NCBI GenBank assembly: GCA_040006915.1
Contig: JBDTWD010000001.1
Span: 34,229 to 98,228, forward strand
DNA length: 64,000 nucleotides
Direction of reading: 5' to 3'
Source: Candidatus Woesebacteria bacterium
GTDB lineage: Bacteria; Patescibacteriota; Microgenomatia; UBA1400; UBA12028
Below are positions 1-64,000 of the stretch, piece after piece. How positions within the stretch are numbered: position 1 is the first letter of the stretch; the number at the start of each line of letters is the position of its first letter. The notes beneath the pieces were generated by a model, which worked only from the letters and a program-made list of their open reading frames with translations, was not told the origin of the DNA and did not search any database. Both the position numbers and the translations under genes were made by a program.

Positions 1-216
1 CGGAAGTTCCCACTTTGATTCGATCAATCACCAGCTCATCGGGAATGCGAAGCGATGTGGAATTTTGGATGAAGGGATCAAAGTATGAAGCCGGTAATCT
101 CCCATTGATCATTACCACTTGTGGTTGACCGGGTGCGTGCGCATGAATGAGCGTACAACTCGCCGCTGTGCCAAAAAGACATAGCAACAGCACACCCGCT
201 ATTTTTTGAATGGTTT
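1..216 (-). CDS. Lipoprotein, N-terminal part; the gene runs off the window start. The signal peptide has a lipobox (LLLCLFGTAASC). It is probably the last gene of the copper-handling operon.
   Basis: Reverse-strand ATG at 214-216, one base after the stop of the upstream YcnI-like gene. The translation MKTIQKIAGVLLLCLFGTAASCTLIHAHAPGQ stays open to the window edge. Confidence 0.4.
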
Positions 217-843
217 TCATTTCTTTCGCAATGCAATTGCTAAAGCAGCGGCGGATATTCCAAGCGAGGCGAGAAGTGCAGCTTTCACTTTTGGACTGGT
301 TTCTGACGAAGCCATTGGAGGCAGAGTGGTTGGCGCGGGACTTAAATCATCAATTACTTTTGTGACTGAATAGGGACCAGTTTTGGCGCTATCGTCATCC
401 GTATCCATTTTTTCAGTTGAAGGTGTCACGTCCCATGAAACAACTGAACCATCTTTGGAGGTTTGATATGCCTTCCATTGTAAATCAGTGGTCTTGCTTG
501 GAGCTTTGGCACTGAAGACAAATTCATCACGTTGTCCGGTGGGAATACTTCCGGCAGTCCAAGTAATTTCAGTTACTTTGGCGCTCTCCCCTTCGCCGGT
601 TTTCTTTATGGTAATGGTCCATCCAGGTTTGACGTTTGGAGTGACAAATTCGAGTCCTTCCGGAATGAGCAAGCGAAGTGCGATCGTTGGTTGATCTTGC
701 TCTACCGGGACGCTCATCGTGAAGGTTTGAAAAGCACCGACTCCGACCGTATCTGGTTTCACAACCACATGGGCACTGACTGGAGCCACCACAATGGCAA
801 GTAAAACTGCGCTACCAAGGACACTACTGAGTATTCTTTTCAT
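217..843 (-). CDS. ycnI: YcnI-like (DUF1775) copper-binding cell-surface protein. It has a signal peptide, an N-terminal His after the predicted cleavage site, a Pro/Ser-rich linker and a C-terminal TM anchor.
   Basis: The mature N-terminus reads HVVVKPD, typical of YcnI/DUF1775. The architecture is signal peptide, beta-rich domain, then a C-terminal hydrophobic anchor (AALLASLGISAAALAIAL). Confidence 0.55.
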   Translation of the reverse strand: MKRILSSVLGSAVLLAIVVAPVSAHVVVKPDTVGVGAFQTFTMSVPVEQDQPTIALRLLIPEGLEFVTPNVKPGWTITIKKTGEGESAKVTEITWTAGSIPTGQRDEFVFSAKAPSKTTDLQWKAYQTSKDGSVVSWDVTPSTEKMDTDDDSAKTGPYSVTKVIDDLSPAPTTLPPMASSETSPKVKAALLASLGISAAALAIALRKK

Positions 844-1393
844 ACAATCCTTTCGATTTCTTTTTGTTTGATATCAGAAACCACACGATCATACACACTA
901 TAGCTAACCCAAGGAAAGAGGCAAAAATATAGAGTGGCGCGTTACTATTTGGCTTGGGCGCTGCTGCTGCGATGCGGGCAACACGTACGTCATAGGAAAT
1001 AGAAAAGGTTTGAAATGTTCCACCAGTCACTGGACTGCCATCAAGAGTTATCGTATAAATTCCTTTTTGGGGGAATGTGTAGGTAGCAGCGGCATGCGAC
1101 AAGTCCGTTGCATGATCGTGACCTGAGAGTGGGAAGGAATCTAAGACTTTGTCATCCTGTTTGATACTGACCACACAGTTACAGTTTTCCGGACGAAACC
1201 TGCCGGTCGTATCTTTGAGTTCAAAAAAGATATCGGAAGGGACTCCAACATACGGATCATCATCAGGATCAATATGAATCACGGCCCCGATCGTCGTATC
1301 GGTTTTCAGCATGTGTGCCTGTACGGGGCTGACACTGTAGCGCAATAGGAAAACTGCAATGAAAAAGAAGGCAAAGCTAAACGATCGTTTCAT
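824..1393 (-). CDS. CopC-like periplasmic copper-binding protein with a C-terminal TM anchor.
   Basis: A signal peptide is followed by N-terminal His (AHMLKTD). SPVTGGTFQTFSI resembles the CopC HPITGSVTFKV strand. The protein ends with a hydrophobic anchor and a basic tail. Confidence 0.45.
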   Translation of the reverse strand: MKRSFSFAFFFIAVFLLRYSVSPVQAHMLKTDTTIGAVIHIDPDDDPYVGVPSDIFFELKDTTGRFRPENCNCVVSIKQDDKVLDSFPLSGHDHATDLSHAAATYTFPQKGIYTITLDGSPVTGGTFQTFSISYDVRVARIAAAAPKPNSNAPLYIFASFLGLAIVCMIVWFLISNKKKSKGLYEKNTQ

Positions 1394-1394
1394 A

Positions 1395-2870
1395 TTACTG
1401 TAATTCTATATCAAAGAGTTTGGAAATGACTTCTCCGTTTACCATAAATTCGACAAACAGTTTATATGCTCCAGCTTGTAGAGCTGAGTGTCCGGCCAAC
1501 GGGGCAAAAGGAATGGGTTTGTAACTAGGATCTTCCAAAGCGTAGACATTCTCAGCAATCGTGGGATGAATATGTATATAAGAGAGTGATTGTTTATGAA
1601 TCATCACTAGATGGCCTAAGGCTCCTAAGTAATTTTGAAGAGTTCCTACTGGTTGTTTGGTTTTGGTATCAATCACTTGGAAGATAATTGGATTCTTTCC
1701 AGAAAGTAATAATGAGGCTTGGATGTTTTGTGTCGTAATCATTTCAATCGCATACTTCTCTGGTGCTTTTTTGGCCGTGACAATTTTTTTCCCGGTCACG
1801 ATCACCGGCGTTGATACTGTTAACTCAGGTTTTCCGACTGGTTGAACGGTGGCGTAGAGGTAGTACGTTCCTGCTTTCGGGAAGGTGATGGAATCTGTAA
1901 ACGAATCATTCTGATGTTCTGGATGGGTGTGCTGGAACCAATCGAGTGTGTCACTGACTGTTACTAGATGCATTAACTTTTCATGGTTTAGCGCAAACGC
2001 AGTGAGTGGCGTTCGAGTTTGCCAGTCATAGACTTGTAAGGTGATTGGAATCGGCTCACCGGCCTGGATGAGAACTGGAGTTTGAATGATTAATTTGTAA
2101 TCAATATCGCTAACGTGTTCGCTAGCATGTGATTGATCTTGTACGTCGTGACTGGGATGAACAGAAAAAATATTGGATTGAGTTTGAATCAAGAGAAGTA
2201 AAACAAAGGCCAGACACGGAGTCAAAACTGTTACTACTTTCCTACCGACAGAGGGGAGTTGGTTTTGACGCAAAAGGAATAGGATGAAGCGTACGAGCTC
2301 TAAGATAAGCAGCATGAATAGTAAAAAGAAAAAGATTTGGGGGATCCAGGCTGAAAACGAGCGAAAATGAGTACCAAGCATGAGTGAGTGGAGCACAGTT
2401 AAAAGCGTTGAAAGATACACAAATCGATGCAGCAGTTTCCAGCGCCAAAATTGTAATGTTTGCATCGCGAAGCGAGTTGAGGTGACAGCTAAAAGCGTCA
2501 AAATGAAAAGTGAGGCCAATCCGAGTGCAGTTGCCAGAAGATAGGAGTTGGTCAGAAAAGATAGACCGACAAATCCCCCGAGTTGTCCAAAGAACCCAAT
2601 GACGCCATGCAGAAGCGCAAACCCCCAGCCTGCTACTCCGACGGCACGTCTAGATTTGGTCAGTGGAGTACGCAAGGGAAAGTTAGGCCACAGTAAGAGA
2701 AATGGACTAATACACAATGAGATATATAAAAACCCAAGGCTTGAAAGAGCGCTATATTGAGAAAGTTTTACTAGTTGTAAGGACCAGAGTGGTGTTGACC
2801 AACCTACCCAAGCAGCCAAGAGGAGAGCATACACGGTTGCAGCGATCAGAATCGTTTTCCGAATAGGCAT
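1395..2870 (-). CDS. Polytopic membrane protein (CopD-like or ferric-reductase-like His-containing TM domain) fused to two tandem YtkA-like His-rich periplasmic domains.
   Basis: The N-terminal ~220 aa have multiple TM helices with conserved His (GWGFALLHGV, LHRFVYLSTLLTVLH). The C-terminus carries two repeats of motifs such as HLVTVSDTLDWFQHTHP and HLVMIHKQSLSYIHIHP. This matches the CopD and YtkA parts of Bacillus YcnJ. Confidence 0.45.
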   Translation of the reverse strand: MPIRKTILIAATVYALLLAAWVGWSTPLWSLQLVKLSQYSALSSLGFLYISLCISPFLLLWPNFPLRTPLTKSRRAVGVAGWGFALLHGVIGFFGQLGGFVGLSFLTNSYLLATALGLASLFILTLLAVTSTRFAMQTLQFWRWKLLHRFVYLSTLLTVLHSLMLGTHFRSFSAWIPQIFFFLLFMLLILELVRFILFLLRQNQLPSVGRKVVTVLTPCLAFVLLLLIQTQSNIFSVHPSHDVQDQSHASEHVSDIDYKLIIQTPVLIQAGEPIPITLQVYDWQTRTPLTAFALNHEKLMHLVTVSDTLDWFQHTHPEHQNDSFTDSITFPKAGTYYLYATVQPVGKPELTVSTPVIVTGKKIVTAKKAPEKYAIEMITTQNIQASLLLSGKNPIIFQVIDTKTKQPVGTLQNYLGALGHLVMIHKQSLSYIHIHPTIAENVYALEDPSYKPIPFAPLAGHSALQAGAYKLFVEFMVNGEVISKLFDIELQ

Positions 2871-2874
2871 AGTT

Positions 2875-3621
2875 TTATATCTCTATTTTAGAAAACAGGT
2901 AACTGCCAATGGCTAAAGTCAAAAGACTTAAGGAAGTCAGAACGACAAGATCAAGGGATAAGCCAAAATGTGACACATTGATAAGTGTCGATCGCAATCC
3001 GTCGACGCAATAGCTTAAAGGATCAATAACTGAAATGATTTTTAAAAATCCTGGTACCGAGTCCAAGGGAAAAAGCGATCCTGACAAGAAAAACATTGGC
3101 ATTACTAGGAAATTCATGATGAGTTGAAAACCCTGAAAATCTTGGAGCATCGAGGCGATCGCTGTTCCTAAAGCGGTGAAAAAAAGAGCGGTCAAAAACA
3201 TAATCAAGAACGCAGGAATTAATCCAAGAACACTAACAGGGCGAAAGCCAAACAATAGCGTGAGGAAAAAAATAATGACTCCTTGGGCCATTGCAATTGT
3301 CGCTCCACCAAGTGTCCTCCCGAGCATGATTTCAAACCGTCCTACTGGTGCGACCAGTGTCTCTTTTAAGAATCCAAATTGTCTATCCCAGATGAGTTCA
3401 ATCCCTGAGAACACTGCGGTAAATAAAATTCCTTGAGAAATTACACCGGGTGCAAGGAAATTCATATAATTCCCTCCACCCGCTCGTGCAAAAATCGGGC
3501 CGAAGCCAAAACCAAGTGCAAATAAAAACAACACAGGTTGACCTAAAGAACCAATGATGCGTGAACGTGAACGACTATAGCGCTTTAGCTGTCGAAGCCA
3601 TAAAATATAAATGGTTTTCAT
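2875..3621 (-). CDS. ABC-2 family transporter permease.
   Basis: Six predicted TM segments with a typical ABC-2 permease layout. There is a 39-nt gap to the upstream ATPase gene. Confidence 0.7.
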   Translation of the reverse strand: MKTIYILWLRQLKRYSRSRSRIIGSLGQPVLFLFALGFGFGPIFARAGGGNYMNFLAPGVISQGILFTAVFSGIELIWDRQFGFLKETLVAPVGRFEIMLGRTLGGATIAMAQGVIIFFLTLLFGFRPVSVLGLIPAFLIMFLTALFFTALGTAIASMLQDFQGFQLIMNFLVMPMFFLSGSLFPLDSVPGFLKIISVIDPLSYCVDGLRSTLINVSHFGLSLDLVVLTSLSLLTLAIGSYLFSKIEI

Positions 3622-3660
3622 AGTTTTTGATTGTATCGATACCCTGTTCTTATCACGTAC

Positions 3661-4470
3661 CTATCTAGTTTTTCCGTGAAACATTTGTCGGCGCATACGC
3701 ATATGGTCGGCTCCACTTGCCTCCTCATCACGGATTGCATGACCAGTTAGCTTTAAGAACGCATCTTCCAAGGTCTCTGTCTGGGTTTGTTTCTTTAGCG
3801 TAGCAGCTGTCCCCTTGGTGAGCATCTTCCCGCGATCGATGATGGCAATGTCACCGGCAAATTTCTCAGCTTCTTCCATGTAATGAGTGGTAAAGAAAAT
3901 TGTAATTCCCTCTAGCTCATTTAATTTTTTTATATACTCCCAGATTTGATTTCTGGTTTGAGGATCAAGACCAACGGTTGGCTCGTCCAAGAAGAAGATG
4001 CTGGGATGATGAAGTAAACCACGGGCTATTTCTAAACGTCGGCGCATTCCTCCGGAAAACGTTTTCACAAAACTATCTTTGCGATCTGAGAGTTCAACAA
4101 TTTCTAACAGATCTTTGATTCTGGTATGGCGAAGGTTTGGCTCCACTCCATACAGAATCCCATGAAACTCCATATTCTCATAGGCAGTCAGCTCTTCATC
4201 AAGGCTTGGATCTTGAAACACGATGCCGAAGGATTTTCTGACACTATCCTGTTCTTTGACAGGATCAAAGCCATTGATATGCAAAGATCCACTGGTTGGA
4301 CGTAAAAGCGTTGTCAGCATTTTGATCGTGGTGGTTTTTCCTGCGCCGTTGGGTCCTAAGAATGCAAAAATCTCTCCTTTTGGTACCGAAAAAGAAATGT
4401 CATTGACGGCTGTAAAGTCGCCAAAAGTCTTGACCAGATTTTTCACTTCAACCGCAAAGGCAGACGACAT
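3661..4470 (-). CDS. ABC transporter ATP-binding protein.
   Basis: Walker A GPNGAGKTTT, signature LSGGMRRR, Walker B FFLDEPT, H-loop. Confidence 0.9.
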   Translation of the reverse strand: MSSAFAVEVKNLVKTFGDFTAVNDISFSVPKGEIFAFLGPNGAGKTTTIKMLTTLLRPTSGSLHINGFDPVKEQDSVRKSFGIVFQDPSLDEELTAYENMEFHGILYGVEPNLRHTRIKDLLEIVELSDRKDSFVKTFSGGMRRRLEIARGLLHHPSIFFLDEPTVGLDPQTRNQIWEYIKKLNELEGITIFFTTHYMEEAEKFAGDIAIIDRGKMLTKGTAATLKKQTQTETLEDAFLKLTGHAIRDEEASGADHMRMRRQMFHGKTR

Positions 4471-4668
4471 AGATACGAAAGAGTATACTATTTTTGCGTT
4501 CTAAAAACCTGAGAATATGCTGGGGGCTTCGTATGGCAATCAATAAATTGTGGCATGAAAAGCATCGGATGCCTAAAAATGCGACGACTGCACAACGTAT
4601 CACTTGGCATCTGGCTCATGCTAAAGCCTGTGCCTGTCGGCCAATTCCACTCGCACTGCAAAAAATAA

Positions 4669-5820
4669 TTGCCAAGAAGTAAGTGGTATCATTCTCTTCT
4701 TATGTATAGACGTCTGGCTATCGCAAAGATCGATTTATCCGCGTACTCCTATAATCTCCAAGAGATTCGAAAATTATTATCTCCTGCAACTAAAATCATG
4801 GCAGTTGTCAAAGCCAATGCCTATGGCCATGGAGCAATTGAGATTGCCAAAACTGCCCAGAAACTCAATATAGATTATCTGGGAGTTGTTTGTTTGTATG
4901 AAGCCCAGGAATTGCGAAACGCTGGGGTTACTCTTCCCATTTTGATTTTAAATGCTATTGATACAGAGGCAGCCTACGCGGCCATAGATCTTGATGTCAG
5001 CCTTACAGTGATGGATCAAGAATTGCTGATGGCAGTAGACCTCTATACGCAAAAAAAAGGCATCAAGGCCAAGGTGCATGTCAAAATTGATAGTGGTATG
5101 CATCGAGCCGGAGTGAGTCCGGAGGATGCGATTCCTTTTATTCAGAAAGTCGAGGCGTGTGCCGGCGTTACGTTGGAGGGAGTATTTACCCATTTTGCGA
5201 TGGCTGATGATGCAGATCTTACCTTTACAAAACAGCAACTATCCGTGTTTACGCAGATCATAGAGGAACTAAAAAAAATTGGAATCACTCCTCCGTTGAT
5301 TCACGCAGCCAACAGTGCCGCGACGTTAAAGTTACCGGAGTCTCACTTTTCCTTGGTTCGTCCGGGAATTATAAGTTATGGACTGCATCCGAATCCAGGC
5401 GCTTTTGATGTACCATTCACTCCAAAGCCCGTGATGCGACTACAAACACAGATCGTGCAATTACGCGAGATTGCAGTTGGAGAATCGGTTGGATATGGAA
5501 GAACGTTTGTTGCCAAACGTCCCACCAAAGTCGCACTGCTTGCCCTTGGATACGGAGATGGTTTTCGCCGGGCTCCGCAGAACTTTGGTGAAGTTTTAGT
5601 GCGAGGGATGAGAGCTCCACTCATCGGCAGAGTTTCTATGGATCAATCATCCATTGACGTAACAGATATTCCAAATGTTTCCCTATATGATGAAGTCGTA
5701 CTCATTGGCAGCCAAGGGAGTGAGGAAATCTCTGCTGATGATGTTGCACAGAAGATAGGCACCATTAACTATGAAGTCATGACCGGTATCGCTGCCCGCG
5801 TAGAACGAGTGTACTCTTAA
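4669..5820 (+). CDS. alr: Alanine racemase. The true start may be the internal Met at 4702 (MYRRLAIAKIDL).
   Basis: PLP-lysine motif AVVKANAYGHGA. C-terminal domain motifs (GYGDGF, SMDQ) are typical of Alr. Confidence 0.9.
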   Translation: MPRSKWYHSLLMYRRLAIAKIDLSAYSYNLQEIRKLLSPATKIMAVVKANAYGHGAIEIAKTAQKLNIDYLGVVCLYEAQELRNAGVTLPILILNAIDTEAAYAAIDLDVSLTVMDQELLMAVDLYTQKKGIKAKVHVKIDSGMHRAGVSPEDAIPFIQKVEACAGVTLEGVFTHFAMADDADLTFTKQQLSVFTQIIEELKKIGITPPLIHAANSAATLKLPESHFSLVRPGIISYGLHPNPGAFDVPFTPKPVMRLQTQIVQLREIAVGESVGYGRTFVAKRPTKVALLALGYGDGFRRAPQNFGEVLVRGMRAPLIGRVSMDQSSIDVTDIPNVSLYDEVVLIGSQGSEEISADDVAQKIGTINYEVMTGIAARVERVYS

Positions 5821-5832
5821 AAACACTCTTTT

Positions 5833-6369
5833 TTACTCTCTCTTTTTTAAGTCGAGTTCTGAAATTCCGAGGTTTCGAGCCATCGTTTTTAACTTTCCGT
5901 AGACAGTTATTTGCACTCGCTTGTCTTTCTCTCTTTCACTCAAAGGGATGGCCGTAAAAAAGTATCCTTCTTCTGTTTTTTCATCTGTTGGTCCAATGGC
6001 TCGTAAAAATTCTTTTAATATTTTCTTTTCTTCTCGGGTAATCAGTTCCACCTTGTCTCCACGCCACAATGTCCCGAGTAGCTTTTGCAACAAGCTGACA
6101 GTCGTCATCAAAGGCTCAATGCTGACTGAAGGGATATGTTCACTTTTGAGCGCGTCAATCAGTTGATCAGCATCATGTAAAATGAGTGGATCTCTGGATA
6201 CCGACTGACAAATAGTTTGTACTAATGCAGTGAAAAGTTCTGGATCGTCTTGGACAAATTGGAGCTGGTCGTCATCATCTGAAAAGATTTCTCGGATTCT
6301 TTGTGCTAACAAATCTTGAATAGAGGCACTTTTTCTGTTCATTGATTCTCTCTGTGGGTTAGATTCCAT
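5833..6369 (-). CDS. Hypothetical protein.
   Basis: 178-aa ORF with no recognisable motifs. It is convergent with alr. Confidence 0.4.
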   Translation of the reverse strand: MESNPQRESMNRKSASIQDLLAQRIREIFSDDDDQLQFVQDDPELFTALVQTICQSVSRDPLILHDADQLIDALKSEHIPSVSIEPLMTTVSLLQKLLGTLWRGDKVELITREEKKILKEFLRAIGPTDEKTEEGYFFTAIPLSEREKDKRVQITVYGKLKTMARNLGISELDLKKRE

Positions 6370-6378
6370 AGGTTCTCC

Positions 6379-8145
6379 TTACCAAAGTGTTGAGTGGGTA
6401 TTGATGATATTGGCTTTCGTTGCCCATCCCCGCCTAGCATTAAACACGCCATATGGCATGAGATGCATTTGGGATACGTGATGCGCATCGGTATCAATGA
6501 TTAACGGAATCTCCAAATCGACGGCTCGTTTGATCAAATTTGAAGGAAGATCAGTACGGCTAGGTGCCGCATTAATCTCCATAATTTTACCTTCATGTTT
6601 TGCAGCGGCAAAGACCTCTTCCCAATCGGCATCGATTCCTCGTCGTTCTTGAATGAGTTGACCAGTCGGATGACCAATGATTTTCACCAAGGGATGCTCG
6701 ATTACTTTAATCAGACGTTTGGTGGTCGTGGCTTGATCTTGGATGAAGGCAGAATGAACTGAAGCGATCACATAATCAAGTTCTGCTAAAGCCTCGTCTT
6801 CCAAAGCCAGTGATCCATCCGGCAGGATATCAACTTCCATTCCTTTATATACGGTAAGACTCGGTTTTTTCCCTTTGAAGAATCGCGCGACTGTTTCCTC
6901 TATTTCTTGGTTTCTGTCTTTGACTATCTGTAATCGTTCTTTGGGTGAAAGGTTGCCTCGTTTAGGATTGTGATCAGCAAATCCGATAAAACTGTACTCA
7001 AGCTCCTTGGCTTTTAACAGTAAGTCATCCATCGTGCTTTGCCCAAGATCATGTGAGGTGGGAAAATCATAATTGGTATGAATATGGACGTCACCCCGAA
7101 TATCAGCCAGTTCCAGCAAATGCGGAAGTTTGTTTTTTAAAGCTGCTTCAATCTCTCCTGCGTCTTCACGTAATTCCGGTGGAACCCACTGCATCTTTAG
7201 ATAGGAATAGAATTCTTCTTCCGTGGCAAAGGTTTCGCGTTTTCCATTTTTTTCGATTCCAAATTCGTTGATCGATAGTCCGTGCTTTTGTGCCAGGGTG
7301 CGCAGATGCACATTATGCATTTTGCTTCCGGTAAAGTGCTGTAGCATTGATCCCCAGGCTTCAGGATGGACCGTTTTGACATCGACTTGCCATCCTGACG
7401 AGTGAATGAAGGTCATTGATTTTGGTCCCGTACCAACAATTCGTTTTTGGTGGGAGAACTGTTTGATATGGTCAAATAATCCGCTGGCATCATCTGTTGC
7501 CACTCCGATATCAATATCTCCGGTGGTGGGAGAATGGCGGCGTAAACTTCCTAATGCTTCGACTCGTTTGACCTTGGTATTTTTGGACAAATACGAAATG
7601 ACGTCTGCTGCGACTGCCAATGCATCTGGCAGCGGTAATCTGGCATCTGGTTTGTCGCGCATGGTTTTAATGGCTTCAATGATTCGTTTTTCTCCGACTG
7701 GGGTAAAGCCCTCAATTTCCCCAATCTCTCCTTTTTGCGCATGTGAAGCCAGATCTTTGATTGCGGTTTTTTCGGTGGTTAATTTAAAAAAGACCGCGAG
7801 TTTTAAAGCGTTCTTTGGCCCAATCCCAGGAATGTCCATGAGCGCAAACATTCCTGCGGGAACGGTTGCAAGCGTTTTTTCAAAATGATCCACTTTCCCG
7901 GTGGTAAAGAGCTCATCAAGATAGCCACGAAGTGTTTTTCCTAAGCCGGGAACATCGTCGAGTTTTTGTTCTTTCCACAGATCATGAATTTGGGTTGGAT
8001 AGTTTTCAATACTACTGGCCGCATTTTGATAGGCTCGAATCGCAAAACTATTCTCACCATTGACCATATAGACAGCCCCGACGTTGGTGAGGAGTTTGGC
8101 AATCTGGGCATTGGTATAGTCAACAGTCTTGCTCATGTACTGCAC
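6379..8145 (-). CDS. polX: DNA polymerase X family protein with a C-terminal PHP phosphoesterase domain (PolX).
   Basis: N-terminal helix-hairpin-helix motifs (GIGPKNALKL). Pol-beta-like palm with Asp triad (GDIDIGV). C-terminal PHP motif HIHTNYDFPTSHD. Confidence 0.85.
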   Translation of the reverse strand: MQYMSKTVDYTNAQIAKLLTNVGAVYMVNGENSFAIRAYQNAASSIENYPTQIHDLWKEQKLDDVPGLGKTLRGYLDELFTTGKVDHFEKTLATVPAGMFALMDIPGIGPKNALKLAVFFKLTTEKTAIKDLASHAQKGEIGEIEGFTPVGEKRIIEAIKTMRDKPDARLPLPDALAVAADVISYLSKNTKVKRVEALGSLRRHSPTTGDIDIGVATDDASGLFDHIKQFSHQKRIVGTGPKSMTFIHSSGWQVDVKTVHPEAWGSMLQHFTGSKMHNVHLRTLAQKHGLSINEFGIEKNGKRETFATEEEFYSYLKMQWVPPELREDAGEIEAALKNKLPHLLELADIRGDVHIHTNYDFPTSHDLGQSTMDDLLLKAKELEYSFIGFADHNPKRGNLSPKERLQIVKDRNQEIEETVARFFKGKKPSLTVYKGMEVDILPDGSLALEDEALAELDYVIASVHSAFIQDQATTTKRLIKVIEHPLVKIIGHPTGQLIQERRGIDADWEEVFAAAKHEGKIMEINAAPSRTDLPSNLIKRAVDLEIPLIIDTDAHHVSQMHLMPYGVFNARRGWATKANIINTHSTLW

Positions 8146-8182
8146 ACTATACAGGAAGATAGATATCCAGGAGAAGTAGTAC

Positions 8183-9067
8183 TTGATCTGCTATACTTGG
8201 GCTATTATGGCAGCAGATCGCTATAGCGCCGTTTGGGTCTCCCACACATCGATTGCGGATTTTTTAAAGTGTCCTCGCTCGTATTTCTTGCGTAATATGT
8301 ATAAGGACCCGAAGTCCAGGCGGAAAATTCAAATCACTTCCCCGTCTTTATCTCTGGGTATGGGGGTCCATGATGTTCTGGAAAGCTTATCGATATTGCC
8401 AACTGAACGCCGCTTCTCCGGAGATCTCTTAGAAGATTTTGAAAAAGGCTGGAAAAAGTATACCGGGAAAAAAGGTGGCTTTACTGACCCAGAAGTAGAA
8501 AGACAGTACAAAGAGCGTGGGCTGGCAATGATCCGACGAGTTTTAAATCATCCAGGACCTTTAAAAAACAAAGCGGTAAAGTTAACCCAAGATCTACCCC
8601 AATACTATATTAGTGAAGCTGACAATATTATCTTATGTGGCAAAGTGGACTGGCTCGAATACATCCCAGAATCCGACAGCGTGCATATTATTGATTTTAA
8701 AACCAGCAAGTCCGAAGAGGATGGGAACTCTCTGCAGTTGCCGATCTACACTTTATTGGTAGCGAACACCCAAAAACGAAAAACCAGTAAAGCCAGTTAT
8801 TGGTATCTTGAATTCTCAGATGACTTGCAAGAAAAAGTATTGCCGGACATTTCCGAAAGCCATGACGCGGTGTTGAAGATTTCTAAGCAAATTTCTTTAG
8901 CACGAAAGTTAAGTAAATTAGATTGTCCCTATGGTGGCTGTAAATATTGTGAGCCACTTGAACGGGTGCTCAAAGGGGATGCAGAATTTGTCGGTGTCGA
9001 TGAAAAAATGGGGAAAGATAATTATATCTTACATAAACACTTAGAAGAAGACAGTGTGATACTCTAA
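8183..9067 (+). CDS. PD-(D/E)XK nuclease, Cas4/RecB-like, with a C-terminal Cys cluster.
   Basis: IIDFKTSK matches the D..(E/D)xK core. The C-terminal CPYGGCKYC (plus an earlier CPRSYF) resembles a Cas4-type Fe-S cysteine cluster. Confidence 0.6.
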   Translation: MICYTWAIMAADRYSAVWVSHTSIADFLKCPRSYFLRNMYKDPKSRRKIQITSPSLSLGMGVHDVLESLSILPTERRFSGDLLEDFEKGWKKYTGKKGGFTDPEVERQYKERGLAMIRRVLNHPGPLKNKAVKLTQDLPQYYISEADNIILCGKVDWLEYIPESDSVHIIDFKTSKSEEDGNSLQLPIYTLLVANTQKRKTSKASYWYLEFSDDLQEKVLPDISESHDAVLKISKQISLARKLSKLDCPYGGCKYCEPLERVLKGDAEFVGVDEKMGKDNYILHKHLEEDSVIL

Positions 9068-9302
9068 ATTTATGAATGAAAAACTCATTCTTGATATTAT
9101 CTATGGGAAAAATGGCCCAAGTAAAGATCAAACGACACATTCTTTGACCAGTGTCTGGCTTCGGATGTGTGAACAGTTGGGAATTGATCCCAATGTACAA
9201 GGGTTCCGCGAGCTAAAAGAACCGATTGAAGATGCAAAAATGATGCAATTAATAAATCCGGAAAAATCCCTACCTACTAAAGGAAAGAAAAGAAAATAAG
9301 CT

Positions 9303-9566
9303 ATGAAAAAACTGTGGTTTAAACGAAAAACCTATGGATACGGTTGGACTCCTGCAAGCTGGCAAGGGTGGCTTGTTGTGGCTGTATTTGTTCTATGTAC
9401 TGTTTGGAATTTCATGCGAATTGATGCTCTCTCCCATTCTGGTAGTGATACGCTTTTAAACTTCGTTCCACAAACAGTTGTTTCTGCTTTTGTGCTCGTG
9501 GCAATTTGTCTCTTTACTGGTGAGACCCCTAGATGGCAATGGGGAGAGAAAACAAAAAAACGTTAA
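9303..9566 (+). CDS. Small membrane protein with two predicted TM helices.
   Basis: 87-aa ORF with two hydrophobic helices. Confidence 0.3.
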   Translation: MKKLWFKRKTYGYGWTPASWQGWLVVAVFVLCTVWNFMRIDALSHSGSDTLLNFVPQTVVSAFVLVAICLFTGETPRWQWGEKTKKR

Positions 9567-11308
9567 CTATTCCAAGTGCTCGCTCGCAGCGCATTGAGAA
9601 TGACCGCAACATCGATCACTTCTTGCAGCAATGCGCCCGTAATTGGAGGGATAAAACCAAAAGCAGCGGCAACCATTCCTATAATTGACAGACCAATGCC
9701 AAAGAAAATACTTTGAGTCGCGATCAAAAGAGTGTGATGAGAGATTGCAACAGCATCACTCACAGAATCCAAATTCCCATTTAAAAACACAATATCAGCA
9801 GCTTCAGAAGAAGCTGTTTGTTCTTCATTACTAAACACCATTCCAACGTCGGCAGCTGCGAGGGCTGGTGCATCGTTAATCCCATCACCAATCATTGCTG
9901 TGACAATGTGTTTGCTTTGCAGCTCATGAATTCCTTTTTGTTTATCTTCTGGAGTGCAGTGGGTATGCACAGAAAAAGAGAGTCCTAAGTCTTTTAGGAA
10001 TTGTTGGGTATGCGTATTTTCATCACCGGTATAGAGGGACAGTGCCATCCCTTGTTGCTGCAAAGAACGTAGAGTTGCGACGGCATCAGGTTTGACCACG
10101 TCGGCAAAAGCAAAGGTGGCAATACAGGTTTTTTCTTGCCAAAATCCGACGACCATTTCTTCTTTTTCAAATTTGGCGAAATGATAGTGTTTGCCTGCGT
10201 TTATCCCACTGATGCCTTCACCAATTTTTTCTTGAATGTGGGTAAAGTCTTCGGCGGTGATCTTCTGGTGATTCGCCTCGCGCAAAATGGCTTTGGCGAG
10301 CGGATGTAGAGACTGACTCTCAAGGCCTGCCGCCAGCGCCAAGACTTGGGATTCGGCTAACTTGCGATCAAGAATGGTAATCGTCCTAAGCTCTGGTTTT
10401 CCTAGCGTTAAGGTGCCCGTCTTATCAAACAACATTGCTTTCACACGTGAGAGCACTTCAAGACTTGAAAGACTTTTGATGATAATACGCCTGCTTGCAG
10501 CGGCGTTCACTCCCCCCATCAGAGCAATGGGAGTGGCGAGAATCAACGGGCATGGAGTTGCGAGCACCAAAATCGCCAAGACTCTCTGCACATCTCCTGT
10601 CAGTGCATACGTGACTGCCACGATCGTAAAGGTGATAATGGTAAAGATGACACTATAGCGATCAGCAATTCGAATCAGTGGACTTTTTTCTTGTTGTGCC
10701 AGCTCTACCATGGCAATGATTTTGCGATAGGTTGAATCTTTATCGATTGTTCTCACCCGTATGATGATGGGATTGCCGATATTTATCGTGCCGCTGCGTA
10801 GGAGCATGGTCTTATGCTTGCTTTGGGCGAACACTTCACCAGTTAGTGAGGATTCATCAATGAGGGCTGCATCTGACACGAGTGAGCCATCCAAGGGAAT
10901 GACTTCTCCTTTACGCACCAAAATCTCTTCTCCGATTGTGACTGTAGCAATTTCTTTGATTTGGTTGTGTAGAGCGAGGGTGACGCTATGCGGAATGCGG
11001 CTTGTAAGCTTGGTCAATGCGCTCTTCGCTTTCCTCACCCCATATTTTTCCAAGGTATTGCCTCCAGCCAGCATCAAAACAATCACTGCTGCGACCAGAT
11101 ACTCCCCCGTGAAAATGCCTGTTAAGATGGCGACGATGGCAATGTAATCGAGAGCAAATTTTCTCTGATAGACGGAGCGAGCCGTATCAATAACAAGTTC
11201 GATGCTGCCTATCACAATCACTACGAGAAGGAGAAACGATAAGTGCGTAAGCAAAAAAACAATGATTCCAGTTAGAACAATGACAGGAACAAAAAATAAC
11301 TCAAACAT
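9563..11308 (-). CDS. P1B-type heavy-metal-translocating P-type ATPase in minimal form: about six TM helices and no N-terminal metal-binding domain.
   Basis: TGE (SLTGEV), DKTGTLT, TGD, GDGINDAPAL. The TM4 motif TPCPLILATP is a CPx/TPC-type metal site. There are only two TM helices before the actuator domain and no HMA domain. Confidence 0.85.
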   Translation of the reverse strand: MFELFFVPVIVLTGIIVFLLTHLSFLLLVVIVIGSIELVIDTARSVYQRKFALDYIAIVAILTGIFTGEYLVAAVIVLMLAGGNTLEKYGVRKAKSALTKLTSRIPHSVTLALHNQIKEIATVTIGEEILVRKGEVIPLDGSLVSDAALIDESSLTGEVFAQSKHKTMLLRSGTINIGNPIIIRVRTIDKDSTYRKIIAMVELAQQEKSPLIRIADRYSVIFTIITFTIVAVTYALTGDVQRVLAILVLATPCPLILATPIALMGGVNAAASRRIIIKSLSSLEVLSRVKAMLFDKTGTLTLGKPELRTITILDRKLAESQVLALAAGLESQSLHPLAKAILREANHQKITAEDFTHIQEKIGEGISGINAGKHYHFAKFEKEEMVVGFWQEKTCIATFAFADVVKPDAVATLRSLQQQGMALSLYTGDENTHTQQFLKDLGLSFSVHTHCTPEDKQKGIHELQSKHIVTAMIGDGINDAPALAAADVGMVFSNEEQTASSEAADIVFLNGNLDSVSDAVAISHHTLLIATQSIFFGIGLSIIGMVAAAFGFIPPITGALLQEVIDVAVILNALRASTWNS

Positions 11309-11334
11309 ACCGCTAATGCTACACTATATCTGCT

Positions 11335-12492
11335 ATGCATCAAAATATTCGTATCTTTCGCTGGTTTAATTTCTTCACTGATTTTCGGTTGTACGCTCCA
11401 GTGGCAATTTTGTATTTTACCAAAGTGAGTGGGTCATTTACCTTGGGCATGACCGTTTTTTCCGTCGCAATGGTTTCCTCTGCGCTCTTTGAGATTCCGA
11501 CGGGAATTTTTTCTGATCGTATTGGGCGAAAAAGAACAGTCATATGTGGAGCGCTTGCTTCTATTCTCTCTATTGTTCTCTACGCAATGAGTGGAAACTT
11601 TCTAATGTTGGCCTTCGGTGCGGTTTTCGAAGGGCTAGCTCGATCTTTTTATAGCGGCAACAATGAGGCTTTCTTGCATGATTCACTGACTCACGATAAT
11701 GAAGCCGAGGACTTTAGTGAACACTACGGCAAAATTTCCTCGATGTTTCAAATAGCGCTAGCATTGTCTGCAGTTGTTGGCGGAATTATTGCCTATTGGT
11801 CGTTTGCGGCTGTGATGTGGATTTCTGTGATCCCCCAGGTTATTTGCTTTATTTTAAGTTTATTCTTGATTGATATCAAAGTTGTCGAAAAGGGAGAGGG
11901 CAATATATATGTCCATTTGGCTCAAGCTTTCAAGGATTTTATTGGCAATCCTAAATTACGCGCTTTAAGCATTGCAGACATTTTTTCATACGCTTTAGGC
12001 GAATCAGGATATTTATTTCAATCGGCCTTTTATCAGACGATATGGCCAGTATGGGCGATTGGAATTGCCAAAGTGTTATCAAATCTAGGAGCGGCAACGA
12101 GTTTCCATTACAGTGGAAAGCTTTTAAGAAAGTACAATGCATTTGCTCTCGTCATGTGGGGTGCAGCGTATTCACGTGTGGTCACAATTTTAGCAACACT
12201 ATTCCCCTCCATCCTTTCACCATTACTTTTGGCTTCTGGCTCCCTTTGGTTTGGAGTCACGAATGTTGCAAAGGAAACGCTGATGCAGAAAGAATACACA
12301 GCCAGCAAGAGAGCAACGATGGGTTCCTTAAATTCTTTTGGAGGCAGTCTTCTCTTTGGAATTGCCGCTACTACCTTGGGATTTTTTGCAGACAAATTCT
12401 CTCCAGCCCAAGCACTGTTTGGAATTCAGATTGTTGCTCTGACAGTGTTATGGATGTATTGGAGAATGTTTAAAAAATATGGCAATATATAA
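11335..12492 (+). CDS. MFS transporter.
   Basis: Twelve predicted TM helices. The MFS loop motif GRKRTVICG lies between TM2 and TM3. Confidence 0.8.
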   Translation: MHQNIRIFRWFNFFTDFRLYAPVAILYFTKVSGSFTLGMTVFSVAMVSSALFEIPTGIFSDRIGRKRTVICGALASILSIVLYAMSGNFLMLAFGAVFEGLARSFYSGNNEAFLHDSLTHDNEAEDFSEHYGKISSMFQIALALSAVVGGIIAYWSFAAVMWISVIPQVICFILSLFLIDIKVVEKGEGNIYVHLAQAFKDFIGNPKLRALSIADIFSYALGESGYLFQSAFYQTIWPVWAIGIAKVLSNLGAATSFHYSGKLLRKYNAFALVMWGAAYSRVVTILATLFPSILSPLLLASGSLWFGVTNVAKETLMQKEYTASKRATMGSLNSFGGSLLFGIAATTLGFFADKFSPAQALFGIQIVALTVLWMYWRMFKKYGNI

Positions 12493-12757
12493 ATCCACCG
12501 TAATAACGGATGAACTCACTTCCCTTCCTGGTATCGGTGTCTCAATTGCCAAAGACTTACGTGATTTAGGAATTCAAAAAACTTTTGACTTGAAAGACAA
12601 AGATCCCGAGAAGCTATATGAAAAATTAGAACAATTGCGAGGAGCGCATATTGATCGCTGTGTTCTCTATGTGTTTCGCTGTATCGTGTATGCTGTTACG
12701 ACAAAGTCTCCGGATCCAAAACTGCTTCTGTGGTGGAATTGGAAAGATCAGCAGTAG
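12479..12757 (+). CDS. Helix-hairpin-helix DNA-binding protein (Cdd1/pathogenicity-locus HhH family).
   Basis: LTSLPGIGVSIAKDLRDLGI is an HhH motif. The 3' end overlaps the convergent gene 12696..13634, so the true C-terminus is uncertain. Confidence 0.45.
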   Translation: MAIYKSTVITDELTSLPGIGVSIAKDLRDLGIQKTFDLKDKDPEKLYEKLEQLRGAHIDRCVLYVFRCIVYAVTTKSPDPKLLLWWNWKDQQ

Positions 12758-13634
12758 GCTCATCACTGTCTCGTTTAATACGGGCTTTGGCTTTATCCAT
12801 TTCTCTTTTGGCTTCCCTCCCAATCCAAAGCATGACGGCAACAGGAACGTAACTTCCCAGGACAAACACCGCGCGAACAAATTCGTTATTGTCAAAAGAC
12901 TTGGAATTATATTTCAATACCAAGCTCATCAGATCCGGGAGAAGGAGCGGAGGGAGTACAATCCATTTTTTGGCAATGGCTTTTAAGAAAACGGAAGCAA
13001 GGAACAGTCGCTCATGATCGACTGTAACTGTGTCATCTTTTTGTTCGTACATCCCCTGCTCTTTTTCACGTTGGGCTTCATAATAGATAAGACGATTGAG
13101 TTCTGTTTCCCGATAGAGACCGATCTCTCCCCGCCCATCAAAGATGACACTCACAAAAACATGGTCCTTTTTTTCCAGCTCATGCCCCATTTGTCCAAAG
13201 AATTTCACGATCTTTTTCTTCTGTGATAAATAGGGAAATTGTTGCTTCCATCGTTTTTTCTGTTTGCTGGTTGGATTGGTGTAGATATCGATTTGTCTTT
13301 TTATTTTTCTGGTAAAGGCACTCAGTTGGCTATCGATAACGGCATCGTAATCGTCGTACAGAGATCTTCCCATCTCAAGATGGGCGATGACTTCTTCAAT
13401 GACATGACGAACATGGTGTTGCGACAGTTTGGGATATTTTAATGACCACGCGTGCATCTGATAAATCTTTTTATCTCTGTACTGCACAAGCAATTCTGCT
13501 CTACGGGCTTCAATAAGTCGTCGCTGTTGAGCTTCCGTTTCGATGGAGAGAATCGGTCTTTCGGGTTTTTCTTTGTGTCGCATATAGATATATAGTACAA
13601 TAGAGAGGCAATATGAAACCAATAACCCAAACAT
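12696..13634 (-). CDS. Hypothetical protein with a possible C-terminal TM segment.
   Basis: 312-aa ORF with no recognisable motifs. Confidence 0.4.
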   Translation of the reverse strand: MFGLLVSYCLSIVLYIYMRHKEKPERPILSIETEAQQRRLIEARRAELLVQYRDKKIYQMHAWSLKYPKLSQHHVRHVIEEVIAHLEMGRSLYDDYDAVIDSQLSAFTRKIKRQIDIYTNPTSKQKKRWKQQFPYLSQKKKIVKFFGQMGHELEKKDHVFVSVIFDGRGEIGLYRETELNRLIYYEAQREKEQGMYEQKDDTVTVDHERLFLASVFLKAIAKKWIVLPPLLLPDLMSLVLKYNSKSFDNNEFVRAVFVLGSYVPVAVMLWIGREAKREMDKAKARIKRDSDEPTADLSNSTTEAVLDPETLS

Positions 13635-14005
13635 ACGTCATTCATTCCACGCTAGAAAACGTCTGGCAAGCATTGATTGACCCCAAGATGATCGATGGAT
13701 GGGGTGGAGGACCGGCAAAGATGAGTGACAAGCGTGGAGCGCTGTTTAGTCTTTGGGGTGGAGATGTGCACGGAAAAAATCTTGAAGTTCATAATGAAGC
13801 TCAGTTGGTTCAAGAATGGATAGGGTGGAAAGATGAGACCTTAGGGGCTTCGAAACTGACCTTGGACCTTACGGAAAAAAATGGCGTGACAACTGTCAAG
13901 CTTACCCATGAAAATGTTCCAGAATCAGAATACAAGGAAGTGAAAAAAGGCTGGAAAGATTTTTACTTCGGACCCTTAAAAACCCTGCTTGAAAAGAATT
14001 CCTAA
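13613..14005 (+). CDS. SRPBCC/AHSA1-like (Aha1 domain) protein.
   Basis: Size and pattern TLENVWQALIDPKMIDGWGG ... WKDFYFGPL are typical of PF08327 Aha1-domain proteins. Confidence 0.65.
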   Translation: MKPITQTYVIHSTLENVWQALIDPKMIDGWGGGPAKMSDKRGALFSLWGGDVHGKNLEVHNEAQLVQEWIGWKDETLGASKLTLDLTEKNGVTTVKLTHENVPESEYKEVKKGWKDFYFGPLKTLLEKNS

Positions 14006-14009
14006 TTTT

Positions 14010-14714
14010 CTACTCTCTGTATAGTTCTTGAACGTGATACAAGAATGTTTCAATGATCGGGTTTATCGTTTCGCAGAGTTTGAGTTTCTCTTCAAATGTC
14101 CAGTTAAGATACGAATCCATGGATTTCTCACCGGAGGAAAAATCAGCATGAAGTTGGATGAGGAGGGCTAGGAGGGTTTCTGATTTTTCGTTTGGAGCTT
14201 GCAGATGTTTGAGTGCATATTCTAGCCCTACAAAATTCGTTCTGAGGCCAAAGATATTCGCGTTGCGAATTTTCGATTGATCGACAAACTCTCGAAAAAC
14301 TCCTCCCAGGAATACTTCCATAGCCTGTTTGCTTTTCTCTCTTTCTCCATCGGTTTCGTGATTATCAAGAATGATCGGCTGATCATGGTATCCTTCAAGC
14401 AGTTCAATGAAGCGACGAATATTCTTTTGGGTTCTATCTGGAAGCCAATAGACATGTTCAGGAAGCTCTAGTGGTGTCGCCGGTTCTGGCCATACGGCTT
14501 CCACTTTTCTATTGGGATGAAGTATTTTTTTTAGTTTTTCCCAAATGATTTTGTCCGGGAGAAATACCAATGAGTTTTCCAGATCGTATTCATCTCTAAA
14601 CTCTTTAATAACTTCTTTGATTTTATCTAGATTAAAATGTGTATCGACAAAGTCTGCATGGTTTTCTGAGGGTTCCTGCATTTGTTCTAGAGAAATCTGA
14701 AATTTCTTACTCAT
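14010..14714 (-). CDS. Hypothetical protein.
   Basis: 234-aa ORF with no recognisable motifs. Confidence 0.45.
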   Translation of the reverse strand: MSKKFQISLEQMQEPSENHADFVDTHFNLDKIKEVIKEFRDEYDLENSLVFLPDKIIWEKLKKILHPNRKVEAVWPEPATPLELPEHVYWLPDRTQKNIRRFIELLEGYHDQPIILDNHETDGEREKSKQAMEVFLGGVFREFVDQSKIRNANIFGLRTNFVGLEYALKHLQAPNEKSETLLALLIQLHADFSSGEKSMDSYLNWTFEEKLKLCETINPIIETFLYHVQELYRE

Positions 14715-14729
14715 ACCTTACATACTATA

Positions 14730-16262
14730 TCACGGGAGCAAAATGCGAATATCAGCCGTGATAACTTGCTTGGCAGCAGGAGAAGAAGTGGTGAGGAAGT
14801 TGTCTTTAACGCCCGAAAGTTCTTTGATTTTCTTGGTAATCTCCGGATCAAAATGCGTAGATTGCAGAATCAGTGTGGCGCTGGTCGTGGCATTTTTCAT
14901 GACTAGCGGTCCAAGTTTGGCCGGATATCCAGCTTGGTTTAACGTATCTTTAAGTGTGGTTGCTGCTCCTGAATTGGTCCAGTTGGCGCTAATTTCAATT
15001 ACTGGATATTGTAATGGAATAGACGGATTAATTGTTGACGCTATCCAGTTTCTGATCGCATCAAACTTCCCGTCACCTGCTAGAGGAGTAAGTGCAAATT
15101 GTTTGTCGGCTGTATATCCTTGTCCTAAATAATTATCGGTAGAGAGTGCGAGATTGACCACTTCATATCCACGAATTTCTTGAGCCTTCGGGAGCTGTCC
15201 AACAATGTCAGTAGCGGATAAATCAGTATCAATATGTGAACGTAAGGTTGCAAAGAAGGATGGGATTTTGGTTACAGCTCCTAAAGAGAAAAGTTTGTCA
15301 GTCACGGCTTCTATCAGCAATCGTTGACGACGAGACCGGGCAAAGTCATTTCCATCTTCGCTGCTGTGACGAGAGCGGACATATTTTAAGGCAAGCTTTC
15401 CATCTAAATGTTGTTTGCCAGTATCAAAGTGGAGTAGTTCATAGCGACAGGGATAGTCTTTAGGAAGTCCTTTCAAAAGACTTTGATCGAGTTTCCCGGT
15501 GGCGATCAAATCGCTTTCTGAGGTTTCAAGCGTGGAAGAGCCAGATGCATAGGTGGTGCAGTCCAAGGTTTCACGTCCAGCAATAGGATATTCATAATCA
15601 GTGAACGCTCTGTCCACAGTCAGATCGACTCCGCCAATACTATCCACGGCTTGTTCAAATCCGGAAAAATCGATGGTCACATATTTGTCGACTTTTAAGC
15701 CTGTCACTTGTTCAATGACATCTTTGGCGAGGGTTCCCCCTCCGTTCGTTCCATTATATTTCTCGATTTTGTCGACGTAGTTATGGGTATCGATTCCAAT
15801 TGCATACGCACTATTAATTTTGCCCGTGACCCCATCTCCCCCGTTATATGGAATCTTCACCCACAAATCTCTGGGGATGGAAATGAGAACAACTTTCTTT
15901 TGGGTTTCAAGGATCCTGGCAACCAGAATCGTATCTGCAAGGGCTCCTCCTTCATGTCCTGCTCCACCTCGGCCCATGAGCAGCATCGTTAACCCTGGTT
16001 CTGGTGTGGGAGTAGGAGCCAAAGTTGCCTGTGCTCCATTTCCATTGGGTTGTCCAATCAGTGATCCAGAACTGTAGGAGAAACGTGAGGCAATTGCGAC
16101 GATGAGCGCTATAGCCAGTACGATTACGCCAATGATTGCAAAAGGCATGAATTTTTTTGGTGGAGGAACAGATTGGTGGTTGGCTTGCGTATGTGCAGCC
16201 ATGGCTTGTGCAAACGGATCGGAATCGATGGGAATTGGTGGTTTTACTTTCTTCTCGTGCAT
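14730..16262 (-). CDS. LCP (LytR-CpsA-Psr) family cell-envelope phosphotransferase with an N-terminal TM anchor and a C-terminal LytR_C-like domain.
   Basis: LLMGRGGAGHEGGALADTILVARI is the LCP core motif. There is a TM helix near the N-terminus and a Thr/Pro-rich linker. Confidence 0.85.
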   Translation of the reverse strand: MHEKKVKPPIPIDSDPFAQAMAAHTQANHQSVPPPKKFMPFAIIGVIVLAIALIVAIASRFSYSSGSLIGQPNGNGAQATLAPTPTPEPGLTMLLMGRGGAGHEGGALADTILVARILETQKKVVLISIPRDLWVKIPYNGGDGVTGKINSAYAIGIDTHNYVDKIEKYNGTNGGGTLAKDVIEQVTGLKVDKYVTIDFSGFEQAVDSIGGVDLTVDRAFTDYEYPIAGRETLDCTTYASGSSTLETSESDLIATGKLDQSLLKGLPKDYPCRYELLHFDTGKQHLDGKLALKYVRSRHSSEDGNDFARSRRQRLLIEAVTDKLFSLGAVTKIPSFFATLRSHIDTDLSATDIVGQLPKAQEIRGYEVVNLALSTDNYLGQGYTADKQFALTPLAGDGKFDAIRNWIASTINPSIPLQYPVIEISANWTNSGAATTLKDTLNQAGYPAKLGPLVMKNATTSATLILQSTHFDPEITKKIKELSGVKDNFLTTSSPAAKQVITADIRILLP

Positions 16263-16354
16263 CAGAACGATTATTGTACCTACAAAGACACCAACAGTCG
16301 ACTATGTCTGTTGGATTTAAGAACACTGGTTTACCGATAGAGAGCTTTTGATGC

Positions 16355-16380
16355 AAAAAAGGAAGGGTGTTATCCCTTCC
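16355..16380 (-). terminator. Rho-independent terminator-like hairpin (7-bp GC-rich stem) followed by a T-run on the minus strand.
   Basis: Plus strand aaaaaaGGAAGGGtgttatCCCTTCC at 16355-16380. It lies downstream of the minus-strand gene 16458..17012. Confidence 0.45.
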
Positions 16381-16457
16381 CTTGTTTGGTGAATATGAGA
16401 GTCCTTGGACTGACGCTATGTCAGTTTTGTTGAGTATTTGCTCCCGATTCTTGGTAT

Positions 16458-17012
16458 CTATTCTTCTTCGGCAGCATCGTGCTGATCTTTCCAGTAGTTA
16501 AGGAGTGCGTTGCGAATTGCTTCAGCGTTGGAACTCCATTCCCCCTTCAGATACACAATAGCATCCTCGACATCATTCTGTTTCAGTTCCTTGATGATGT
16601 CTTGAACCCATTTAAACCGCCTGTTGCAGTTCTCAACCACTTTTTGTTGAGCGACAATTCTTTTCTTCCAACTCGAATAACTGAAAGATCGACGAACTCG
16701 GTAGAAAGGAGCTGTGGGAGGCTTGCGTTCGCCTAGCCGCATCAACTTGAAGTCCTCTTCCGCCTGTTCCGTTCGCGCGATTGCGTACTCCTTGCCAAAC
16801 CAGTCGAGTGCCTGTTCTATGGCGGTTTTTTCGACCACGACATCTGCCCCTTCTTTTTTGGGTTCACCTTCGTTTGTCAAGATCCTTACTCCTTTGCTAT
16901 GCCTTTTAGAATATAGAAATACTCGAGTAGTATACGATATTTCATATGAGGAATCAACACTATGGGACGTAGTGTTCTCAGATGAAGACCTCAAGTGATA
17001 TACTACCTGCAT
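16458..17012 (-). CDS. Hypothetical protein.
   Basis: 184-aa ORF with acidic and basic low-complexity segments. Confidence 0.4.
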   Translation of the reverse strand: MQVVYHLRSSSENTTSHSVDSSYEISYTTRVFLYSKRHSKGVRILTNEGEPKKEGADVVVEKTAIEQALDWFGKEYAIARTEQAEEDFKLMRLGERKPPTAPFYRVRRSFSYSSWKKRIVAQQKVVENCNRRFKWVQDIIKELKQNDVEDAIVYLKGEWSSNAEAIRNALLNYWKDQHDAAEEE

Positions 17013-17481
17013 GAAATCTGAAAATGCGCCCCAACACGACCTCTCCTCTTTATCTGATGAATCTGAGTCAACTCAAGAGTTTATTCAGTTTTTAGGAGAT
17101 GATTTAGACAGAATGTTTGTAATTTTGCCGGATTCTACTTTAGGCAGTCTCTTTGATGAAGTAAAGGTTTGGATTGACGATGTTATCGGTCAAGACTACG
17201 CCAAGTCAAGATTACAGCTTGGTCTTGGCATGTATCTTTCAGACTTGGGTTGTGGAAGAATTGTGGCGATTGCTGATTTTGGAAAAGATATTTTCCTGAC
17301 AACGAAAAGTTATGTAGGCAATCGTGCGCGGATATTGTCTGTACTTTCGCAAATTGAGGTCCATAAATATACCTGGATTTCTCAAGCCAGAATGAAGAAT
17401 TGGCCCGATCCTGAGAAAACCTGGAATGAAACTTTTCTAAAGATAAAGAATGTTGCTACTCGAGTAAAAACAGCATACTAG
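17011..17481 (+). CDS. Hypothetical protein.
   Basis: 156-aa ORF with no recognisable motifs. Confidence 0.4.
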   Translation: MKSENAPQHDLSSLSDESESTQEFIQFLGDDLDRMFVILPDSTLGSLFDEVKVWIDDVIGQDYAKSRLQLGLGMYLSDLGCGRIVAIADFGKDIFLTTKSYVGNRARILSVLSQIEVHKYTWISQARMKNWPDPEKTWNETFLKIKNVATRVKTAY

Positions 17482-17496
17482 CACTTCGGTGTTTTT

Positions 17497-17565
17497 TTAT
17501 TTCTCCAGATCAAGAGTTCGATCAATGTGGATTTGAGCCACAAAGTCAGAGACATGGAAAACATA
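17497..17565 (-). pseudogene. Degenerate relic of an ABC-F gene 3' end. It is a ~65-bp copy, ~85% identical, of the last codons and stop of gene 18348..19865.
   Basis: 17503-17565 aligns to 18354-18415. After one indel the reverse-strand translation reads SDFVAQIHIDRTLDLEK-stop, against the intact gene's PDFVAQIHIDRILDLEK-stop. Confidence 0.5.
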
Positions 17566-17835
17566 TAATAACTATAGGCTTCTCCGTGTGGTATAGACCT
17601 TAGTCTATTCTCGAGTATTCGAGAAATGGTACGTTATTTATGGAGGGATAGAAAAATGTCTATAGGTAAGGAAAAAAAGGATAAGAAAGCACCTGGTTTG
17701 ACCATAAAAAAGTTAAACCGAGACAATCCCAAACCTTTGCCGAGACCTGTTAGATTTCCTGGGCAGCGCGTCCAGGTAAAGCACATCTATTGATAACGTT
17801 CATTGAAAACTGCCCTCGGAGAGATCCGGGGGCTT

Positions 17836-18261
17836 TCATTTTTCTAGAGGTGAATAGAGGCCGTGCTCACCTGAACTGCCCGCAGGTTCACCAAGCACGT
17901 ATTTGTCTTTTTGGACTAAATCTATAATGTAGCCCATCGCTTTTTTTGAGTTTTCTCTATCGTAAGTGACATCCGCTTCCCAGGTATATCCTCTACCTTC
18001 AGCGCTCTCAGGAGTTAATGTTTCATCGATTGGGAGATTTGGAAGTTGCTTGATGTAGAGGCCGATATACTTATCTGTTTGGTCGTCTTGTGCCGGTGCT
18101 CCTACAACGTATTCGTAGTCGACGATTTGACGGATTTTCGCATCTCTTTCAAACTCTTGTAACGTCTCGAGTTTCTTGTTGTCTTCTATCCAGACATATC
18201 CCCGTACTTTTGCATTTTCGTAAGTAAGATCGGGAATGATAAGTGTAGAATCCAGTTTCAT
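17836..18261 (-). CDS. Hypothetical protein with an internal tandem duplication, carried on the ~790-bp segment between the ABC-F 3'-end repeats.
   Basis: Two similar halves: VRGYVWIEDNKKLETLQEFERDAKIRQIVDYEYVVGAPAQDD and GRGYTWEADVTYDRENSKKAMGYIIDLVQKDKYVLGEPAGSS. Confidence 0.45.
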   Translation of the reverse strand: MKLDSTLIIPDLTYENAKVRGYVWIEDNKKLETLQEFERDAKIRQIVDYEYVVGAPAQDDQTDKYIGLYIKQLPNLPIDETLTPESAEGRGYTWEADVTYDRENSKKAMGYIIDLVQKDKYVLGEPAGSSGEHGLYSPLEK

Positions 18262-18347
18262 ATATGCTCAGTATAGAAGATGTCAAAAGAAACATCTTGT
18301 AGGTCTTTGTAGACAACTCAAAGCTGTTTTGCCATCAAATATGAGGT

Positions 18348-19865
18348 CTATTTCTCTAAATCAAGAATTCGATCAATATGGATCTGTGCCACGAAGTCAG
18401 GGACATGGGAGATTAAGATCATGGCTCCAGTGTACGCATCCAAGGCTTTGGCAATCACTGGGAGATGGCGAAAGTTAATATGGTTTGTGGGTTCATCAAG
18501 GATAAGTAATCCTGGTTTTTGCAGCACTAACCTCGCAAACGAGACCAACCCTTTTTGTCCTTCTGACACATGTCCAATTCTGGTTTTTAGAATTTCTGAG
18601 GTGAGTAGAAATCCTGCTGCAACTGAGCGTAATTCTTGTTCATGCACTGGCTGTCCTGAAGACTCTAATGCTTGGACCAGTGATTGATAAATGGTGTCTT
18701 CGTAATTTAAGGTAGAGAAATCTTGGCGGTAATATCCTACCTTCACATCCGAAGCAATGGTTGCGCCTTTGGCTGTACCCATGGCGATGGATTCAATCAG
18801 AGTGCTTTTCCCGATGCCATTGGGTCCGGCTATGAGCAGATGTTCTCGCTTCCCTAACTGGATATTGGCCGGTTTTGTTACCTGTTTGTGGTTTTGCATG
18901 ATGGTAAAAGACTCAATGGTTGCCACTGCACCGATGAGGTCTTGTTGCGCAGGAATGGTGAAGGGACGAATGGTTTTGTCTTCTCGTCTGACATCTACCA
19001 TATTCTCTTCCAATTCATCAGCTTTCTCTCTCATCTTTTTGGCAACATTTCGAAGTCTGCCTCCCTTGTGAGCAAAGTAGTTAGCCTTCTCTTTGTTTTC
19101 GATCGCTTCTTTTTGCAATCGGGAGTTTTGGCGATTCTCTTTTTCCATTCGGGCGGCAATTTGTTCGACCACATCGTAGTAGTTGCCAACATACTGTTCG
19201 ACTTTATGCGTAAAGGTATCAACGTAGAGCACCCCTTCAGTGAAGGCATTCAAGAAGTCGGCATCATGGGAAATGATGAGGACTGATTTAGGGTAGAAAA
19301 TTAAGAAGTTCATTAAGTGATCAATACCGGCGGGGTCCAAGTTATTGGTAGGTTCATCAAGCAGCAGCAGATCTGGGTTTTGGATGAGAGCGGCTGCCAG
19401 CAAAAGTCTAGCTTGTTGTCCTCCAGAAAAATCTTTAATTTGTTTATCGAGTGGAGCATGCAAATTGACGACTTCTAATGCACTGACGATACCTCGTTTT
19501 AAAGGTGAATCTTTTAATCCTGAGTGCTTTTGAAAGTAGGCTTCGACGGTCAGTTCTCGGTCTTCTGGAGTAATGACTTGTCGGGCTGTTGCGACGGTTA
19601 GACTCTTATCAACCGAGATCTCTCCTGATTCTGGTTTGATCTCGCGAGTCATTAATTTAAAGATGGTACTCTTCCCGGCACCATTTTGACCCATGAGAGC
19701 AATCTTCATGTTTTGGCGCATGGAAAAGTTCACCTCATCCAGGATTACTTTATTGAATTCGAAACGATGGGAGACGTTGGTAAAACGTACAATTGTGTCG
19801 TTGCCGGACATACTTTCTTTCCAGAGGAAAATAGAGAAACTGTGAGGAGTAATTTTACCACACAT
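18348..19865 (-). CDS. ABC-F family ATPase with two tandem ABC domains and no TM domain.
   Basis: Two Walker A boxes (GQNGAGKST, GPNGIGKSTL), two signatures (LSGGQQAR, VSEGQKGLVSFARL) and two Walker B boxes (LLLDEPTNNLD, LILDEPTNHI). Confidence 0.85.
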   Translation of the reverse strand: MCGKITPHSFSIFLWKESMSGNDTIVRFTNVSHRFEFNKVILDEVNFSMRQNMKIALMGQNGAGKSTIFKLMTREIKPESGEISVDKSLTVATARQVITPEDRELTVEAYFQKHSGLKDSPLKRGIVSALEVVNLHAPLDKQIKDFSGGQQARLLLAAALIQNPDLLLLDEPTNNLDPAGIDHLMNFLIFYPKSVLIISHDADFLNAFTEGVLYVDTFTHKVEQYVGNYYDVVEQIAARMEKENRQNSRLQKEAIENKEKANYFAHKGGRLRNVAKKMREKADELEENMVDVRREDKTIRPFTIPAQQDLIGAVATIESFTIMQNHKQVTKPANIQLGKREHLLIAGPNGIGKSTLIESIAMGTAKGATIASDVKVGYYRQDFSTLNYEDTIYQSLVQALESSGQPVHEQELRSVAAGFLLTSEILKTRIGHVSEGQKGLVSFARLVLQKPGLLILDEPTNHINFRHLPVIAKALDAYTGAMILISHVPDFVAQIHIDRILDLEK

Positions 19866-20026
19866 GAACGAACCCTTTGTCAGTATTTATTATGTAGGTA
19901 GTAATAACGATGTGGAGTGTTTTTGGGCGCCAGTTTCCGCTGACGCCCAAAGTATGGTGAGAGATAGAGAAAACTTTCGTAATAGCGAGCGTTACCGCGC
20001 ATACTCCCCAAAAATTGTTTTTGAGG

Positions 20027-20479
20027 TCATGCGAAAAAAAGCTCGCCAAGCCGTTCCAGGAGATTTTCAAGCTCTTTCATGGAAAGGTTTTCTGTATTGT
20101 TACTGAAAGAAAACCCTGGACAGGATACATGGAAATAAAAAATGAAATCTGACCGACACAAAGTAACCTTCACGTCATGCTTAGATTTGAAACTCGGCAG
20201 TGTCCATGATCCGCACTCCACCGAGGGAGCAGGTTTACGGTAGTTTGCTTTTATTTCCACACTAAGCCTACCGGTAGATCCGATGATCTTCTTGAACGCG
20301 TTTAGCATCTGGCACACTTCTAAATCGACAATTCGAAACTGGCGTAGAATTTCACGGACAACAGCCCTGTTCTCGTCCTCGTATTTGAATCCAGCTTCTC
20401 GAGCACGTCTTTCCTCAGTCTTTCTCGCTTTCGATGCCTCCTTTGTCCTTTCGGAGAGGCGAGAAAATAGTTTCTTCAT
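20027..20479 (-). CDS. Hypothetical protein.
   Basis: 150-aa ORF with a basic N-terminus. Confidence 0.35.
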   Translation of the reverse strand: MKKLFSRLSERTKEASKARKTEERRAREAGFKYEDENRAVVREILRQFRIVDLEVCQMLNAFKKIIGSTGRLSVEIKANYRKPAPSVECGSWTLPSFKSKHDVKVTLCRSDFIFYFHVSCPGFSFSNNTENLSMKELENLLERLGELFFA

Positions 20480-20749
20480 CCTACACTTTCCCTTTCTTTA
20501 TAGTCTTTTGAGGAGATGCGATTCAGTGAGCGGCAATATTCGCACTTAGAATTGAGGTGAATAATGACTGCCTAATACCTCTTTCTCTATCTTCACTTAT
20601 TAAAGAATATCGACTCGATTTACCACTAGAAACCGTGATAGTAACAGTGGTAAAAAGAATCAATTACAGTTGATACTGTGTGCATATTATACACTATAAC
20701 TGTGTTTTTAAAAGATATAAGCCTTTGGTTCTGATTATCTTGACGCATT

Positions 20750-21820
20750 GTGTTTTCATCCACTTTCCCTATAATTCGTGCCATGATACCCAAAGACGCG
20801 TTTCGTTTTGATCTTCAATATAAATCCTATACCTTGATCGATAACAGCCATTTACTCACTGCTTCAAAGCTGATGGACTCCTTCTTATATTCCAAAATTG
20901 TGGTGCTCGATTTTGCGTTAAAACGTGAGGAAGCCTTACAATCACAGGCTGTGTGTGACAGTAGAGGTAGATATTTAATGGGGAGATACAGCCGAGATGG
21001 GAAGGTACTGTTGAATGTGGATCATCATAACGATGAAGCGGGAAAAACTGTCAATTTCTCCACTACCCATCAAGTTATCAGTGCCAAGCGTGAACATCTG
21101 CTTGATGCCGATAATCAGGACCAAATTACAGTGATCAATCATGATGATACGGATTCAGTTGCAGCTTTGTTGCTTGCCACGCATGCGCATGTGCCACAGT
21201 CTGTAAACACTTTGTTTGCTGAGGCGGCAACAGCCGCTGATCATACAGGGGAACCAAATGCGATTGTTAATATTGTTGACACGATGTACAAGCTCGGTGA
21301 CCTTGATGCTCTAGTGATTTTACTTAATGCCTTTTTACATCATGAAAAACTGTGTTTCCCCACTCCGCAGTTGCAAGAAAAATTTGAGCGATACAGCAAT
21401 CAGCCAGAACGCATCCGCGAGTATCTCGAATCGATCGTCCGGGGAGTGAAGAGTCCTCATGGGAAAGGATCGTATGATCAAATGAGTGGCATCCTTCGTT
21501 TAGAACCCAAAGACAAAGCCATTGATACCATTCGAGTATTGCCAATTGTTCGGCAATTACAGCTTCCCGTAACCATCATTATGACCTCAGAACTCAAAGA
21601 CAAAGATACGAACTTCTGGAAGATTTCCCTTCGTTCTGGACCGAGTTTCCCGGCAAAGCTGAGTCTGATGCAGGTAGCCAAAAAACTCAAATTGGAAAAA
21701 TACGGGTATGGTGGCAGATTGAATGCTGGAGGAATCGGCAGACACCGAGGTGAAAAAACCCTTACTCCCGATCAGTTGTTTGCGTTGCTGGCAAAACGTT
21801 TTGTACGACAGGATTTGTAA
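20750..21820 (+). CDS. Hypothetical protein with DHH-like motifs in non-canonical order.
   Basis: NVDHHND and INHDDTDSVAALL resemble DHH phosphoesterase motifs, but their order is reversed relative to RecJ/NrnA. Confidence 0.4.
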   Translation: MFSSTFPIIRAMIPKDAFRFDLQYKSYTLIDNSHLLTASKLMDSFLYSKIVVLDFALKREEALQSQAVCDSRGRYLMGRYSRDGKVLLNVDHHNDEAGKTVNFSTTHQVISAKREHLLDADNQDQITVINHDDTDSVAALLLATHAHVPQSVNTLFAEAATAADHTGEPNAIVNIVDTMYKLGDLDALVILLNAFLHHEKLCFPTPQLQEKFERYSNQPERIREYLESIVRGVKSPHGKGSYDQMSGILRLEPKDKAIDTIRVLPIVRQLQLPVTIIMTSELKDKDTNFWKISLRSGPSFPAKLSLMQVAKKLKLEKYGYGGRLNAGGIGRHRGEKTLTPDQLFALLAKRFVRQDL

Positions 21821-21878
21821 CGTACAGCCGCTTAAATTCTCTCCAGTATCCGTGTATGATAGAGAACATCTTGAATTT

Positions 21879-22790
21879 ATGAGTGATATACCAGAACTTC
21901 CCCCACTTGAATCAGACCCAGAGCTAGCGCCGCTTTCTTCTGGTGCCGCTCATGCAATTTTTTCGGCGCAGCGACCACGATTCACCCGGCCACAGATGAT
22001 CATGATTGGAGTGGGCGTATTTGTGGTTTTGATTCTGGCAATTGTTGGAGTACGAGCGATGAGTTCTGGTGGATCACCAACTCCAAGTCCTTCCGTTGTT
22101 CCAACTGCGACTCCGATGGAGAATGAGGAGTTACTTATCAGCCCAAGTCCAACTGCTACTCCCAGCCCATCACCGCTCGCGACCAAATCACCAACGCCAA
22201 AACCCACAGTCAGTCCCACTCCTACACCAACTGCTACCCCATCTCCAACTCCGAGCCCGACTCCTCAGTCAAAAATTCTTACCAAGGGAGCAGGTCAAGA
22301 CGGCTACATTACCGATACTGGGTATGCGGGTGTGGATCAAGAGATCCAAGTGGGACGAACGCCACTCTATATTTATCGAGGCTTAGTGGGGTTTGATCTA
22401 GCCGAAATTCCGGCGAGTGCGCATATTACCAAAGCGACCTTGCGTATCTATCAAAAGGCTGTTTACGGAGATCCGTTTACTGCTCTGGGTGCACTTCAAG
22501 TCGACCATCTTGATTATGGGACCACCATCACTGCAGATAGCTACAATGGAGGAAATGTCTTTGCGGCGTCATTTGCCACCATTCCCTCGGGACAATTGGC
22601 AGAATGGAAAACGGTGGATGTGACGGAACAAGTGAAAAAAGATCGCTCCGTTCACACCAGTTCCCAGTTTCGCATGCATTTTGCCACCGAAACCAAAGGC
22701 GGTGCCAGTACCGGTGACGTTGTCATTTTTAGCAACCCATCAGCCACTGGTACCAATGATCTTCCCCAGCTGATTGTCGAGTATAACTAA
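21879..22790 (+). CDS. Membrane-anchored surface protein with a Pro/Thr/Ser-rich linker and a C-terminal globular domain. The start is probably at the internal Met (21879), not the long-ORF start 21723.
   Basis: TM helix MIMIGVGVFVVLILAIVGV, then a PT-repeat linker (SPTPSPSVVPTATP ... TPSPTPSPTPQ), then a ~190-aa domain. Confidence 0.45.
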   Translation: MSDIPELPPLESDPELAPLSSGAAHAIFSAQRPRFTRPQMIMIGVGVFVVLILAIVGVRAMSSGGSPTPSPSVVPTATPMENEELLISPSPTATPSPSPLATKSPTPKPTVSPTPTPTATPSPTPSPTPQSKILTKGAGQDGYITDTGYAGVDQEIQVGRTPLYIYRGLVGFDLAEIPASAHITKATLRIYQKAVYGDPFTALGALQVDHLDYGTTITADSYNGGNVFAASFATIPSGQLAEWKTVDVTEQVKKDRSVHTSSQFRMHFATETKGGASTGDVVIFSNPSATGTNDLPQLIVEYN

Positions 22791-23017
22791 AGCTCTCCAC
22801 CACCAAGCCTATATTTTTGATATACTCCCCTCTTCTTTCAAGTTCGTCTTCTTGCGATGACCGCAGTCGTGATGACTTGGAAGAGCTCTTTCACATTCAC
22901 TCATATAATTTCCCTGGTAGCGTCTGAGGATACAAGACGAAGTACAGTTCGTCGTTTTGTGTACTCAGATGCTAATCAACTCCAATACCGGAGCAGGGTC
23001 TGAGCGGTTTTTTTCAT

Positions 23018-23644
23018 TTGAAGGAATATATAGACAGGAGAATGAACATGGCCTCGAACGGATTGGTTACTTTTAAAGGGGGCAGCGCGCTCTTCCCTCA
23101 TCTTGTCATGGATTATGCCCTAATGTACCAGTGGTTACTTTATCAAAGCTTACACAGTGTGCCACAGGTAGCTGCAATCCAAAAATCCATATTGATCGAT
23201 TTGGTGAAACAGGCCAAATCGCCGAGTCTGCCAGAGGCGAAGCAGACTACGATCAATATGCACGTGTTGGACGCTCACAATCAGTATTTGTTGACCTTAC
23301 TGGCGTTTGCCCAGGCGATGGCTGTAGAAGACAGCAAAACAGGAGTGCGATTACTCCGATTACGAGATCAGGTTGAGAACTGGCAGCAGATGAAGCCAGT
23401 TCTATTTGATCTCTTGGAACAGATAATGCGGACGCATGTCGAGTTTAAAATGCCGCCAAATCTTCACCCGCTGGCGCTCCAGTATGCGTCCGACAGTCCT
23501 GATGTTCTCTTGCGATTGCTAATCGAGCGTAAGAGAAATTCCTGGATCAGCACAATGGCGCTGGTGCGATGGACTGACTATAGTCCCAATATCGCAACGG
23601 AAGAACTGGCGATGAGGGAGATTGTCGATCGGCCGATGGACTAG
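23018..23644 (+). CDS. Hypothetical protein.
   Basis: 208-aa ORF with no recognisable motifs. Confidence 0.4.
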   Translation: MKEYIDRRMNMASNGLVTFKGGSALFPHLVMDYALMYQWLLYQSLHSVPQVAAIQKSILIDLVKQAKSPSLPEAKQTTINMHVLDAHNQYLLTLLAFAQAMAVEDSKTGVRLLRLRDQVENWQQMKPVLFDLLEQIMRTHVEFKMPPNLHPLALQYASDSPDVLLRLLIERKRNSWISTMALVRWTDYSPNIATEELAMREIVDRPMD

Positions 23645-23792
23645 TATCCTGAAGAAATCTGTGTTGAGTGATGTGAATTTCCCCTGGTTGGTTGCATATG
23701 CAGCTGGCCGGGGGATTTTCGTATAAAGTTCTCCTTCTCCCTATGCAGAAAGTGCTACACTGTCCGTAGTATAACTACTATAGGAGGACAAT

Positions 23793-24068
23793 ATGAAAGA
23801 AGGATACAAGCCTGGAGAATCTGGTGATGTTCCAGAAGTAATAGTAGTGACTCAATTTCAACGAGAGGTTTCCGTTGCCCTCACTCCTGCTATAGTTGAT
23901 CGGGTTGAAGGATATTTTGATAGCAGACGTGATGCTGATACGGCCAAGGGGCAACGTCTCTCCTACATGTTTAAACGAGATAATACTGGCGTAAAAATTA
24001 CCTTCGAAAGCTTTTCAGAAGTTGAAGGGAATACCATCCAAACCGAAGTGGAACAATTGGTCGCATAA
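23793..24068 (+). CDS. Hypothetical small protein.
   Basis: 91-aa ORF. The RBS-like sequence taggagga lies 8 nt upstream. Confidence 0.4.
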   Translation: MKEGYKPGESGDVPEVIVVTQFQREVSVALTPAIVDRVEGYFDSRRDADTAKGQRLSYMFKRDNTGVKITFESFSEVEGNTIQTEVEQLVA

Positions 24069-24135
24069 ATTTATGTAGAAAGAGAACCAATTGTTTGTCC
24101 ACCCTGAAGATTTTTCTTTGGGGTGGATTTTTATC

Positions 24136-24816
24136 TCAGCTTCTGCGAGCTATGTTTTGATCTTCATCTGCGAAAGTATCGCATAGCTCACCGTCTGTAT
24201 TAATGAGTTGATTCAGTCTGCCCATTTGATACTGGGTTAAGAGGTGCTGCTCGTGAATCTTCCTTTTTTCTGCGTGTGTTTCATAAACTGTTTGTATTAA
24301 GCCGTGCTCGCTCATCTCGTTTTGTAGATGTTTGAAATGTGTGGCTGGTCCACCGGCAATATATAAGTGTAAGTCATCAAGTTTTTGGATGATGGCTTCT
24401 CTCTCCATACTTAATTCTCCGTTGATGAAGCCAGTTTTAAAATCTCCGAGCTGATCTGCTTGGTACAAGACATGAAAGAGTAGGAGCAACATTGGGATGA
24501 CGAGATATTCAAGATGAAAATTAGGATCCAGACATTCAGCAGCGATAAAGACTGTGGTAAGCATCGTCGCAATACGGGTCTCAAGTTTCATGTAGCGATC
24601 TCGTTTTTGAAACTGAGTCATGTACCGCTCAATATCACCGCTTAATTCGATGAATTCTGGACTTTCGAGTGAATTTTCAATGAATGCATTCACTTGCCTT
24701 TCGATACGTTCTCGTTTCTCAATTCGTTGTTTTTCGGATTGAGAGGAAGGAAGATCTTCTTTTTTATTTTTTGCCATCATTTGATTTTCTGTAGAAGTGT
24801 GAACAAAGTAGATCAA
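24136..24816 (-). CDS. Hypothetical membrane protein.
   Basis: 226-aa ORF with two central hydrophobic helices. Confidence 0.4.
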   Translation of the reverse strand: MIYFVHTSTENQMMAKNKKEDLPSSQSEKQRIEKRERIERQVNAFIENSLESPEFIELSGDIERYMTQFQKRDRYMKLETRIATMLTTVFIAAECLDPNFHLEYLVIPMLLLLFHVLYQADQLGDFKTGFINGELSMEREAIIQKLDDLHLYIAGGPATHFKHLQNEMSEHGLIQTVYETHAEKRKIHEQHLLTQYQMGRLNQLINTDGELCDTFADEDQNIARRS

Positions 24817-24842
24817 ATTATATCAGATTGAAAATCTGACTT

Positions 24843-25499
24843 TTACTGGCAATCGGCATCGCAGGCAATACCGTCATGATCGGCATCTCGAGCGCTGCAT
24901 CCACAGGTATTCAATTGATATTGAGCTTCACTACAAGACGACATTTGCGGACACGTTTTGGCACAGTTGCAGGTCCAGCTTCCACCCGTTTGCACTGGCG
25001 CTGCCATAACAGGCGTCGGTGTGGCTTTGAACGTGGGAAATGGTGTCGGTCTCGGAGTTGGTCGAGTCGTTGGAGCTGCTGTTGGGACTAGAGTGGGTGT
25101 TGGTGATGGAAGGAGCGTCGGAGAGGGAGTCGGAGTGATTGTCGCTTGGGTAGCAGATGTCACACTCGGATTAAATGTTGGTTCTGGAGTTGGTTGCACA
25201 GTCGCCATCTGCTCTACTCGAACTGTGGGTGGGGTGCCAGGTTGTGAGGCTTTTGGTGGGGTGATAGTCGAGGTATATCCAAAGAATAGCAAAATGCCGA
25301 GAACGATCTTCCCCCAGACAGGCAGTTGTTTTTGAAATTGGCGAGAGAAGAGAGTGTTTGCGTAGGGACTGATGAGGAATCCTATCGAAGCCAGACAGAG
25401 TCCAGCAATGATGTTTCCTGACAAAAGGCTAACCAATCCTCCGAAGAGAAAGAGGCCCATACAAAGCAGTCGGACCCATGAGATCTTTGGTGGTGTCAT
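24843..25499 (-). CDS. Membrane-anchored protein with a PT-rich linker and a C-terminal Excalibur (Cys-rich calcium-binding) domain.
   Basis: N-terminal TM helices, a TPTP-repeat linker, and a C-terminal CNCAKTC ... DADHDGIACDADCQ segment matching the Excalibur DxDxDGxxCE motif. Confidence 0.6.
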   Translation of the reverse strand: MTPPKISWVRLLCMGLFLFGGLVSLLSGNIIAGLCLASIGFLISPYANTLFSRQFQKQLPVWGKIVLGILLFFGYTSTITPPKASQPGTPPTVRVEQMATVQPTPEPTFNPSVTSATQATITPTPSPTLLPSPTPTLVPTAAPTTRPTPRPTPFPTFKATPTPVMAAPVQTGGSWTCNCAKTCPQMSSCSEAQYQLNTCGCSARDADHDGIACDADCQ

Positions 25500-25602
25500 G
25501 AAACCAAATTATACCCGTAAGTAGTGGGAAGTCCAGAAAGTGATATCCTCACCGGATATCACAAGTTGTGTCCTCCATACGATCCCATTTTGTTGTGTGG
25601 TA

Positions 25603-25668
25603 TGAAAAAGACCACCTTTTACCCTTCTTTTAAAAAGGAACCAGCCAGAAGGCTAGCAAGGTGGTCTT
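25603..25668 (-). terminator. Rho-independent terminator (11-bp stem) downstream of gene 25676..26215 on the minus strand.
   Basis: Minus-strand AAGACCACCTT ... AAGGTGGTCTT followed by TTTTTC. On the plus strand the arms are 25607-25618 and 25658-25668. Confidence 0.5.
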
Positions 25669-25675
25669 GGTGGTG

Positions 25676-26215
25676 CTAGGCCGTATAGCCTAGCCACTTT
25701 CGTAGAAAATTCCACAGGTGCCTTGGTGAAGATGGTTTAACATGGGGAAAACATTCCGCGTGTGCCATTTTCAGAAAGGCGTCGTTGTTGATCGGTTCTT
25801 CGGGAAGGCCACTATAGCCCATCCCCCGCTGTTCCCGGAAGAGTTCGAATACCTTTCCAGGGGTTTTACCTGCCTGGTCATACAGATTCAGTATCTGTAC
25901 AGCCAGTTGGGCGTCCTCCAGAGTTTCCGTTGCCATCATGTATTCGAACGGGAATTCATCGTCGGTGAGTCTTCCGATGACCTGCAAAAAGTCATCTTCC
26001 GGTTCTACCCACGCTGCGTCAAACACAGTCCAGGTGCCTTGATATAGTTCCAGCGCCTGGTCAACTTGACGCCCGTTCCAGATATATGGTTCAGCAGAGA
26101 GGTTTCCCTGCTGATCATACTCAAACCCAATAATGAGGCTTGAATTCGTATATTGAATCAAGCTCACCGGTACTCCGCGATCCAGCAGGCGGAGTTCTGC
26201 CACGACGATAGCCAT
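25676..26215 (-). CDS. Hypothetical protein.
   Basis: 179-aa acidic ORF with no recognisable motifs. Confidence 0.45.
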   Translation of the reverse strand: MAIVVAELRLLDRGVPVSLIQYTNSSLIIGFEYDQQGNLSAEPYIWNGRQVDQALELYQGTWTVFDAAWVEPEDDFLQVIGRLTDDEFPFEYMMATETLEDAQLAVQILNLYDQAGKTPGKVFELFREQRGMGYSGLPEEPINNDAFLKMAHAECFPHVKPSSPRHLWNFLRKWLGYTA

Positions 26216-26522
26216 TTTTTACATACCTCCTAAAAGGAAACTTATGGCCCAAAACGATTGTTGCTGCAGAGCGCAGACAACCTATGTACCATATCGATAC
26301 ACACGTTGCCTGCTCCCTACAGTATTGGAATTTTTCTACGATGTAAAAGGACATTTGTCCTGTTTCCGGAGGAAACGTGGTGTTTCCAAGGATACAGTCC
26401 AAAAAATTCTTCAGTCGTAAAGTATACGGCAAAAACGTCCCAAACGCAATACTATAGGCTTATGGGGAGGTGAAAAGACACTTTCAGATTTAGGGTCATT
26501 TTTACTCACAGACTAAACGAGT

Positions 26523-28427
26523 TTATAGTCGTTCTTGAATGGTGCGCAATACTTGGGCAAGGTTTCTTGAGTAAGAGAGTCTTTCTCGCTGCTCTAGGTT
26601 TTGGGCAATCAATACTTCAATCCGATTTTTTTCTTTTGAAGTTTTGGCTTCTATTTCCGGATCTTCTCCTCCTCGAATTCGTCGTGTAAGTGAATGGAAG
26701 ATGTTGCCATCTAACCGTTTCAGTTGTTGGGTGAGAATGGAGTGTTCTTGTTCTAACGCTTTTCGCTTGCGTTTCACCGCTTCAGACAACTGGGAGTGGA
26801 CGTGTAAAAGACCAGTCTGCAGTTCTGATCGCATATCACTTGTTTGGGTTTGTGAGAATGTGTCCAATCGTCTTTGCACCCGTTTGATATCTGATTCGGA
26901 GTCAGTGTCTTGATTGGATGCATTCTCTGGTACAGCACGGGTGAGTAACTGAATCGCGTCATTTGCAAGTGAAGTATAGAACTCCTCGCGCGAGGAGTAT
27001 CGACCCGTATGTTGAAGTTTCTCCCATCCGTCCTCGTTCGAAGCTTCACTTAAATACAGGAGTGCATGTTCGGTTGCACTGACGATGTGTGCTACTACTG
27101 ATTCATCGTCGGGAAGACTATGAGTAATTTTTTCTTCCAAGGTCTTACGTCTTAGTTTCTCTCTGATTTTGCGATGCGATACAGCCAGTCCAATTCCAGC
27201 AATACCCACACTCATCAAGGCTAGTCTCTCAGCGGCAATTCTTTTTTCGCCCTCCAGATCTGTATTTCCCTCATTTTGCCTCGGTTGTGTTTCAGTAAGT
27301 GCACTTAGATCTTCGCCTGGCATCGGTCTGCTCGGTGTCATGTCCGTCTGGAGTACGTGACCATTTGGGAGCAGGGTCATACTATTTTCATGCAAGATTC
27401 GGGAGAGTAGATGTCCATTATATATATATTCATTGGCGCCAGGACGAAGAATAACTTCAATTCCGACACTCTTCATAAATTGCTGGTATGCGGTATTTCC
27501 CACCGCACAAAAGTACCCTTTGTCAGGGTTGCTAGCGACGGATTTCAACAGATCATAGCCAATGAGGGAGTAGTTATTCTCACCAAATTTCAAACTGTAA
27601 TACCGGTTGGTTGAAAGATAGTCAGAAAATGAGGTGGCAGCATCCGTTACGATCTCAGAAAGTTTGTCTGCCAGTTCGACTGCAGTCAGGTGTTGCGTAT
27701 GTGAATCGCGAATGGCAGTGTCGAAGCGGTGGACAAGATCAGCGTGCATACGCTGCAGGGCAGGATCCCCCGCTAGTTGTGCATTCAATTCCAAGGCGCG
27801 TGTGCGTGTGTCTTCCCATCCCACCCAAGACGCGTAGTGTATGCCGGTTTCCGCAAAATTTTCAGTGACTCCTCCATTGCTGCCATATATGTGGGGTGCA
27901 TTCTGGCTCTCAGCGATGATGATGACATAGGTAGGAAGCGCATTTGCGCTAAAATACAGTTCACCTGATCCGCCTATTTTGGGAGCAGTCCCTCCCTCTT
28001 GGATAATTTTAGTGATGCGAGAACCATCTAGAGGATACAGGATTGGATTAATTTTGGTTGGCATGTACACAAACTCTGTATCCTTGGCCGTGTAGTCCAC
28101 GTCGTCGATATTGGCGACAATCTCTACATTGTCGAAAGGATGTTGCGAATATGATTCAAAATGATAGCCGTTTGGTCCAATGAAAGCTTTCGGTTGGTAG
28201 CCTGCCAATTCGCCGTATGAACCTGATAGGGTGTCTGGGAGATGCAAGATGATGGCTTCGTTGGTGTGGTGTAACTTTGAGAGTCGGTCGGGGGAAATGG
28301 ATTCTGGCATGGAGGTCTGGAGTTGGTCAAAGAGGTTTTCTGGTGGACTATCCTCATCAGAAATATTGGGAGGGTTGAGATCACGATCCAAGTTTGAAGC
28401 TCCAACACCTAAAGACACAAGCAACAT
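26523..28427 (-). CDS. Large hypothetical bitopic membrane protein: a signal/anchor, a ~400-aa extracytoplasmic domain, a TM helix, then a ~200-aa cytoplasmic coiled-coil domain.
   Basis: Hydrophobic N-terminus MLLVSLGVGAS. Internal TM helix LALMSVGIAGIGLAVS. The C-terminus is heptad-like and charged. The start overlaps the upstream gene's stop by 19 nt. Confidence 0.5.
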   Translation of the reverse strand: MLLVSLGVGASNLDRDLNPPNISDEDSPPENLFDQLQTSMPESISPDRLSKLHHTNEAIILHLPDTLSGSYGELAGYQPKAFIGPNGYHFESYSQHPFDNVEIVANIDDVDYTAKDTEFVYMPTKINPILYPLDGSRITKIIQEGGTAPKIGGSGELYFSANALPTYVIIIAESQNAPHIYGSNGGVTENFAETGIHYASWVGWEDTRTRALELNAQLAGDPALQRMHADLVHRFDTAIRDSHTQHLTAVELADKLSEIVTDAATSFSDYLSTNRYYSLKFGENNYSLIGYDLLKSVASNPDKGYFCAVGNTAYQQFMKSVGIEVILRPGANEYIYNGHLLSRILHENSMTLLPNGHVLQTDMTPSRPMPGEDLSALTETQPRQNEGNTDLEGEKRIAAERLALMSVGIAGIGLAVSHRKIREKLRRKTLEEKITHSLPDDESVVAHIVSATEHALLYLSEASNEDGWEKLQHTGRYSSREEFYTSLANDAIQLLTRAVPENASNQDTDSESDIKRVQRRLDTFSQTQTSDMRSELQTGLLHVHSQLSEAVKRKRKALEQEHSILTQQLKRLDGNIFHSLTRRIRGGEDPEIEAKTSKEKNRIEVLIAQNLEQRERLSYSRNLAQVLRTIQERL

Positions 28428-30415
28428 AATTCCAATGACGGCTCTTTGTGTTTTATTCTTGATTTTTTGGCTTTCTTTTGCAGGGATTCTACAAACTCAG
28501 TATACTTTGGATCTAGAATTGACTGGGTCAAGAGGTCATTTCGGAGTCCTAAACGGAGATTCATGACGGTTCGTGGAAGGTAATAGTTGGTCGACAAGAG
28601 TAGCGCGACAGTTACCCCTGTGGCAAAACTCGTTGATGCTAGATCTGTGGTAGGGCTGGAGGCACCGGAAAGTTCAAAAAAGAGCTGTCCATATATACCG
28701 CTTATCGATGCGGCTGTGTAAAGCATTGTTGCTAACAGATATCCGACTGGTGTGAGAGATCGGGTGAGTTTTATAAGTTCAGGTCGCATTTCTTTCATGA
28801 ACACTTCAAATTCTTTTATTTCGGCCTCTCGCTCTTGGAGCATTTTGAGGACCTCTGGGTTCTTAGTCGATGTCAATTCCTTTTCCATGGGTACAGAAAC
28901 CAGAAATGCTTGGGCCGTTTCACTTTCCTTTGTGTACTTGGCAAGATCAAATGCCGGCATATCTCGGTGCGGGAGTGTGGTATCCTCGCTCGTACCTTGG
29001 GCGTGTTGCAGCACGTTTTGAAATGTGTTACTGATGAATTCGACCGCTAGCCGCGGTTTCCCTTTTCGGCCGGCAATGCTCAATGCGGTAAAAATGATCA
29101 GAGCGGTTTGTTCCAAGGAAGAAAGACTGGGGAATGAGGGGCCAAATAATTCACGAACAGAAAGACTATTCTGTCCGTCCCCTGCTTCCAGTACGTCAAG
29201 TAAGGCGCGACTGAGCGGATGGAGAATTTCTTGCTGCTCCTGGATGCTCAGGTTCGGTTTGGATAGAGCGTGTCCGAGTTTGGTAAATACTTCAAACAGT
29301 CGACCGGATTTTTGCGCAAATACTGCCCAATCCCCAACCAGTTTGCCTTGCTTATCATATATCGTGCTCTCTCTTCCGGGATGGTACTGTCCCAGAAGTT
29401 CATTCGTGTACGTTTGCAGTTCGTTGTGGGCGAGTCGGGCATCAATCTCCATTTTGTGTTGTTGGCGTTGGTGCTCACTTATAACATTGTGATACATGTC
29501 TATGGATCCATATCGATCGTAGACTTGTTCAGCTTGTCTAGCGGCGCCAGAACTGCCTTCGCTACTGCGGTTATCAGTTGAAAGACTGCTCTGAGCGATC
29601 ATCCGATCACGAATGGTGAGGGCGGCAATGCCATCATAGTCTAGTCTTGAGGTTGCTACCCATTCATTAACAAATGCTTTGTGCCAAAAACCTTTTAGCT
29701 TTTCGATGGGCTTACCTAGGCTGGCTTGATTCTCAAGGTCCGTGGTATATTCCCGCAACAGTCTTGGTGAATTTTTGGTGATATACGGAGCCAGTACCTT
29801 TCGAGAGGCTCTGGCATCTGGATGGTTGGGAGAAAGATATCCATACGCAATACCGAGAGCAACTAGATCTTCTGCATATGCATTGGCATCATCGGCCGGA
29901 AGTGACTTGAGCAGTACAGAGATATCTTGCATGTTGCCATAGGCATTATCAGTGAACCAGGCTGTAGGGGCATTGAGAGCCTCGTCGGGGATGAGTCGAA
30001 TTGATGTCCCATCGACACTTTTGAAGTTAATACCAATTTCTCTTTCAAAAAAATCCATCATCATGACTTCATGAAAATCATCCAGCTTCCCCGTCATGTA
30101 TGGCAGTACCTTTTCTAAAACCTCTGGTTGGTAAAATTTAATGCGAAAAGATTCTGGTTGTTTTGCACGATCATTTTGATCCGAAACCTTCGGAGTTAAA
30201 AACCTTCTTTGGACATAATGCTTTTTTTGCTTTTCTGAAAGAAGCTCAAATCTCTTTAGAAACTCGGTTGTGCTTTCAGAGATGAGATGAGAAAGTCTTC
30301 TCGGATCACCATCTAAAAAAACAGCCTCTGGAGGACTTCGAAATCTTGACAAGAATGTGGGTTTCTCACTCATAGGTGTATCTGTAGATACTATCGCATT
30401 CTGTCCGAAAACCAT
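28409..30415 (-). CDS. Large hypothetical protein with a C-terminal TM hairpin.
   Basis: 668-aa ORF with two hydrophobic helices near the C-terminus (LTPVGYLLATMLYTAASISGIYGQLFF, ATGVTVALLLSTNYYL). It is co-directional and overlaps the neighbouring genes. Confidence 0.5.
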   Translation of the reverse strand: MVFGQNAIVSTDTPMSEKPTFLSRFRSPPEAVFLDGDPRRLSHLISESTTEFLKRFELLSEKQKKHYVQRRFLTPKVSDQNDRAKQPESFRIKFYQPEVLEKVLPYMTGKLDDFHEVMMMDFFEREIGINFKSVDGTSIRLIPDEALNAPTAWFTDNAYGNMQDISVLLKSLPADDANAYAEDLVALGIAYGYLSPNHPDARASRKVLAPYITKNSPRLLREYTTDLENQASLGKPIEKLKGFWHKAFVNEWVATSRLDYDGIAALTIRDRMIAQSSLSTDNRSSEGSSGAARQAEQVYDRYGSIDMYHNVISEHQRQQHKMEIDARLAHNELQTYTNELLGQYHPGRESTIYDKQGKLVGDWAVFAQKSGRLFEVFTKLGHALSKPNLSIQEQQEILHPLSRALLDVLEAGDGQNSLSVRELFGPSFPSLSSLEQTALIIFTALSIAGRKGKPRLAVEFISNTFQNVLQHAQGTSEDTTLPHRDMPAFDLAKYTKESETAQAFLVSVPMEKELTSTKNPEVLKMLQEREAEIKEFEVFMKEMRPELIKLTRSLTPVGYLLATMLYTAASISGIYGQLFFELSGASSPTTDLASTSFATGVTVALLLSTNYYLPRTVMNLRLGLRNDLLTQSILDPKYTEFVESLQKKAKKSRIKHKEPSLELCCLCL

Positions 30416-30451
30416 AGATGAGGTAATTCTTTTTGTATCAGAGGCAGCGGT

Positions 30452-31057
30452 CTATTTGGACGGTGTGGAAAAAAGCGTCTCTGGGTTGATGGGAATTCCA
30501 TAGACTCTGATTTCAAAATGGAGATGTGGCCCCGTCGACCACCCGCTGCTTCCTCTGGTTCCAATGATTTGTCCTGCAGAAACTTCCTGTCCCTTTGAGG
30601 CGGAAATGGTTTGGAGATGGGCATACAGAGAAGAGAGATTGTCACCATGATCGATGATGACATGAGTTCCATATCCCCACCCTATTTCGTCTGTAGAGAT
30701 GACGGTGCCTTTGAAGAATGCATGGATAGGATCTCCTTCCTTTCCCGCGATATCGATACCGGTATGAAATGGTTGGTATGGGAGATCTGAGTCTCCAAAT
30801 TGGAGTGTTACCCGTCCTGGTACTGGCCAGATGAATGGACCGGAGATTGTTTTGGACACTGTTCCATTGAGGGGGTTTTTAATTTCCAGGGTTTGGGTAC
30901 TGACCGTTGCTAATTGATCGGAAACAACTTGGACGCCGGTATGGGTAAGAGCGATAATGGCAATGAATGGGAGAGAAATAACCAGGATAAATGCCATTGC
31001 AACATAGGTCAGTTCTTGTTTGAAGGAAACGAGAGAAAGAATGAGATGTGGGTTCAT
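30452..31057 (-). CDS. M23 family (LytM-like) metallopeptidase with an N-terminal TM anchor.
   Basis: HTGIDIAGKEGDPIH ... HLHFEIR carries the HxxxD and HxH zinc motifs of M23 peptidases. Confidence 0.85.
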   Translation of the reverse strand: MNPHLILSLVSFKQELTYVAMAFILVISLPFIAIIALTHTGVQVVSDQLATVSTQTLEIKNPLNGTVSKTISGPFIWPVPGRVTLQFGDSDLPYQPFHTGIDIAGKEGDPIHAFFKGTVISTDEIGWGYGTHVIIDHGDNLSSLYAHLQTISASKGQEVSAGQIIGTRGSSGWSTGPHLHFEIRVYGIPINPETLFSTPSK

Positions 31058-31214
31058 GAAGATATGATGTGGTTTGACACGAATTATACCCTACCCTATA
31101 CAGTCCCCTGTGGATGTGAAAGAGGCAGGGGTATTAAGCCCTGCCTCATGGTGAGTGAGAGATCGCTTGAGGCAATTGTTGTTGCAACAGCAATCAGTCA
31201 CGCGTCGATAGGAG

Positions 31215-31556
31215 TTAATAGGATGGAACTCCTTGAAGAGAGTACAAGACAGCGATGATAAGGCTATCCTGGAGAATGAACTGCGTACTGACAATTTCGT
31301 ACCCGTGCCGACGCAGATACATCAGTATCCTGCCTGCGATTTCCGCGTCGTTATTCTCCAACTCGTGTAGCTCGGCGGAAAAGGTCATTTCGTTGAAACT
31401 GACTACGTTGCGGATCTCGGCGTGTTCAGCGTATGATTGTGCCAGTTTGAGGCACTTCTCGATCAGTCCAGTTTCCGTGGTTTGTAACCACGGTGTTCCG
31501 GCTGAGGTAAAGCCTGCCGGCACTTTCAAGAGTACAGTTTCCGTATTACTTCCCAT
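31215..31556 (-). CDS. Hypothetical small protein.
   Basis: 113-aa ORF. Weak call. Confidence 0.3.
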   Translation of the reverse strand: MGSNTETVLLKVPAGFTSAGTPWLQTTETGLIEKCLKLAQSYAEHAEIRNVVSFNEMTFSAELHELENNDAEIAGRILMYLRRHGYEIVSTQFILQDSLIIAVLYSLQGVPSY

Positions 31557-31822
31557 CCAAAAATTCTCCCTATCGACTACGCTTCCTATTTCTCTTCATA
31601 TGAAGAGTCCCTCGAGTTGAGGGAAAAGGAGCATGTAAAAGAACTTGGGTAGTATATCAGAAAATGGGGACAATATCTATTATAGGACGATATGAAAAAC
31701 CCACCAGTGACGGCGGGGCTCATTCTTCTCCAACGATCCAACCATAAAAATATGGTATACGAGGCGGTGTAAACTAGCGGTGGCGATATGTTAAGAAAGA
31801 GTAAGGCGAGATGAATATCCAG

Positions 31823-32473
31823 TTAGCTGCGGGGAACACGTACAACGTCACCCACCCACATATATCCAAATTCTTTCTGGTTTTGAAAGGCTTCTCCCAG
31901 TTCTGGATCAATGTTGGTTAAATGTTTTTTTAATCGAGAGGCTCCAACCCACACGTTAGGGCGATGAATATCTGCCTTATATGCGGGAATGTCCCAGATT
32001 TCAAACAGTATGCGCTCAAAAGTGATAACCCTGTTAGGGTTTTGTAACAGGAGATGAAACAATCTAAACATTTTTACAGGCATCGGTGCCCTCAATATCT
32101 CGTCATTATAAGTGATGGACAGATATTCTGAGCAGACACGAAACTCTTTATCTTCGCTCAAACGAATGAGGTATTCACCCTCTGAGTTTTGTCGCTCATT
32201 TTTTGCTTCTGCCAACTGTGCAGACAGCATGTTTTTTTCTATTCCCAGTTGAATGATTTCTTCTTCTTGGTCGTCAATGATCCCTTTTAACAGATCGTAG
32301 AGATCTACCAGCTCTTCAGTTTCTTTTTTGGATGTTTTATTTTCCCGTCTGATTTTTGCGGACAATACTTTAATTAGTGCTGCCTGGGCTTTGATGATGA
32401 CGTCAGGAGTCATTGATTCTGTTGTTTTTGGTTCGGTTTTGCGAGAGAGTCTTTCCATACAAATAATACTCAA
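31823..32473 (-). CDS. OmpR/PhoB-type winged-helix DNA-binding protein (trans_reg_C domain) with no receiver domain. The N-terminus is coiled-coil.
   Basis: The C-terminal ~100 aa (VKMFRLFHLLLQNPNRVITFERILFEIWD ... GYMWVGD) match the OmpR effector domain. The N-terminal ~110 aa are charged coiled-coil with no Asp-pocket motifs. Confidence 0.65.
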   Translation of the reverse strand: MSIICMERLSRKTEPKTTESMTPDVIIKAQAALIKVLSAKIRRENKTSKKETEELVDLYDLLKGIIDDQEEEIIQLGIEKNMLSAQLAEAKNERQNSEGEYLIRLSEDKEFRVCSEYLSITYNDEILRAPMPVKMFRLFHLLLQNPNRVITFERILFEIWDIPAYKADIHRPNVWVGASRLKKHLTNIDPELGEAFQNQKEFGYMWVGDVVRVPRS

Positions 32474-32609
32474 ATATCAATTATATTGAGGCATTTTACG
32501 ACAAGTTGGACAAAAAAGCTATTCCGTCCAATACACTCGGATTAAGTACCGCCAACTTCAGACTGTTCCCCTACCCAAGTGAAGGTAAATCATTACTTTC
32601 TAATAGGCT

Positions 32610-33410
32610 TTGATATACTATGTGCTAGTATTTTTATTTACTTTTACATATATGGCATTTACCAGCGAACGTATAATTATTCCCCTTGGGAAAGGAGAGG
32701 AAGAAAATCGATTTATTCTTCTGTATAAACGAGCGATGGATTCAAAAGAAGAGCGGAGAATAAAGAAAGAAGTTGAGGAGATACGAGAATATCTGGCTCA
32801 AAAAATTGTTTCCAAGAAGTTGACCTACGAAGGATTTAAAGATATATATCTTGACTCTCCGCATACCAAAGAGCTTTTCTCGATGCTTCACAAGTCTGCC
32901 GAAGGCTTTAGTGAAAACATAGATGATTTATTTCAGGCGATATCGAATATGAATGAGAACCCGGATTCAGAAATTACCCTCGGACTTGTTGTAGATTTTC
33001 TCATGTCACATCATGCGCAGATTAGAGATGATCAGCTGACCGGTACTTTTGAAGATATGGCAGAACGTACCGAAAGAATACGTGCACTAGAGCACATGAT
33101 TGATGATGACACGTTTGAGGAATTGATTGAAATGGGATTTATGGTTAAGAGATTTGATATCGATGAAGAAACGGATGTCCTCCTTATTGCTGGGAATCAG
33201 CAAATGAGTCATACGATTGAAGAATTACAAAACAGCGTATACCGGCGCCACTATGATTCTGAAGGAAGAGAATTAAGTTATAGTATTCCCACAGTAAACA
33301 CGGATCTTATTTATGAGCTTGGAGAGCAGAAGAAGCTTGTTGATGTCTTGTTACAGATTAAGAAGGATAGTGTGAATGGCATCGGATATGTCATGCGGGA
33401 TAGGCAATAG
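32610..33410 (+). CDS. Hypothetical protein.
   Basis: 266-aa acidic ORF. Confidence 0.45.
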   Translation: MIYYVLVFLFTFTYMAFTSERIIIPLGKGEEENRFILLYKRAMDSKEERRIKKEVEEIREYLAQKIVSKKLTYEGFKDIYLDSPHTKELFSMLHKSAEGFSENIDDLFQAISNMNENPDSEITLGLVVDFLMSHHAQIRDDQLTGTFEDMAERTERIRALEHMIDDDTFEELIEMGFMVKRFDIDEETDVLLIAGNQQMSHTIEELQNSVYRRHYDSEGRELSYSIPTVNTDLIYELGEQKKLVDVLLQIKKDSVNGIGYVMRDRQ

Positions 33411-33483
33411 CCGATTGAAAGATGTAAGAGCAAATATTTCAACGTTTGTTACCGAAAGAAGCTGACTACACTTTCTAACACAT

Positions 33484-34659
33484 TTACATTGCGGCTCGAA
33501 GCTGATCTTGTGCATCTTGTAGCGATTGCCAGGAGCCTATCGCTATGGCAAGCAGCATTTGTCCATCAGCAGATTGTGCGTCGATAACGATGCCTTTTTG
33601 AGTTTCGTCACCTTCATAGAACATTTCAAGTTTTTTAAGGACTGAATTGAGCATCTCATCGCTTCTTTCAATCCTTTCATCACTCCAGTTTGCAAAATTG
33701 AGCAAAATGTCTTTATCTGTATCTGAGAGCGTTTCATTCACATCGCTATTATACAAAGTAGCTGCAATGTATTGAAGCTCTTCTATTGAGAGTTCGATCC
33801 TTACGGGAGATTCTTTTCGTTCAGTATCCTCCTGTATGTGTGAATCACGGGTATGCAATCCGATAGGTCGTAGCGTTTGAGTATATTCGACAATTTCATC
33901 CCAAGTCATTCCTTGATACGCTGGAATTTGATTCATTCTTCGATAGATATCTTCAAGTTCAGCGAAACTTTCAAATTGTAAGAGTTCCTTTTCTGTAAAG
34001 GGGATGGAAACTTCATTCTGTCGCTGTGCTGAGATAATATCAATTCCTCGGCGGAGTTTCCTTTCAGCTCCTTTCCAATTTTGTTTTAGACCCATTTTTA
34101 TCTGTCCTTCTGTGTATGGGAAGTCAGGATCATCTTTACGCCCCAAGAAGACATATTCATAGATCGCTTCCCGTACGCTAGCTCTTTCAGCTTGAACTGT
34201 AATCAATCGCAAAGTAATAAGCGACGCAATGTATTGAATATTTGTTAAGTTGTGTTTTGACTCTCGATACTCTCTAGTATCTACTGCTGGAGAGTTTACG
34301 GGTGAATCAATGGAATCATTTACTTCCTCGAATTGAGTAGGAAACGAAGTCACAAAAGAAGCGAAAAATGATGCTGGAATCTCTTCTGTAATACCAAATT
34401 CTTGCAGGATTGCGACTACTTTTAGAGCAAATTCGTTGATAAGCCGCTGGTAATTTTCCTGTCGTAAGGCAGAATCGGAAGATAATAGCTCGGCCTCTAT
34501 TTGAATTTCTTTAGCCTCTGTGTATTTTTTTTGGCGGATTAACGTCGAGACTTCGGTATATAGACCAGCTGATTGTTCGGCAAGTGCTGTTGCCTTATCA
34601 AGGAGAAATTGTTTTGCAATTTCATCAGCGATGATTTGAAAGAATTCATTTTTTGCCAT
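33484..34659 (-). CDS. Hypothetical protein, immediately downstream of the SNF2-sigma fusion gene (35-nt gap).
   Basis: 391-aa ORF with no recognisable motifs. Confidence 0.45.
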   Translation of the reverse strand: MAKNEFFQIIADEIAKQFLLDKATALAEQSAGLYTEVSTLIRQKKYTEAKEIQIEAELLSSDSALRQENYQRLINEFALKVVAILQEFGITEEIPASFFASFVTSFPTQFEEVNDSIDSPVNSPAVDTREYRESKHNLTNIQYIASLITLRLITVQAERASVREAIYEYVFLGRKDDPDFPYTEGQIKMGLKQNWKGAERKLRRGIDIISAQRQNEVSIPFTEKELLQFESFAELEDIYRRMNQIPAYQGMTWDEIVEYTQTLRPIGLHTRDSHIQEDTERKESPVRIELSIEELQYIAATLYNSDVNETLSDTDKDILLNFANWSDERIERSDEMLNSVLKKLEMFYEGDETQKGIVIDAQSADGQMLLAIAIGSWQSLQDAQDQLRAAM

Positions 34660-34694
34660 ATTTTTATCCTAGTTTGATACCGTATGATACTAAA

Positions 34695-37600
34695 TCACTC
34701 GCGATTTGCAAGATCATCTCCCTCAAGAATTCGAAGGGCTTTTCGTAAACGAGTATCGACTTGCTCTGTACTCATGTTTAGGTACTCTGCGACACGTTCA
34801 ATTTGATACACACCGAACGTATATCCAAATCCAAAAAAGAGAGAAACAACTTCCTGCGTGTGGGCATCGAATTGATGTTTGTTTTGCTCAAACAAAGAAC
34901 TAATGTGCTGCGGATTCAGACGGGGGAAGTATCGAAGGCGGTCGATAAGATTCTCATTTGTATCTGCTTCTTTCATCGGAAGAATATTCCATAGTTTGAT
35001 ACGCGCTTCATATAAATGGCTGACAACCTCGAGTTCGGTAATTCCAAGTTCATGAGCAATCATTTCATTTGTTAATTGGATATAGAGGTTTCGATATGCG
35101 ACTCGAGCAGTCATTCTGTTTAATGTAAAGATTGCTTCGACCAATGGCTCAGTTAATTGTTCATTTCGTCGATTTTCAAAATGAATCTTGTCATCATCTT
35201 TTCCATTTCTTAAGGCGTCGAGTTGTTCGTAAATGGGAGTCAGGGCAAATCTGATTTTATTAAGCGCTTTCTCTTCTACCTGTCTAATTCGTTCGCGGGA
35301 TACTTCATATTCTTCACCAATTTCTTCAAGCGTTTTTGTGTCATCATTCATGATGTGTTCGTTAAGGATGGTTTGTTCACGTTCAGTCAGATATTTTGTC
35401 AAAATTGGTGTAATTTGTTCATGAAGAAGTCGTTCATCGTATGACTCTGTTACTTCATGTTCGACACTGCGAAGCAGTGAAGGAACAAAATTATAAAGAC
35501 TTTCACCATCATCGTCCTCAAGTACGGAAGCGTCTAAAGATTGGATCGGGGCAGAACTGACAAGCATAGATTCTATTTCTTTGGCAGTGATTCCAACAAA
35601 TTGTTTGGGATAGCGCTTGAGCAGTTCCTCTGTTAATGCTTCAAAGCTTGGAGTCTCTCCAGTTTCTTGTAGAATTTGTGTCTGGACTTTCCGGATATTT
35701 GGCAACTTTTCAGACATATGAACTGGAATACGAATTGTTCTCCCTGTGTCGTGAACAGATCTTTGCATATACTGCCGAATCCAGAAGACTGCATAGGTTG
35801 AGAATTTCAATCCTCGTTCATGATCGTACAACTCGGCTGCACGTAGAAGTCCAAGATTTCCTTCTTGAATTAAGTCGAGAGAAGTAGTTCCGTGTCCGAC
35901 GTATCTACTTACATATTTAAGAACCAGTCGGTAATTTGAATTGACGAGTTTTTGATATGCCTCTTCACCAGCTGCAACAGTAGAAGCTAAGTGGCTCATT
36001 TCCGGAGGAATCTGCTCACCATAGGAAGAAAGAAGCGCGAGAGCCTCTGATCCTTCTTTCATTGTTTGTCCCAGATCGAGCTCATCTTCAAAAGTAAGAA
36101 GTGGGAATTGATGTACTTCATCTTCATATGCTTTCACAATAGAAATTGTGCTTTCGGAAAAATCGCTATCGTCGACGTCTCCATCTTCTGAAGTTCGTTG
36201 TTCAGCTCGTTTACGTGCTGCAAAATTTGCCTTGTTCATCCATACGGAGAGTTCTTGGTTATATCTCTCTTCAGCGTCTTCCTCTTCTGCACTGGCCATA
36301 CCGTACGATGATTCGATAAAATCAATATCATCTTCCCAGGGACGTTTTTTCTTTTTTGTATATTCGGAGGGCAGAGATTGTAATAATGTCGCTTGTGTCA
36401 GCGAGAAACGTAGAGGTTGATCACTTGTATCCTGTATGATCTCTTTGTAGAAGTCGGGTGGTTCAACAAAGTAGAGTCCATCAATAATACGATCAGAAGT
36501 TGAGAGCTCATTGTACATACGTGTGACAATGCGTTCGTCATAGGTTCCACGTGCGCGGTTAAGGATGTCTCCTGTGACAAACGGAACGTAAATCGTCACG
36601 TCTCGTGTTTGCCCATACCGATGGATACGGTCAACTGCTTGTATATATTTTGATACCGTGTTGGGAGAAACAAATAAGATAACTTCCGTCGCATTGTTCT
36701 CAGGAGAGCATAAGGTGATTGACTCCCCTGCGGTTTGATAGTTTCCAATGATAACGTCCAAACTCTTCTCATCTGAGAATGGGAGTTTAAATCGATCCTG
36801 CTTTACGGTTCGATCACTTGGGTCCACTGTGCCATCAAGAAGCCCTATACGAGAAATTCCTTGATCTTTAAGGAAATGGGCAATGTGTGACGTACTCATC
36901 ATTGAGGTATAGCGATCTTCCCCGTGAACAAAAGGAGTAAAGATGACTACCTTCTTCTTGGCTTGTACCAGATCTTTGACTGTATCGGTCAGCCAGGTAT
37001 ATTTTACTTGGTTTTCAAGGGCGAGCGTCGCGTAAAAGTATGCAAATGGATTATCCTTACAGCGTTCTCGCAGTGATGCTTCAATACGTAAAAATTCCTC
37101 TTGATCTGCTTCACTTAAACTTGAGAGAGACAAGGGAATATATCGTGTATGCTTTTCGGGAAGATTTGAAACCTCTTTTTTACGACGACGCAACATAATC
37201 CCACGTAAGGCAGCATGGGCCTCTTCTTCGCTATGAAGGAGCTGTTCGATTGCATCTTTGGTAAAGATATGAGGAGCCGCTAAGTGAGCCAAAATGAGTG
37301 GTTCTTTGGCAGACTTTACATACGGCGTTGCTGTTGCGAGCATGACACGCATTTCTGGATGCTCGCTGATAAAACGGTATAATCCCTTGGTTCGTTGTGC
37401 GGTTATAGATGTATTTTCTGGATCAGCGGTCGATTCAGTTAAAGTAAGATCTTTGGTACGAATATTATGTGCTTCATCAATAATACAAACATCAAATGGA
37501 TGTTTGGAGAGGATGCGCTGCTGAAAAAGAGAATTACGAAATACATCATAATTCACCAGAAGGATGCGTTTACTCTTTCCCTCTCGTTCGAGTGCTTTTT

Positions 37601-39131
37601 TTAAAGCAAAAAGGCGTTCAGTCAAGCTTGCATTTGAGTCAAGTTTTAAATACGGACGACTTGGAACAGGCGGAGCATTTACGTTAATTGACTCGACTCG
37701 ACTAAGATCAATCCACTGTTTTATTTGTTCTTCCCACACATTGAGTGGTGTCTTTCCGGCCACGACAAGAATTGTTCCTGCTGCATTTTTAGTTGTGGCT
37801 TGTTGTTCGATCCTATTAAGAGCTGCTAAAAGCAACATGAGTGTTTTTCCAGTTCCCGGCTCGTCCGCTAAAATTCCGGTTTCCTGCATGAGTTTGGCAA
37901 TTCCTTCGACTTGATGCAGAAGAACATGAGGGAGTAGGTCTTCGTCATCAGAGTTTTTGGGTGAAAAATAATCAATGTGCTGATACGCATCGGCGATTGT
38001 AAAAAAGTATGACCGCATGCGTGGAAGCAGTCGTTCTTCAATTACATGTATAAGCGCGGTTTTTCCCTCGGGAATTCGTTGTGTAATATACTCATGCAAA
38101 AATCGATCCATTGCCTCACCTGCATGTTCACGACTGCCACCTTTTTCAAAATATGTACTCCAAAAGATACTGGCACTTTTATATGTACAACTGATTGCAA
38201 TGGGAAGAAGGATATGCTCTTCCATTGCATCGATAAGATCCAAAACTTCTGTACTTGTTGCACTTTCTTTATACCAGGTAATAAATGTCAGCTGATCTCG
38301 AAAGATTTTTTCCAAAGTAAGATCTTCACTGGATGTCAGGATTTCTGGATTAAATAGTGTGAAGAGATGATCTTGAATATACGAAGGATTTTGTCCCTGC
38401 AATCCTAGCTTTTGGAGGAGAAAGAGAGAGAGCTGCAAGATGACAGCCTTCTGACGATCTCTGGGGACCAGCGGGAGATATTGAAGAAGCGCGTGGACCG
38501 GTTTTGCTTCTTCTTTTTCCAGATACAAAAGGAGTTCTTCTCGGGATCGTTCGTCGTCGATATTGGCAAACTGAGCAAAGTTTTTTGGAAATCGTTTGAG
38601 TAGTCGCGTTTGTACCTCCGATGGTGCACGTTCATACAGAAGTCGATCAACTGCAGTAAATATATCATCAAAACTAATACTTGGATTCTGTTGTCGCTTC
38701 TCATAGTAGACGACAGAAGTAAGTTGTCCATACCAATCTGAATATTTTCCGGTTCGGTTTGCAGTTTTCGTCTGTGGGTCGGCAAATGTAAAAAACTTAT
38801 GAATCTCTTTTGGATTGGGAGTATATTGCAGACTAATATCAGCTGACAATTGCGACCAAAAGGAAGCATCATTCAGTACTTCTCGTGGATCACCTGTGTT
38901 TGTCAGTACCTCAGATTGTAGTTGTGAAGCGAGATGATATGTCCGTAGTGCCTCAATTGCCTGAGAGATTTTGCTTCCATATCGCGTCATGAGATCGCGA
39001 AGCAGGCCATGATCCCGAAACCACTGATAACTGAGCTCCTCGGGGCTTGGAATATGTTCTGAGGATGTCAATCCAAGTGCATCCGAGAAACGTTGTTCAA
39101 ACGACAGAGGCGATGTTTCACTATTTGTCAT
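34695..39131 (-). CDS. SNF2-family (RapA/Rad54-like) helicase ATPase fused to a complete sigma-70 factor (regions 1.2, 2, 3, 4) plus two further region-4-like HTHs. 1478 aa.
   Basis: Helicase motif I [15 protein letters not shown], motif II DEAH box [11 protein letters not shown], motif [17 protein letters not shown]. Sigma region 2 [40 protein letters not shown] and region 3 [16 protein letters not shown]. Region 4 [27 protein letters not shown]. Extra HTHs [28 protein letters not shown] and [20 protein letters not shown]. Confidence 0.8.
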   Translation of the reverse strand: [1478 protein letters not shown]

Positions 39132-39133
39132 AG

Positions 39134-40741
39134 TTATTTTATTTTCGAAACGAGATCTTTCAAAACAGCTAAATCAGCAGAAGTATACTGCTTTGTTTTA
39201 TCGACTTTTCCGACTCGCTGTCCGTGTTTATCACGCGAAAGACTGTATCCTAATTTTCGCAAGTATCGTTTAACCTCCATGAGTGAGATTTTGAGTTCGA
39301 CTGCAAGATCGTCCAATGTAAAGGATTGTGAATCTTTTATAGAACTATTCGCGTCGAAAATAATAAATTCTGGTACATCGTTTATTGCTTCATCATTAAT
39401 AGAAGCGCGAGACTTTTCTGAATCTGATAGTGTCGTGGCCCGATGTCCTGAAACAAAAGAGCTTTCAGGGAGTATAAACCTGTGTGATGGATCAAATGAG
39501 TCGTTTGTTTTTTGCCATATCATCCAATGGTTTTTGAAGTGAAGTTCTGGAAGAACAACCGGTTGGTATTTTTGTGCAAAGAGCGACGTGCAGGCATATT
39601 CAAGAAGGGCAAATGTTTCAGCATCTTCATTGAAGATAAGATATCCACCTTCTTTAATCGCAGCATCACTGGCTGCAATGAGAGGGGCGATAGATTCATT
39701 CGAAAGCTGAGAAAAATGTCCGTAAGAAACAATATGATCGAGTGAGACCCGTGGAGTATGTTGAAAGAATCGATCTGGACTATCTTTTTGTGGAATAATT
39801 CCCCAGGTATAGAGAAGGGTTGGAGTTAGTACCGAATCTTCATATGTTTGGTCATACCATCGTCGATCCTTTAAACGTCTAGCTACATAGCCACCCAGTT
39901 CATTCAGACACCAATATGGAATATATCCCCTGCCGTCTTGTTGTAACATGTGTCGATGTTTTTCCATGCCTTTGGCACTCATGTCTATTCCTTTTAGACG
40001 AACATCATCAAGTACGAGTTCAGTCCACATTTGTGTGAGGTGATCATAATCTGCCGGAGGAAACGAGGGAATGTAGAGGTTTCCCTGATGCCCTTTATGG
40101 GCGGCAAGCATGAGTGAGACATATGGAGTCTCATTACCAGGCAAAAGCGCACTGTTTTGACCTTCGAAAACTGAATTTGTTATAACAGTACGAAGATCTT
40201 GCCACAACTCTCGTTCATACTTCTTATTTTCCCATTTCAATTGGGAATCAAAACGAGACCGTGTTCGCTCTTTTCTCTGCTCGTTCTTGTTACGCCTTTT
40301 TGGACCACGTTTCCCGCCCTTACCGTCATAGCGAAAATCGCTTATCTTTTCATGTAACTGTGATGACTTTTCGTGAATACGAGGATCATCTTCATACTCA
40401 GCTCTGCGTTGTACGAACCAGGTGTATTCGGGTGAACTTGATTCTATGAGAGGAGAGAAGTCGACAGGGATGGTGGGAATAGATTCAACAGGGGTCGATG
40501 AATGACAGTCAGTTGAATATGCGAGAATGTCTTCCAACACTCGTTGCGGATTCGATTGGTAGAACTGTACAAACTGCTTTAATAGCCCGTGTGTATGAAA
40601 AAATGTTGTAGAGAGGAGAATAATATCGATGTACTGATACATTCGCTCATGTTCGAGAATAGTGTGAAGTCGGTGAAGGAATTGCTTTTTTTCAAGTAAT
40701 TCATTTTCCTTTACTGGTGGTCTTTCAATACCCTCTTTCAT
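39134..40741 (-). CDS. Hypothetical 535-aa protein with a basic Lys/Arg-rich segment and a C-terminal HTH-like region. It is translationally coupled (3-nt gap) upstream of the SNF2-sigma fusion gene.
   Basis: No catalytic motifs found. A basic stretch GKGGKRGPKRRNKNEQRKERTRSR. C-terminal LDDLAVELKISLMEVKRYLRKLGYS is HTH-like. Confidence 0.5.
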   Translation of the reverse strand: MKEGIERPPVKENELLEKKQFLHRLHTILEHERMYQYIDIILLSTTFFHTHGLLKQFVQFYQSNPQRVLEDILAYSTDCHSSTPVESIPTIPVDFSPLIESSSPEYTWFVQRRAEYEDDPRIHEKSSQLHEKISDFRYDGKGGKRGPKRRNKNEQRKERTRSRFDSQLKWENKKYERELWQDLRTVITNSVFEGQNSALLPGNETPYVSLMLAAHKGHQGNLYIPSFPPADYDHLTQMWTELVLDDVRLKGIDMSAKGMEKHRHMLQQDGRGYIPYWCLNELGGYVARRLKDRRWYDQTYEDSVLTPTLLYTWGIIPQKDSPDRFFQHTPRVSLDHIVSYGHFSQLSNESIAPLIAASDAAIKEGGYLIFNEDAETFALLEYACTSLFAQKYQPVVLPELHFKNHWMIWQKTNDSFDPSHRFILPESSFVSGHRATTLSDSEKSRASINDEAINDVPEFIIFDANSSIKDSQSFTLDDLAVELKISLMEVKRYLRKLGYSLSRDKHGQRVGKVDKTKQYTSADLAVLKDLVSKIK

Positions 40742-40930
40742 AGCGACAAGGCAGGATTATATATCACGCTTGGGGAATTTCCAAATAGATATCTATTTAT
40801 TTATATTGAAACGAAAATTGCGGTTTGTAAGCCGTACAAAAGAATCTATTTTTTATACAAACCTATTCTTGTTGAAAAATGATCATTTTTTAAATATCTT
40901 TGATATTAGGAATACGTTATACTCAATGTA

Positions 40931-41638
40931 ATGTCACAAAATCGTGAACTACTCCCCTCTCCAGAAACTCAGTTTCCTCAAATCATTGTGATAGATTTTG
41001 ATCGTACACTTGGCGATGTTGAAGCTAGTATGGAACGTTTTTATCAAGCAGCCACGCTTGTCGGGATTGAGACTGACGATATAAAAGAAGCGAGGAAAAA
41101 AGTAGAAGATGATGGTGGTTCATTCGAGCCTTTACGGTATGTAAAGCAAAAACTTTCTACAGATACGTATGGTCAATTCAGAGAGCATTTTGTGTACGCA
41201 AGCACTCCGGCTATTTTGTATCCGGACGCACCAGCCTTTCTGGAGACAGTGAAAAACGTTCCTCATTGTGTCCTAACATATGGAGTGAATGCCGAGTGGC
41301 AAGAATTGAAAATAGCTGCAAGTGGATATACAGGCCCCTTTACGGTGACTGCGGCGGCAAAAAAAGGAAAAATGTTGAGTACGTGGAAGAATGCAGACAA
41401 TGAATATGTGCTGCAACGAGAGAATGGTATACAAGTGTCTGCTCCTTCCCTCTGTTTGATCGATGACAAAGCCAGTGCTTTTGAAGGATTAGGAACTGAT
41501 TGTTCTGGATTTTTGCTTCAACGAGAAGGCTTCCTTCTGGCAAGTCAGCGAGGTGAGATTCCTGCTGGGGTGACGGTTATTCGCAGTTTATCAGAATTAG
41601 CAATTGTTGATAATCAATTACAAAAAGTGGAAATATAG
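40931..41638 (+). CDS. HAD-superfamily hydrolase.
   Basis: Motif I VIDFDRTLGD (DxDxT) near the N-terminus and a later DD motif (LIDDKASAFEG). Confidence 0.6.
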   Translation: MSQNRELLPSPETQFPQIIVIDFDRTLGDVEASMERFYQAATLVGIETDDIKEARKKVEDDGGSFEPLRYVKQKLSTDTYGQFREHFVYASTPAILYPDAPAFLETVKNVPHCVLTYGVNAEWQELKIAASGYTGPFTVTAAAKKGKMLSTWKNADNEYVLQRENGIQVSAPSLCLIDDKASAFEGLGTDCSGFLLQREGFLLASQRGEIPAGVTVIRSLSELAIVDNQLQKVEI

Positions 41639-41693
41639 ATTTTGTAGAGAAGATAGCTACCTCTTGCTTCGTTTTCACAATAAGTAGCAGTGA

Positions 41694-41758
41694 AAAAGCC
41701 ACACATTTTTGGGTAGAGTGTATCAGGATTGATACAACTCCATCCATGTGTGGCTTTT
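41694..41758. terminator. 13-bp perfect inverted repeat (AAAAGCCACACAT ... ATGTGTGGCTTTT) between convergent genes. It is a likely bidirectional terminator.
   Basis: Seen directly in the sequence. The loop is ~39 nt. T-rich sequence follows on both strands. Confidence 0.4.
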
Positions 41759-41779
41759 CCTTGTGTTTTCATCTGTTGA

Positions 41780-42235
41780 CTATTCACGTCTTGTTGCCCA
41801 AGTGAGGGGAATCAAGTACACGAGTGCCCCGACCCATCCCATTTCCATATCCGTGACACTGTTGTCATTGATATGCAAGTACGTGAGCTGGTGCGAGCGG
41901 TAAAGCATAAACCCGAGCGCACTGGAGAGGACGATGCAATACAGGATGTATCGAACCCACCACTTGTGCTGTAGGTGCAGAAGTGTAGTGATCAAGCATG
42001 CAGCCAACAGGCCGCTACTTGCGAACACCCAAATAGAGCAAAACGTCGTCATCGAGATTGACAGGTGTCCCAGATGCCCTAAAGCATCATAGACAGGAAA
42101 CAACCAGTTCATCTCCCCGTCCAATCCGTTAAAGAAGTTCTCCTCCACCACGGTGAAGAAGAGTTGCCCTGCTTCTCCTGCGATCAGAAGAGCTAGGATG
42201 ACGATCCAGACGCTTTTCATTTGTTTTGCGTTCAC
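41780..42235 (-). CDS. Hypothetical membrane protein with four predicted TM helices.
   Basis: Hydropathy of the 151-aa ORF. Confidence 0.4.
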   Translation of the reverse strand: MNAKQMKSVWIVILALLIAGEAGQLFFTVVEENFFNGLDGEMNWLFPVYDALGHLGHLSISMTTFCSIWVFASSGLLAACLITTLLHLQHKWWVRYILYCIVLSSALGFMLYRSHQLTYLHINDNSVTDMEMGWVGALVYLIPLTWATRRE

Positions 42236-42565
42236 GAAGTCTCCTTTTACATTGAATTAAACTAGCCTTTTAGGTACGGGAAGATGCCCAAAAGGCTAGT
42301 TTCAATGTGTAAAGGAGATAGTCCGACAGATGTAAAGGAACAAGGTAACGTAATAAGAAACAAGACGGTATCAGCGTTTGATATGTCTCACCTATTTATT
42401 ACAGGCTCTGATTATACACTAGGAAGCATGGGAGAGGCACCCCAGGGGTTAGGAGATGCTCTCTCTGGCATGTTTAAACAGTTCGTTGGAGTCGGAGGTA
42501 ATCAAGGGATGTTCCTTTTCTGAGGAGACCACTTCATGGCGACATGGTGTTGATCAGCAATGAGC

Positions 42566-45475
42566 TTAGAATTTTTTTACGATGACGTCTGTAAATCGAT
42601 TGAGCATTTTTGAGAAATCAGTTATATGAATTTTTCCTTTATACGTTTTTAAGAGAGACTCTTGAATTACTTGCTTGATTATCTTTATGAATTCCTCTCG
42701 TTTTGAAGAGTCTTGCCAGTTTTTATCTAACAGTGAAGATAGTTGCTGAGTCAGACTTTTGGAGATAAAAAGTAACTCATCATCATCAGGGTTCAAACTA
42801 TATTCTTGCAAAAGTCGATACATTCCCATTTCTTGCAGAGTAAGCCCTAGATGTTTCGCTTCTTCGCTCTTGCTTTTCAAATCATTGAGCAAGTCAAAGT
42901 ATCTCTTAATCCGCTCTGAGAGGTCTATTTGTTGCTTTTCAAATTCATCACGGATAGAGAGTAATCGTAGACTAAATTTTTCGAATGACGGATCCGAATC
43001 AATTTGCATTTGAATCTCGTGTTTGATTATTTTCTCTAGTTGCAGTGCTTTTTCCTCTTCATCATCACTGTGAAGCCTATTGAGAACGTAGATATCATTG
43101 ACCGTTAATTCTTTAAAATTGCGGGTAATCCCTTCGTAATCAATTTCTTCCTGAATGATTTTTTTTACCTTCTCCCCATACTCGGCGAGCATTGCGTGAT
43201 TATCATCTTCATCTTGATATGTTTTCTTGAATGCCAAATAAAAACTCGTAATCCATTCAAATTGACGTAGGTATGTGGAGAGGAATGGATCTGGAGACAA
43301 TATTTCGAATAGTAATTTTAATTTTCCGTATTTTTCAACAAAATAGTTCTGTTTTCGCTCATTTTCAGTAAAAATTTTGAGTGCACGACGTAAGTTATCC
43401 ATTGAAGGATCTTCAATATTGATGCCAGTAAACAGTTCCATGATTTCACTTAGAATTTGGATAAACTGTTCTTTAAGTTGATTGATATTGATGAGCGCTG
43501 AGTCGACAATGCTCTCATCAAAATCGAGCGCATCATAGAGGTTTTTTGTAATTCCGTAATAGTCGATAATTTTGCCTGCACCCTTATTTGGATACACGCG
43601 ATTAGTGCGTGCGATTGCTTGGAGTAGATTATGATCTCGTAGTGGCTTATCTAGATACATGACCTGCTCGATCGGTGCATCAAATCCAGTCAGTAACATA
43701 TCACACACCAATAAAAATTGAAGAGGATTCTTTGGATCTTTAAATCGAGTGATGAGTTGTTCTCGCTCTTGCTTGTTTGTGTTGTAGACTTTTAAATCAT
43801 CGGATTCATCATTTGGATCTCCTGGAGAATATATGACTGCAGAGAATTCAGGAGATATCAGTCGATCAAAAATTACTTTATACTTTGCAGTCGCTTCTCG
43901 ATCAAAACAAACAACTTGTGCCTTGAATCCATTCGGAGCGACATACAGTTTAAAGTGTTCGATAATATCCTGTGCGACAGACTCCATACGTTTCGTCAGT
44001 TTTACTAAAGCGGCTTTTTTTCCAAATTTCTTTGAAAGCGCTTCTTTTTGACTATCGGTGAGATCAGTTGTCATCTCGTCAAATTGCTGATCGACTTTCT
44101 CTTCATTAATTGAAAATTTAGAAAGTCTGGCTTCATATGTGACAGGAAGTGTTGCTCCATCATCGATGGCCTCTTGGATTGAATAATAATCTAAGTAACG
44201 TTCGCCATCTTCCCCAAAGTTTCGGTGTGTATTGAGCGTGAGTTTATCGATTGGGGTTCCAGTGAACCCAAATAAAAATGCCTTGTGTAATGATGTTCGT
44301 AAATTGATTGCACTGATTCCTTCGTTATCTCGATGTGCCTCGTCTGAGAGGACGATAATATTCTCATTTGTATTTTCGACATTTGGTCCGAGCTCACTGA
44401 ATTTCTGGATCGTTGAGATAAAGATTCCTCGCTCCGAATTTTGAATCTTCTCTTCTAGATCTTTGCGAGATGTGACCCGTGTCACATTCTCGCCACCACA
44501 ATTCATGAAGGTATCAAATATTTGATCATCCAGGTCGATTCGATCAACAAGGATAAAAACTTTGGGATTGTGAAGCAAAGTATCAAATCGAAGTTTCCAT
44601 GCAGTGAAAAACATAGTCAAACTTTTCCCCGATCCTTGCGTGTGCCAAACGAGTCCGCGCTTTTTCTCTCCCTGTTTCACTCGCTCGATAATTTTATTTG
44701 TTGCTCGGAATTGCTGATACCTGGCGATCTTTTTTATTCGACCATCAGTCGTTTTTTCAAACACTATAAAATTAGAGATAATATCCAGTAGAGTCTCTTT
44801 GGTAAGGAGGGCTGCTATCGACATTTCTACATTTCCACCATGAAGAGTTTCTAGATCCTCGTCTTTCCATTGCAAGAAATGCTGGAGTGGTGAGTACGTC
44901 GCACCATACACTGTTTGAATACCGTCTGTTGCTATACTGAAGCAGTTTGGCCAAAAGAGCCGATGCGCATTCTTCTCGTAGCGTTTGAGCTGTCCGACGG
45001 CCTTGGAGTAGTCCACGAGAGTACTTGCAGTCGGACTTTTTGCTTCGATATCGATAAGAGGGATTCCATTGACGAAGATCATGATATCCGGACGGATATT
45101 TTCTAAATTACCTTCAAAGTAAAACTGATTCGTGACTACAAATTGATTGTTCTCTGGATTCCGCAAATCAATAACTTTGTAGTCTCTCATCTTGCCACTC
45201 ACGGGATCTTTTAGATTAACGCCAGATCTATAGAGTCTCAGGAAGTCTTCGTTTGAGTCGATCTTCTTCACCTCTCGGAGTACACTTTGTGCCTCATCTT
45301 CAGAGATTTCATTGATTCGTTGTATTGCTACTAGGAGATGGGAAGAGATCAGAAATTCATTCTCAAACTCTCGAAGCTTGGAAAAAATTTCAGGCCTGAT
45401 GTACTCATATCCAAGTGTGGCTGATATGAATTTAATGATGTGATTCTCGACGGTGTATTGTTCGTTAAATTTCAT
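42566..45475 (-). CDS. hsdR: Type I restriction enzyme R subunit (HsdR).
   Basis: N-terminal nuclease region, helicase motif I TQGSGKSLTM and DEAH box LSDEAHR. The 969-aa size is typical of HsdR. Confidence 0.9.
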   Translation of the reverse strand: MKFNEQYTVENHIIKFISATLGYEYIRPEIFSKLREFENEFLISSHLLVAIQRINEISEDEAQSVLREVKKIDSNEDFLRLYRSGVNLKDPVSGKMRDYKVIDLRNPENNQFVVTNQFYFEGNLENIRPDIMIFVNGIPLIDIEAKSPTASTLVDYSKAVGQLKRYEKNAHRLFWPNCFSIATDGIQTVYGATYSPLQHFLQWKDEDLETLHGGNVEMSIAALLTKETLLDIISNFIVFEKTTDGRIKKIARYQQFRATNKIIERVKQGEKKRGLVWHTQGSGKSLTMFFTAWKLRFDTLLHNPKVFILVDRIDLDDQIFDTFMNCGGENVTRVTSRKDLEEKIQNSERGIFISTIQKFSELGPNVENTNENIIVLSDEAHRDNEGISAINLRTSLHKAFLFGFTGTPIDKLTLNTHRNFGEDGERYLDYYSIQEAIDDGATLPVTYEARLSKFSINEEKVDQQFDEMTTDLTDSQKEALSKKFGKKAALVKLTKRMESVAQDIIEHFKLYVAPNGFKAQVVCFDREATAKYKVIFDRLISPEFSAVIYSPGDPNDESDDLKVYNTNKQEREQLITRFKDPKNPLQFLLVCDMLLTGFDAPIEQVMYLDKPLRDHNLLQAIARTNRVYPNKGAGKIIDYYGITKNLYDALDFDESIVDSALININQLKEQFIQILSEIMELFTGINIEDPSMDNLRRALKIFTENERKQNYFVEKYGKLKLLFEILSPDPFLSTYLRQFEWITSFYLAFKKTYQDEDDNHAMLAEYGEKVKKIIQEEIDYEGITRNFKELTVNDIYVLNRLHSDDEEEKALQLEKIIKHEIQMQIDSDPSFEKFSLRLLSIRDEFEKQQIDLSERIKRYFDLLNDLKSKSEEAKHLGLTLQEMGMYRLLQEYSLNPDDDELLFISKSLTQQLSSLLDKNWQDSSKREEFIKIIKQVIQESLLKTYKGKIHITDFSKMLNRFTDVIVKKF

Positions 45476-45477
45476 AA

Positions 45478-46557
45478 TTATGCAAAGAATCTTTCCATCC
45501 CTCCCTCGATCATAAAATTAGTATATCCCTGGTTTGGAAAATACATATCTGTGATTTTTATTTGATCCACAACTCTAAATCTTTTAACATAATCCTGCGC
45601 TGATAATCCACCATTCGATACGATAGTAAGCTTTACATTGTCATGTAGATGCTCCTTCAACAAAGATAGTAAGTACTCGTCTTGCGCTCTCCAACCTATG
45701 ACGAGAATTCGATCAGTTTCCTTTATTTGTTCAATCAAACTATCGATATGTGATTTAGGACAAATAAAATTCCCTTTTGTTCCGATAGGTATTGCGATTG
45801 CTGGTAAATAGTACAGCCATTGTCCTTCACGAAAACCATTTTCTTTGTGCTCACGATAGGCTTCGTTTAAGCTAAAAGAATCAATTGCCCTGTAGTTGAA
45901 TCTTTTGATTACAATGGGAAAAACTTCGCGCTCTCTGTAGTCATCACTTCGAATCTCTGTATCAGACATGAAATATTCATAGACATCTCTTTTTAGTGAG
46001 TCGATTTTTGGAATATACCTCCAATTATGGGCGCCATGAATCTTAATAACTTTTATGGGTCCTGAAATATAGTCATCAATGTTGTTTCCTAAATTTATAT
46101 TGCTAATATTTTTCTCGAATAGAGTGTCATAGTTGAAATTCACGACACATGCATTTCCACCGCGGTTGTTTATTTCATTAATCAGATGAAGATGATTGTT
46201 TGTATGTCTGAAATGATAAAAAGATACTTTATTTAGAAGTTCAGCTAAATAAAACCTTAAAGCCATTACTTGAGTTCTCGTGTTGTCTGGATAGTCTTGT
46301 TGAATCTGTGATAAATATTTTTCAAAATCGAAACTATTCTTTTGGTTTTTTACCAGATTATTGATTGTGGCAGCTAGTGGTTTGACATGTTCATAATTCC
46401 CTATTATTCTGCCAAATTTAGCCACATCAAATAGTTGATTTGTAAGAGGAGGTTGCCAGTCTTTCAACTCAAAAATGTCGTTATGACCTTCGTAGTCGGC
46501 GAGATTTTGAAAGTCATGTGAAGCGCCAGCACCAAGAATGATGAGTGGATGTGCCAT
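45478..46557 (-). CDS. SIR2-like (SIR2_2 family) NAD-binding/NADase domain protein, embedded between hsdS and hsdR.
   Basis: The N-terminal IILGAGAS glycine motif, VVNFNYDTLFE (SIR2_2 NYD motif) and IKIHGAHNW (catalytic His) match defence-associated SIR2 domains. Start and stop are coupled with hsdS and hsdR (1 to 2 nt). Confidence 0.7.
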   Translation of the reverse strand: MAHPLIILGAGASHDFQNLADYEGHNDIFELKDWQPPLTNQLFDVAKFGRIIGNYEHVKPLAATINNLVKNQKNSFDFEKYLSQIQQDYPDNTRTQVMALRFYLAELLNKVSFYHFRHTNNHLHLINEINNRGGNACVVNFNYDTLFEKNISNINLGNNIDDYISGPIKVIKIHGAHNWRYIPKIDSLKRDVYEYFMSDTEIRSDDYREREVFPIVIKRFNYRAIDSFSLNEAYREHKENGFREGQWLYYLPAIAIPIGTKGNFICPKSHIDSLIEQIKETDRILVIGWRAQDEYLLSLLKEHLHDNVKLTIVSNGGLSAQDYVKRFRVVDQIKITDMYFPNQGYTNFMIEGGMERFFA

Positions 46558-46558
46558 A

Positions 46559-47734
46559 TTAATTTATTTGGATTTTTTGACTAAAAATATCAGACATTAG
46601 TTTTTTTTTCAGTTGATTTAAATAGTTCTTTGCATCAATTTCAGTTTTAATTTTTTCTGATAAATAGTGGATACTGGTGACTATTTTTTTTTGTGTCCCG
46701 AGACTTTTTGGAATACGTATTTCAAAAGTGCGAATTTTTTCCATGGATAGACTCGATTGAGCTGTAGTACTAATGTTTTTTTTTATTTCATAATCAATCA
46801 GTGGGCTCATAAAGTATGTAAACAGATATTCTGGTAAAACTTTGTTTAAGCAGGATATTTTACAAACATTTGGACCCAAGTGAAACTTATTATTCTCTTC
46901 AATCAGTGCAACCGGACCGATAGTGCCAACGTATGAAAAAATCAAATCACCTTTAATCAATTGAGACCTTGGGAGTGCGTGAGAAACATTCAGAGGTATA
47001 GTTTTTGTATCGTTCAAATCTAGCGAGCCTTTCTTTATGTTTTTACCTCTCAATACTGTTATCTCTCCTTTGTCTCTATAGCTATTAAAATATTTTGTGA
47101 ATTCGTACCCAGCTAGTTTTGTTATATTAGCGACGTCTCCCAATCTTACTAACTCCCATTGCTCCGTGAGCTCTACTCCCTTCTCTCTTGTGCCATTCAA
47201 ATTTTCCGGTAATAGCACCTTCATTATTCCTTTTTTTAAGATCTCTGTTTTTTGAGTGATTTGATCGTTTTTTTCAATTTCTTCATCAACAGTTGATAAT
47301 ATTTTAGAAATTTTCTTTTGAATGATCTTAGGAGGTAGCGTGGCGACAATTTCATATACATCTTCTCTATTTAGGCCTGGAATTCCAGTTCCCCTATTCA
47401 TTTTTTCTAACCCAAGTGTTTGAAGTAAGTAATAAGTCCATCGAAGATCTACGCCTTCATGATCGATAACATAATAGGTTGTATCTATTGGCCAAAAAGG
47501 TGAATCAGAAAATTCAATTTTCCCTATGCTTCCTTTTCTACCAACAACTAAACCTTTGGAGTTGATAAGCGCTATGTCATTATGTCCAACGATGCCGTTT
47601 GACCCATAGACAGGGATGTTTCCTTTCTTCCTTTTGTGTGTAGGAAGATTCTTCCCATACTCTAGTTTCAAAAATTCCCCAGTCTTAACTTTTTTCCAGG
47701 GTAGACTTGTATTTGGCATATTATTTCTTCTCAT
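46559..47734 (-). CDS. hsdS: Type I restriction-modification specificity subunit (HsdS).
   Basis: Two-TRD architecture with conserved central and C-terminal helical repeats, ~390 aa, located inside the hsd operon. Confidence 0.75.
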   Translation of the reverse strand: MRRNNMPNTSLPWKKVKTGEFLKLEYGKNLPTHKRKKGNIPVYGSNGIVGHNDIALINSKGLVVGRKGSIGKIEFSDSPFWPIDTTYYVIDHEGVDLRWTYYLLQTLGLEKMNRGTGIPGLNREDVYEIVATLPPKIIQKKISKILSTVDEEIEKNDQITQKTEILKKGIMKVLLPENLNGTREKGVELTEQWELVRLGDVANITKLAGYEFTKYFNSYRDKGEITVLRGKNIKKGSLDLNDTKTIPLNVSHALPRSQLIKGDLIFSYVGTIGPVALIEENNKFHLGPNVCKISCLNKVLPEYLFTYFMSPLIDYEIKKNISTTAQSSLSMEKIRTFEIRIPKSLGTQKKIVTSIHYLSEKIKTEIDAKNYLNQLKKKLMSDIFSQKIQIN

Positions 47735-47905
47735 TTACGACCATATTGAGCTAGTGCTCGCAATGGTTTTTGGTTGATTTATTAGATTTCCTTTAATTTA
47801 GCTTCGCACTCTAGACTCAATTGTTCGATCATATCGGTGACTTCACCGATATGATATTTTGCCTATCTGTCGGTCCTTTTACTCGAGACGGAGAGTTGTG
47901 CAGGG

Positions 47906-47933
47906 TTGACAATAGGCAGTTTCAAGCTATAAT
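47906..47933 (+). promoter_or_regulatory. Perfect-consensus sigma-70 promoter (TTGACA, 16-nt spacer, TATAAT) on the plus strand, antisense to the hsd operon.
   Basis: TTGACA at 47906-47911, TATAAT at 47928-47933. Confidence 0.5.
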
Positions 47934-47940
47934 TAAATCT

Positions 47941-47993
47941 GATCGGAAACGATCAAATTCGTTGGCTTAAGGGCTCCTCGCGGAGTCCTTTTT
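47941..47993 (+). ncRNA. Putative ~50-nt small RNA, antisense to the NYN-hsdS intergenic mRNA. It has a GNRA hairpin (GATCG-GAAA-CGATC) and a terminator hairpin (GGGCTCC-tcgc-GGAGTCC) followed by TTTTT.
   Basis: Bounded by the consensus promoter (TSS ~47941) and an intrinsic terminator at 47971-47993. It ends 6 nt before the NYN gene stop codon on the opposite strand. Confidence 0.3.
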
Positions 47994-47998
47994 GCTAT

Positions 47999-48751
47999 CT
48001 ATAGCTGTTTGCTAATATCTGGCTGAATCTCCTTTGCGTTGCAGATGAAATTCCGAATTTTTTGAATATCAAAGATCTGCGCTTTTGTTGCTCCCAGCTC
48101 AATTGAGATCCGACGGGCCGTGGCAAAAATGACAACTTTCTTTTTATCTTTTAGTAACTGGGAGACGGGATCGGCGAAATCACTATCTCCTGACCAAAGG
48201 ATAAAGTTATCTGTACCTCCAGCATCATAGTCATGGAGCATATCTCTACCGAGCTCGACATCAAAATTACATTTTCGATGCTCAATGTATGTGATACCTG
48301 AAAGGTTTAAATCCTTAAGCTTATCGTTAAGAAATTCTATGGTTTCAAGGGTGAAACGTCGAAGAAGCGGTTTTTTGATGAAGTTTGCCAAGATAGCGGG
48401 TGAATTATTTGGTATACCAGAAACATCTATGGGTAGACGCATGATCTTTACAGCTTTTGTTGTAACTGCATAGTTCATTTTAGTCAAATCGTTTATGAAA
48501 TGAATAGAATCAGGGTTAGTTTCTAATGTTCCCTGATACAGTCGAACAACTGAAATTGCTGAGAATGAGTCACAGAATTGTTTTAACCTTTTCGGGTCAA
48601 TGTGCCAACTGAGTTTTTCAGACCAATGCAACATATTCGCCCAGTCTAAATATATGTTCGTTGGTTTATCAAAAATTTTCTCAAGTTCTTTTATACGATC
48701 TGGATAAATTTGTGCTAGCTTTTTAAGTCGTTCTGTTTTTGCTTTAAACAT
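47999..48751 (-). CDS. NYN-domain (LabA/PIN-like) predicted ribonuclease, embedded between hsdM and hsdS.
   Basis: IYLDWANM near the N-terminus and FILWSGDSDFADP match NYN/PF01936 conserved Asp motifs. The start overlaps the hsdM stop by 8 nt. Confidence 0.65.
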   Translation of the reverse strand: MFKAKTERLKKLAQIYPDRIKELEKIFDKPTNIYLDWANMLHWSEKLSWHIDPKRLKQFCDSFSAISVVRLYQGTLETNPDSIHFINDLTKMNYAVTTKAVKIMRLPIDVSGIPNNSPAILANFIKKPLLRRFTLETIEFLNDKLKDLNLSGITYIEHRKCNFDVELGRDMLHDYDAGGTDNFILWSGDSDFADPVSQLLKDKKKVVIFATARRISIELGATKAQIFDIQKIRNFICNAKEIQPDISKQL

Positions 48752-50447
48752 ATCCCAACTCCTTTATAAAGCTAGCTACTTTGGCATGAATTTGTTCGCG
48801 TTGTGTTTCCAGCTCTTGGAGCTCTTTCCACACTGCAGATACATCAATTTCCTCTACCTCATCGGTCGAATCAATGTAGCGTTTTATATTGAGGTTATAC
48901 TCATTCTCGGCGATTTCTTTCACCTCGATGACACGTGCGTATTTCTCTACATCTTGATAGGCGTCATACGCACTGACAATCTTCTCGATATCTTGATTGC
49001 GGAGTGTGTTCTGATTTTTCCCTTCCGCAAAATCGCGCTCCGCATCGATCATGAGAATTTTGTTTTTCTTGTGATCAGGTTTATTTTTATTTAATATCCA
49101 GACAGCCACAGGGATTCCGGTTCCAAAGAAGAGCTTCGGTGGGAGAGATACGATTGTATCGATGAGGTCATTTCTTATGATTTGTTCGCGAATCCGTCCT
49201 TCACTGCCGCCACGGAATAGCACTCCATGAGGAAGGATTATTCCAGCCCGACCATTCATATTCATGGATTTGATGATGTGGAGCACAAAGGCAAAGTCGG
49301 CATTCTTTTGTGGAGGAAGCTCATATTCACTTGTCCTGCCATACTTATCATTGCGAAAGATCTCAAATTCCCAATCTTTAATCGAGTAAGGGGGATTTGC
49401 AACACAAATATCCCATGTTTGTAAGTTTCCTGAGTCGGTCAAGAACTGAGGATTTGCTAATGTGTCACCACGACGAATATCAGCACTATCGAGGCCATGC
49501 AAAAACATATTTATCTTTGCGATGGCAAAAGTACTGATATTAATTTCTTGTCCATAGAGATAGAGAGTTCGGGCGATCTGTTCTCCTGCTTTTTTTTTCA
49601 GATAAGCATATGCTTCGAGCAGAAACCCACCTGATCCCACCGTCGGATCATAGATGTGATCCTTCTGATGAGGCTTAAGGATTCCAATGATTGCTCTTTC
49701 TACCTCTCGAGGCGAATAAAATTCGCCGCCTTTTTTTCCTGCATCTGCTGCAAATTGACTAATGAGATACTCATATGCATCTCCAAGCAAATCTGAGCTG
49801 ATATATGCACTCCCGAAGTTGTACTGCGAGAAATGATTGATCAGTCGCTGTAGTGTTTCATTTGGAAAACGATCTTTATTTGCAAAGTCGAGATCGGCAA
49901 ATATTTTATCGAGTTTGGGACTATTGACGTTTGTCAGCTTATCGAAGATTTCATTGAGTTTCCCCCCAATATCTGAGGGAGTGTTTTCTAGTGTCGTCCA
50001 CTTACAGTCGGCAGGGACCTGGAATCTGTGATTATAGTCAGCACGAGCAAGGTCTTTATCATGATACTCGTTGAGTACTACATCATATTCTTCATCCCAG
50101 ACATCGCTAATTCGTTTGTAAAAAAGAAGACCGAAGATATATTTTTTGTAGTCACTGCTATCAATTTTCCCTCGCAGAATGTCTGCACTTTTCCATAGCA
50201 TCTGTTTAAGCTCGGACAAGGTCATGGTGTGCGCACTGATCTGTGATAACAATCCACCAACGTCCGAATCAATCATTTTGGCGATTTCCTTCTGACGATA
50301 ACGACGATCCTGTCTGGGTCCAACTCGGAGTGGTACCAGTGTTCCATTTCTCTCCCAGTTACGTAGGGTGTCAGCATGAATACCAAAAAGTTTGGCTACT
50401 TGTCCGATACTTAGAAGTGCTTTTTCTCTAGTTGCTTGTTCTGACAT
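48744..50447 (-). CDS. hsdM: Type I restriction-modification N6-adenine DNA methyltransferase subunit (HsdM), with an N-terminal HTH-like extension.
   Basis: NPPY motif VANPPYSIKDW. AdoMet motif I DPTVGSGGFL. HsdM N-terminal domain. Confidence 0.9.
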   Translation of the reverse strand: MSEQATREKALLSIGQVAKLFGIHADTLRNWERNGTLVPLRVGPRQDRRYRQKEIAKMIDSDVGGLLSQISAHTMTLSELKQMLWKSADILRGKIDSSDYKKYIFGLLFYKRISDVWDEEYDVVLNEYHDKDLARADYNHRFQVPADCKWTTLENTPSDIGGKLNEIFDKLTNVNSPKLDKIFADLDFANKDRFPNETLQRLINHFSQYNFGSAYISSDLLGDAYEYLISQFAADAGKKGGEFYSPREVERAIIGILKPHQKDHIYDPTVGSGGFLLEAYAYLKKKAGEQIARTLYLYGQEINISTFAIAKINMFLHGLDSADIRRGDTLANPQFLTDSGNLQTWDICVANPPYSIKDWEFEIFRNDKYGRTSEYELPPQKNADFAFVLHIIKSMNMNGRAGIILPHGVLFRGGSEGRIREQIIRNDLIDTIVSLPPKLFFGTGIPVAVWILNKNKPDHKKNKILMIDAERDFAEGKNQNTLRNQDIEKIVSAYDAYQDVEKYARVIEVKEIAENEYNLNIKRYIDSTDEVEEIDVSAVWKELQELETQREQIHAKVASFIKELGYV

Positions 50448-50658
50448 AGAACCCTACTATAGCGTGTAAAAAGCCAAAAACAAGTACAAATGTCACCGAA
50501 TTCATAACATTTCATAGGTTTATGGGGAAAAGACGAATATTGTATTAGCAAAAACAGTTATTTATTTTGAATTACTGCCAATTTCTGAATTAATCATAGG
50601 TACCTTCATCTACTATCGTTTCTCGTCAGCTCAATATATCAGAGATCAAGTAACCCTT

Positions 50659-51606
50659 TTATTCTCCTGACTGCGTGTCTGTGCTTTGTACGGTACACAC
50701 GAGAACGGTTGATGCGGTTTCTGTATCATCGATGACGACTGTGACATGCTCACCTGGTTTCAAATCCGATTTTGATGCGCCGCCGGATGCTGTTTTGATG
50801 AGTGTTTGATCGGTGAGGGTAATTGTTTGGTTGCTGCCTTTCCTGCTTTGAATCGTTATTCTGTTCTCTCCCACAGTGATTATCTGTCCGGTACCACCGG
50901 TACCGTTGCAGAGATCACGGTTTTGGGGGACAACCCCCTCCTGTGAGGTTTCCCCAGCATTCATCTGACCGCTGCCAACATCGACACCAGGATTGTGCTG
51001 CATATGAGCGAGTGGATACACAACGGTTCCATACACAACTGCAAGAGCCGCGATACCTAACGCTGTGGAAACGAGAATATTTTTATACTTTCCTTTATGT
51101 ATCCAGGTGATGAGGATAGTGGCTGCGAAGTACCCAAGCATGACACCGAGTGCATTCAGCATCACATCGTCGATATCAAATATACCCACGTGCAACAGTG
51201 TTTGCAGTCCCTCGATTGCAAGACCGGAGGCTATGGCAAGAATGAGTGATTTTTTCCAGGTCAAGGTTGGGAAGACAAATGGAGCAAAGAAACCGACGGG
51301 GATGAGAAGAGCAATGTTTCCTACCAGGTTAATACCGGCGATGATGAGTCCTTTGTCACCAAACAAGTACGGTCCGATGGTTCGAAACGGGATAAAGTTG
51401 GCAGGATGACTGGCGTCTGTTCCGCCAAAATTTAACATCAGTGAGCCTATGTGAATTGTTGGTATGTCCTTATATACCATTATCTTTATGAGGAGGGCTG
51501 CATACGCAAGGAGGATACCGGCTGAAAGCATGCGCAGGTAGTGAGCTGTAACGCTTATGTTTTGATTGAGTGCGGTCTGATTCTGTTGGGTTGGAGATGT
51601 ATTCAT
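50659..51606 (-). CDS. VanZ-like membrane protein with a C-terminal extracytoplasmic extension.
   Basis: HVGIFDIDDVMLNALGVMLGY matches the VanZ family DIDDV motif. Multiple TM helices, then a ~120-aa Gly/Thr-rich tail. Confidence 0.55.
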   Translation of the reverse strand: MNTSPTQQNQTALNQNISVTAHYLRMLSAGILLAYAALLIKIMVYKDIPTIHIGSLMLNFGGTDASHPANFIPFRTIGPYLFGDKGLIIAGINLVGNIALLIPVGFFAPFVFPTLTWKKSLILAIASGLAIEGLQTLLHVGIFDIDDVMLNALGVMLGYFAATILITWIHKGKYKNILVSTALGIAALAVVYGTVVYPLAHMQHNPGVDVGSGQMNAGETSQEGVVPQNRDLCNGTGGTGQIITVGENRITIQSRKGSNQTITLTDQTLIKTASGGASKSDLKPGEHVTVVIDDTETASTVLVCTVQSTDTQSGE

Positions 51607-51727
51607 TATGAATTTGTACTGTATTGTTGTGACAGGATATCATTTGACGGGACAAAAATGAAACATAGAGATGGAAATGTGTTTGTGTCTACGAAGCTCC
51701 TCCTCGCAGAGGAAATCAGGGAGTGCT

Positions 51728-52093
51728 TTATCTAGAATGAGTGAGCAAATATGCTGCCACTTGTGTATTAAGGACACGTTCTCTTTCAGTATCCTGTTCA
51801 GTTTTTTCTCTTGTGGGTTTATTTTCGTAAAACTGAATGTTTAATTGATCTTCTTTCACTGACACGTTCCATTTCCAACTTAAACCTGCCACTCTTTCTA
51901 AATCCCACATGAGTGAACCAGAATGGAAAATTTCTACTATTCTTTCTGGATCATCTAACAAAAGTGCCTGAATGAATGGATAGTTTGTTTTAGATTCTTG
52001 GATGTCTTTAACTCTTTGTTCTGTGTAAATAAGTTGAGCCACTAAAAAAAGTAATTCATTAACATGTTGGGGCGTAATTTCTTCGCGCTTCAT
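51728..52093 (-). CDS. Hypothetical protein.
   Basis: 121-aa ORF. Confidence 0.4.
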   Translation of the reverse strand: MKREEITPQHVNELLFLVAQLIYTEQRVKDIQESKTNYPFIQALLLDDPERIVEIFHSGSLMWDLERVAGLSWKWNVSVKEDQLNIQFYENKPTREKTEQDTERERVLNTQVAAYLLTHSR

Positions 52094-52247
52094 GTCTTTA
52101 CTTTAACATAAATTTGAAGGTTCGAGCCTCCACGTCGGGGTATCTAAAGTTAGAACCAACATTTAATGAATTTTCTTGAGGGAAATGAAGTTCCAGCGCA
52201 AACTGCTCCCCGTCGTGGAGGAAATGAGGAACCGCGTCGGTTTATTT

Positions 52248-52736
52248 TCAAGCCTTTTTTGTAGAAACAACTCTCGTATTAGAAATTGAATCATGCAGAC
52301 CAACGGGAAGAAAAACAAAACTAAATTGTTCAAAAGGGATACAACGTACTAAACTTCGTATAATCAGTTGTCGTATAGTTGGTTTTTTACCTTTTAAATC
52401 AACCACTCTTGTTTTTGTTACAACTTTACCCAATGTTTTACCAAATAGAATTTCAGATATAGTGAAATAGAAAAAGAACACAGGAATGTATAAAAAAAGT
52501 ATTTCTCCCAGTGGTTTTAAGTAGAAACTGTTTAAGACTAAGGGAAGTTGTATTGCGATTACCACTGCTCTAACTGCGGCTATATCGATTACATAGTTCA
52601 TGATTCTTTCTACTCTAGGAGCTAGAAAAATTGTTTTTGTTGGTATCTTTTTCATTCTTACATTATAGCAGGAGCTCGTGCTTCGATTTTGATTCGGCGT
52701 GTTCTTACTGCAAATGAATTCAGTTCTTAAATTCAT
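52248..52736 (-). CDS. RDD-family membrane protein.
   Basis: GKTLGKVVTKTRVVDLKGKKP resembles the RDD family loop. Three TM helices. Confidence 0.5.
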   Translation of the reverse strand: MNLRTEFICSKNTPNQNRSTSSCYNVRMKKIPTKTIFLAPRVERIMNYVIDIAAVRAVVIAIQLPLVLNSFYLKPLGEILFLYIPVFFFYFTISEILFGKTLGKVVTKTRVVDLKGKKPTIRQLIIRSLVRCIPFEQFSFVFLPVGLHDSISNTRVVSTKKA

Positions 52737-53360
52737 TTAGAGTGAATTTGAAAGAAATTCAAACGATTCAAAAAAATCTTTCCCCACCTCACTCGAGTCT
52801 GAACTAGAAAGCGTCATAAGAGTATATCTTTTCGTTCCTTGTTCAAACATCATGATATGGAAGTAATATTTATTTGGAGTGTTCACTAACCGAGCTTCCA
52901 GGGCAGGCTTATTCTTAAAAGTTACTTCATTTGTGCTCAAGAGAGTCGTGTCTTTATCTTTGAGCGCTTCAATTCCTGCGTGGGACCTTTCTTGTGTAGT
53001 TCCATCCTCAATCATTTCTTTGGGTAAGGTCATCACATTTACTGTGTAACTCGTCTCATTCTGATCATCAGTAGTTACTGATTCATATGAGTTGTATGGA
53101 ACTTTAATAAGAGCAAGAAAAGTTTTGTACCCTGATTGTTCTTTTGGAGTGCTGGGAAATTGAATTTTAAAATTGTCGGTAGTTGAAGAAAATGGACTGG
53201 GAACGGCTGTAGCTGAAGATTCTGGAATTGTTTGTGAAAGCAGTTGTTTTGCTCTTTGTTGTGCAGCAAAAAAAGCATTTAAAATACTATAAATAAATAG
53301 TGCGAGAATCCCAAGAGTAACTGGCCAATTCGACTTAGCTTTTTGTATGACATTTCTCAT
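52737..53360 (-). CDS. Hypothetical membrane-anchored or secreted protein.
   Basis: N-terminal TM/signal helix (WPVTLGILALFIYSIL), 207 aa. Confidence 0.4.
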   Translation of the reverse strand: MRNVIQKAKSNWPVTLGILALFIYSILNAFFAAQQRAKQLLSQTIPESSATAVPSPFSSTTDNFKIQFPSTPKEQSGYKTFLALIKVPYNSYESVTTDDQNETSYTVNVMTLPKEMIEDGTTQERSHAGIEALKDKDTTLLSTNEVTFKNKPALEARLVNTPNKYYFHIMMFEQGTKRYTLMTLSSSDSSEVGKDFFESFEFLSNSL

Positions 53361-53533
53361 GACCTGATTATATCAGGTCTACATTCCTAGAGCCAAGACT
53401 AAAGTGCGACCTCTCGTTCCAAATAGACTTAGGAGTACACTCATTTTTCTCATTTCTCTTTTTTTTGCATGAACAAGAGGAGTATTAAAATGAGGCTAAA
53501 ATATTGGCTTAGACTGAAGGAGCAGAAAACCTA

Positions 53534-53911
53534 CTATTTAGCTTCTTTGTCAGGTTGAAAGAGACCGAAGGTATTCCCCTCGGTATCAAGAAAGTATCCT
53601 TGCCAACACACACCCGGGACGGCAAATTTTTCCAGTGCAACTACTCCACCATTTTTCAAGATTTTTTCTGCACAGACATCAAAATCTACCACTTCAATAG
53701 AACAGGTATAGGCATTCGTTCCAGTTGGAGGTTTTGGTGCTGGTGCAGGACGCTTTAGTAGTCCTCCATTTATTCCCGCTTCCGTTATTCGCCAATAGTC
53801 AATTGCAAGGGCATCGTCTTTGGTGAATTTCCAATCAAAAATTTGTACATAAAAATTGACTGCTCTAGTGGGATCATCTGCTTGGATTTCAAAATAGTGT
53901 ACTGAATTCAT
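53534..53911 (-). CDS. VOC (glyoxalase/bleomycin-resistance) family protein.
   Basis: 125 aa with the typical pattern HYFEIQADDPTRAVNFY ... GYFLDTEGNTFGLFQ. Confidence 0.7.
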   Translation of the reverse strand: MNSVHYFEIQADDPTRAVNFYVQIFDWKFTKDDALAIDYWRITEAGINGGLLKRPAPAPKPPTGTNAYTCSIEVVDFDVCAEKILKNGGVVALEKFAVPGVCWQGYFLDTEGNTFGLFQPDKEAK

Positions 53912-53952
53912 ACTGTGATTATAGTGAAAATGAACGTGTTGCGCTTCTCCTT

Positions 53953-54384
53953 TTATTTTTTGATATCTCCTCTAAATATCCACTGAACTCCATACTTGTC
54001 ATAGAACTGTCCATACGTTCCAAATGGCATGTCATGCAACTCTTGTAATCTTGTATTATTTTTTCCATCCTTGAGTTTGTCAAAAACTGTCTGTAACTCA
54101 TTGGAGGTTTTTCCAATAACGAAAATTGCGAAGGTATTGCCTTGCACTGGATCAAAGTCTGGAGAAGCCATCCAGTCAGTGGCTGATATTTCCAAGCTGC
54201 CACTTTTTAACTGCGCATTTATAATCTTGTTGTGTTTTTCTTTTGGAAATTGGTCTTTCATTGGGGTATCACCGAGCTTTGTGAGAGTGAGCTCTCCGCC
54301 AAGACATTTGTGATAAAAAGTCATTACTTCGGCACAATTACCATCAAAGAGAAGAAATGGGGTACATCGTAAAGTGTGTTTCAT
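53953..54384 (-). CDS. PhnB-like / 3-demethylubiquinone-9 3-methyltransferase-domain (VOC superfamily) protein.
   Basis: PFLLFDGNCAEVMTFYHKCLGGEL ... FGTYGQFYDKYGVQW matches the PhnB/PF06983 pattern. Confidence 0.6.
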   Translation of the reverse strand: MKHTLRCTPFLLFDGNCAEVMTFYHKCLGGELTLTKLGDTPMKDQFPKEKHNKIINAQLKSGSLEISATDWMASPDFDPVQGNTFAIFVIGKTSNELQTVFDKLKDGKNNTRLQELHDMPFGTYGQFYDKYGVQWIFRGDIKK

Positions 54385-54584
54385 TGTTAATTAGCATAGT
54401 AAAATTATTTAAATATAAAACAATGAATTGGTAAGAAGTTTGTAAAATTTAGGACATCCAACTGAAGTTGAAAAGAAATTGAGGCTAAAATATTTGGTTC
54501 CCTGTGGAGAAGAAATCAGGGGCTGTTTTAGGGTGTAAATAAAGAACAAGCGGATTCAGGAGTGAATCCGCTTTGTTGATCGAG

Positions 54585-54812
54585 CTAGTCAGCACGATCA
54601 GAATCGGGTTGAACATACGTCTCTCTGCACCCCTTGTGGGTACATCTCACACGTATAACCTTCCCTTGTTTTCGAGACCACGAATTGTGACGATTGCTAT
54701 CATCACTTTTCACCGCCCTAGCAATATATGCTTCAGGAGTAATCCTCTCTTCCTCCGTGAGAAGGTGTAGAAGACGCGCGGTCTCATCGTCAATAACAAT
54801 TGTTTGGGGCAT
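54585..54812 (-). CDS. Hypothetical small protein.
   Basis: 75-aa ORF. Weak call. Confidence 0.3.
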   Translation of the reverse strand: MPQTIVIDDETARLLHLLTEEERITPEAYIARAVKSDDSNRHNSWSRKQGKVIRVRCTHKGCRETYVQPDSDRAD

Positions 54813-54945
54813 TTCTGCCTCCTTGTATATGGAGCGATAAGGGTAATTATAGACTAAGTTTGGAGGAAATCAATACTATAGGCCTAATTACTCTCCATCG
54901 GAGCTGAACGTGTCTGATATATGAAATTCTTGATATACTGTCTGA

Positions 54946-55398
54946 ATGAAGAAAATCATTGGAGTTGCTCTCGTGTGTCTGTCTGTTGTAACTGTGGCAC
55001 TGTTTCATCGTTCCTTCTGTCTGCAAGTAGATGCGAAAGAATGCGCACAAGGGACCAGTGTTGAACCTATGTCCGAAAGTCAGTTGGCACCCGGATATTA
55101 TACGTATTCTTCAAGTGAAATTGAGGCAGCTCGGCAAAGAGGTGATCGAGTGGTATTGTATTTTTGGGCACCATGGTGTTCGACATGTACCTCCCTCGAT
55201 TTAGATATCAAGCAAAAGAAAACCATGGTACCTCCTGGAGTTGCGGTGATGCGCATAGACTACGATTCAGCTAGAGAGTTGAAACGACAATACAATGTCG
55301 TGACTCAGCATACCTTTGTCCAAATCGACTCAAAAGGGAAAGAATTGTCTTCTTGGGTCGGGGGTGATTTCGAAAATTTCTCTAAATATTTACAATAA
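54946..55398 (+). CDS. Secreted thioredoxin-like protein.
   Basis: Signal peptide MKKIIGVALVCLSVVTVALF. Thioredoxin active site FWAPWCSTCT (CxxC). Confidence 0.7.
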   Translation: MKKIIGVALVCLSVVTVALFHRSFCLQVDAKECAQGTSVEPMSESQLAPGYYTYSSSEIEAARQRGDRVVLYFWAPWCSTCTSLDLDIKQKKTMVPPGVAVMRIDYDSARELKRQYNVVTQHTFVQIDSKGKELSSWVGGDFENFSKYLQ

Positions 55399-55524
55399 AA
55401 CAAGAACTGTGGAAAATGACGGACTGTCAGAATTTAATCTGCTGAACATGTCTCGTCAATTTTAGGAATGTCTACATAAAAAAGCCAAAATGATTCCCAT
55501 CCATAGAGGGAACGCGGGATTATT

Positions 55525-55983
55525 CTATATCGTTCGTTCCTCAACTCTCGTATAGTTGAGATCTAAGTCTTTTTCCCATGTTGTACCATCCGTACAGAGT
55601 TCTCCCTTCCCGACAATGGATTGTTTGTCTTTCGAAATGGTGAAACTGTATCGTTGAGAGAAACCTGGCTCATCACGCCACCACTTAAACGTGTTGCCTT
55701 TCATGCTTACCTGACAAATACGTGAAACTCCTCGTTCGTCATAGTACAGCATTGAATATGTTCCTAATTTTCCGTCTGCTCCAATGATCGCCATCCCATC
55801 TGGGAACTTGGGATGATCGACACTGGCGCGCATGATGATGAAAGCGCTTGATTCATGCCATTGGAAAGAAGCCTTACCATGAAGGATAGTGTCAGGAAAC
55901 TGGCTGTGTGAACCTGTGGTAGTCCAAATTCCGATAAATGGTTCAAAAATGTTTAAATATGGATTTGGGGGAAATTTTGTCAT
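55525..55983 (-). CDS. Lipocalin-like/DUF1579-like beta-barrel protein. The start is at the internal Met (MTKFPPNPYLNIFEP), not the long-ORF start 56109.
   Basis: FIGIWTTTGSH resembles DUF1579. The first 15 codons are duplicated at 57731-57775. Confidence 0.4.
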   Translation of the reverse strand: MTKFPPNPYLNIFEPFIGIWTTTGSHSQFPDTILHGKASFQWHESSAFIIMRASVDHPKFPDGMAIIGADGKLGTYSMLYYDERGVSRICQVSMKGNTFKWWRDEPGFSQRYSFTISKDKQSIVGKGELCTDGTTWEKDLDLNYTRVEERTI

Positions 55984-56143
55984 ACGAAAAGTATAGCAAA
56001 AGTGTACGTGTCTGTGATGACCCATGGTCATGCCTATCATGTCTGCAAATAGATTCTGACATCCTCTACGATTCCCTGCAAACAGACGAACAACTAAAAA
56101 CTGATGCATAAATCAACCTAAATAGCTTAATTTCTTAGAATAT

Positions 56144-56530
56144 TTATTCGTCTTTTACTCGCACTGCTGATGCAATTTGGTCTGCAAAAGAATTAATTTT
56201 ATCTCTGAAATGTACCATTAGTTCTGTCTGTGGAAGCTGTTCACAAACAAATCTTCCGTATTTTTGAATATGCTCAGGATTTGTAGGGTCTTGTAAACCT
56301 GTTTCTGGGCAAGTATGTTGCCCGAATTTCCACCAAGGAGGTGAAAGTTCACCAATACCCACACCTACCGCATCTTTTGCTCCGTTTTTTAAATTGACGT
56401 ATAACATCCGCGATACTGTCTGCGCAGAATCGACAACATCGTCAATGACCAACACAGATTTTCCCTGAATGAATGTGCCAAATGCCTTTTTAAAATCATC
56501 GACAGCAATCTTTCTTTCATGCATATACAC
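56144..56530 (-). CDS. Phosphoribosyltransferase-like protein, possibly only the C-terminal half of a split PRTase.
   Basis: SVLVIDDVVDSAQTV resembles the PRPP-binding motif (VLLVDDVLTTGAT) of type I PRTases. The ORF is only 128 aa. Confidence 0.35.
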   Translation of the reverse strand: MYMHERKIAVDDFKKAFGTFIQGKSVLVIDDVVDSAQTVSRMLYVNLKNGAKDAVGVGIGELSPPWWKFGQHTCPETGLQDPTNPEHIQKYGRFVCEQLPQTELMVHFRDKINSFADQIASAVRVKDE

Positions 56531-56602
56531 CGCCTTTTCTTTCCTTGAGGTAAGATAGCATCCTAAGTCAAATATTTCTGGATGTGGATAAATAGAAAGA
56601 GG

Positions 56603-56977
56603 CTATGGACCAGGGATATTAAGCTTTTCCCAGACCCTAGAAAGTATCCAGTCATGGGGCACAGCAGATTTCGCAAGAAATTGAAGAACAGATCCTTCTT
56701 TATCCTGACATATTGTTAAAATGGTATTCAGCAATTTTATGACATCTTTCGCCATTCTGCGTTCCGAATCAACATCAAAAAAATCACCCTTGAATTCTTT
56801 TACATCCACGCTATATGGTGAAGAAAATATTCTTTTCTCTTTTTTTAATGTTAGGGAAAAAGAGGGAAATAGTTTTAGTATCCCTGCTTTTTCTTCGAAT
56901 TGTCGAATTGAATAGATATCTTTTGTGAACGAGTTTACTGGAAGTAACTCACTTTTTTGTATTTGTTCTGATCTCAT
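56603..56977 (-). CDS. Hypothetical protein, possibly the N-terminal half of the split PRTase.
   Basis: 124-aa ORF, 72 nt upstream of the PRTase-like fragment on the same strand. Confidence 0.3.
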   Translation of the reverse strand: MRSEQIQKSELLPVNSFTKDIYSIRQFEEKAGILKLFPSFSLTLKKEKRIFSSPYSVDVKEFKGDFFDVDSERRMAKDVIKLLNTILTICQDKEGSVLQFLAKSAVPHDWILSRVWEKLNIPGP

Positions 56978-57132
56978 ACACTCTATTTAATACTAGGTAG
57001 AGAAAAAAAGAAAACTTCTATGATCAAAATCGGCTCTGACGTCCTCCGACTCGAGCCCTGCAAAATCCTTTTCTTCGAGTGAAAAAATGGGACACATGGA
57101 AGGCTAGAACTCAGTTAGACCACTGAGAACAT

Positions 57133-57636
57133 TTATTTGGAATGTCTTTTCGCAATCCATTCTTTAAGCATCAAAATAAGTTGGTCAGAATCGACTGGTA
57201 ACTCTTTGTTAGGTTGATCAGATTCAATGATTTTTTTCTCTTTCCTATCATAAAGTAAAAAACCCGCGATGAGTACGCATCGTATACTGTCACCGTCCTT
57301 AACAGGTATTAGGTGGATGCTACCAATATCGTAATCACGATCTGCAATCTCAAATAGCCTGGAATAAGCGTATCGGTTCGTGCTGTCCATTAATGCAGGT
57401 ACCCCGAGGGTTTTTGGTATGTTGAAAGAGAAAGGAAGAGGAGTATAGCTGTCAGGTATTCGTGGGTTCTCCGTTACAGAATACCCTCCTTCTCTCAGGG
57501 AGGCGAAAACAGAATCAATCAAACCTTGAGCGGAATCCATTAATTTATCCAATTTGTATTCTAAGTCCTTTTTTCTCTGAAGCTCTTCTTCTTTCTGCGT
57601 TTTTCCGTCTTGCTCACTCTCCTTAATCCAACTCAT
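57133..57636 (-). CDS. Hypothetical protein.
   Basis: 167-aa ORF with no recognisable motifs. Confidence 0.4.
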   Translation of the reverse strand: MSWIKESEQDGKTQKEEELQRKKDLEYKLDKLMDSAQGLIDSVFASLREGGYSVTENPRIPDSYTPLPFSFNIPKTLGVPALMDSTNRYAYSRLFEIADRDYDIGSIHLIPVKDGDSIRCVLIAGFLLYDRKEKKIIESDQPNKELPVDSDQLILMLKEWIAKRHSK

Positions 57637-57715
57637 ATTTCTCCTAAAATTTATAGTTACGGTATCCTATACCCGTCTAGAAGTTACGTCAAATAGGCCC
57701 TTAACTGATTTTTAA

Positions 57716-57775
57716 ATTGATACAAAGAAAGGTTCAAAAATGTTTAAATGTGGGTTTGGGGGAAATTTTTTCATG
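57716..57775 (-). pseudogene. Truncated duplicate of the 5' end (start codon plus ~14 codons) of the lipocalin-like gene.
   Basis: 57731-57775 is ~90% identical to 55935-55983. The reverse-strand translation MKKFPPNPHLNIFEPFFVSI-stop matches MTKFPPNPYLNIFEPFIG of the intact gene. Confidence 0.4.
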
Positions 57776-58114
57776 CTATAGAGTATATCAAACGTTCAAG
57801 TCTCTATGACGTGGTACTCAGAGTTAGAATATATTATACTCAGGTTTGATTATGAATTTAAAAAATGAAAGTTACGTTATCTTGATGGGAACGAAAAATT
57901 TCACTGAGAAGTATTATAAAGACGAAAAAGGATGGGTGAAAGTTTCGGCCAAAGGCAAGGTTTTTAGGATGAGCGCAGAACAAGTTCTCAATCATCTCTT
58001 ACCTGCAGTTGCGGGTGTCAAACCAAACGTGCTACTAAAGGTTGAACATATAGACCAAGCGACAGAGAACCATTGATACTAGGTATCTTGCACTCCTCCG
58101 TGGAGGAACTGCTT

Positions 58115-58432
58115 TCAATTCTCATTGCTACCGACTTTCAGAGCCACTGCGACACAATGTTTACAAAAAATATCATGATTTTTAGGATTACCGCTACAAT
58201 GCCAGAAGAGTTTTCCCTGTTTAACTGACAACCACACATGTCGACGTGAACCACCGCCACTCTTCACATCACCGACTAATCCACCTGCCCATGCCTCAAC
58301 TCCATTTGTATCACTGGCAATCAACTCCACACCCCCTCTCTGAAAAATCTTTGTGCCATAGTGAATGTTTGATTGTATGGCTATTTCTGTAAGAGGGCTA
58401 TCATGTAGGAGTTGTTTCAATGTTTTTTCCAT
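58115..58432 (-). CDS. SWIM zinc-finger protein.
   Basis: CSGNPKNHDIFCKHCVAV matches the SWIM CxCxnCxH signature. Confidence 0.55.
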   Translation of the reverse strand: MEKTLKQLLHDSPLTEIAIQSNIHYGTKIFQRGGVELIASDTNGVEAWAGGLVGDVKSGGGSRRHVWLSVKQGKLFWHCSGNPKNHDIFCKHCVAVALKVGSNEN

Positions 58433-58669
58433 ACCAACATTCTAACGGATTGGTGAGGAATGTTTTGTTTAGAATTTGCCACTCGACATCAAATATAGTC
58501 GTTTTAGACGATCGCTCTCCACTTTCAGGGTTTTTCACATGGGAAACTTACCAACCTCCAACCGGATATTCTTTGATTTAGTCCATTGCTTGATTAAGAA
58601 GCTCTGGACTCACCTGTCCGTTTTTAAGACATGATATTCTATAGAGTGTTTACCTCTACTATTTAACAG

Positions 58670-58966
58670 TTGTTTTTAACACTTAAACTATTAGACTACT
58701 ACAATGCTAGGTTAAATAGTACCAAGAGGAGATATATGAAAGAAACCAAACCAAATCCAAGTGATTTTATTGAAGAACAGAGATTAAGATTACGCAAAGC
58801 AATATTAGAAACAAATGCAGATATGGAATCCCGAATCATTGCTGACGTGATTGAGAAATATGGTGCTCAATATGCTCGACAATGGAGAATGGTTGTAGCT
58901 GAAGAGCTTGGGCAACAACGAATAGAACAGTCAACAAAAGAAATGCTCAAAGGTTATTCAGAATAG
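58670..58966 (+). CDS. Hypothetical small protein.
   Basis: 98-aa ORF. Confidence 0.35.
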   Translation: MFLTLKLLDYYNARLNSTKRRYMKETKPNPSDFIEEQRLRLRKAILETNADMESRIIADVIEKYGAQYARQWRMVVAEELGQQRIEQSTKEMLKGYSE

Positions 58967-59253
58967 GCGTTCGTTTTGAATACAAATCTCATTTGTCACT
59001 GCAAATTATGTTGCTTGCCAACTGGATTGGCATATGACGAGCGGATGGAGACAGTGAAACAAACAAATACTTCAAACCTTTGGAAACTTTCTCAGAGTTC
59101 TTTTCAATCATGCTAGCTGATGAGAAAGAAATTGGGATTTTTTGCCGTAGGCTTAGGGACAGCGCACTTAAACCTAGAATAGACAACGAGTGAACATATC
59201 AATAGCCAAAAACTCTTATTAATTTAACGATTTATGCTTAGAATAACAAATGC

Positions 59254-59715
59254 TTAAATAAGCAAAACGTCTATGTTCATTCTTTTTAATATTTCTATTC
59301 CTTTTCCTATATGTGAAGGTTTCTTAGAAATCACGCGTTTCATTCTAGCTTGATGAATAGCTATTGCACATTCTTTGCAAGGCGGGATGGAGACATACAT
59401 ACTCGCACCTGTAAGATCAATATCATGAGTGGAAGCATTTCTAATTGCTATAAACTCAGCGTGCAAACACTTACATTCTCGTCGTTTTTCTCCCGAAGCC
59501 AATATACCTAAGAATCTCTGTTTACATCTTACACAGCCACCTTCACCACATTTCAAATCAGAGAAGGTATCATTATGACCAGATGACAATATTTCTTCGT
59601 TTAGACAAATAACTGCACCGACTTTTTTACTTAAACAAGTGCTTTTTTTGGATTCATCTTCAGCAATTTTCAAAAATTTACTGTCGCTTGTAAAAACCCG
59701 TTGTTTAATTGACAC
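59254..59715 (-). CDS. dCMP (deoxycytidylate) deaminase, zinc-dependent CDA family.
   Basis: Zinc motifs CLHAEFIAI (H/CxE) and PCKECA (PCxxC). It sits directly downstream of the hydroxymethylase gene with no gap. Confidence 0.8.
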   Translation of the reverse strand: MSIKQRVFTSDSKFLKIAEDESKKSTCLSKKVGAVICLNEEILSSGHNDTFSDLKCGEGGCVRCKQRFLGILASGEKRRECKCLHAEFIAIRNASTHDIDLTGASMYVSIPPCKECAIAIHQARMKRVISKKPSHIGKGIEILKRMNIDVLLI

Positions 59716-60630
59716 TTACGATTCTTTCTTTCCAATTAAGGTGTTTTGGCAAAAATTACAGAAATTACTCTTTAATGGGAATAGATCTTTATTAGTATTA
59801 TTTCTAATAATGCTCTCATTCAATTGTAGCTGATCAATCTCGCTTAAGTCATCTATTGGTGGCATAGTGATAATCTTATTTTCATTGGGACTTCTTATTA
59901 TTGACTCGACCATTTCAAAATTCCTTTTATAGATATGACTACTTGTAGAAAAATGGTGATACATGCCAAGTTGCAATTGTGGATAATGTGCCCGCAATTC
60001 GATAAGCATCTTTTCTTGAAAGAGAGTGAAAGCAAAAACGTCATTTGCAAATCCAAGAATCAAATCATTGCTTCGCATATTCACAGAAAGATAGAGCCTT
60101 TCGTTCCGGATAAAAAATTGTAAAAATGCGGTACAAAGAAAGTCTTTAGTAGGTTTTAGCATATCTCGTGGAGAGATGAGCATAATGACTGCTCTTCGCG
60201 ATTCTTTATCTATAACGAGTTCTTTTATCACGAAATCCCACTGATTGACCGAATGTTCTGTATTATTTCCAAAAATTCTATATCCATATGCTGAGTTAAC
60301 GGTTTTCCCATCGTCGCTCACTTTTTTCCAAAATTTAGAATAAAACGATATTTCTTCCAAGCTGTTAGATCCTCGCTCATACCACAGCCATTCGGCGATA
60401 CCGTACCTAAGGGAGAAACCACGATATTTATTTGTGATAATTCTTTGACTTGGATCAGATATTGTTACGTGTGTGCAAATAATCTCTCTAGTATCTTCAC
60501 CTCTTGGCGAGACAATAAAATCTGGATTCTCGTAGGCATCCTTCAATATCTCGAGGAATGCCTCGTTCGTAGTCGTTGCAAAGTAAGATCTGTTTTTATT
60601 CATAACCAAGTAAAGCATTATACCTCTCAA
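59716..60630 (-). CDS. Thymidylate-synthase-family pyrimidine hydroxymethylase, closest to T4 gp42 dCMP hydroxymethylase.
   Basis: ThyA-family core: ESRRAVIMLISPRDM (the SRR...S.W motif), catalytic Cys in DFLCTAFLQFF, and NMRSNDLILGFAND. Asp sits at the position of ThyA Asn177, 8 residues after the RSxD Asp, as in dCMP hydroxymethylases. Confidence 0.7.
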   Translation of the reverse strand: MRGIMLYLVMNKNRSYFATTTNEAFLEILKDAYENPDFIVSPRGEDTREIICTHVTISDPSQRIITNKYRGFSLRYGIAEWLWYERGSNSLEEISFYSKFWKKVSDDGKTVNSAYGYRIFGNNTEHSVNQWDFVIKELVIDKESRRAVIMLISPRDMLKPTKDFLCTAFLQFFIRNERLYLSVNMRSNDLILGFANDVFAFTLFQEKMLIELRAHYPQLQLGMYHHFSTSSHIYKRNFEMVESIIRSPNENKIITMPPIDDLSEIDQLQLNESIIRNNTNKDLFPLKSNFCNFCQNTLIGKKES

Positions 60631-61738
60631 TAGTGGTATTTAAACTTTGAGGTAAGTTTGGCAACCTGTTATCTTCATCATACCTGTTTTGTACAATTAG
60701 CTGAGGAGCCTCTATACCAAGCCAATCAAATATTTTTTGTAATGCGTCTGTAGGCTGTCTCAATAAATCCTCAAAGGGTATGTGAACCATTTGTACATGA
60801 TTGCTCTGTTCCATAATTGCTGAAATATGTCTCCCCCAAAATATTGCCGGATCATCTGTAGAATCACTCTCTGTGAAGTATTTAAAACCATTTGTCGCTA
60901 TTGATTGTGAGGCCGCATATCCATTGCGGTGTATATGAATAAAATATGCACTATTGTTGAAAATGTGTTGAAGTTGTGGAATTCGAAAACTATTAAAAGG
61001 AGATTTAGATAAAAAGAAAGGTGATTCAAAAGCTTGAGCATGCTCTGAGGCAGCCATTACAAGTGATTCAGGATTCTTGATAACAGGCTCACTCAGCAGA
61101 TACTGATGCGTTCGAAGCTGTGAGTAAGAGGTTATATATCTGTTAAAGATGTGTTCTGATTCATCGGGAATTACCGTATCGGTTAACAACCTTAGTTTTT
61201 TTGAATCTTGGGTTAAAATTTCTGATCCAGAACTTTGAAAATGTTTCCGCCCATCTAAATGTGACAAATTATACGATGACCATACATGATGAGAGAAATT
61301 AGTAAAATACGAAAAGCAGCGTTGAAATGATAACAAATTGAACAAGTGGGTGGTTCCAGACCGAGGACTTCCTACAATAAAAATATTTTTCTCAGGGGCT
61401 GTTGGTGGGCTAATTCTGCCTTTGTGTTCAAGTCTAGCGTTCATTTGTCCCTGCAAGTCAATTCTTTCTCGTTCAGCAATTAAAGATATATCAAGATAGC
61501 TGCTTCCATGTTGAGCCATTAAATCAAGATATTTGACTATTTCCGCGTGTGTTTCTTTAGCAACTCCTCCTGACAATGACCTTCCTTCTAATTCTTCGAT
61601 TAAGACATGTTCTTCAAGATTTTCACTAAAGCGATAAATTCTTCTTTTCGCTAGTGCAATATCCGCCCTGAGTTGACGAATATTCTCGGGGACAAGCGCT
61701 TGTTCAGATGTGGGAGTAAAACGAATAATTTCACTCAT
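60596..61738 (-). CDS. Sulfotransferase-family protein (P-loop-like PAPS-binding fold) with a ~110-aa N-terminal extension.
   Basis: 5'-PSB-like motif IFIVGSPRSGTTHL. YFIHIHRNGYAASQS resembles the sulfotransferase RDPRD...S motif. Confidence 0.55.
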   Translation of the reverse strand: MSEIIRFTPTSEQALVPENIRQLRADIALAKRRIYRFSENLEEHVLIEELEGRSLSGGVAKETHAEIVKYLDLMAQHGSSYLDISLIAERERIDLQGQMNARLEHKGRISPPTAPEKNIFIVGSPRSGTTHLFNLLSFQRCFSYFTNFSHHVWSSYNLSHLDGRKHFQSSGSEILTQDSKKLRLLTDTVIPDESEHIFNRYITSYSQLRTHQYLLSEPVIKNPESLVMAASEHAQAFESPFFLSKSPFNSFRIPQLQHIFNNSAYFIHIHRNGYAASQSIATNGFKYFTESDSTDDPAIFWGRHISAIMEQSNHVQMVHIPFEDLLRQPTDALQKIFDWLGIEAPQLIVQNRYDEDNRLPNLPQSLNTTIERYNALLGYE

Positions 61739-61741
61739 ATA

Positions 61742-62524
61742 TCAGATGATTTTACTCTCTTGTAATAATTTACTGGTTAAACGCAAAAGATAATTTGCAT
61801 CAGTCTCCGAAGTGTTCGGATTGAGTCGTATGGCACTTATGCAAGAGTTCGCTACAACAATTGGTAAAACAGCTTCATATTCGCTTAGCTGGCCTAGTAA
61901 TGTTGCGTTACGAACACCTGAGAGGAACTTCTTCAATAACGGATAGATCTCTATATTTGGATCGGTGTATTGAAACTTGATCAACTGAGCAAAATCAGCC
62001 AGAATGAATGAGGGAACAACATAGTCGAAATCTATCATTGATACATTATCCTCATGAAAAACCCAGTTTTCTGGTTTAGCGTCTTTGAATAATGCGGGGA
62101 AAAATAACGATTCGAGTGCCCTTAAATTTTTTTCATACTGAGGCATACATACATCGGCTCCAGTTTTTCTGCTAAAGAACAAAACATTCTCTCGTACTTT
62201 GTTAATGTAGTCACCACGTGTGTTCCCCTTTGTCGAGTCCAATGGAAATAATTTCTGAAACGAAATGAGTTGGTTAATACAGACATTTAACTCACCGTTC
62301 GATAAATATCGTTTGACTAAACCTGAGATGCCTTTCATCCTTATACTATTTTGCTCACCATTCACTTCAAGAATCGATGGCGTACGTATCCCTTGTGACG
62401 AACAAGCATTGAGATAATATGCTTCACACTGAAATCTATCTTTGCTCGCATATTTTTTGATAATAACTAAATACTCTTTGTCCTTTTGTACAGTCACAGT
62501 ATTTACATTGCTTTGAACTGTCAT
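61742..62524 (-). CDS. APH/choline-kinase-like (protein-kinase fold) phosphotransferase.
   Basis: Beta-3 Lys region EYLVIIKKY, catalytic loop DAKPENWVF (HGD-x-x-x-x-N-like) and metal-binding IDFD. Confidence 0.55.
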   Translation of the reverse strand: MTVQSNVNTVTVQKDKEYLVIIKKYASKDRFQCEAYYLNACSSQGIRTPSILEVNGEQNSIRMKGISGLVKRYLSNGELNVCINQLISFQKLFPLDSTKGNTRGDYINKVRENVLFFSRKTGADVCMPQYEKNLRALESLFFPALFKDAKPENWVFHEDNVSMIDFDYVVPSFILADFAQLIKFQYTDPNIEIYPLLKKFLSGVRNATLLGQLSEYEAVLPIVVANSCISAIRLNPNTSETDANYLLRLTSKLLQESKII

Positions 62525-62526
62525 AT

Positions 62527-63570
62527 TTATCTCAATTCCTGGAATGCATGTAAAATTGAATCAATCTGTCTCTCCTGAGAAAAAATTTGAGCAATGGAAA
62601 ACAACTCAAGCAACAAGTCCGTAATCTTTTTACCAGAACGAGTAAGAATCCAATCTATTCCTTCAAGAACATCTTTGTCGTCTGCAACAATTAGCTCTGC
62701 AGGGAACATTTGGGTAACGTCTCCATATTCTTTTGGTACGAACGGAATACAAAGACCCCAAAGTGATTCAAATAATCGTTGTGTCATCTGTCCGCTTTTA
62801 TAGTATCTTTCAGGAGCAATTAGAACTGTCGTTAGAGATTGCTCGTATAACCCGTGTACTCTTTCGAAACCAATTCTTCCATGAAAATCAGCATTAAGGA
62901 ATTGATTTGGATCCCACTTTCCATAAATTTGTGCCGGTGGAGTCAATAATTTCGATGGCCTGTCATAGTATTTATTGAAACTTTCATCTCTTTCATATTG
63001 ATTACCAATATATATTAACTTAATCGATCTGGTCATTGTCTGATAATCGTTTATTCGTTCTACCGCCTGACCTGTTCTACGTGCATCCATTGGGAAAAGC
63101 AGCTGCCTTCTCCCTTCCCGTGGGTTTAAAGAAGGTTCGAAAACAGTTACCCTGTTTTGAGATAAAATTTCGGCATCAACAGGTAATTTTTGATCCTTAT
63201 CCCAAATGAGAATCGGTACATCTTGCGATACATAATACTCTAATATCTCTGTTTGACGATCAAGATCTGGCATATAAAGCTTGTCTGTTTTTTCTATTCC
63301 GACGTTCCTGCCAGGGATCGGCCACCTATATTCTAAAAATACGAAGTCAAGATCGGGAAACTTGTCACTAAATGACAAGCTCGATTTACTAAAATCTTCG
63401 CCAGCCTCCTCCAGATCTCGATTTTTCTGCAACATTCTTACTGATGCTCCTTGTGCAATTAATCCGTCAATGAGTGTGAATCTATGACTACGACCACCAT
63501 CAGGCGTATTCTCTATTCCGTTCCCTAAAAATCCCCAACAACTATATCCAACTTCAATTTTTGATGACAT
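62527..63570 (-). CDS. Glycosyltransferase resembling phage T4 DNA beta-glucosyltransferase (BGT-like, GT-B fold).
   Basis: 347 aa (T4 BGT is 351 aa). KLIYIGNQYERDESFNKYY resembles BGT's LDVIYGGSFRSGQRESKM, and RLFESLWG resembles RVWETMAS. The gene sits in an operon with a hydroxymethylase. Confidence 0.45.
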   Translation of the reverse strand: MSSKIEVGYSCWGFLGNGIENTPDGGRSHRFTLIDGLIAQGASVRMLQKNRDLEEAGEDFSKSSLSFSDKFPDLDFVFLEYRWPIPGRNVGIEKTDKLYMPDLDRQTEILEYYVSQDVPILIWDKDQKLPVDAEILSQNRVTVFEPSLNPREGRRQLLFPMDARRTGQAVERINDYQTMTRSIKLIYIGNQYERDESFNKYYDRPSKLLTPPAQIYGKWDPNQFLNADFHGRIGFERVHGLYEQSLTTVLIAPERYYKSGQMTQRLFESLWGLCIPFVPKEYGDVTQMFPAELIVADDKDVLEGIDWILTRSGKKITDLLLELFSIAQIFSQERQIDSILHAFQELR

Positions 63571-64000
63571 ATAGGACTTCTATATATTTATCTATAAACA
63601 TTTTTTTTCTGGAAATTTCTTTCAGCCAAGCTAATTTATACTCTTCATTTTTGTCAGATGACAAGACACCTGACAAGTTGTATCTTGGCGTGGATAAAAC
63701 ATAATCTAAAACATTTTTAGGAGATTCAACAAAAACTTGAGTTTCCATCAAATATGAATCTATAGAGTATTCTCCTTCCGGAAAACTTTTTCTTAAGATC
63801 GTTTCACCATTCTCATAACAAAAATGCTCTTCATCACGTGTTGAAGAAATGCTTTTCCCAGTCGTTTGAAAATTAAATAGTCTGTACGAAATTTCTTTAA
63901 AAATCCTTTCCATCTCTGGGAAAGTGGCCTTTGATTTCGTTGTGATGAAAATGACATGCTTTTTATTTAAATTCTGTTTTAATCCTTTAAAAAAAAGCTT
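63554..64000 (-). CDS. Hypothetical protein, C-terminal part. The ORF stays open to the window end.
   Basis: The reading frame is open from 63913 to 64000 with no stop. It overlaps the start of the glycosyltransferase gene by 17 nt. Confidence 0.35.
   Translation of the reverse strand, partial: KLFFKGLKQNLNKKHVIFITTKSKATFPEMERIFKEISYRLFNFQTTGKSISSTRDEEHFCYENGETILRKSFPEGEYSIDSYLMETQVFVESPKNVLDYVLSTPRYNLSGVLSSDKNEEYKLAWLKEISRKKMFIDKYIEVLYVIKN

Follow-up and report, generated by a model that had tools for sequence, protein, structure and literature searches.

A type I restriction–modification operon in Candidatus Woesebacteria carries a SIR2-like gene and a NYN–small RNA cassette at two subunit junctions

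Results

An intact type I R-M operon is interrupted at two junctions

The 64,000-nt stretch of Candidatus Woesebacteria (CPR) DNA that we analyzed, hereafter the window, contains an intact type I R-M operon with all genes on the minus strand. The operon begins with hsdM (48744–50447; 567 aa), which encodes the type I methyltransferase subunit, followed by a gene for a LabA-like NYN protein and predicted RNase (47999–48751; 250 aa). These two genes overlap by 8 nt, with the NYN ATG located within the hsdM stop region (GGATATGTTTAA). A 264-nt gap (47735–47998) separates the NYN gene from hsdS (46559–47734; 391 aa), the specificity subunit gene with two target-recognition domains. A standalone SIR2-like gene (45478–46557; 359 aa) lies 1 nt after hsdS, and hsdR (42566–45475; 969 aa), encoding the restriction/translocase subunit, follows after 2 nt. 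The ORF coordinates reproduce exactly the gene order and all overlap and gap sizes given in a first-pass annotation of this DNA. The 264-nt gap listed there is not empty, however: it contains a conserved candidate small RNA (sRNA) gene on the opposite strand.

HsdM, HsdS and HsdR are all full-length proteins, and their profile scores exceed the curated cut-offs by a wide margin. HsdM matches Pfam N6_Mtase (358.6 bits) and HsdM_N (87 bits) as well as TIGR00497 (280 bits versus a cut-off of 242.75); HsdS matches Pfam Methylase_S in two stretches (116 bits) and PADLOC Specificity_I (E = 3e-60); and HsdR matches TIGR00348 (545.8 bits) and contains the Pfam domains HSDR_N, SWI2_SNF2, T1R_D3-like and T1RH-like_C. 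The PD...ExK nuclease triad of HsdR is intact, with D130, E144 and K146 invariant. HsdM harbors an extra N-terminal MerR-type HTH (residues 11–60; Pfam MerR_1/MerR/HTH_17), and an HTH of identical type is present in the HsdM proteins of loci L164 and L165, which are 74–77% identical to that of the window.

The SIR2-like gene is conserved immediately upstream of hsdR

The SIR2-like protein contains GAGAS (residues 9–13), NFNYD (140–144) and IHGA (173–176) motifs that are invariant or nearly so among 41 homologues. The first-pass annotation had assigned it to the SIR2_2 defence type on the strength of such motifs, but the protein scores 16.5 bits against the Pfam SIR2_2 cut-off of 24.5 and is also under the PADLOC thresholds; PADLOC, suggested there as a check, recovered HsdS and gave only sub-threshold or marginal matches for the accessory proteins. 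The SIR2_2-superfamily assignment is therefore based on fold and relatives, not on the Pfam cut-off. The protein is a divergent single-domain member of the defence-type SIR2_2 superfamily and a predicted NAD+ consumer, that is, an NADase or possibly an ADP-ribosyltransferase. Its similarity to the defence SIR2 NADases of SIR2-HerA (Nezha), SPARSA, Thoeris ThsA, DSR1/2 and Avs5 is marginal (profile E = 0.0027) and, in contrast to those systems, the window provides no HerA, pAgo/APAZ, SLOG, TIR, STAND or large C-terminal sensor. The candidate partner here would instead be HsdR or, for relatives, a type IIG/ISP enzyme. AbiH (PF14253), which in Lactococcus is an abortive infection protein encoded by a single gene, and the PADLOC candidate PDC-S25 resemble it in being standalone proteins of ~350 aa. 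The relation is weak and indirect: AbiH is matched by 2 of 41 relatives and PDC-S25 by 3 of 41, and the window protein itself matches neither.

Eight loci (the window, L002, L005, L007, L009, L025, L164 and L165) have a SIR2-like gene as the immediate upstream neighbour of hsdR. They represent about three type I lineages, and their HsdR proteins are as little as 31% identical. At one extreme the two genes overlap by 38 nt and at the other they are ~10 nt apart, with most junctions within 3 nt; between the window and L164/L165 the SIR2-like gene and hsdR form a single colinear DNA block of 65–67% identity. Other relatives adjoin different R-M enzymes: the closest homologue (64%; L001) follows a type IIG enzyme after 21 nt, that of L019 overlaps a type ISP-like methyltransferase gene, and those of L004 and L012 likewise adjoin type IIG/ISP-like enzymes. 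Overall, 10 of 79 SIR2 loci have an R-M gene as an immediate neighbour, versus 1.9% expected (p = 3e-6), and 7 of the ~10 relatives with at least 50% identity adjoin R-M genes. The SIR2 gene is away from R-M genes in 65 of the 79 loci, and close relatives also occur beside a TIR-domain gene (L167/L168) and among housekeeping genes (P0004).

The L002 and L007 operons show that the occupant of this position can be exchanged. Their hsdS and hsdR flanks are 91–98% identical at the DNA level, whereas their SIR2 bodies display no DNA similarity and encode proteins that are 39% identical, revealing an in-slot swap of one SIR2 allele for another family member.

The NYN gene travels with a convergent candidate sRNA

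The Asp motifs that the first-pass annotation had described in the NYN protein as LabA/PIN-like are present (D36/N39, D164, D170, D174 and SGDSD at 187–191) and invariant among 26 homologues. The protein has a NYN fold of the LabA/MARF1 type, and its catalytic Asp residues are intact. An R-M gene is adjacent in 15 of 78 NYN loci, compared to 1.9% expected (p = 3e-11). NYN comes after hsdM in three loci (the window, L083 and L089), and in L128 its immediate upstream neighbour encodes an unclassified N6-type MTase. Of 10 loci with sufficient flanking sequence, 7 have NYN within a type III-like operon of the order Mod-KTSC-NYN-Res. Among loci having at least three genes per side, 18 of 22 are away from R-M. 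The NYN proteins are 59–64% identical between operons in which HsdM is only ~30% identical, which fits a mobile cassette and not a co-evolving partner.

The candidate sRNA of ~59 nt (47940–47998, plus strand; start placed from the −10 box) occupies part of the NYN–hsdS gap and is convergent with NYN. Its promoter, TTGACA-16 nt-TATAAT (47906–47933, plus strand), is antisense to the operon and matches 12 of 12 consensus positions, taking CPR promoters to follow the σ70 consensus; at the equivalent position in 75 family loci the median match is 10/12, versus 7/12 in shuffled sequence. At its 5′ end the sRNA has a GAAA-loop hairpin, which a conserved linker joins to a GC-rich 3′ hairpin with an invariant G·U pair, and its U-tail finishes at the NYN stop codon. 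It is thus predicted to carry its own σ70 promoter and intrinsic terminator.

A covariance model of the sRNA had a sole match in the window (47926–47999, plus strand; 53.7 bits, E = 3.7e-9). Of 80 NYN loci, 76 contained one match each, whereas control loci totalling 1.3 Mb gave none. RNAalifold found 7 of 11 pairs to be compensatory; across the alignment 97.5% of cells were paired and 13 of 16 pairs contained compensatory changes, a level of covariation reached by 0 of 500 shuffles. The minimum free energy was −25.6 kcal/mol (z = −4.9), against −16.9 for the opposite strand, and the invariant G·U pair fixes the strand. These comparative data establish the existence, strand, structure and promoter of the sRNA at the level of sequence. 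Rfam returned no match to it, and complementarity to the start of NYN translation was not conserved (median z = 0.15); the structure and the invariant bases of the sRNA are suggestive of recognition by a protein. The sRNA accompanies NYN within and outside R-M contexts and is missing from sister operons that lack NYN, so its primary partner is NYN and not the operon.

This distribution bears on whether the added genes regulate the R-M system itself. The SIR2-like enzyme could tune restriction (in restriction alleviation, for example) by ADP-ribosylating or deacylating HsdR, HsdM or DNA, and the antisense sRNA could act as an operon-internal regulator or insulator, cutting hsdM read-through into hsdS–SIR2–hsdR and thereby delaying restriction relative to methylation. 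R-M systems need restriction to be delayed, and the locus has features that would suit such control: the consensus promoter opposing the operon between hsdM/NYN and hsdS, the MerR-type HTH on HsdM and, in the remainder of the gap, a perfect palindrome (47828–47855; arms of 13 nt, spacer of 2 nt) that might serve as an operator or form a hairpin. The palindrome is outside the conserved NYN cassette, with similarity between the window and other NYN loci absent past ~47928. Against this reading, the sRNA goes with NYN in any context, and very divergent SIR2 alleles are swapped while HsdR stays nearly identical, which is hard to reconcile with an enzyme–substrate pair and typical of arms-race effectors. 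We consider such a regulatory role very improbable.

The two insertions are independent modules

The first-pass annotation had presented SIR2 and NYN as a pair. Among ~165 related loci they did not co-occur once: NYN was found in 0 of 80 SIR2 loci, a SIR2-like gene in 0 of 80 NYN loci, and the two together in none of L161–L168. The closest sister operons (L164 and L165) carry the SIR2-like gene, while their NYN position is either empty or occupied by an unrelated 157-aa gene, the ATG of which has the identical position after hsdM as that of NYN. Thus, the two modules are independent of each other; with respect to SIR2, NYN is the kind of unrelated insertion that the annotation had named as evidence against its proposal. 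In other operons these slots are filled by SoFic, SduA_C (Shedu nuclease), DUF3800, an IS1595 transposase and the 157-aa gene.

Such varied cargo raises the possibility of pure co-location, in which autonomous selfish defence or addiction genes settle in permissive, coupled slots and gain only co-expression and co-transfer. Consistent with this, a transposase is among the unrelated cargos, GC content dips to 0.33–0.38 across 45.5–48 kb compared to 0.42–0.45 in the flanks, and cargos found by "guilt-by-embedding," such as TgvAB, function alone. Moreover, the majority of SIR2 and NYN family members are outside R-M loci, and both must therefore be able to work without an R-M partner. Several findings weigh against it for SIR2: its place directly before hsdR in all eight operons, from about three lineages, the L002/L007 replacement by a same-family member and not by unrelated cargo, and the contact of ~70% of close relatives with an R-M enzyme. 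Co-location is very plausible for NYN and its sRNA and less so for SIR2; as an account of the whole locus, we regard it as possible but doubtful.

Discussion

Our preferred interpretation, to which we assign a probability of roughly 55%, is that this is an intact type I R-M operon in which two inter-subunit junctions serve as cargo slots for independent accessory defence modules. In the hsdS–hsdR slot, the SIR2 enzyme, translationally coupled to hsdR, would be a second-layer effector of the abortive-infection type that works with the restriction enzyme. HsdR, a DNA-sensing translocase/nuclease, may physically partner it, as type IIG/ISP enzymes may for relatives and as HerA and pAgo do for other small SIR2 effectors. 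The hsdM–hsdS slot holds a self-contained mobile two-part cassette, NYN and its convergent sRNA, that is over-represented in R-M operons of types I and III and may function as a toxin/RNA-antitoxin-like module. In this view the NYN RNase would be kept in check by its sRNA, either through contact with the protein or through base pairing with the 3′ end of NYN mRNA, an overlap that requires read-through of the NYN transcript. Failure of sRNA synthesis, for example on phage shut-off of host transcription, would then release NYN.

PrrC and RloC are anticodon nucleases guarded by type I R-M complexes, and the first-pass annotation had extended this precedent to both genes as possible backup effectors guarded by the Hsd complex. 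In such a model SIR2 and NYN would be latent, restrained by HsdMSR as PrrC is by EcoprrI, until a phage anti-restriction factor unleashes both. The likeness lies in a potentially latent, cell-damaging effector embedded in an hsd operon, and it is strengthened by the coupling of SIR2 to hsdR (8 loci) and of NYN to hsdM (the window, L083 and L089) and by the enrichment of both families at R-M genes. However, the ABC-ATPase/NTPase regulatory and anticodon-nuclease domains of PrrC/RloC are absent from both proteins, SIR2 relatives occur by type IIG/ISP enzymes, by a TIR gene or alone, and NYN is far better conserved than the HsdM beside it. NYN also has its own regulator-like RNA partner, in the window and in nearly all family loci, and is mostly outside R-M, so Hsd is not needed for its silence. 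Guarding of both genes is thus unlikely, and a PrrC-like mechanism appears plausible only in a narrower form, applied to the SIR2-like protein alone.

The locus extends a known habit of nesting defence genes within restriction systems, of which "guilt-by-embedding" cargo, PrrC/RloC and HEC-09 are examples. Embedded cargo has been described in type I R-M, BREX, DISARM and Hma loci (Payne et al. 2024, 10.1101/2024.01.29.577857), TgvAB in the T1RM locus of V. cholerae VPI-2 (PMC11411939) and C. jejuni RloF are instances of it, and PIN-like toxins are known in R-M loci (PMC5499597). As in those cases, defence genes are nested between hsd genes in slots that vary among related operons; the differences are that neither the SIR2-like family nor the NYN/sRNA cassette is a named system and that the host is CPR. 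The Hma-embedded, NYN/MARF1-like HEC-09 and the LabA-like NYN.COG1432 (2qip) match our NYN protein only partially, over residues 153–238. HEC-09, the only R-M-embedded NYN candidate that has been tested, gave no protection against the phages tried; it differs from our protein in carrying an HTH-like region at its N terminus, and no RNA partner is reported for it.

The combination of a potentially toxic nuclease gene with a strongly promoted sRNA gene is shared with type I toxin–antitoxin systems, RalR–RalA and ToxIN. The antisense RNAs of the B. subtilis type I systems txpA/RatA and bsrG/SR4 are convergent with and overlap the 3′ ends of their toxin genes, and the convergent layout here, with the sRNA terminator abutting the NYN stop codon, resembles theirs. 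Unlike classical type I toxins, NYN is a predicted 250-aa RNase and not a small membrane peptide, and its sRNA lacks conserved complementarity to the translation start; RalR, paired with the sRNA RalA, is nonetheless an enzyme toxin (PMC4041452). The tandem RNA repeat array and ToxN/AbiQ fold of type III ToxIN are absent, and the layout is unlike type III. The sRNA gene that accompanies NYN is previously undescribed.

Operon Anatomy and Hsd Subunits

Our analyses reproduced the operon layout described in the first-pass annotation, including its overlap and gaps: five closely packed ORFs lie on the minus strand. The hsdM gene (48744-50447) is followed by the NYN gene (47999-48751), which overlaps it by 8 nt. 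After a gap of 264 nt comes hsdS (46559-47734). The gene for the 359-residue SIR2-like protein (45478-46557) starts 1 nt after hsdS, and hsdR (42566-45475) starts 2 nt after the SIR2-like gene. The operon flanks are ordinary (VanZ and RDD), and the GC content falls to 0.33-0.38 across the embedded genes.

In profile searches, HsdM, HsdS, and HsdR were all full length and scored well above curated thresholds. HsdM, in which a gamma-class N6-adenine methyltransferase domain is present, matched N6_Mtase (358.6 bits), HsdM_N (87.2 bits), and TIGR00497 (280 bits, with a cut-off of 242.75). HsdS has two target-recognition domains, matched by Methylase_S in two stretches (116 bits), and the PADLOC model Specificity_I spans its residues 13-390. 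HsdR matched TIGR00348 (545.8 bits) together with HSDR_N and SWI2_SNF2, corresponding to an N-terminal PD-(D/E)xK nuclease and an SF2 translocase. Its PD...ExK triad is intact, with D130, E144, and K146 invariant, which rules out that the SIR2-like protein stands in for a dead HsdR nuclease. Judged by its genes and domains, the operon is an intact type I HsdMSR system, with predicted sequence-specific methylation and ATP-dependent restriction.

In this type I lineage, HsdM has an extra N-terminal MerR/HTH_17 domain (residues 11-60; 50268-50417 of the window). The same domain is found on HsdM in L164 and L165, two sister operons whose HsdM proteins are 74-77% identical to that of the window, and the HsdM of the NYN-containing locus L089 has HTH_11 instead. 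The presence of an HTH on HsdM suggests autoregulation by the methyltransferase subunit.

Assignment of the SIR2-Like Protein

The SIR2-like protein had been described as a defense-type SIR2_2 protein. Its motifs, fold, and relatives bear this out, but the window protein itself misses the Pfam cut-off, scoring 16.5 bits against PF13289 (SIR2_2), for which the gathering threshold is 24.5. It is also subthreshold for the SIR2 models among the PADLOC HMMs, and a PDB sequence search with this single protein returned zero matches. The family to which it belongs comprises at least 168 unannotated proteins of ∼350 residues. PF13289 was matched by 26 of 41 homologs at E ≤ 1e-3 (best, 1.4e-8) and PADLOC SIR2 models by 25 of 41 relatives. 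A few relatives matched AbiH or PDC-S25, and 21 of 41 matched Aga_SIR2 models, solely via the common SIR2 domain. In the family alignment, the NAD-binding GAGxS loop (G9-A-G-A-S13) is conserved at 90% or more, and N142, Y143, D144, H174, and G175 of the catalytic N-x-D ... H-G signature are invariant; residues ∼181-249 form a variable region. The NYD and HG motifs of the family profile align with those of PsSIR2 from a SIR2-HerA system (8w9l; E 0.0027), and the AlphaFold model, which is of high confidence (pLDDT 90.8), displays the SIR2 Rossmann fold.

The first-pass annotation had itself raised the alternative of a true sirtuin deacetylase (CobB/Sir2) with a zinc ribbon. This was ruled out, as the protein has two cysteines in all (C136 and C266) and therefore no Cys4 zinc ribbon, and its best structural neighbors are defense SIR2s. 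Within the part of the protein where a zinc ribbon would lie, C266 and H270 are the sole Cys/His residues invariant in the family alignment. As for partner domains, HerA, pAgo, SLOG, TIR, STAND, and a large sensor were all absent. Taken together, the PF13289 matches of its relatives, the conserved motifs, the structural model, and the missing zinc ribbon and partner domains indicate that the protein is, on sequence grounds, a divergent single-domain member of the defense-type SIR2_2 superfamily. Its most likely predicted role is to consume NAD+ as an abortive-infection-type effector.

Recurrent Placement of the SIR2-Like Gene beside R-M Genes

We analyzed 80 genomic loci containing SIR2 relatives, together with metagenomic contigs for the close relatives. 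All-against-all clustering of the neighbors in the 80 loci revealed no universal SIR2 partner gene; only R-M components recur. Specifically, an R-M gene directly adjoins the SIR2-like gene in 10 of 79 loci, compared to 1.9% by chance (P = 3e-6), an expectation based on 928 background genes of the same loci, 9 of them R-M-like. The linkage is present in 7 of ∼10 relatives at ∼50% identity or more. Among close relatives, the SIR2 gene lies immediately 5′ of hsdR in the window, L002, L005, L164, and L165/L166. In L001, which encodes the closest homolog (64% identity), it lies 21 nt downstream of the gene for a type IIG enzyme, and it adjoins a type IIG enzyme in L004 as well. More distant members are found upstream of hsdR (L007, L009, and L025), overlapping or adjoining type ISP-like methyltransferases (L019 and L012), or preceding hsdS (two Bacteroidota loci). 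The majority of distant relatives have no R-M neighbor, which counts against obligate coupling; the same is true of two close relatives, one located by a TIR-domain gene and the other amid housekeeping genes.

In all eight hsdR-linked loci, the SIR2-like gene is the last gene before hsdR, with spacings between a 38-nt overlap and a ∼10-nt gap, most of them within 3 nt. HsdR identity among these lineages drops to 31-35%. Between the window and L164/L165, SIR2 and hsdR form one colinear DNA block of 65-67% identity. L002 and L007, two contigs from one study, are 91-98% identical in the DNA of the hsdS 3′ end and of hsdR, while their SIR2 bodies have undetectable DNA similarity and encode proteins that are 39% identical. 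The breakpoints (L002 634-1653 vs. L007 732-1712) fall ∼36 nt into the SIR2 gene and ∼12 nt before its stop codon. In this slot, the resident gene has been exchanged for a divergent family member, a pattern typical of diversifying, arms-race selection. Carriage of the embedded genes by phages was ruled out, given only 2 and 1 (distant) matches in 2.9 million viral contigs.

Two further contexts were observed. In L167 and L168 (4820-7071), a CAP12-PCTIR_TIR domain gene is followed after 92 nt by a 53%-identical SIR2-like gene, with a GIY-YIG gene nearby in both contigs and an upstream serine recombinase gene in L167 only. This arrangement looks like a SIR2/TIR combination of another kind, located on a mobile island. 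L002, L005, and L007, labeled as Gammaproteobacteria MAGs, have the layout hsdS-SIR2-hsdR with hsdR 67-71% identical to the Woesebacteria hsdR, reflecting either horizontal transfer of the operon between CPR and Proteobacteria or misbinned contigs.

The NYN Gene as an Independent Cargo

The window NYN protein scores above the Pfam PF01936 threshold, has a LabA-like, PIN-like NYN fold, and keeps the acidic catalytic residues. The PADLOC model HEC-09 matched it partially, over residues 153-230 only (E 4.9e-5, 21 bits). Among 80 metagenomic loci, hsd genes accompany NYN in only 3: NYN comes straight after hsdM in L083 and L089, as in the window, and in L128 it comes straight after an N6-type methyltransferase fragment of unconfirmed class. 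An R-M gene adjoins NYN in 15 of 78 loci (P = 3e-11). When only the 22 loci with at least three genes on each side are counted, an R-M gene lies within three genes of NYN in just 4. A NYN subfamily of 45-53% identity sits in a type III-like operon consisting of a Mod methyltransferase, KTSC, NYN, and a Res helicase, with Res found in 7 of the 10 KTSC-linked loci having enough flank.

The type III-like operon (L111-L160; for example, L114, L133, L138, L150, and L153) thus has two embedded genes, KTSC and NYN, between a Mod of the N6_N4_Mtase type (∼740 aa) and a Res helicase of ∼900 aa. The 70-aa KTSC-domain protein, found in 19 loci, ends ∼5 nt before NYN, and an antisense small RNA (sRNA) accompanies NYN.

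The first-pass annotation had proposed that SIR2 and NYN form a pair. As a conserved two-gene system, this proposal failed: the two genes occur together in 0 of ∼165 loci, with no instance outside the window. Nor is their linkage conserved in the sister operons L164 and L165, neither of which has NYN. The L165 operon has an unrelated 157-aa gene whose start codon is the identical ATG within the stop region of hsdM, GGATATGnnTAA. Elsewhere, the cargo of these two junctions, hsdM/hsdS and hsdS/hsdR, includes SoFic, SduA_C (Shedu nuclease), DUF3800, and an IS1595 transposase. Reuse of the same ATG and the variety of cargo indicate that the junctions are precise cargo slots, and this variety, along with the lack of co-occurrence outside the window, indicates that NYN and SIR2 are independent cargos.

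Individual slots were occupied as follows. The 157-aa gene of L165 (3317-3790), at the NYN position, has no assigned family, and the same operon has SduA_C before SIR2. L164 (4588-6004) contains a 3keto-disac_hyd-family protein and a 207-aa ORF; L009 (5982-9918), SoFic and three uncharacterized genes; and L089 (8633-11903), the IS1595 transposase and DUF3800.

A Small RNA Gene in the NYN-hsdS Gap

The first-pass annotation gave the length of the gap between NYN and hsdS correctly, but this interval contains a conserved sRNA gene with its promoter on the opposite strand. A promoter scan revealed a perfect 12/12 sigma-70 consensus on the plus strand (47906-47933) with a terminator-like hairpin behind it, delimiting a candidate sRNA gene of ∼59 nt (47940-47998, plus strand) convergent with NYN. 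The ∼70 nt after the NYN stop codon correspond to DNA conserved downstream of NYN in unrelated loci. RNAalifold analysis of the strand antisense to NYN, using an independent MAFFT alignment, yielded a 3′ hairpin with compensatory changes in 7 of 11 pairs. One G·U pair of this hairpin is invariant in 47 of 47 sequences and equates to an A·C mismatch on the NYN-sense strand. A covariance model of both hairpins produced a single match in the window, at 47926-47999 (plus strand; E 3.7e-9), and likewise one match per locus in 76 of the 80 NYN loci, ∼30 of the matches lying outside the seed alignment. All matches are antisense to NYN and abut its stop codon, and zero were found in 1.3 Mb of SIR2 loci. 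In the alignment fitted to the covariance model, pairing holds for 97.5% of cells, and compensatory changes occur in 13 of 16 pairs; 0 of 500 shuffles attained these values, and pairing fell to 41-55% with slid partners. The promoter is present at a fixed distance, with a median match of 10/12 in 75 loci compared to 7/12 for shuffled sequences, and the fold energy of the plus strand is −25.6 kcal/mol (z −4.9) vs. −16.9 for the opposite strand.

A functional RNA in the NYN sense was ruled out, since that strand has A·C in place of G·U and folds less well; it is also contradicted by GNRA loops that read antisense only and by the T-tail and promoter on the plus strand. No Rfam 15 covariance model matched the window region or the sRNA of 13 other loci at E ≤ 1, which speaks against an already known RNA, and a NYN-sRNA module of this kind was not described in the literature searched. 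A decayed gene in the gap was also considered, but no remnants of L083 or L089 cargo turned up. Blocking of the NYN start codon by the sRNA in trans was unsupported (median z of 0.15, with values below −2 in 2 of 69 loci).

Between the sRNA gene and hsdS, outside the conserved NYN cassette, lies a perfect palindrome (47828-47855) with 13-nt arms, ATCATATCGGTGA and TCACCGATATGAT, and a 2-nt spacer. Unique within the operon region, it may act as an operator, possibly one for the MerR-type HTH of HsdM, or form a hairpin; a second copy upstream of hsdM was not found. A DnaA-box-like motif, TTATCCACA (one mismatch or fewer), occurs in 24 of 76 NYN loci (for example, L114, L133, L140, and L141; it is absent from the window) vs. 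0 of 76 shuffled controls, always in a fixed place right beside the sRNA −35 box, ∼23-28 nt beyond the −10 box.

Relation to Known Systems and Proposed Mechanism

In SIR2-HerA (Nezha), the SIR2 gene is adjacent to a gene for a HerA-type ATPase, whereas the window SIR2 has hsdS and hsdR as its neighbors, and none of the annotated window genes encodes HerA. The C-terminal SLOG domain of Thoeris ThsA and its TIR partner ThsB are both missing. The large C-terminal sensor of DSR1/DSR2, the pAgo and APAZ of SPARSA, and the STAND NTPase of Avs5 are also absent from the 359-aa protein. Embedding in a type I hsd operon is shared with PrrC and RloC, but neither window protein carries their ABC-ATPase-like regulatory or anticodon-nuclease domains. 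As in type I toxin-antitoxin systems, the sRNA at the NYN locus is encoded by a gene of its own, which has a promoter and a terminator and is convergent with the toxin candidate. However, those systems employ a hydrophobic toxin of <60 aa and pairing that is translation blocking or mRNA destabilizing, whereas the window candidate is a 250-aa soluble predicted RNase, and pairing between the sRNA and the start region is not conserved in its family. Type III ToxIN has same-strand tandem RNA repeats upstream of an endoRNase of the ToxN/AbiQ fold, in contrast to a single-copy sRNA on the opposite strand and a toxin candidate of the NYN fold.

The anatomy of the locus is secure. Our main reading, to which we assign a probability slightly above one-half, is that an intact type I R-M system harbors two second-layer modules that are independent of each other, with putative activities and couplings. 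The fixed, translationally coupled place before hsdR, the recurrence beside large R-M enzymes, and the exchange of alleles argue for a putative coupling in which the SIR2-like protein seems to be employed alongside the restriction enzyme. The restriction enzyme may be its nucleic-acid-sensing partner, the role that HerA or pAgo plays for related SIR2s, and the effector may fire on engaged restriction or, in a PrrC-like model, on inhibited restriction. NYN and the sRNA most likely constitute a putative toxin/RNA-antitoxin-like cassette that inserts in permissive slots, often those of R-M operons, and that is probably free of control by Hsd proteins. Complementarity of the sRNA to the NYN start region is not conserved; if the sRNA controls NYN, it would pair with a read-through 3′ UTR or bind the NYN protein.

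A broader proposal, which we regard as rather unlikely, is that the SIR2 family uses HsdR, or else type IIG or ISP enzymes, as its sensor and that a CPR-wide NYN toxin is neutralized by a ∼60-nt sRNA recognized by shape. If true, restriction would be hard-wired to NAD+ depletion in an NAD-based counterpart of PrrC, adding a new class of SIR2 partner to HerA, pAgo, and TIR. Shape recognition of the sRNA would proceed via its invariant G·U pair and GNRA loop, defining a new RNA-antitoxin class that is carried along within R-M operons of types I and III.

The concept of genes embedded in type I R-M loci is already known, and PrrC, RloC, and RloF are well-documented cases. Further precedents are the TgvAB gene pair, embedded in a type I R-M locus (PMC11411939); PIN-like toxins linked with R-M systems (PMC5499597); S. 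thermophilus R/M systems with SIR2/HerA pairs inserted between them or downstream (PMC11514479); and a systematic "guilt-by-embedding" study, in which the NYN candidate HEC-09, embedded in Hma, conferred no protection when tested (10.1101/2024.01.29.577857). New here are the SIR2 family with its specific, conserved placement before hsdR and its cassette exchange, the NYN-sRNA module with its RNA family, and the Mod-KTSC-NYN-Res arrangement. The SIR2 family is unannotated and is missed by standard Pfam and PADLOC cut-offs. Its conserved pre-hsdR position across type I lineages and in-place allele exchange suggest a predicted direct link between restriction and NAD+ depletion. The sRNA is genetically tied to the NYN RNase, and the pair offers a handle on NYN protein function; we know of no biochemical function for the LabA-like COG1432 NYN group in bacteria. 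CPR/Patescibacteria have tiny genomes, mostly without CRISPR, and rely heavily on R-M systems, and their accessory immunity is, to our knowledge, almost uncharted. Treating type I and type III R-M junctions as translationally coupled slots would sharpen "guilt-by-embedding" searches for defense genes. These findings extend current concepts to new parts and a poorly known phylum and overturn none.

A Helicase/Sigma-70 Fusion in the Window

The window also encodes, at 34695-39131 on the minus strand, a 1478-aa ORF in which an SNF2-related helicase (residues ∼416-840) is fused to a complete sigma-70 factor with regions 1.2, 2, 3, and 4 (residues 999-1294). This unusual architecture recalls RapA joined to RpoD.

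Follow-up and report, generated by a model that had tools for sequence, protein, structure and literature searches.

In phage T4, cytosine is replaced by glucosylated 5-hydroxymethylcytosine (5hmC) through gp42 dCMP hydroxymethylase, gp1 dNMP kinase, gp56 dCTPase, the cd deaminase and alpha- and beta-glucosyltransferases. In the 5-hmdU DNA kinase systems (ViI, M6, PaMx11, SP10 and PhiW-14), a kinase acts on the hydroxymethyl pyrimidine before group transfer. A carbamoyltransferase recovered by MetaGPA from a phage fraction carbamoylates 5hmC in experiment, to 5-carbamoyloxymethylcytosine on DNA and 5hmdCTP; on contigs with modified cytosine it co-occurs with a dCMP deaminase and an Asp177 ThyA enzyme (Yang et al., eLife 2021, PMC8670742). 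Arabinosyl-5-hydroxycytosine is found in phages RB69 and DLP3 and hexosyl-5hoC in RL38J1; in RB69 and DLP3 the gene for a ThyA homologue is clustered with those for GT-B enzymes, a nucleotide kinase resembling thymidylate kinase, an APH-like sugar kinase and a phosphatase (Lee et al., NAR 2026, PMC13326640). In cells, the ThyA homologues MilA and BcmA serve the mildiomycin and bacimethrin antibiotic pathways (PMC5175136). No report of a cellular organism using thymidylate-synthase-route pyrimidine hypermodification was found in the literature.

The window, a stretch of 64,000 nucleotides from a Candidatus Woesebacteria bacterium, ends in a minus-strand operon with a comparable gene content (Table 1). 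The sequence-only reading had described five tightly overlapping genes here. All five exist and were placed in the right families, but the extent was wrong. The ORF at 63554-63913 has a frame unbroken through base 64000, and Logan contig L001, 100% identical to window 61782-64000, runs 2814 bp beyond. The look past position 64000 that had been proposed was made in this contig, which completes the methyltransferase gene and adds a carbamoyltransferase and a P-loop protein upstream; the operon therefore has at least eight genes. Their order is P-loop protein (putative kinase), carbamoyltransferase, methyltransferase, GT-B glycosyltransferase (GT), APH-fold kinase, sulfotransferase, predicted dCMP hydroxymethylase and dCMP deaminase. 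Genes overlap by 8 or 17 nt or are separated by gaps of 0-3 nt, which fits one translationally coupled operon. The likely start of the ThyA homologue is the ATG at 60603, giving 295 aa and overlapping the sulfotransferase stop as ATGAATAA.

Table 1. Genes of the operon, in order of transcription, and a restriction-modification locus about 9 kb away; positions refer to the window unless L001 is named.
Feature	Position	Strand	Remarks
P-loop protein	L001 50-718, outside window, upstream		222 aa
Carbamoyltransferase (TobZ/NodU-type)	L001 715-2436, outside window, upstream		573 aa; Carbam_trans_N/C; Carbam_trans_C 1.1e-53; TobZ 8e-59
Methyltransferase, full gene	L001 2440-3261		PF13489 6e-11
Class I SAM methyltransferase, 3' part (last ~148 codons)	63554..64000	-	full gene 273 aa; runs off window
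GT-B fold glycosyltransferase, family tied to dCMP hydroxymethylases	62527..63570	-	347 aa
APH/choline-kinase-fold small-molecule kinase	61742..62524	-	260 aa
PAPS-type sulfotransferase	60596..61738	-	380 aa; N-terminal extension ~115 aa
ThyA-family enzyme, predicted dCMP 5-hydroxymethylase	59716..60630	-	maximal ORF 304 aa
dCMP/cytidylate deaminase	59254..59715	-	153 aa; GTG start directly after ThyA stop codon
Type I R-M (hsdR/S/M and NYN gene)	42566-50447		

The ThyA homologue (PF00303, 1.8e-22) has MilA CMP hydroxymethylase (8e-39) and T4 dCMP hydroxymethylase (1e-18) as its best PDB sequence matches. It matches the E. coli and L. casei thymidylate synthases at only about 1e-7, the best PDB chain of that name being from B. 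subtilis (1.6e-13), and lies far under the cut-offs of all NCBIfam thymidylate-synthase models. Its active site (E. coli numbering) combines Cys146, Asp143, Asp177, Ser167, Arg126 and Asp169; Asp143 denotes a hydroxymethyl product, Asp177 a cytosine base, and Ser167 with Arg126 a 2'-deoxy substrate (PMC5175136, PMC13326640). This full signature argues strongly for a dCMP 5-hydroxymethylase as the predicted activity, in agreement with the hydroxymethylase proposed earlier. The suggested 5-hmdU-derived route is not borne out, because Asp at position 177 points to 5hmC rather than 5hmU and so sets the operon apart from the 5-hmdU DNA kinase systems.

Three other activities were considered for this enzyme. 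Thymidylate synthase is ruled out by Asp177, Asp143 and the missed NCBIfam cut-offs, and a ribo-CMP enzyme by Ser167 and Arg126, where MilA and BcmA have Ala176 and Lys133. A 5-hydroxy-dCMP synthase is ruled out because Asp169 is retained; the RB69 and DLP3 homologues carry D169N and make 5-hydroxy-dCMP, whereas in the Woesebacteria operon the hydroxymethyl route would apply.

The adjoining deaminase (PF00383, 2e-20; phrog_174 'dCMP deaminase', 2.6e-31) has the zinc motifs HAE and PCxxC (PCKEC). It is found beside the cluster again and again, in differing orientations, including in four other CPR loci (L021, L102, L101 and L002), and adjoins the GT in 6 of 16 viral loci. A dCMP deaminase together with a P-loop kinase, as predicted here, is also a feature of T4.

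A GT-B fold is assigned to the GT with confidence; T4 beta-glucosyltransferase (BGT) ranks second among its structural matches, and both BGT and AGT are among the top ones. The T4-BGT-like enzyme claimed from the sequence is thus T4-BGT-like in fold. At 14% identity and with no Pfam match, it lies outside the T4 BGT/AGT families at the sequence level. Catalytic residues kept between cellular and viral members span the N- and C-domains (ExRWxIxGRN, WD.D, YxG..YxRD and TxR..E). In viral loci L008, L015 and L020 the GT lies with dUTPase_2/MazG, a thymidylate-kinase-like protein, a hydroxymethylase, Pol III alpha and, in some, UDP-galactopyranose mutase or a deaminase. In L006, L007 and L011, a GT with the cell-type motif DSPDGGRxxR is found among primase, dUTPase_2, helicase, ThyA and Pol III alpha genes. 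Viral GT relatives occupy replication and nucleotide-metabolism modules of exactly T4-type composition, in which the genes run from the NTP pyrophosphatase (dUTPase_2/MazG) through the thymidylate-kinase-like protein, GT, dCMP hydroxymethylase and dCMP deaminase to Pol III alpha.

The GT family is carried by 322 species, and the counts given here rest on the 80 best-scoring loci listed (neighbour radius 8 kb). Among these 80 it adjoins a ThyA homologue in 76, across at least six phyla, and a carbamoyltransferase in 78; it also adjoins a ThyA homologue in 14 of 16 viral contigs. This grouping is far beyond chance. In about 78 cellular loci, and in 13 of 14 viral ones, the ThyA partners share D143/C146/S167/D169/D177/R126. 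The combination of ThyA, carbamoyltransferase, GT, methyltransferase and APH-kinase genes recurs in CPR bacteria, in many Actinomycetota and in further phyla, but the full set was found on no viral contig among 2.9 million in IMG/VR. The best 80 loci are mostly from Actinomycetota, where clusters of 12-15 genes include HAD, NUDIX and His_Phos_1 phosphatases. Of the ORFs scanned from 16 actinobacterial-type loci, 14 encode an NDP-sugar epimerase/dehydratase, and other enzymes of sugar-donor type in these versions are His_Phos_1, HAD, NUDIX, cytidylyltransferase and UDP-glucose dehydrogenase.

The P-loop protein aligns with viral thymidylate-kinase-like proteins (hhalign probability 83.5%), a moderate indication that it may be related to nucleotide kinases; the P-loop proteins of the actinobacterial loci have no detectable homology to it. 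The viral P-loop partners of the GT match the YorR structure (1.4e-13), as do the RB69/DLP3 kinases. These phage clusters share a grammar of ThyA homologue, nucleotide kinase, GT-B enzyme, APH-fold kinase and phosphatase with the present family; they lack carbamoyl, methyl and sulfo tailoring, and the window operon lacks their nucleotidyltransferase.

Unlike the T4 set, the operon is carried on a cellular (CPR) chromosome and has four additional enzymes, carbamoyl-, methyl-, phospho- and sulfotransferases. The clustering of Carbam_trans_N/C, Asp177 ThyA and dCMP deaminase recalls the MetaGPA pathway. However, the operon's carbamoyltransferase is only a distant relative of the 5hmC enzyme validated there (24% identity, 4e-13) and far closer to TobZ (8e-59), NovN and GdmN, whose substrates are small molecules; there is no MazG/PRA-PH partner, and the operon belongs to a cellular host, not to a phage fraction. 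The operon also adds GT, methyltransferase, kinase and sulfotransferase, and it may therefore be a sugar, not 5hmC, that is carbamoylated. The sulfotransferase (PF13469, 3e-22; PF00685, 1.2e-6) has the PAPS motifs GSPRSGTT (5'-PSB) and RxxxxxxS; its only PDB sequence match is weak (0.0046, to 4gox, an entry deposited under the name 'Polyketide synthase'). Its orthologues occupy the corresponding place in the operons of L002/L003 and L102 and are also found in three Actinomycetota-type MAG loci (L072, L075 and L092). A kinase or sulfotransferase could, speculatively and by analogy with the 5-hmdU systems, turn the hydroxymethyl into a leaving group, although the kinase is APH-fold and the operon has no aGPT-Pplase or PLP enzymes.

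The pathway logic first proposed is supported by the ThyA signature, the T4-BGT-like GT-B fold and the viral GT relatives in T4-type modules. About an even chance is given to the reading that cells have taken over a phage-type pathway of pre-replicative 5hmC hypermodification in which the sugar is tailored and DNA is the putative acceptor. In such a pathway the ThyA homologue would convert dCMP to 5-hydroxymethyl-dCMP, as its active-site residues strongly suggest. Analogy with T4 gp1 and with the RB69/DLP3 kinases suggests that the P-loop kinase, together with the host's NDP kinase, would then form the triphosphate, and the replicative polymerase may place some 5hmC in the chromosome; replacement would be only partial because no dCTPase is present. 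The GT, judging from its fold and the phage context of its family, would glycosylate the 5-hydroxymethyl group. Enzyme families and their conserved co-occurrence suggest that the sugar or residual 5hmC may be O-carbamoylated, methylated and phosphorylated and, in the Woesebacteria lineage, sulfated. Phosphorylation of the attached sugar may be the task of the APH-fold kinase, which might instead make a sugar-1-phosphate donor, as proposed for the RB69 APH-like arabinose kinase. The deaminase would balance the dCMP/dUMP pool as in T4.

The main and serious rival, possible but well short of an even chance, is that the product is not modified DNA but a free, heavily tailored 5-hydroxymethyl-2'-deoxycytidine compound. 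Such a nucleotide or nucleoside natural product would be glycosylated, carbamoylated, methylated, phosphorylated and sulfated and act as an antimetabolite, toxin or signal like mildiomycin, bacimethrin or the agrocins, with kinases and phosphatases as pathway or self-protection steps. All the tailoring enzymes (TobZ-like carbamoyltransferase, APH/choline-kinase-fold kinase and PAPS-type sulfotransferase among them) belong to families best known in small-molecule pathways, and no viral relatives of the kinase or sulfotransferase subfamilies were found in the IMG/VR viral contig search. In phages the GT is accompanied by dCTPase/MazG; the cellular clusters have none, which counts against DNA as the acceptor. 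So does the predominance, among the best 80 listed loci, of Actinomycetota, typical natural-product producers. The mildiomycin and bacimethrin clusters are likewise cellular and mostly actinobacterial, and include methyltransferase and kinase partners. In Agrobacterium (L177) the cluster continues straight into an in-operon ABC-2 exporter beside DeoR, SBP_bac_5 and GDPD genes, which we take to be of the agrocinopine-uptake type (cf. the acc operon). Against a free product stand the deoxy signature of the ThyA homologues in place of the MilA/BcmA ribo signature, the lack of a MilB/BcmB-type N-glycosidase, and a co-located dCMP deaminase that would compete for substrate. No transporter occurs in the window operon or among the 25 commonest families of ORFs flanking the 16 actinobacterial-type loci, CPR genomes of <1 Mb rarely afford secondary metabolism, and the GT family, including its cell-type motif subfamily, is shared with phage DNA-replication modules.

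That sharing of a GT, hydroxymethylase, kinase and deaminase core would also suit a phage or mobile-element module (prophage remnant or satellite) that modifies its own or packaged-for-transfer DNA rather than the host chromosome. GC content is 0.36-0.37 in about 52-64 kb, compared with 0.43-0.47 in the rest of the window, FtsK/SpoIIIE and a Y1 transposase are encoded no more than 6 kb from the cluster in L002, and defence islands often co-locate with mobile elements. The R-M genes said, rather loosely, to lie beside the operon are in the window at a distance of about 9 kb, and L101 has R-M and Shedu (SduA_C) near its cluster. A mobile module is nevertheless improbable. The prophage remnant suggested earlier finds no backing in the downstream flank, where 10 ORFs tested within the window gave no phage hallmark (PHROG, Pfam); there is no integrase or tRNA gene in the window, the neighbours in L101 and L102 are housekeeping genes (RF-1, ComEC, NDK and pseudouridine synthase), and the full tailoring set is missing from IMG/VR. 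Least probable by far is the alternative raised at the outset, that GT, kinase and sulfotransferase decorate an envelope glycan and merely adjoin an ordinary thymidylate synthase/dCMP deaminase pair. Some GT family members do have weak Pfam Glyco_trans_1_2 (CgeB-type) matches, and a LytR-CpsA-Psr gene is present elsewhere in the window. It is rejected since the ThyA homologue is not a thymidylate synthase, its linkage to the GT holds across phyla and in phages, GT-kinase fusion proteins exist, and the overlapping genes of this one operon include no flippase, polymerase, lipid-carrier or signal-peptide component.

For cellular 5hmC hypermodification, the likely benefit would be nuclease blocking or self-DNA marking, as fits the low-GC, defence-rich neighbourhood. 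If the product enters the cell's own DNA, the putative result would be hydroxymethyl-cytosine bearing a sugar as well as carbamoyl, methyl, phosphate and sulfate groups; for such a DNA chemistry no description from a cellular organism was found.

The right end of the window (59254-64000) carries six co-directional minus-strand ORFs, joined by overlaps of 8 and 17 nt or by gaps of 0 to 3 nt. The sequence-only reading had described five overlapping genes here, an observation that is essentially right, but the operon was cut off by the window end. A Logan contig of 5,033 bp (L001), recovered through an exact match to the protein of the GT-B glycosyltransferase (GT), is 100% identical to window positions 61782-64000 and continues for 2,814 bp beyond them. 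L001 identifies the sixth ORF as the C-terminal part of a SAM methyltransferase of 273 aa (PF13489, 6e-11), preceded upstream by a 573-aa carbamoyltransferase (Carbam_trans_N, 1.1e-38; Carbam_trans_C, 1.1e-53) and, further out, by a 222-aa P-loop protein. With these three assignments the operon has at least eight genes, the first of which is preceded by 49 bp of known sequence. Exact look-up of the sulfotransferase gave no further contig, and only L001 (+2.8 kb) extends the window. ORF calling had given a complete ORF of 119 aa at 63554-63913, whereas its frame stays open through base 64000; an ORF that runs into the edge of a window can be mis-called as complete.

Positions of features in the window and in homologous loci (L numbers; genomes or viral contigs)
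Sequence	Feature	Position	Strand	Match or remark
Window	Cytidylate deaminase	59254-59715	-	PF00383, 2e-20; phrog_174 'dCMP deaminase', 2.6e-31
Window	ThyA family	59716-60630	-	PF00303, 1.8e-22
Window	Sulfotransferase	60596-61738	-	PF13469, 3e-22
Window	Kinase	61742-62524	-	Weak APH match, 6e-4
Window	GT	62527-63570	-	No Pfam or PHROG match
Window	Methyltransferase gene, 3' part	63554-64000	-	Frame open up to window end
Window	Helicase-sigma factor fusion	34695-39131	-	1478 aa
Window	Type I R-M	42566-50447	-	
Window	hsdR	42566-45475	-	
Window	hsdS	46559-47734	-	
Window	hsdM	48744-50447	-	MerR-type HTH at N-terminus
Window	NYN-domain ORF	47999-48751		
L005 (viral)	ThyA homologue	4934-6184		
L005 (viral)	GT	~10007-11026		
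L008 (viral)	UDP-galactopyranose mutase	8374-9474		GLF, 1.6e-52
L101 (Komeilibacteria)	Cluster	464-6207		
L170 (viral)	Carbamoyltransferase, ThyA homologue, deaminase	9677-14505		
L177 (Agrobacterium tumefaciens)	Cluster	5455-17223		

Residues at published diagnostic positions predict that the ThyA homologue is a dCMP 5-hydroxymethylase. Its best matches among PDB sequences were the CMP hydroxymethylase MilA (8e-39) and T4 dCMP hydroxymethylase (1e-18), compared with ~1e-7 for the thymidylate synthases of E. coli and L. casei and 1.6e-13 for the best protein so named, that of B. subtilis. Alignment with E. coli ThyA (whose numbering is used) gave E58, R126, R127, D143, C146, R166, S167, D169, D177, H207 and Y209; the catalytic Cys146 and Glu58 and the phosphate-binding Arg126', Arg127' and Arg166 are all kept. 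Position 177 is Asp (GFANDVF), as it is at the aligned positions of T4 dCMP hydroxymethylase and MilA (Asp186), while position 143, three residues ahead of the catalytic Cys, is also Asp (KDFLC). Replacement of Asn177 by Asp confers cytosine selection, and that of Leu143 by Asp or Glu accompanies a hydroxymethyl product (PMC13326640).

Other members of the family were considered and rejected. In an ordinary thymidylate synthase positions 177 and 143 would be Asn and Leu rather than both Asp. NCBIfam thymidylate-synthase models gave 26 to 63 bits against cut-offs of 108 to 427, and tblastn of E. coli ThyA against the window gave no match. Asp169 is kept (RSND), which rules out a 5-hydroxy-dCMP synthase of the RB69 gp48/DLP3 gp80 type, since Asn at this position marks these flavin-dependent enzymes (PMC13326640). 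Ser167 and Arg126' accompany 2'-deoxy substrates, whereas MilA and BcmA, which prefer CMP, have Ala and Lys (PMC5175136); the window protein has Ser and Arg and is therefore not a ribo-CMP hydroxymethylase of the MilA/BcmA type. The same pair is found in most ThyA homologues that partner a GT, with Gly167 in 20 actinobacterial ones.

The GT has the two-Rossmann GT-B fold. It matched neither of the T4 BGT/AGT sequence families in Pfam or PHROGs, structural identity to them is 14%, and GT4 enzymes such as WlaC, PimA and BshA match its structure as well as T4 BGT and AGT do. Its isoelectric point is 5.05 (family median ~6.5), which gives no hint of DNA binding. In two CPR-like sequences the GT is fused to an APH-fold kinase (P0021, 599 aa; P0026, 592 aa), and in an actinobacterial protein (P0103, 478 aa), possibly a deletion derivative, it is joined to the first ~125 residues of the carbamoyltransferase.

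The carbamoyltransferase shows 24% identity over 388 residues (4e-13) to the 5hmC carbamoyltransferase validated in the MetaGPA study. It is much closer to TobZ (8e-59), and NovN and GdmN are also closer; it may therefore act on a sugar instead of on 5hmC. Besides Walker A, the P-loop protein contains an ERF motif that aligns with the DRF of viral TMP-kinase-like proteins (hhalign probability 83.5%); it had no significant Pfam or PDB match. PDB sequence searches with the kinase and the methyltransferase gave nothing useful, and with the sulfotransferase one weak match. A homologue search with the single kinase sequence returned the query alone, and a profile built from homologues derived from the loci was used instead.

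The operon resembles known systems of cytosine modification. Cytosine-modified contigs from phage fractions jointly carry genes for a carbamoyltransferase, an Asp177 ThyA homologue, a dCMP deaminase and MazG, and one such carbamoyltransferase converts 5hmC in DNA, RNA and 5hmdCTP to 5-carbamoyloxymethylcytosine (PMC8670742). The window operon likewise joins a Carbam_trans_N/Carbam_trans_C enzyme, an Asp177 ThyA homologue and a dCMP deaminase. The RB69 and DLP3 clusters encode a ThyA homologue, a thymidylate-kinase-like kinase, GT-B transferases, an APH-fold arabinose-1-kinase and a phosphatase (PMC13326640); the cluster grammar is the same, although the chemistry there is 5-hydroxy and here 5-hydroxymethyl. 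In contrast to T4, a pyrophosphatase that removes dCTP (dCTPase/dUTPase type) is absent from the eight-gene operon and the window flank, and only the viral relatives have one. PADLOC and NCBIfam showed no family above threshold, and the operon proteins had only generic matches to defence-system models in PADLOC (a dCTPase model for the deaminase domain and, weakly, mad2 for the methyltransferase). The literature searchable here gave no account of this gene combination, with nothing closer than PMC8670742, nor of a sulfotransferase in a base-modification cluster or of such clusters in cells; neither sulfated DNA bases nor, outside viruses, any pre-replicative hypermodification of pyrimidines came up in it.

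A total of 219 members of the GT family could be detected; the family occurs in the genomes of 322 species and on 16 viral contigs of IMG/VR. Within the viral set, 14 of the 16 contigs have a ThyA homologue with the same signature inside the locus. In L008, L015 and L020 the order is dUTPase_2/MazG, a thymidylate-kinase-like P-loop protein (which in modules of this type matches YorR, 1.4e-13), GT, hydroxymethylase, in some a deaminase, and Pol III alpha. In L006, L007 and L011 the GT has the cell-type N-terminal motif DSPDGGRxxR and is flanked by genes for a dUTPase_2 protein and a DinG-like helicase; genes for primase, ThyA and Pol III alpha are close by. Most residues invariant in cellular GTs are invariant in viral ones too. 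The phage members of the family are therefore placed in the classical pathway, in which 5hmC-containing DNA is made and then glycosylated. In L008 only, a gene for UDP-galactopyranose mutase lies just upstream of kinase, GT and hydroxymethylase, which suggests that the DNA of this uncultured phage contains galactofuranosylated 5hmC.

The exception in signature is L005 (IMGVR_UViG_2818991273_000001). It carries the closest 'viral' GT (34% identity, with the cell-type motif), and its ThyA homologue, unlike all others, has the MilA-type Lys126/Ala167 ribo-CMP signature; L005 could come from an actinobacterium and be misclassified, or it could represent a ribonucleotide variant. Among the genomes of 50,697 isolated phages, tblastn with the GT found no match, which leaves metagenomes as the only source of viral relatives. 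Profiles of the kinase and sulfotransferase found no relatives in viral contigs. The carbamoyltransferase profile detected 73 viral loci, none with GT, methyltransferase or kinase, and the full tailoring set of carbamoyltransferase, methyltransferase, kinase and sulfotransferase was not found in any one viral contig. Only L170 among the 73 has an arrangement of the MetaGPA type: a divergent carbamoyltransferase, an Asp177-type ThyA homologue and a deaminase, without a GT.

For the cellular relatives, the ORFs in 8 kb around the GT were searched with profiles of the eight operon proteins at the best 80 of 322 genome loci. A ThyA homologue was found within this distance at 76 of the 80 and a carbamoyltransferase at 78. 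Most of the 80 are from Actinomycetota, with the order ThyA, carbamoyltransferase, GT, then P-loop protein, methyltransferase and APH kinase. Homology between the P-loop proteins of these actinobacterial loci, encoded downstream of the GT, and that of CPR bacteria was not detectable (hhalign probability 5%). In Saccharibacteria (L021), Paceibacterota (L002, L003) and Komeilibacteria (L060, L101) the order is (P-loop), carbamoyltransferase, methyltransferase, GT, kinase, (sulfotransferase), ThyA, (deaminase or P-loop), where brackets denote genes that vary. An 819-kb CPR contig (L102) follows this pattern and, apart from lacking the P-loop gene, has the gene order of the window, while loci of Rickettsiales and Bdellovibrionales (L024, L036) have variants of it.

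A census of 123 flanking ORFs at 16 loci of actinobacterial type gave 20 APH, 14 NDP-sugar epimerase/dehydratase, 12 SAM methyltransferase, six His_Phos_1, five HAD and two NUDIX proteins, with no transporter family among the top 25. Elsewhere there are additional genes for UDP-glucose dehydrogenase (L103, L178) and a cytidylyltransferase (L004). The presence of sugar-donor enzymes in cellular clusters argues that a real nucleotide-sugar is made for the GT.

Two cellular loci have distinctive surroundings. In the Komeilibacteria locus L101 the cluster is directly downstream of GIY-YIG, N6_N4 methyltransferase, DEAD/ResIII helicase and SduA_C (Shedu) genes; after the window, it is the second case of a cluster within a defence neighbourhood. 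In Agrobacterium tumefaciens (L177, QSNR01000020.1) the order is two ORFs without assigned function, carbamoyltransferase, GT, methyltransferase, two further such ORFs and ThyA. A co-directional ABC-2 exporter follows, whose first gene overlaps ThyA, and the flanks carry DeoR, SBP_bac_5, oligopeptide-type ABC and GDPD genes, similar to those of agrocinopine uptake loci. L177 may be an agrocin-like nucleotide antibiotic cluster.

In the window, GC content is 0.36 to 0.37 over ~52-64 kb, compared with 0.43 to 0.47 in much of the remainder. The region has the look of an island acquired from elsewhere, with no mobility genes that could be recognised. The small ORFs tested between 52.7 and 59 kb had no PHROG match and few, weak Pfam matches, save for one thioredoxin-like ORF. 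Elsewhere the window encodes typical proteins of cells (for example, Pol X, a P-type ATPase, LytR-CpsA-Psr and ABC proteins), and it has no tRNA genes. It also encodes an unusual protein in which a SNF2/ResIII/Helicase_C ATPase is fused to sigma-70 regions 2, 3 and 4. The type I R-M genes are interrupted by two extra genes, one encoding a 359-aa protein without a Pfam match (weak PADLOC match to SIR2, 0.0017) and the other the NYN-domain protein.

The cluster belongs to a known kind of pathway, in a version that is cell-borne and more elaborate. In the proposed scheme, dCMP would be converted to 5hm-dCMP by the ThyA homologue, a step that is well supported. The P-loop kinase, whose assignment is moderately supported, and a cellular NDP kinase would then phosphorylate 5hm-dCMP for incorporation into DNA. 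From the fold and the phage context, the GT would glycosylate 5hmC and, judging by enzyme families and conserved linkage, the product would be tailored by carbamoyl-, methyl-, phospho- and sulfo-transferases. The attached sugar may be the substrate of the kinase, or the kinase may supply a sugar-1-phosphate donor. More speculatively, the hydroxymethyl carbon could carry sulfate or phosphate as a leaving group, analogous to the chemistry of 5-hmdU DNA kinases (PMC11472151). Replacement of C would be partial, since no dCTPase is present.

Whether such a pathway acts on DNA is evenly balanced: we give an even chance to the operon being a phage-type 5hmC hypermodification pathway in cells, with DNA as the putative acceptor. 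The phage-type pathway proposed in the sequence-only reading is partly supported, by the dCMP-hydroxymethylase signature and the GT-B fold, but the 5hmU route it included was rejected, as Asp177 indicates a cytosine substrate; its alternative, an envelope-glycan pathway, was considered and rejected. The small ORFs of 52.7-59 kb have no phage or mobile-element hallmark in Pfam or PHROGs, and a prophage remnant has little support in the visible flanks.

A free nucleotide or nucleoside, rather than modified DNA, as the product of the cluster is less likely but a serious possibility. It would agree with the absence of dCTPase from cellular clusters, with kinase and sulfotransferase subfamilies that lack viral relatives and a tailoring set that is complete in no viral contig, and with the concentration of the family in Actinomycetota. 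Moreover, every tailoring enzyme resembles enzymes of small molecules, and the Agrobacterium cluster leads directly to an ABC-2 exporter, which lies beside genes of the agrocinopine-uptake type. However, the ThyA homologues have a deoxy signature, there is no MilB-type glycosidase, the actinobacterial and CPR clusters are without accompanying transporters, the deaminase is recurrently linked to the cluster, and the GT occurs within phage replication modules.

If DNA is the acceptor, a further and more doubtful proposal is that carriers install a hypermodified cytosine, made by the thymidylate-synthase route, in their own chromosome. This would be a glycosyl-5hmC with a carbamoylated, methylated and phosphorylated sugar, also sulfated in Woesebacteria and Paceibacterota. 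Just as tentatively, the carriers would comprise CPR bacteria, hundreds of Actinomycetota species, Rickettsiales, Bdellovibrionales, Amoebophilaceae and Anaerolineae.

To our knowledge, all bulky pyrimidine hypermodifications described to date that are made via thymidylate-synthase homologues come from viruses. In these cells the same core, namely dCMP hydroxymethylase, nucleotide kinase and GT-B transferase, forms a conserved chromosomal cluster, which has gained four tailoring enzymes. Whether the product is DNA or a free nucleotide, direct tests are possible for the GT family, for its fusion with the kinase and for the cluster. There are cultivable type strains among the carriers. If the product is a free nucleotide, the cluster would represent a new class of deoxycytidine-based natural product and a wide-ranging, uncharacterised biosynthetic cluster. 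If it is in DNA, hypermodified DNA would extend to cellular life, sulfated, carbamoylated or methylated glycosyl-5hmC would be new DNA chemistries, and the enzymes would be possible tools for 5hmC labelling. Sequencing, restriction and exchange of such genomes would be affected, and the modification might account for discrimination between self and foreign DNA in DNA-scavenging CPR bacteria.

Follow-up and report, generated by a model that had tools for sequence, protein, structure and literature searches.

What does a thymidylate synthase (ThyA) homologue make when it sits on the chromosome of an ultra-small bacterium, inside an operon of tailoring enzymes? The gene in question lies in a 64,000-nucleotide stretch of DNA (hereafter the window) from a Candidatus Woesebacteria MAG, a member of the Patescibacteria. 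A first-pass annotation had predicted that the enzyme is a dCMP hydroxymethylase, not a canonical ThyA; it had overlooked the bacterial host, the closeness to MilA and the conserved operon around the gene. The window is bacterial chromosome; a phage origin was ruled out, as its alr, PolX, P-type ATPase, LytR, MFS, thioredoxin and glyoxalase genes are chromosomal. Megablast of the window against phages gave no match, no tRNA was found in the window, and neither a second ThyA nor a ThyX gene was found within its 64 kb.

A ThyA homologue closest to cytosine-modifying enzymes

The gene occupies 59716..60603 on the minus strand and encodes a 295-aa protein that matches PF00303 (E 1.8e-22). The open reading frame first reported, 59716-60630 on the minus strand, is real, and only its start needs revision. 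The ORF tool had chosen a TTG at 60630 (304-aa form); translation almost certainly begins at the ATG at 60603 instead, since this ATG overlaps the stop of the upstream gene as ATGAATAA and the NCBI record holds an identical 295-aa protein. That record names the protein 'thymidylate synthase', which is a mislabel.

In a sequence search of the PDB with the 295-aa protein, cytosine-specific enzymes came ahead of all thymidylate synthases, with MilA at E 1e-38 (40% identity over 223 aligned residues) and T4 dCH at E 1e-18; identity to T4 gp42 is 28%. Foldseek with the AF2 model (pLDDT 95.5) ordered its matches MilA, T4 dCH, dCMP hydroxylase and then ThyA, and here too the cytosine C5-modifying enzymes (MilA, T4 dCH, phage dCMP hydroxylase) outrank all thymidylate synthases. 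MilA aligns with a TM of 0.84 over about 290 columns, including a C-terminal helical extension of ~50 residues; TMt to T4 dCH is 0.79-0.81, and AfhB structures stand at ranks 10-11. T4 gp42 detects the gene by tblastn against the window at 2.5e-21, while E. coli ThyA leaves it undetected in the same search even at E<=10. The NCBIfam ThyA equivalog gives 63.6 bits against a cut-off of 174.6, other ThyA equivalog models do worse, and every one of these scores lies far below its cut-off. A crude neighbour-joining tree places the window's clade with T4 gp42 and viral homologues.

Active-site residues predict substrate and product

The central claim of the first-pass annotation was an aspartate at the position equivalent to Asn177 of E. 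coli ThyA, and alignment bears it out. HMMER sets RSNDLILGFAND column for column against RSNDVVFGFRND of T4 dCMP hydroxymethylase (Asp179) and RANDAFRGAVSD of MilA (Asp186), MAFFT with E. coli ThyA places Asp188 on Asn177, and the T4 motif 'GFRND' had been quoted correctly. Asp188, the cytosine-specificity residue (minus strand, codon 60040-60042), ends the motif NMRSNDLILGFAND (residues 175-188; 60040..60081, minus strand), which also holds Arg177, Ser178 (S167 in E. coli numbering), Asn179 and Asp180 (D169). The catalytic cysteine and SRR motif named at the outset are likewise present, the former as the nucleophile Cys157 (C146; codon 60135-60133, minus strand) within DFLCTAF and the latter as the phosphate-binding pair Arg136-Arg137 (R126', R127'; 60193..60198, minus strand) within ESRRAV. 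Asp154 (L143) lies with the nucleophile in KDFLC (60133..60144, minus strand).

All 15 active-site positions checked are identical to T4 gp42 (in E. coli numbering, E58, W80, Y94, R126, R127, D143, C146, T147, R166, S167, N168, D169, D177, H207 and Y209). The catalytic equivalents Glu71, Cys157, Arg177, His223 and Tyr225 are present, the equivalent of Tyr94 is Tyr in the alignment, and the H147 position carries Thr, as it does in T4 gp42.

In a genome scan for relatives a single-protein query found nothing and an alignment query succeeded. Asp188 is kept in all 32 subfamily members and in all 46 cassette-linked metagenomic homologues, and is therefore no sequencing accident. Asp188, Asp154, Ser178, Arg136 and Cys157 show no variation among the 32 relatives, and Asp180 is kept throughout the subfamily (n=32) and in all cassette copies (n=46). 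The R/D/S/D/D state is found in 44 of the 46 metagenomic cassette copies, and the K/A of MilA in none of them.

These positions carry published predictive value. Among ThyA positions, 177 and 147 discriminate best in cytosine-modified phage contigs (PMC8670742), and the change from N177 to Asp indicates, as far as sequence can tell, a cytosine substrate. An acidic residue (D/E) at L143 goes with a hydroxymethyl product, while enzymes that form a methyl product retain a residue that is bulky and hydrophobic (PMC13326640); by this rule, which is correlative, Asp154 in place of L143 indicates that the predicted product is hydroxymethyl rather than methyl. A third rule concerns D169N, which marks flavin-dependent 5-hydroxy-dCMP synthases (PMC13326640). 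A fourth concerns the sugar: the CMP-preferring MilA and BcmA have Ala at S167 and Lys at R126', the A176S/K133R swap in MilA sets sugar specificity, and the double mutant loses CMP use (PMC5175136). Read by that rule, whose basis is one mutational study and a five-sequence alignment, Ser178 and Arg136 are the deoxyribose-type state, unlike the Ala/Lys of MilA. Every published sequence discriminator that could be tested thus agrees with the earlier prediction.

The gene belongs to an operon of tailoring enzymes

The operon comprises eight genes, in the order P-loop kinase, NodU/TobZ-type carbamoyltransferase, SAM methyltransferase, T4 beta-glucosyltransferase-like glycosyltransferase (GT), APH-like kinase, sulfotransferase, hydroxymethylase and dCMP deaminase. 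The deaminase (153 aa; 59254..59715, minus strand), whose start abuts the hydroxymethylase stop, matches Pfam dCMP_cyt_deam_1 (2e-20) and the PHROG dCMP deaminase (2.6e-31), with T4 dCMP deaminase as its best PDB match (1vq2, E 7.9e-11). On the other side, the stop of the sulfotransferase (Sulfotransfer_3, 380 aa; 60596..61738, minus strand; PF13469, 3e-22) overlaps the hydroxymethylase start; its PAPS loop, GSPRSGTT, was read by eye. Next comes a small-molecule kinase of the APH/protein-kinase fold (260 aa; 61742..62524, minus strand), with a weak Pfam APH match and an APH-family protein as its best PDB match (E 6e-4). A word-indexed homologue search for it returned only itself; a family profile built from the fetched loci shows invariant K23, K147-D148-x4-N153 and D165.

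The GT-B glycosyltransferase (347 aa; 62527..63570, minus strand) is a distant homologue of T4 DNA beta-glucosyltransferase (BGT). T4 BGT is the sole significant match of its family profile in the PDB (E 2e-7), and the top five PDB matches of its AF2 model (pLDDT 95.3) in Foldseek are all T4 BGT. R194, R265 and E268 are invariant in the profile, and on an alignment read by eye we take them to be the UDP-binding Arg195, Arg269 and Glu272 of BGT. Net charge and pI, compared as a proxy for DNA binding, were uninformative (pI 5.1 for the window GT, 9.0 for T4 BGT and 5.1-8.5 for viral relatives). The same comparison for the carbamoyltransferase was uninformative as well.

Only the C-terminal ~149 codons of the class-I SAM methyltransferase (273 aa) lie in the window (63554..64000, minus strand), with the frame open to the window end. 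A contig, L025, is 100% identical to window positions 61782-64000, extends the operon past the window edge and supplies the missing genes, which upstream of that edge encode a carbamoyltransferase (573 aa) and a P-loop kinase-like protein (222 aa). The latter matches phage TMPK-like kinases weakly, with E 0.04-0.06 for the PHROG thymidylate kinase and, by hhalign, E 0.017 (probability 2.7%); a PDB search with it gave no match. Neither a dCTPase nor a recognisable dNMP kinase was identified among the operon genes. The tailoring enzymes are of small-molecule types (TobZ/NovN/GdmN-like, APH-like and UbiG/BioC-like), and PADLOC returned no match of the cassette to known anti-phage defence systems except a generic deaminase match.

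The core is conserved, and its parts are linked in phage contigs

Hydroxymethylase, carbamoyltransferase and GT form a core present in 26/26 metagenomic loci with enough flank; a sulfotransferase occurs in 10 of the 26 full cassettes. The contigs that bear the core are of low-GC CPR-like and of high-GC type, the latter probably actinobacterial. The high-GC version, which adds a histidine phosphatase and a second APH-like kinase, resembles a Streptomyces cluster. Saccharibacteria, Komeilibacteria and one further large contig carry the same operon, and relatives occur in Streptomyces and in Agrobacterium, where the copy adjoins an ABC exporter. One cluster, from Haloactinomyces, lacks a hydroxymethylase within 10 kb. 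In L025 and in L004, L006 and L001, an Asp177 ThyA homologue and a dCMP deaminase accompany the carbamoyltransferase. A full-text literature search found no paper describing the cassette, and the operon, which is widespread, is apparently undescribed.

Relatives of the GT on viral contigs, at 25-34% identity to the window GT, have a D143/D177 ThyA homologue (E143 in one) within 10 kb in 14 of 16 cases, and a dCMP deaminase lies near this pair in six viral loci. In two loci from IMG/VR (L031 and L043) a TMPK-like P-loop kinase, GT, hydroxymethylase and DNA polymerase follow one another in this order, and in L031 a deaminase comes directly after the hydroxymethylase. None of the viral loci has genes for carbamoyl, methyl, kinase or sulfo tailoring. 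In T4 itself, b-gt and gene 42 are adjacent. This linkage in phage contigs is the evidence that suggests 5-hmC in duplex DNA as a possible acceptor of the GT.

A dCMP hydroxymethylase weighed against its alternatives

We consider that the gene product is probably a folate-dependent deoxycytidylate C5-hydroxymethylase, T4 gp42-like, which would perform the first committed step of the tailoring operon. A dCMP hydroxymethylase is the best-supported prediction, even though the homologue of solved structure that comes closest overall, MilA, is CMP-specific. It is favoured by the match to T4 gp42 at all 15 active-site positions, including Asp154, Ser178/Arg136 and Asp180, by the similarity rankings, and by a context that includes a T4 BGT relative, a deaminase closest to that of T4, the linkage in viral contigs and the precedent of a TobZ-type carbamoyltransferase acting on 5hmC (PMC8670742). 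Against it count, besides MilA, the small-molecule character of the tailoring enzymes, the exporter beside the Agrobacterium copy, the additional genes of the high-GC version, the lack of a dCTPase and of a recognisable dNMP kinase, and the Haloactinomyces cluster.

Because MilA is the closest solved relative, the choice between CMP and dCMP had to be tested. MilA is an enzyme of antibiotic biosynthesis that prefers CMP and also accepts dCMP. Were the window protein a CMP 5-hydroxymethylase of the MilA or BcmA kind, a nucleoside-antibiotic-type pathway would receive 5-hydroxymethyl-CMP or 5-hydroxymethylcytosine from it, a picture that suits the top rank of MilA in both sequence and structure searches, the likeness of the operon to a biosynthetic cluster with tailoring enzymes, and the relatives in Streptomyces and Agrobacterium, the latter beside its exporter. 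However, the Lys133'/Ala176 of MilA, shared by BcmA, are Arg136/Ser178 here, the state that abolishes CMP use in the MilA double mutant, and the cassette copies keep R/S almost throughout and never show K/A. In addition, no MilB/BcmB-type N-glycosidase domain appeared in Pfam scans or in the precomputed Pfam annotation of the operon genes, and the closest resemblance of the neighbouring deaminase is to dCMP deaminases. A CMP enzyme is, on this evidence, improbable.

A dCMP C5-methyltransferase yielding 5-methyl-dCMP has been proposed for enzymes of the Xanthomonas phage XP12 type and is seen with ThyA N177D mutants; Asp at N177 alone turns ThyA into a dCMP methylase, according to the literature cited in PMC8670742. 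We hold this to be very unlikely for the window protein, as Asp154 is the acidic, hydroxymethylase state of a position that is hydrophobic in methyl-forming enzymes (PMC13326640), and each of GT, O-carbamoyltransferase, kinase and sulfotransferase requires a hydroxyl as acceptor, which 5-methylation would not provide.

Hardly credible is a flavin-dependent 5-hydroxy-dCMP synthase like RB69 gp48, DLP3 gp80 or HY126 AfhB: such ThyA homologues do combine N177D with an acidic L143 and are followed by glycosyltransferases (PMC13326640), and AfhB is among the top Foldseek matches, but the diagnostic D169N is absent, and the Asp kept at this position, invariant as Asp180 in subfamily and cassette copies alike, implies that the enzyme is not of this kind. 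An ordinary, divergent thymidylate synthase can be set aside with equal firmness, since the ThyA fold, the PF00303 match, the database name and a neighbouring dCMP deaminase that would supply dUMP are outweighed by Asp for Asn177, Asp for Leu143 and Thr for His147, by the failure of the ThyA equivalog and E. coli ThyA searches, and by the rank of cytosine-specific enzymes above all thymidylate synthases.

A proposed pathway and the fate of its product

Fold, residue signature, operon structure and conservation are direct observations, and with the dCMP hydroxymethylase reading they suggest the following scheme. By homology, Cys157 would attack C6 of dCMP, and Asp188, in place of the Asn of ThyA, would read the N3/N4 face of cytosine. 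Arg136', Arg137', Arg177 and Ser178 would grip the 5'-phosphate, Ser178 leaving no space for a 2'-OH. The methylene of CH2-THF would pass to C5, and the resulting exocyclic methylene would be hydrated, not reduced, to 5-hydroxymethyl-dCMP, as Asp154 replaces the hydrophobic Leu143. Hydroxymethylation would be the first committed step of this translationally coupled operon; the BGT-like enzyme may then glycosylate the 5-CH2OH, and the adduct may gain carbamoyl, methyl, phosphate and sulfate. The deaminase probably diverts dCMP to dUMP and balances pools as T4 cd does, which is a more conservative reading than the making of 5-hm-dUMP.

Where the product goes is a separate matter. A soluble deoxynucleotide or deoxynucleoside metabolite has close to an even chance, the DNA of the cell itself is a serious but lesser prospect, and the remaining probability falls to some other destination. 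More tentative is the broader proposal that Patescibacteria (Woesebacteria, Saccharibacteria, Komeilibacteria) and soil actinobacteria put glycosylated and further modified cytosine into their own chromosomal DNA. This would follow a T4-like pre-replicative route through 5-hydroxymethyl-dCMP, with added carbamoyl, methyl, phosphate or sulfate, the actinobacteria using a related cassette. Such modified DNA might, speculatively, help DNA-scavenging episymbionts to tell their own from imported DNA.

The enzyme would add a new member to the group of cytosine C5-hydroxymethylases. The dCMP-type members of this group are known from phages, where DNA hypermodification starts with them, and the cellular ThyA-type cytosine hydroxymethylases that we found, MilA and BcmA, are both CMP-type and belong to antibiotic pathways. 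Here a conserved operon of eight to ten genes, found on bacterial chromosomes across distant lineages (low-GC CPR bacteria, high-GC Streptomyces-like contigs, Agrobacterium), has a predicted dCMP-type enzyme as a fixed part, and the partners of this enzyme recall the T4 b-gt/42 pair as well as the recently found 5hmC carbamoyltransferase. Both possible outcomes would be novel: hypermodified cytosine in a cellular genome, or a family of glycosylated, sulfated or carbamoylated metabolites derived from deoxycytidine. The former would be the first non-viral pyrimidine hypermodification of the thymidylate-synthase type. As the cluster is present in strains available in culture, among them Streptomyces sp. 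NBC_01571 (GCA_026339875.1) and Agrobacterium tumefaciens (GCA_009498535.1), the question is directly testable.

Comparison with known systems

RB69 gp48 and HY126 AfhB share N177D and an acidic L143 with the window protein and feed DNA glycosyltransferases (PMC13326640), but they differ in D169N and use flavin and O2, where the window protein keeps Asp169. MilA of Streptomyces rimofaciens (PDB 5B6D/5JNH) has the C-terminal extension in common with it, and both MilA and BcmA share its Asp at N177 and L143. Like the window gene, theirs are cellular and lie within multi-gene biosynthetic clusters, for mildiomycin and bacimethrin; they differ in Lys133'/Ala176, in having an N-glycosidase partner and in the rest of their partner set.

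The MetaGPA study (eLife 2021) provides experimental evidence that a TobZ-type carbamoyltransferase acts on 5hmC and co-occurs with ThyA homologues and dCMP deaminases (PMC8670742). Its clusters show the same Pfam co-occurrence (Carbam_trans_N/C, an Asp177 Thymidylat_synt homologue, dCMP_cyt_deam_1, MafB19-deam; PMC8670742), and the carbamoyltransferase of the window operon has the same TobZ-type two-domain architecture. In both the validated enzyme and ours, Trp408 of TobZ is replaced by an aliphatic residue and Gly421 by Cys. The two are 22-24% identical (E 1e-12 to 1e-15) and agree only partially at the three published discriminating positions; given this identity and these positions, orthology is unsupported beyond family level. 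The validated enzyme lies on a phage contig, and the published account of the clusters mentions no GT, methyltransferase, APH-like kinase or sulfotransferase in them (PMC8670742).

In phage DNA-glycosylation modules a GT relative adjoins a D143/D177 ThyA homologue, as in the window operon, although those of L031 and L043 sit inside a replication module beside the DNA polymerase gene. T4 gp42 (PDB 1B5E/1B49/6A9A) has the same 15 active-site residues, with a BGT-type glycosyltransferase and a dCMP deaminase homologue as parallel neighbours. It is phage-encoded and is without the ~50-residue C-terminal helical extension, whereas the window gene lies on a bacterial chromosome, in an operon where no dCTPase is seen and where carbamoyl-, methyl- and sulfotransferases and an APH-like kinase stand alongside.

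Identity and start of the gene

We confirmed the minus-strand open reading frame at 59716-60630 that the first-pass annotation had assigned to the ThyA family, and found that it encodes a thymidylate-synthase fold (Pfam PF00303, E 1.8e-22). Its start, however, is almost certainly not at 60630 but at the ATG at 60603, giving a 295-aa protein, hereafter the hydroxymethylase. This ATG overlaps the stop codon of the upstream sulfotransferase gene (60596-60603) as ATGAATAA, and the GTG start of a dCMP deaminase gene abuts the hydroxymethylase stop (59715/59716), suggesting that the three genes are translationally coupled. The NCBI record for the identical protein, on a 251-kb contig, reads 'MAG: thymidylate synthase [Candidatus Woesebacteria bacterium]'.

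Residues 175-188 are NMRSNDLILGFAND, and the protein also carries KDFLCTAF (Cys157) and ESRRAV; all motifs quoted previously, including the catalytic cysteine and SRR, are present. HMMER aligned RSNDLILGFAND of the hydroxymethylase with RSNDVVFGFRND of T4 dCMP hydroxymethylase and RANDAFRGAVSD of MilA, and an alignment with E. coli ThyA places Asp188, rather than an asparagine, on Asn177, as had been read from the sequence. Asp188 is invariant in 32 close relatives and in 46 of 46 cassette-linked homologues from metagenomes; aspartate at this position is a fixed trait of the family and not chance.

Substrate and product class

Asp177 (E. coli ThyA numbering) fits four activities: dCMP methylase, dCMP hydroxymethylase, CMP hydroxymethylase and 5-hydroxy-dCMP synthase. 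In MilA, Ala176 and Lys133' stand where T4 dCH and ThyA have Ser and Arg, BcmA likewise has Ala/Lys, and the MilA A176S/K133R double mutant still acts on dCMP but no longer on CMP (PMC5175136); the hydroxymethylase has Ser178 and Arg136 at these ribose-pocket positions. ThyA Leu143 is replaced by Asp or Glu in hydroxymethylases, and D169N occurs in all validated 5-hydroxy-dCMP synthases (PMC13326640). Our protein has Asp154 at the former position and retains Asp (Asp180) at the latter. Positions 147 and 177 are the two top discriminators for cytosine-modified phage contigs (PMC8670742), and position 147 is Thr, as in T4 gp42, with which the hydroxymethylase agrees at 15 of 15 compared active-site positions. 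The discriminators at 126, 143, 147, 167, 169 and 177 all agree with the earlier prediction of a dCMP hydroxymethylase, which under these sequence rules is the best-supported assignment.

That the enzyme is not a canonical thymidylate synthase, also proposed earlier, held up: it scores well under the cut-off of every NCBIfam ThyA equivalog, and tblastn with E. coli ThyA did not detect the gene even at E<=10, whereas T4 gp42 did so at 2.5e-21. The AlphaFold model (pLDDT 95.5) matched MilA best (TM 0.84, C-terminal extension included), followed by T4 dCH, the phage HY126 dCMP hydroxylase and then thymidylate synthases. This ranking and the residue signature together indicate a MilA-like scaffold with T4-like substrate-determining residues. 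A helical C-terminal extension of ~50 residues (~245-295; 59716-59870, minus strand), in which Glu263 and Arg267 are invariant across the subfamily and an F-C motif (FCxWCQ-like) nearly so, is structurally common to MilA and the subfamily but absent from T4 gp42. Separately, ThyA homologues on contigs L013 and L015-L021 (Clostridia, Ruminococcus, Oscillospiraceae and Verrucomicrobiales MAGs and an unclassified bacterium) carry Asp143 with Asn177, a dUMP hydroxymethylase (5-hm-dUMP) signature.

A conserved operon on a bacterial chromosome

The hydroxymethylase is gene 7 of a closely packed minus-strand operon. Within the window this comprises a methyltransferase C-terminus (63554-64000, minus strand, truncated by the window edge), a 347-aa protein (GT; 62527-63570), a 260-aa APH-like kinase, a 380-aa Sulfotransfer_3 protein, the hydroxymethylase and the 153-aa dCMP deaminase. 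The remainder of the operon is seen on a Logan contig 100% identical to 61782-64000, which encodes the whole methyltransferase (273 aa) together with a P-loop protein of 222 aa and a NodU/TobZ-type carbamoyltransferase of 573 aa.

The GT has no Pfam match by itself. A family profile of 36 relatives, searched against the whole PDB, returned T4 DNA beta-glucosyltransferase (BGT) as the sole significant structure (E 2e-7); Arg194, Arg265 and Glu268, which by our reading of the alignment correspond to the UDP-binding residues of BGT, are invariant. Foldseek with the GT model (pLDDT 95.3) placed T4 BGT in the top five ranks, narrowly above other GT-B enzymes, and the best viral structural matches were mostly uncharacterised phage proteins, with rank 8 annotated 'DNA beta-glucosyltransferase'. 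The best solved relative of the deaminase is T4 dCMP deaminase, and the carbamoyltransferase resembles the O-carbamoyltransferases TobZ, NovN and GdmN. The APH-like kinase (61742-62524, minus strand) has the full APH/ePK catalytic set (K23, K147-D148-x4-N153, D165) and matches APH-family structures weakly. Its N-lobe is faintly like the KEOPS kinase Bud32 (E 1e-4); the carbamoyltransferase is of the Kae1/YrdC-related TobZ family, a pairing that may be coincidence.

The window is bacterial chromosome, with genes for alanine racemase, PolX, a P-type ATPase, LytR-Cps2A-Psr, MFS and ABC transporters and type I restriction-modification. The 50-59 kb flank holds RDD, glyoxalase and thioredoxin genes and no phage-like genes; no tRNA genes were found in the window, nor any DNA-level match to known phages. 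GC is ~0.43-0.47 across the first 32 kb and drops to 0.36-0.38 at 56-64 kb, the operon region, compatible with a horizontally acquired island. Elsewhere, a 1478-aa protein (34695-39131, minus strand) of unusual architecture fuses an SNF2/helicase ATPase (~407-840) to an apparently complete sigma-70 (~999-1294; regions 1.2, 2, 3 and 4). The type I locus (42566-50447, minus strand) consists of hsdR, an unknown 359-aa gene, hsdS, an NYN-domain protein and an hsdM with an N-terminal MerR-type HTH.

Saccharibacteria (685-kb contig), Komeilibacteria (534-kb contig) and an 819-kb JGI contig share the hydroxymethylase operon, and Streptomyces and Agrobacterium have a rearranged version. Scanning metagenomes with the GT profile yielded 80 loci. 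Among the 26 with at least 4 kb either side of the GT, all encode both hydroxymethylase and carbamoyltransferase, with APH-like kinase in 25, methyltransferase in 24, sulfotransferase in 10 and deaminase in 4. Two architectures are seen: a low-GC, CPR-like one (33-42% GC), which matches the window, and a high-GC one (66-70% GC, gene order of the Streptomyces cluster) in which a histidine phosphatase and another APH-like kinase are also present. The T4-like R/D/S/D/D signature (126/143/167/169/177) is found in 44/46 cassette hydroxymethylases; two have Gly at 167 and none is MilA-like. The one exception to linkage is a Haloactinomyces albus cluster (L045, 8283-14699; carbamoyltransferase, GT, P-loop protein, methyltransferase, APH-like kinase, histidine phosphatase, second APH-like kinase), where no ThyA homologue was found within 10 kb.

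GT relatives are also encoded on 16 IMG/VR viral contigs, 14 of which have within 10 kb a ThyA homologue with Asp177 and Asp143 (Glu in one). Two of the 16 (L031 and L043) carry, in this order, a TMPK-like kinase, GT, hydroxymethylase and DNA polymerase within a replication module, L031 with a deaminase between the last two. In a crude neighbour-joining tree without support values, the window's clade groups with T4 gp42 and viral enzymes and the high-GC clade is placed elsewhere. On another viral contig (L028, IMGVR_UViG_2818991273_000001), a 416-aa ThyA homologue at 5219-5854, ~4 kb from the GT, has MilA-like, ribo-type Lys126/Ala167 and clusters with MilA in the crude tree.

Proposed pathway and fate of the product

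From its residues, the hydroxymethylase probably catalyses the first step, dCMP + CH2-THF to 5-hm-dCMP, which would follow a covalent mechanism of thymidylate-synthase type with hydration of the exocyclic methylene. Gene linkage suggests that the BGT-like enzyme then glycosylates the 5-hydroxymethyl group; O-carbamoyl, methyl, phosphate and sulfate tailoring could follow, and the deaminase would keep dCMP and dUMP in balance.

The product may be destined for DNA, as the deoxy type of the hydroxymethylase, the relationship of the GT to BGT and the phage modules suggest; 5hmC carbamoylation has experimental precedent, with the same co-occurrence of ThyA homologue and deaminase (PMC8670742). It may also be a soluble metabolite, a reading favoured by tailoring enzymes that are small-molecule in type, the phosphatase and additional kinase in the high-GC cassette, the ABC exporter adjoining the Agrobacterium copy, the BGC-like distribution in actinomycete genomes, and the fact that no dCTPase and no clear dNMP kinase were seen. 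GT net charge did not separate the two. Because cultured Streptomyces and Agrobacterium carry the cassette, the question is directly testable.

Comparison with known systems

A full-text literature search found no published description of the cassette. The hydroxymethylase adds a member to a known kind of enzyme; that a dCMP-type hydroxymethylase is fixed in a cellular, conserved operon is, as far as can be told, a new variation. The validated 5hmC carbamoyltransferase is just 22-24% identical to the operon's enzyme; both lack TobZ Trp408, and the copy in this genome also has the validated enzyme's Cys in place of Gly421. In T4, b-gt adjoins gene 42, and the operon is in part T4-like, in part like a biosynthetic cluster.
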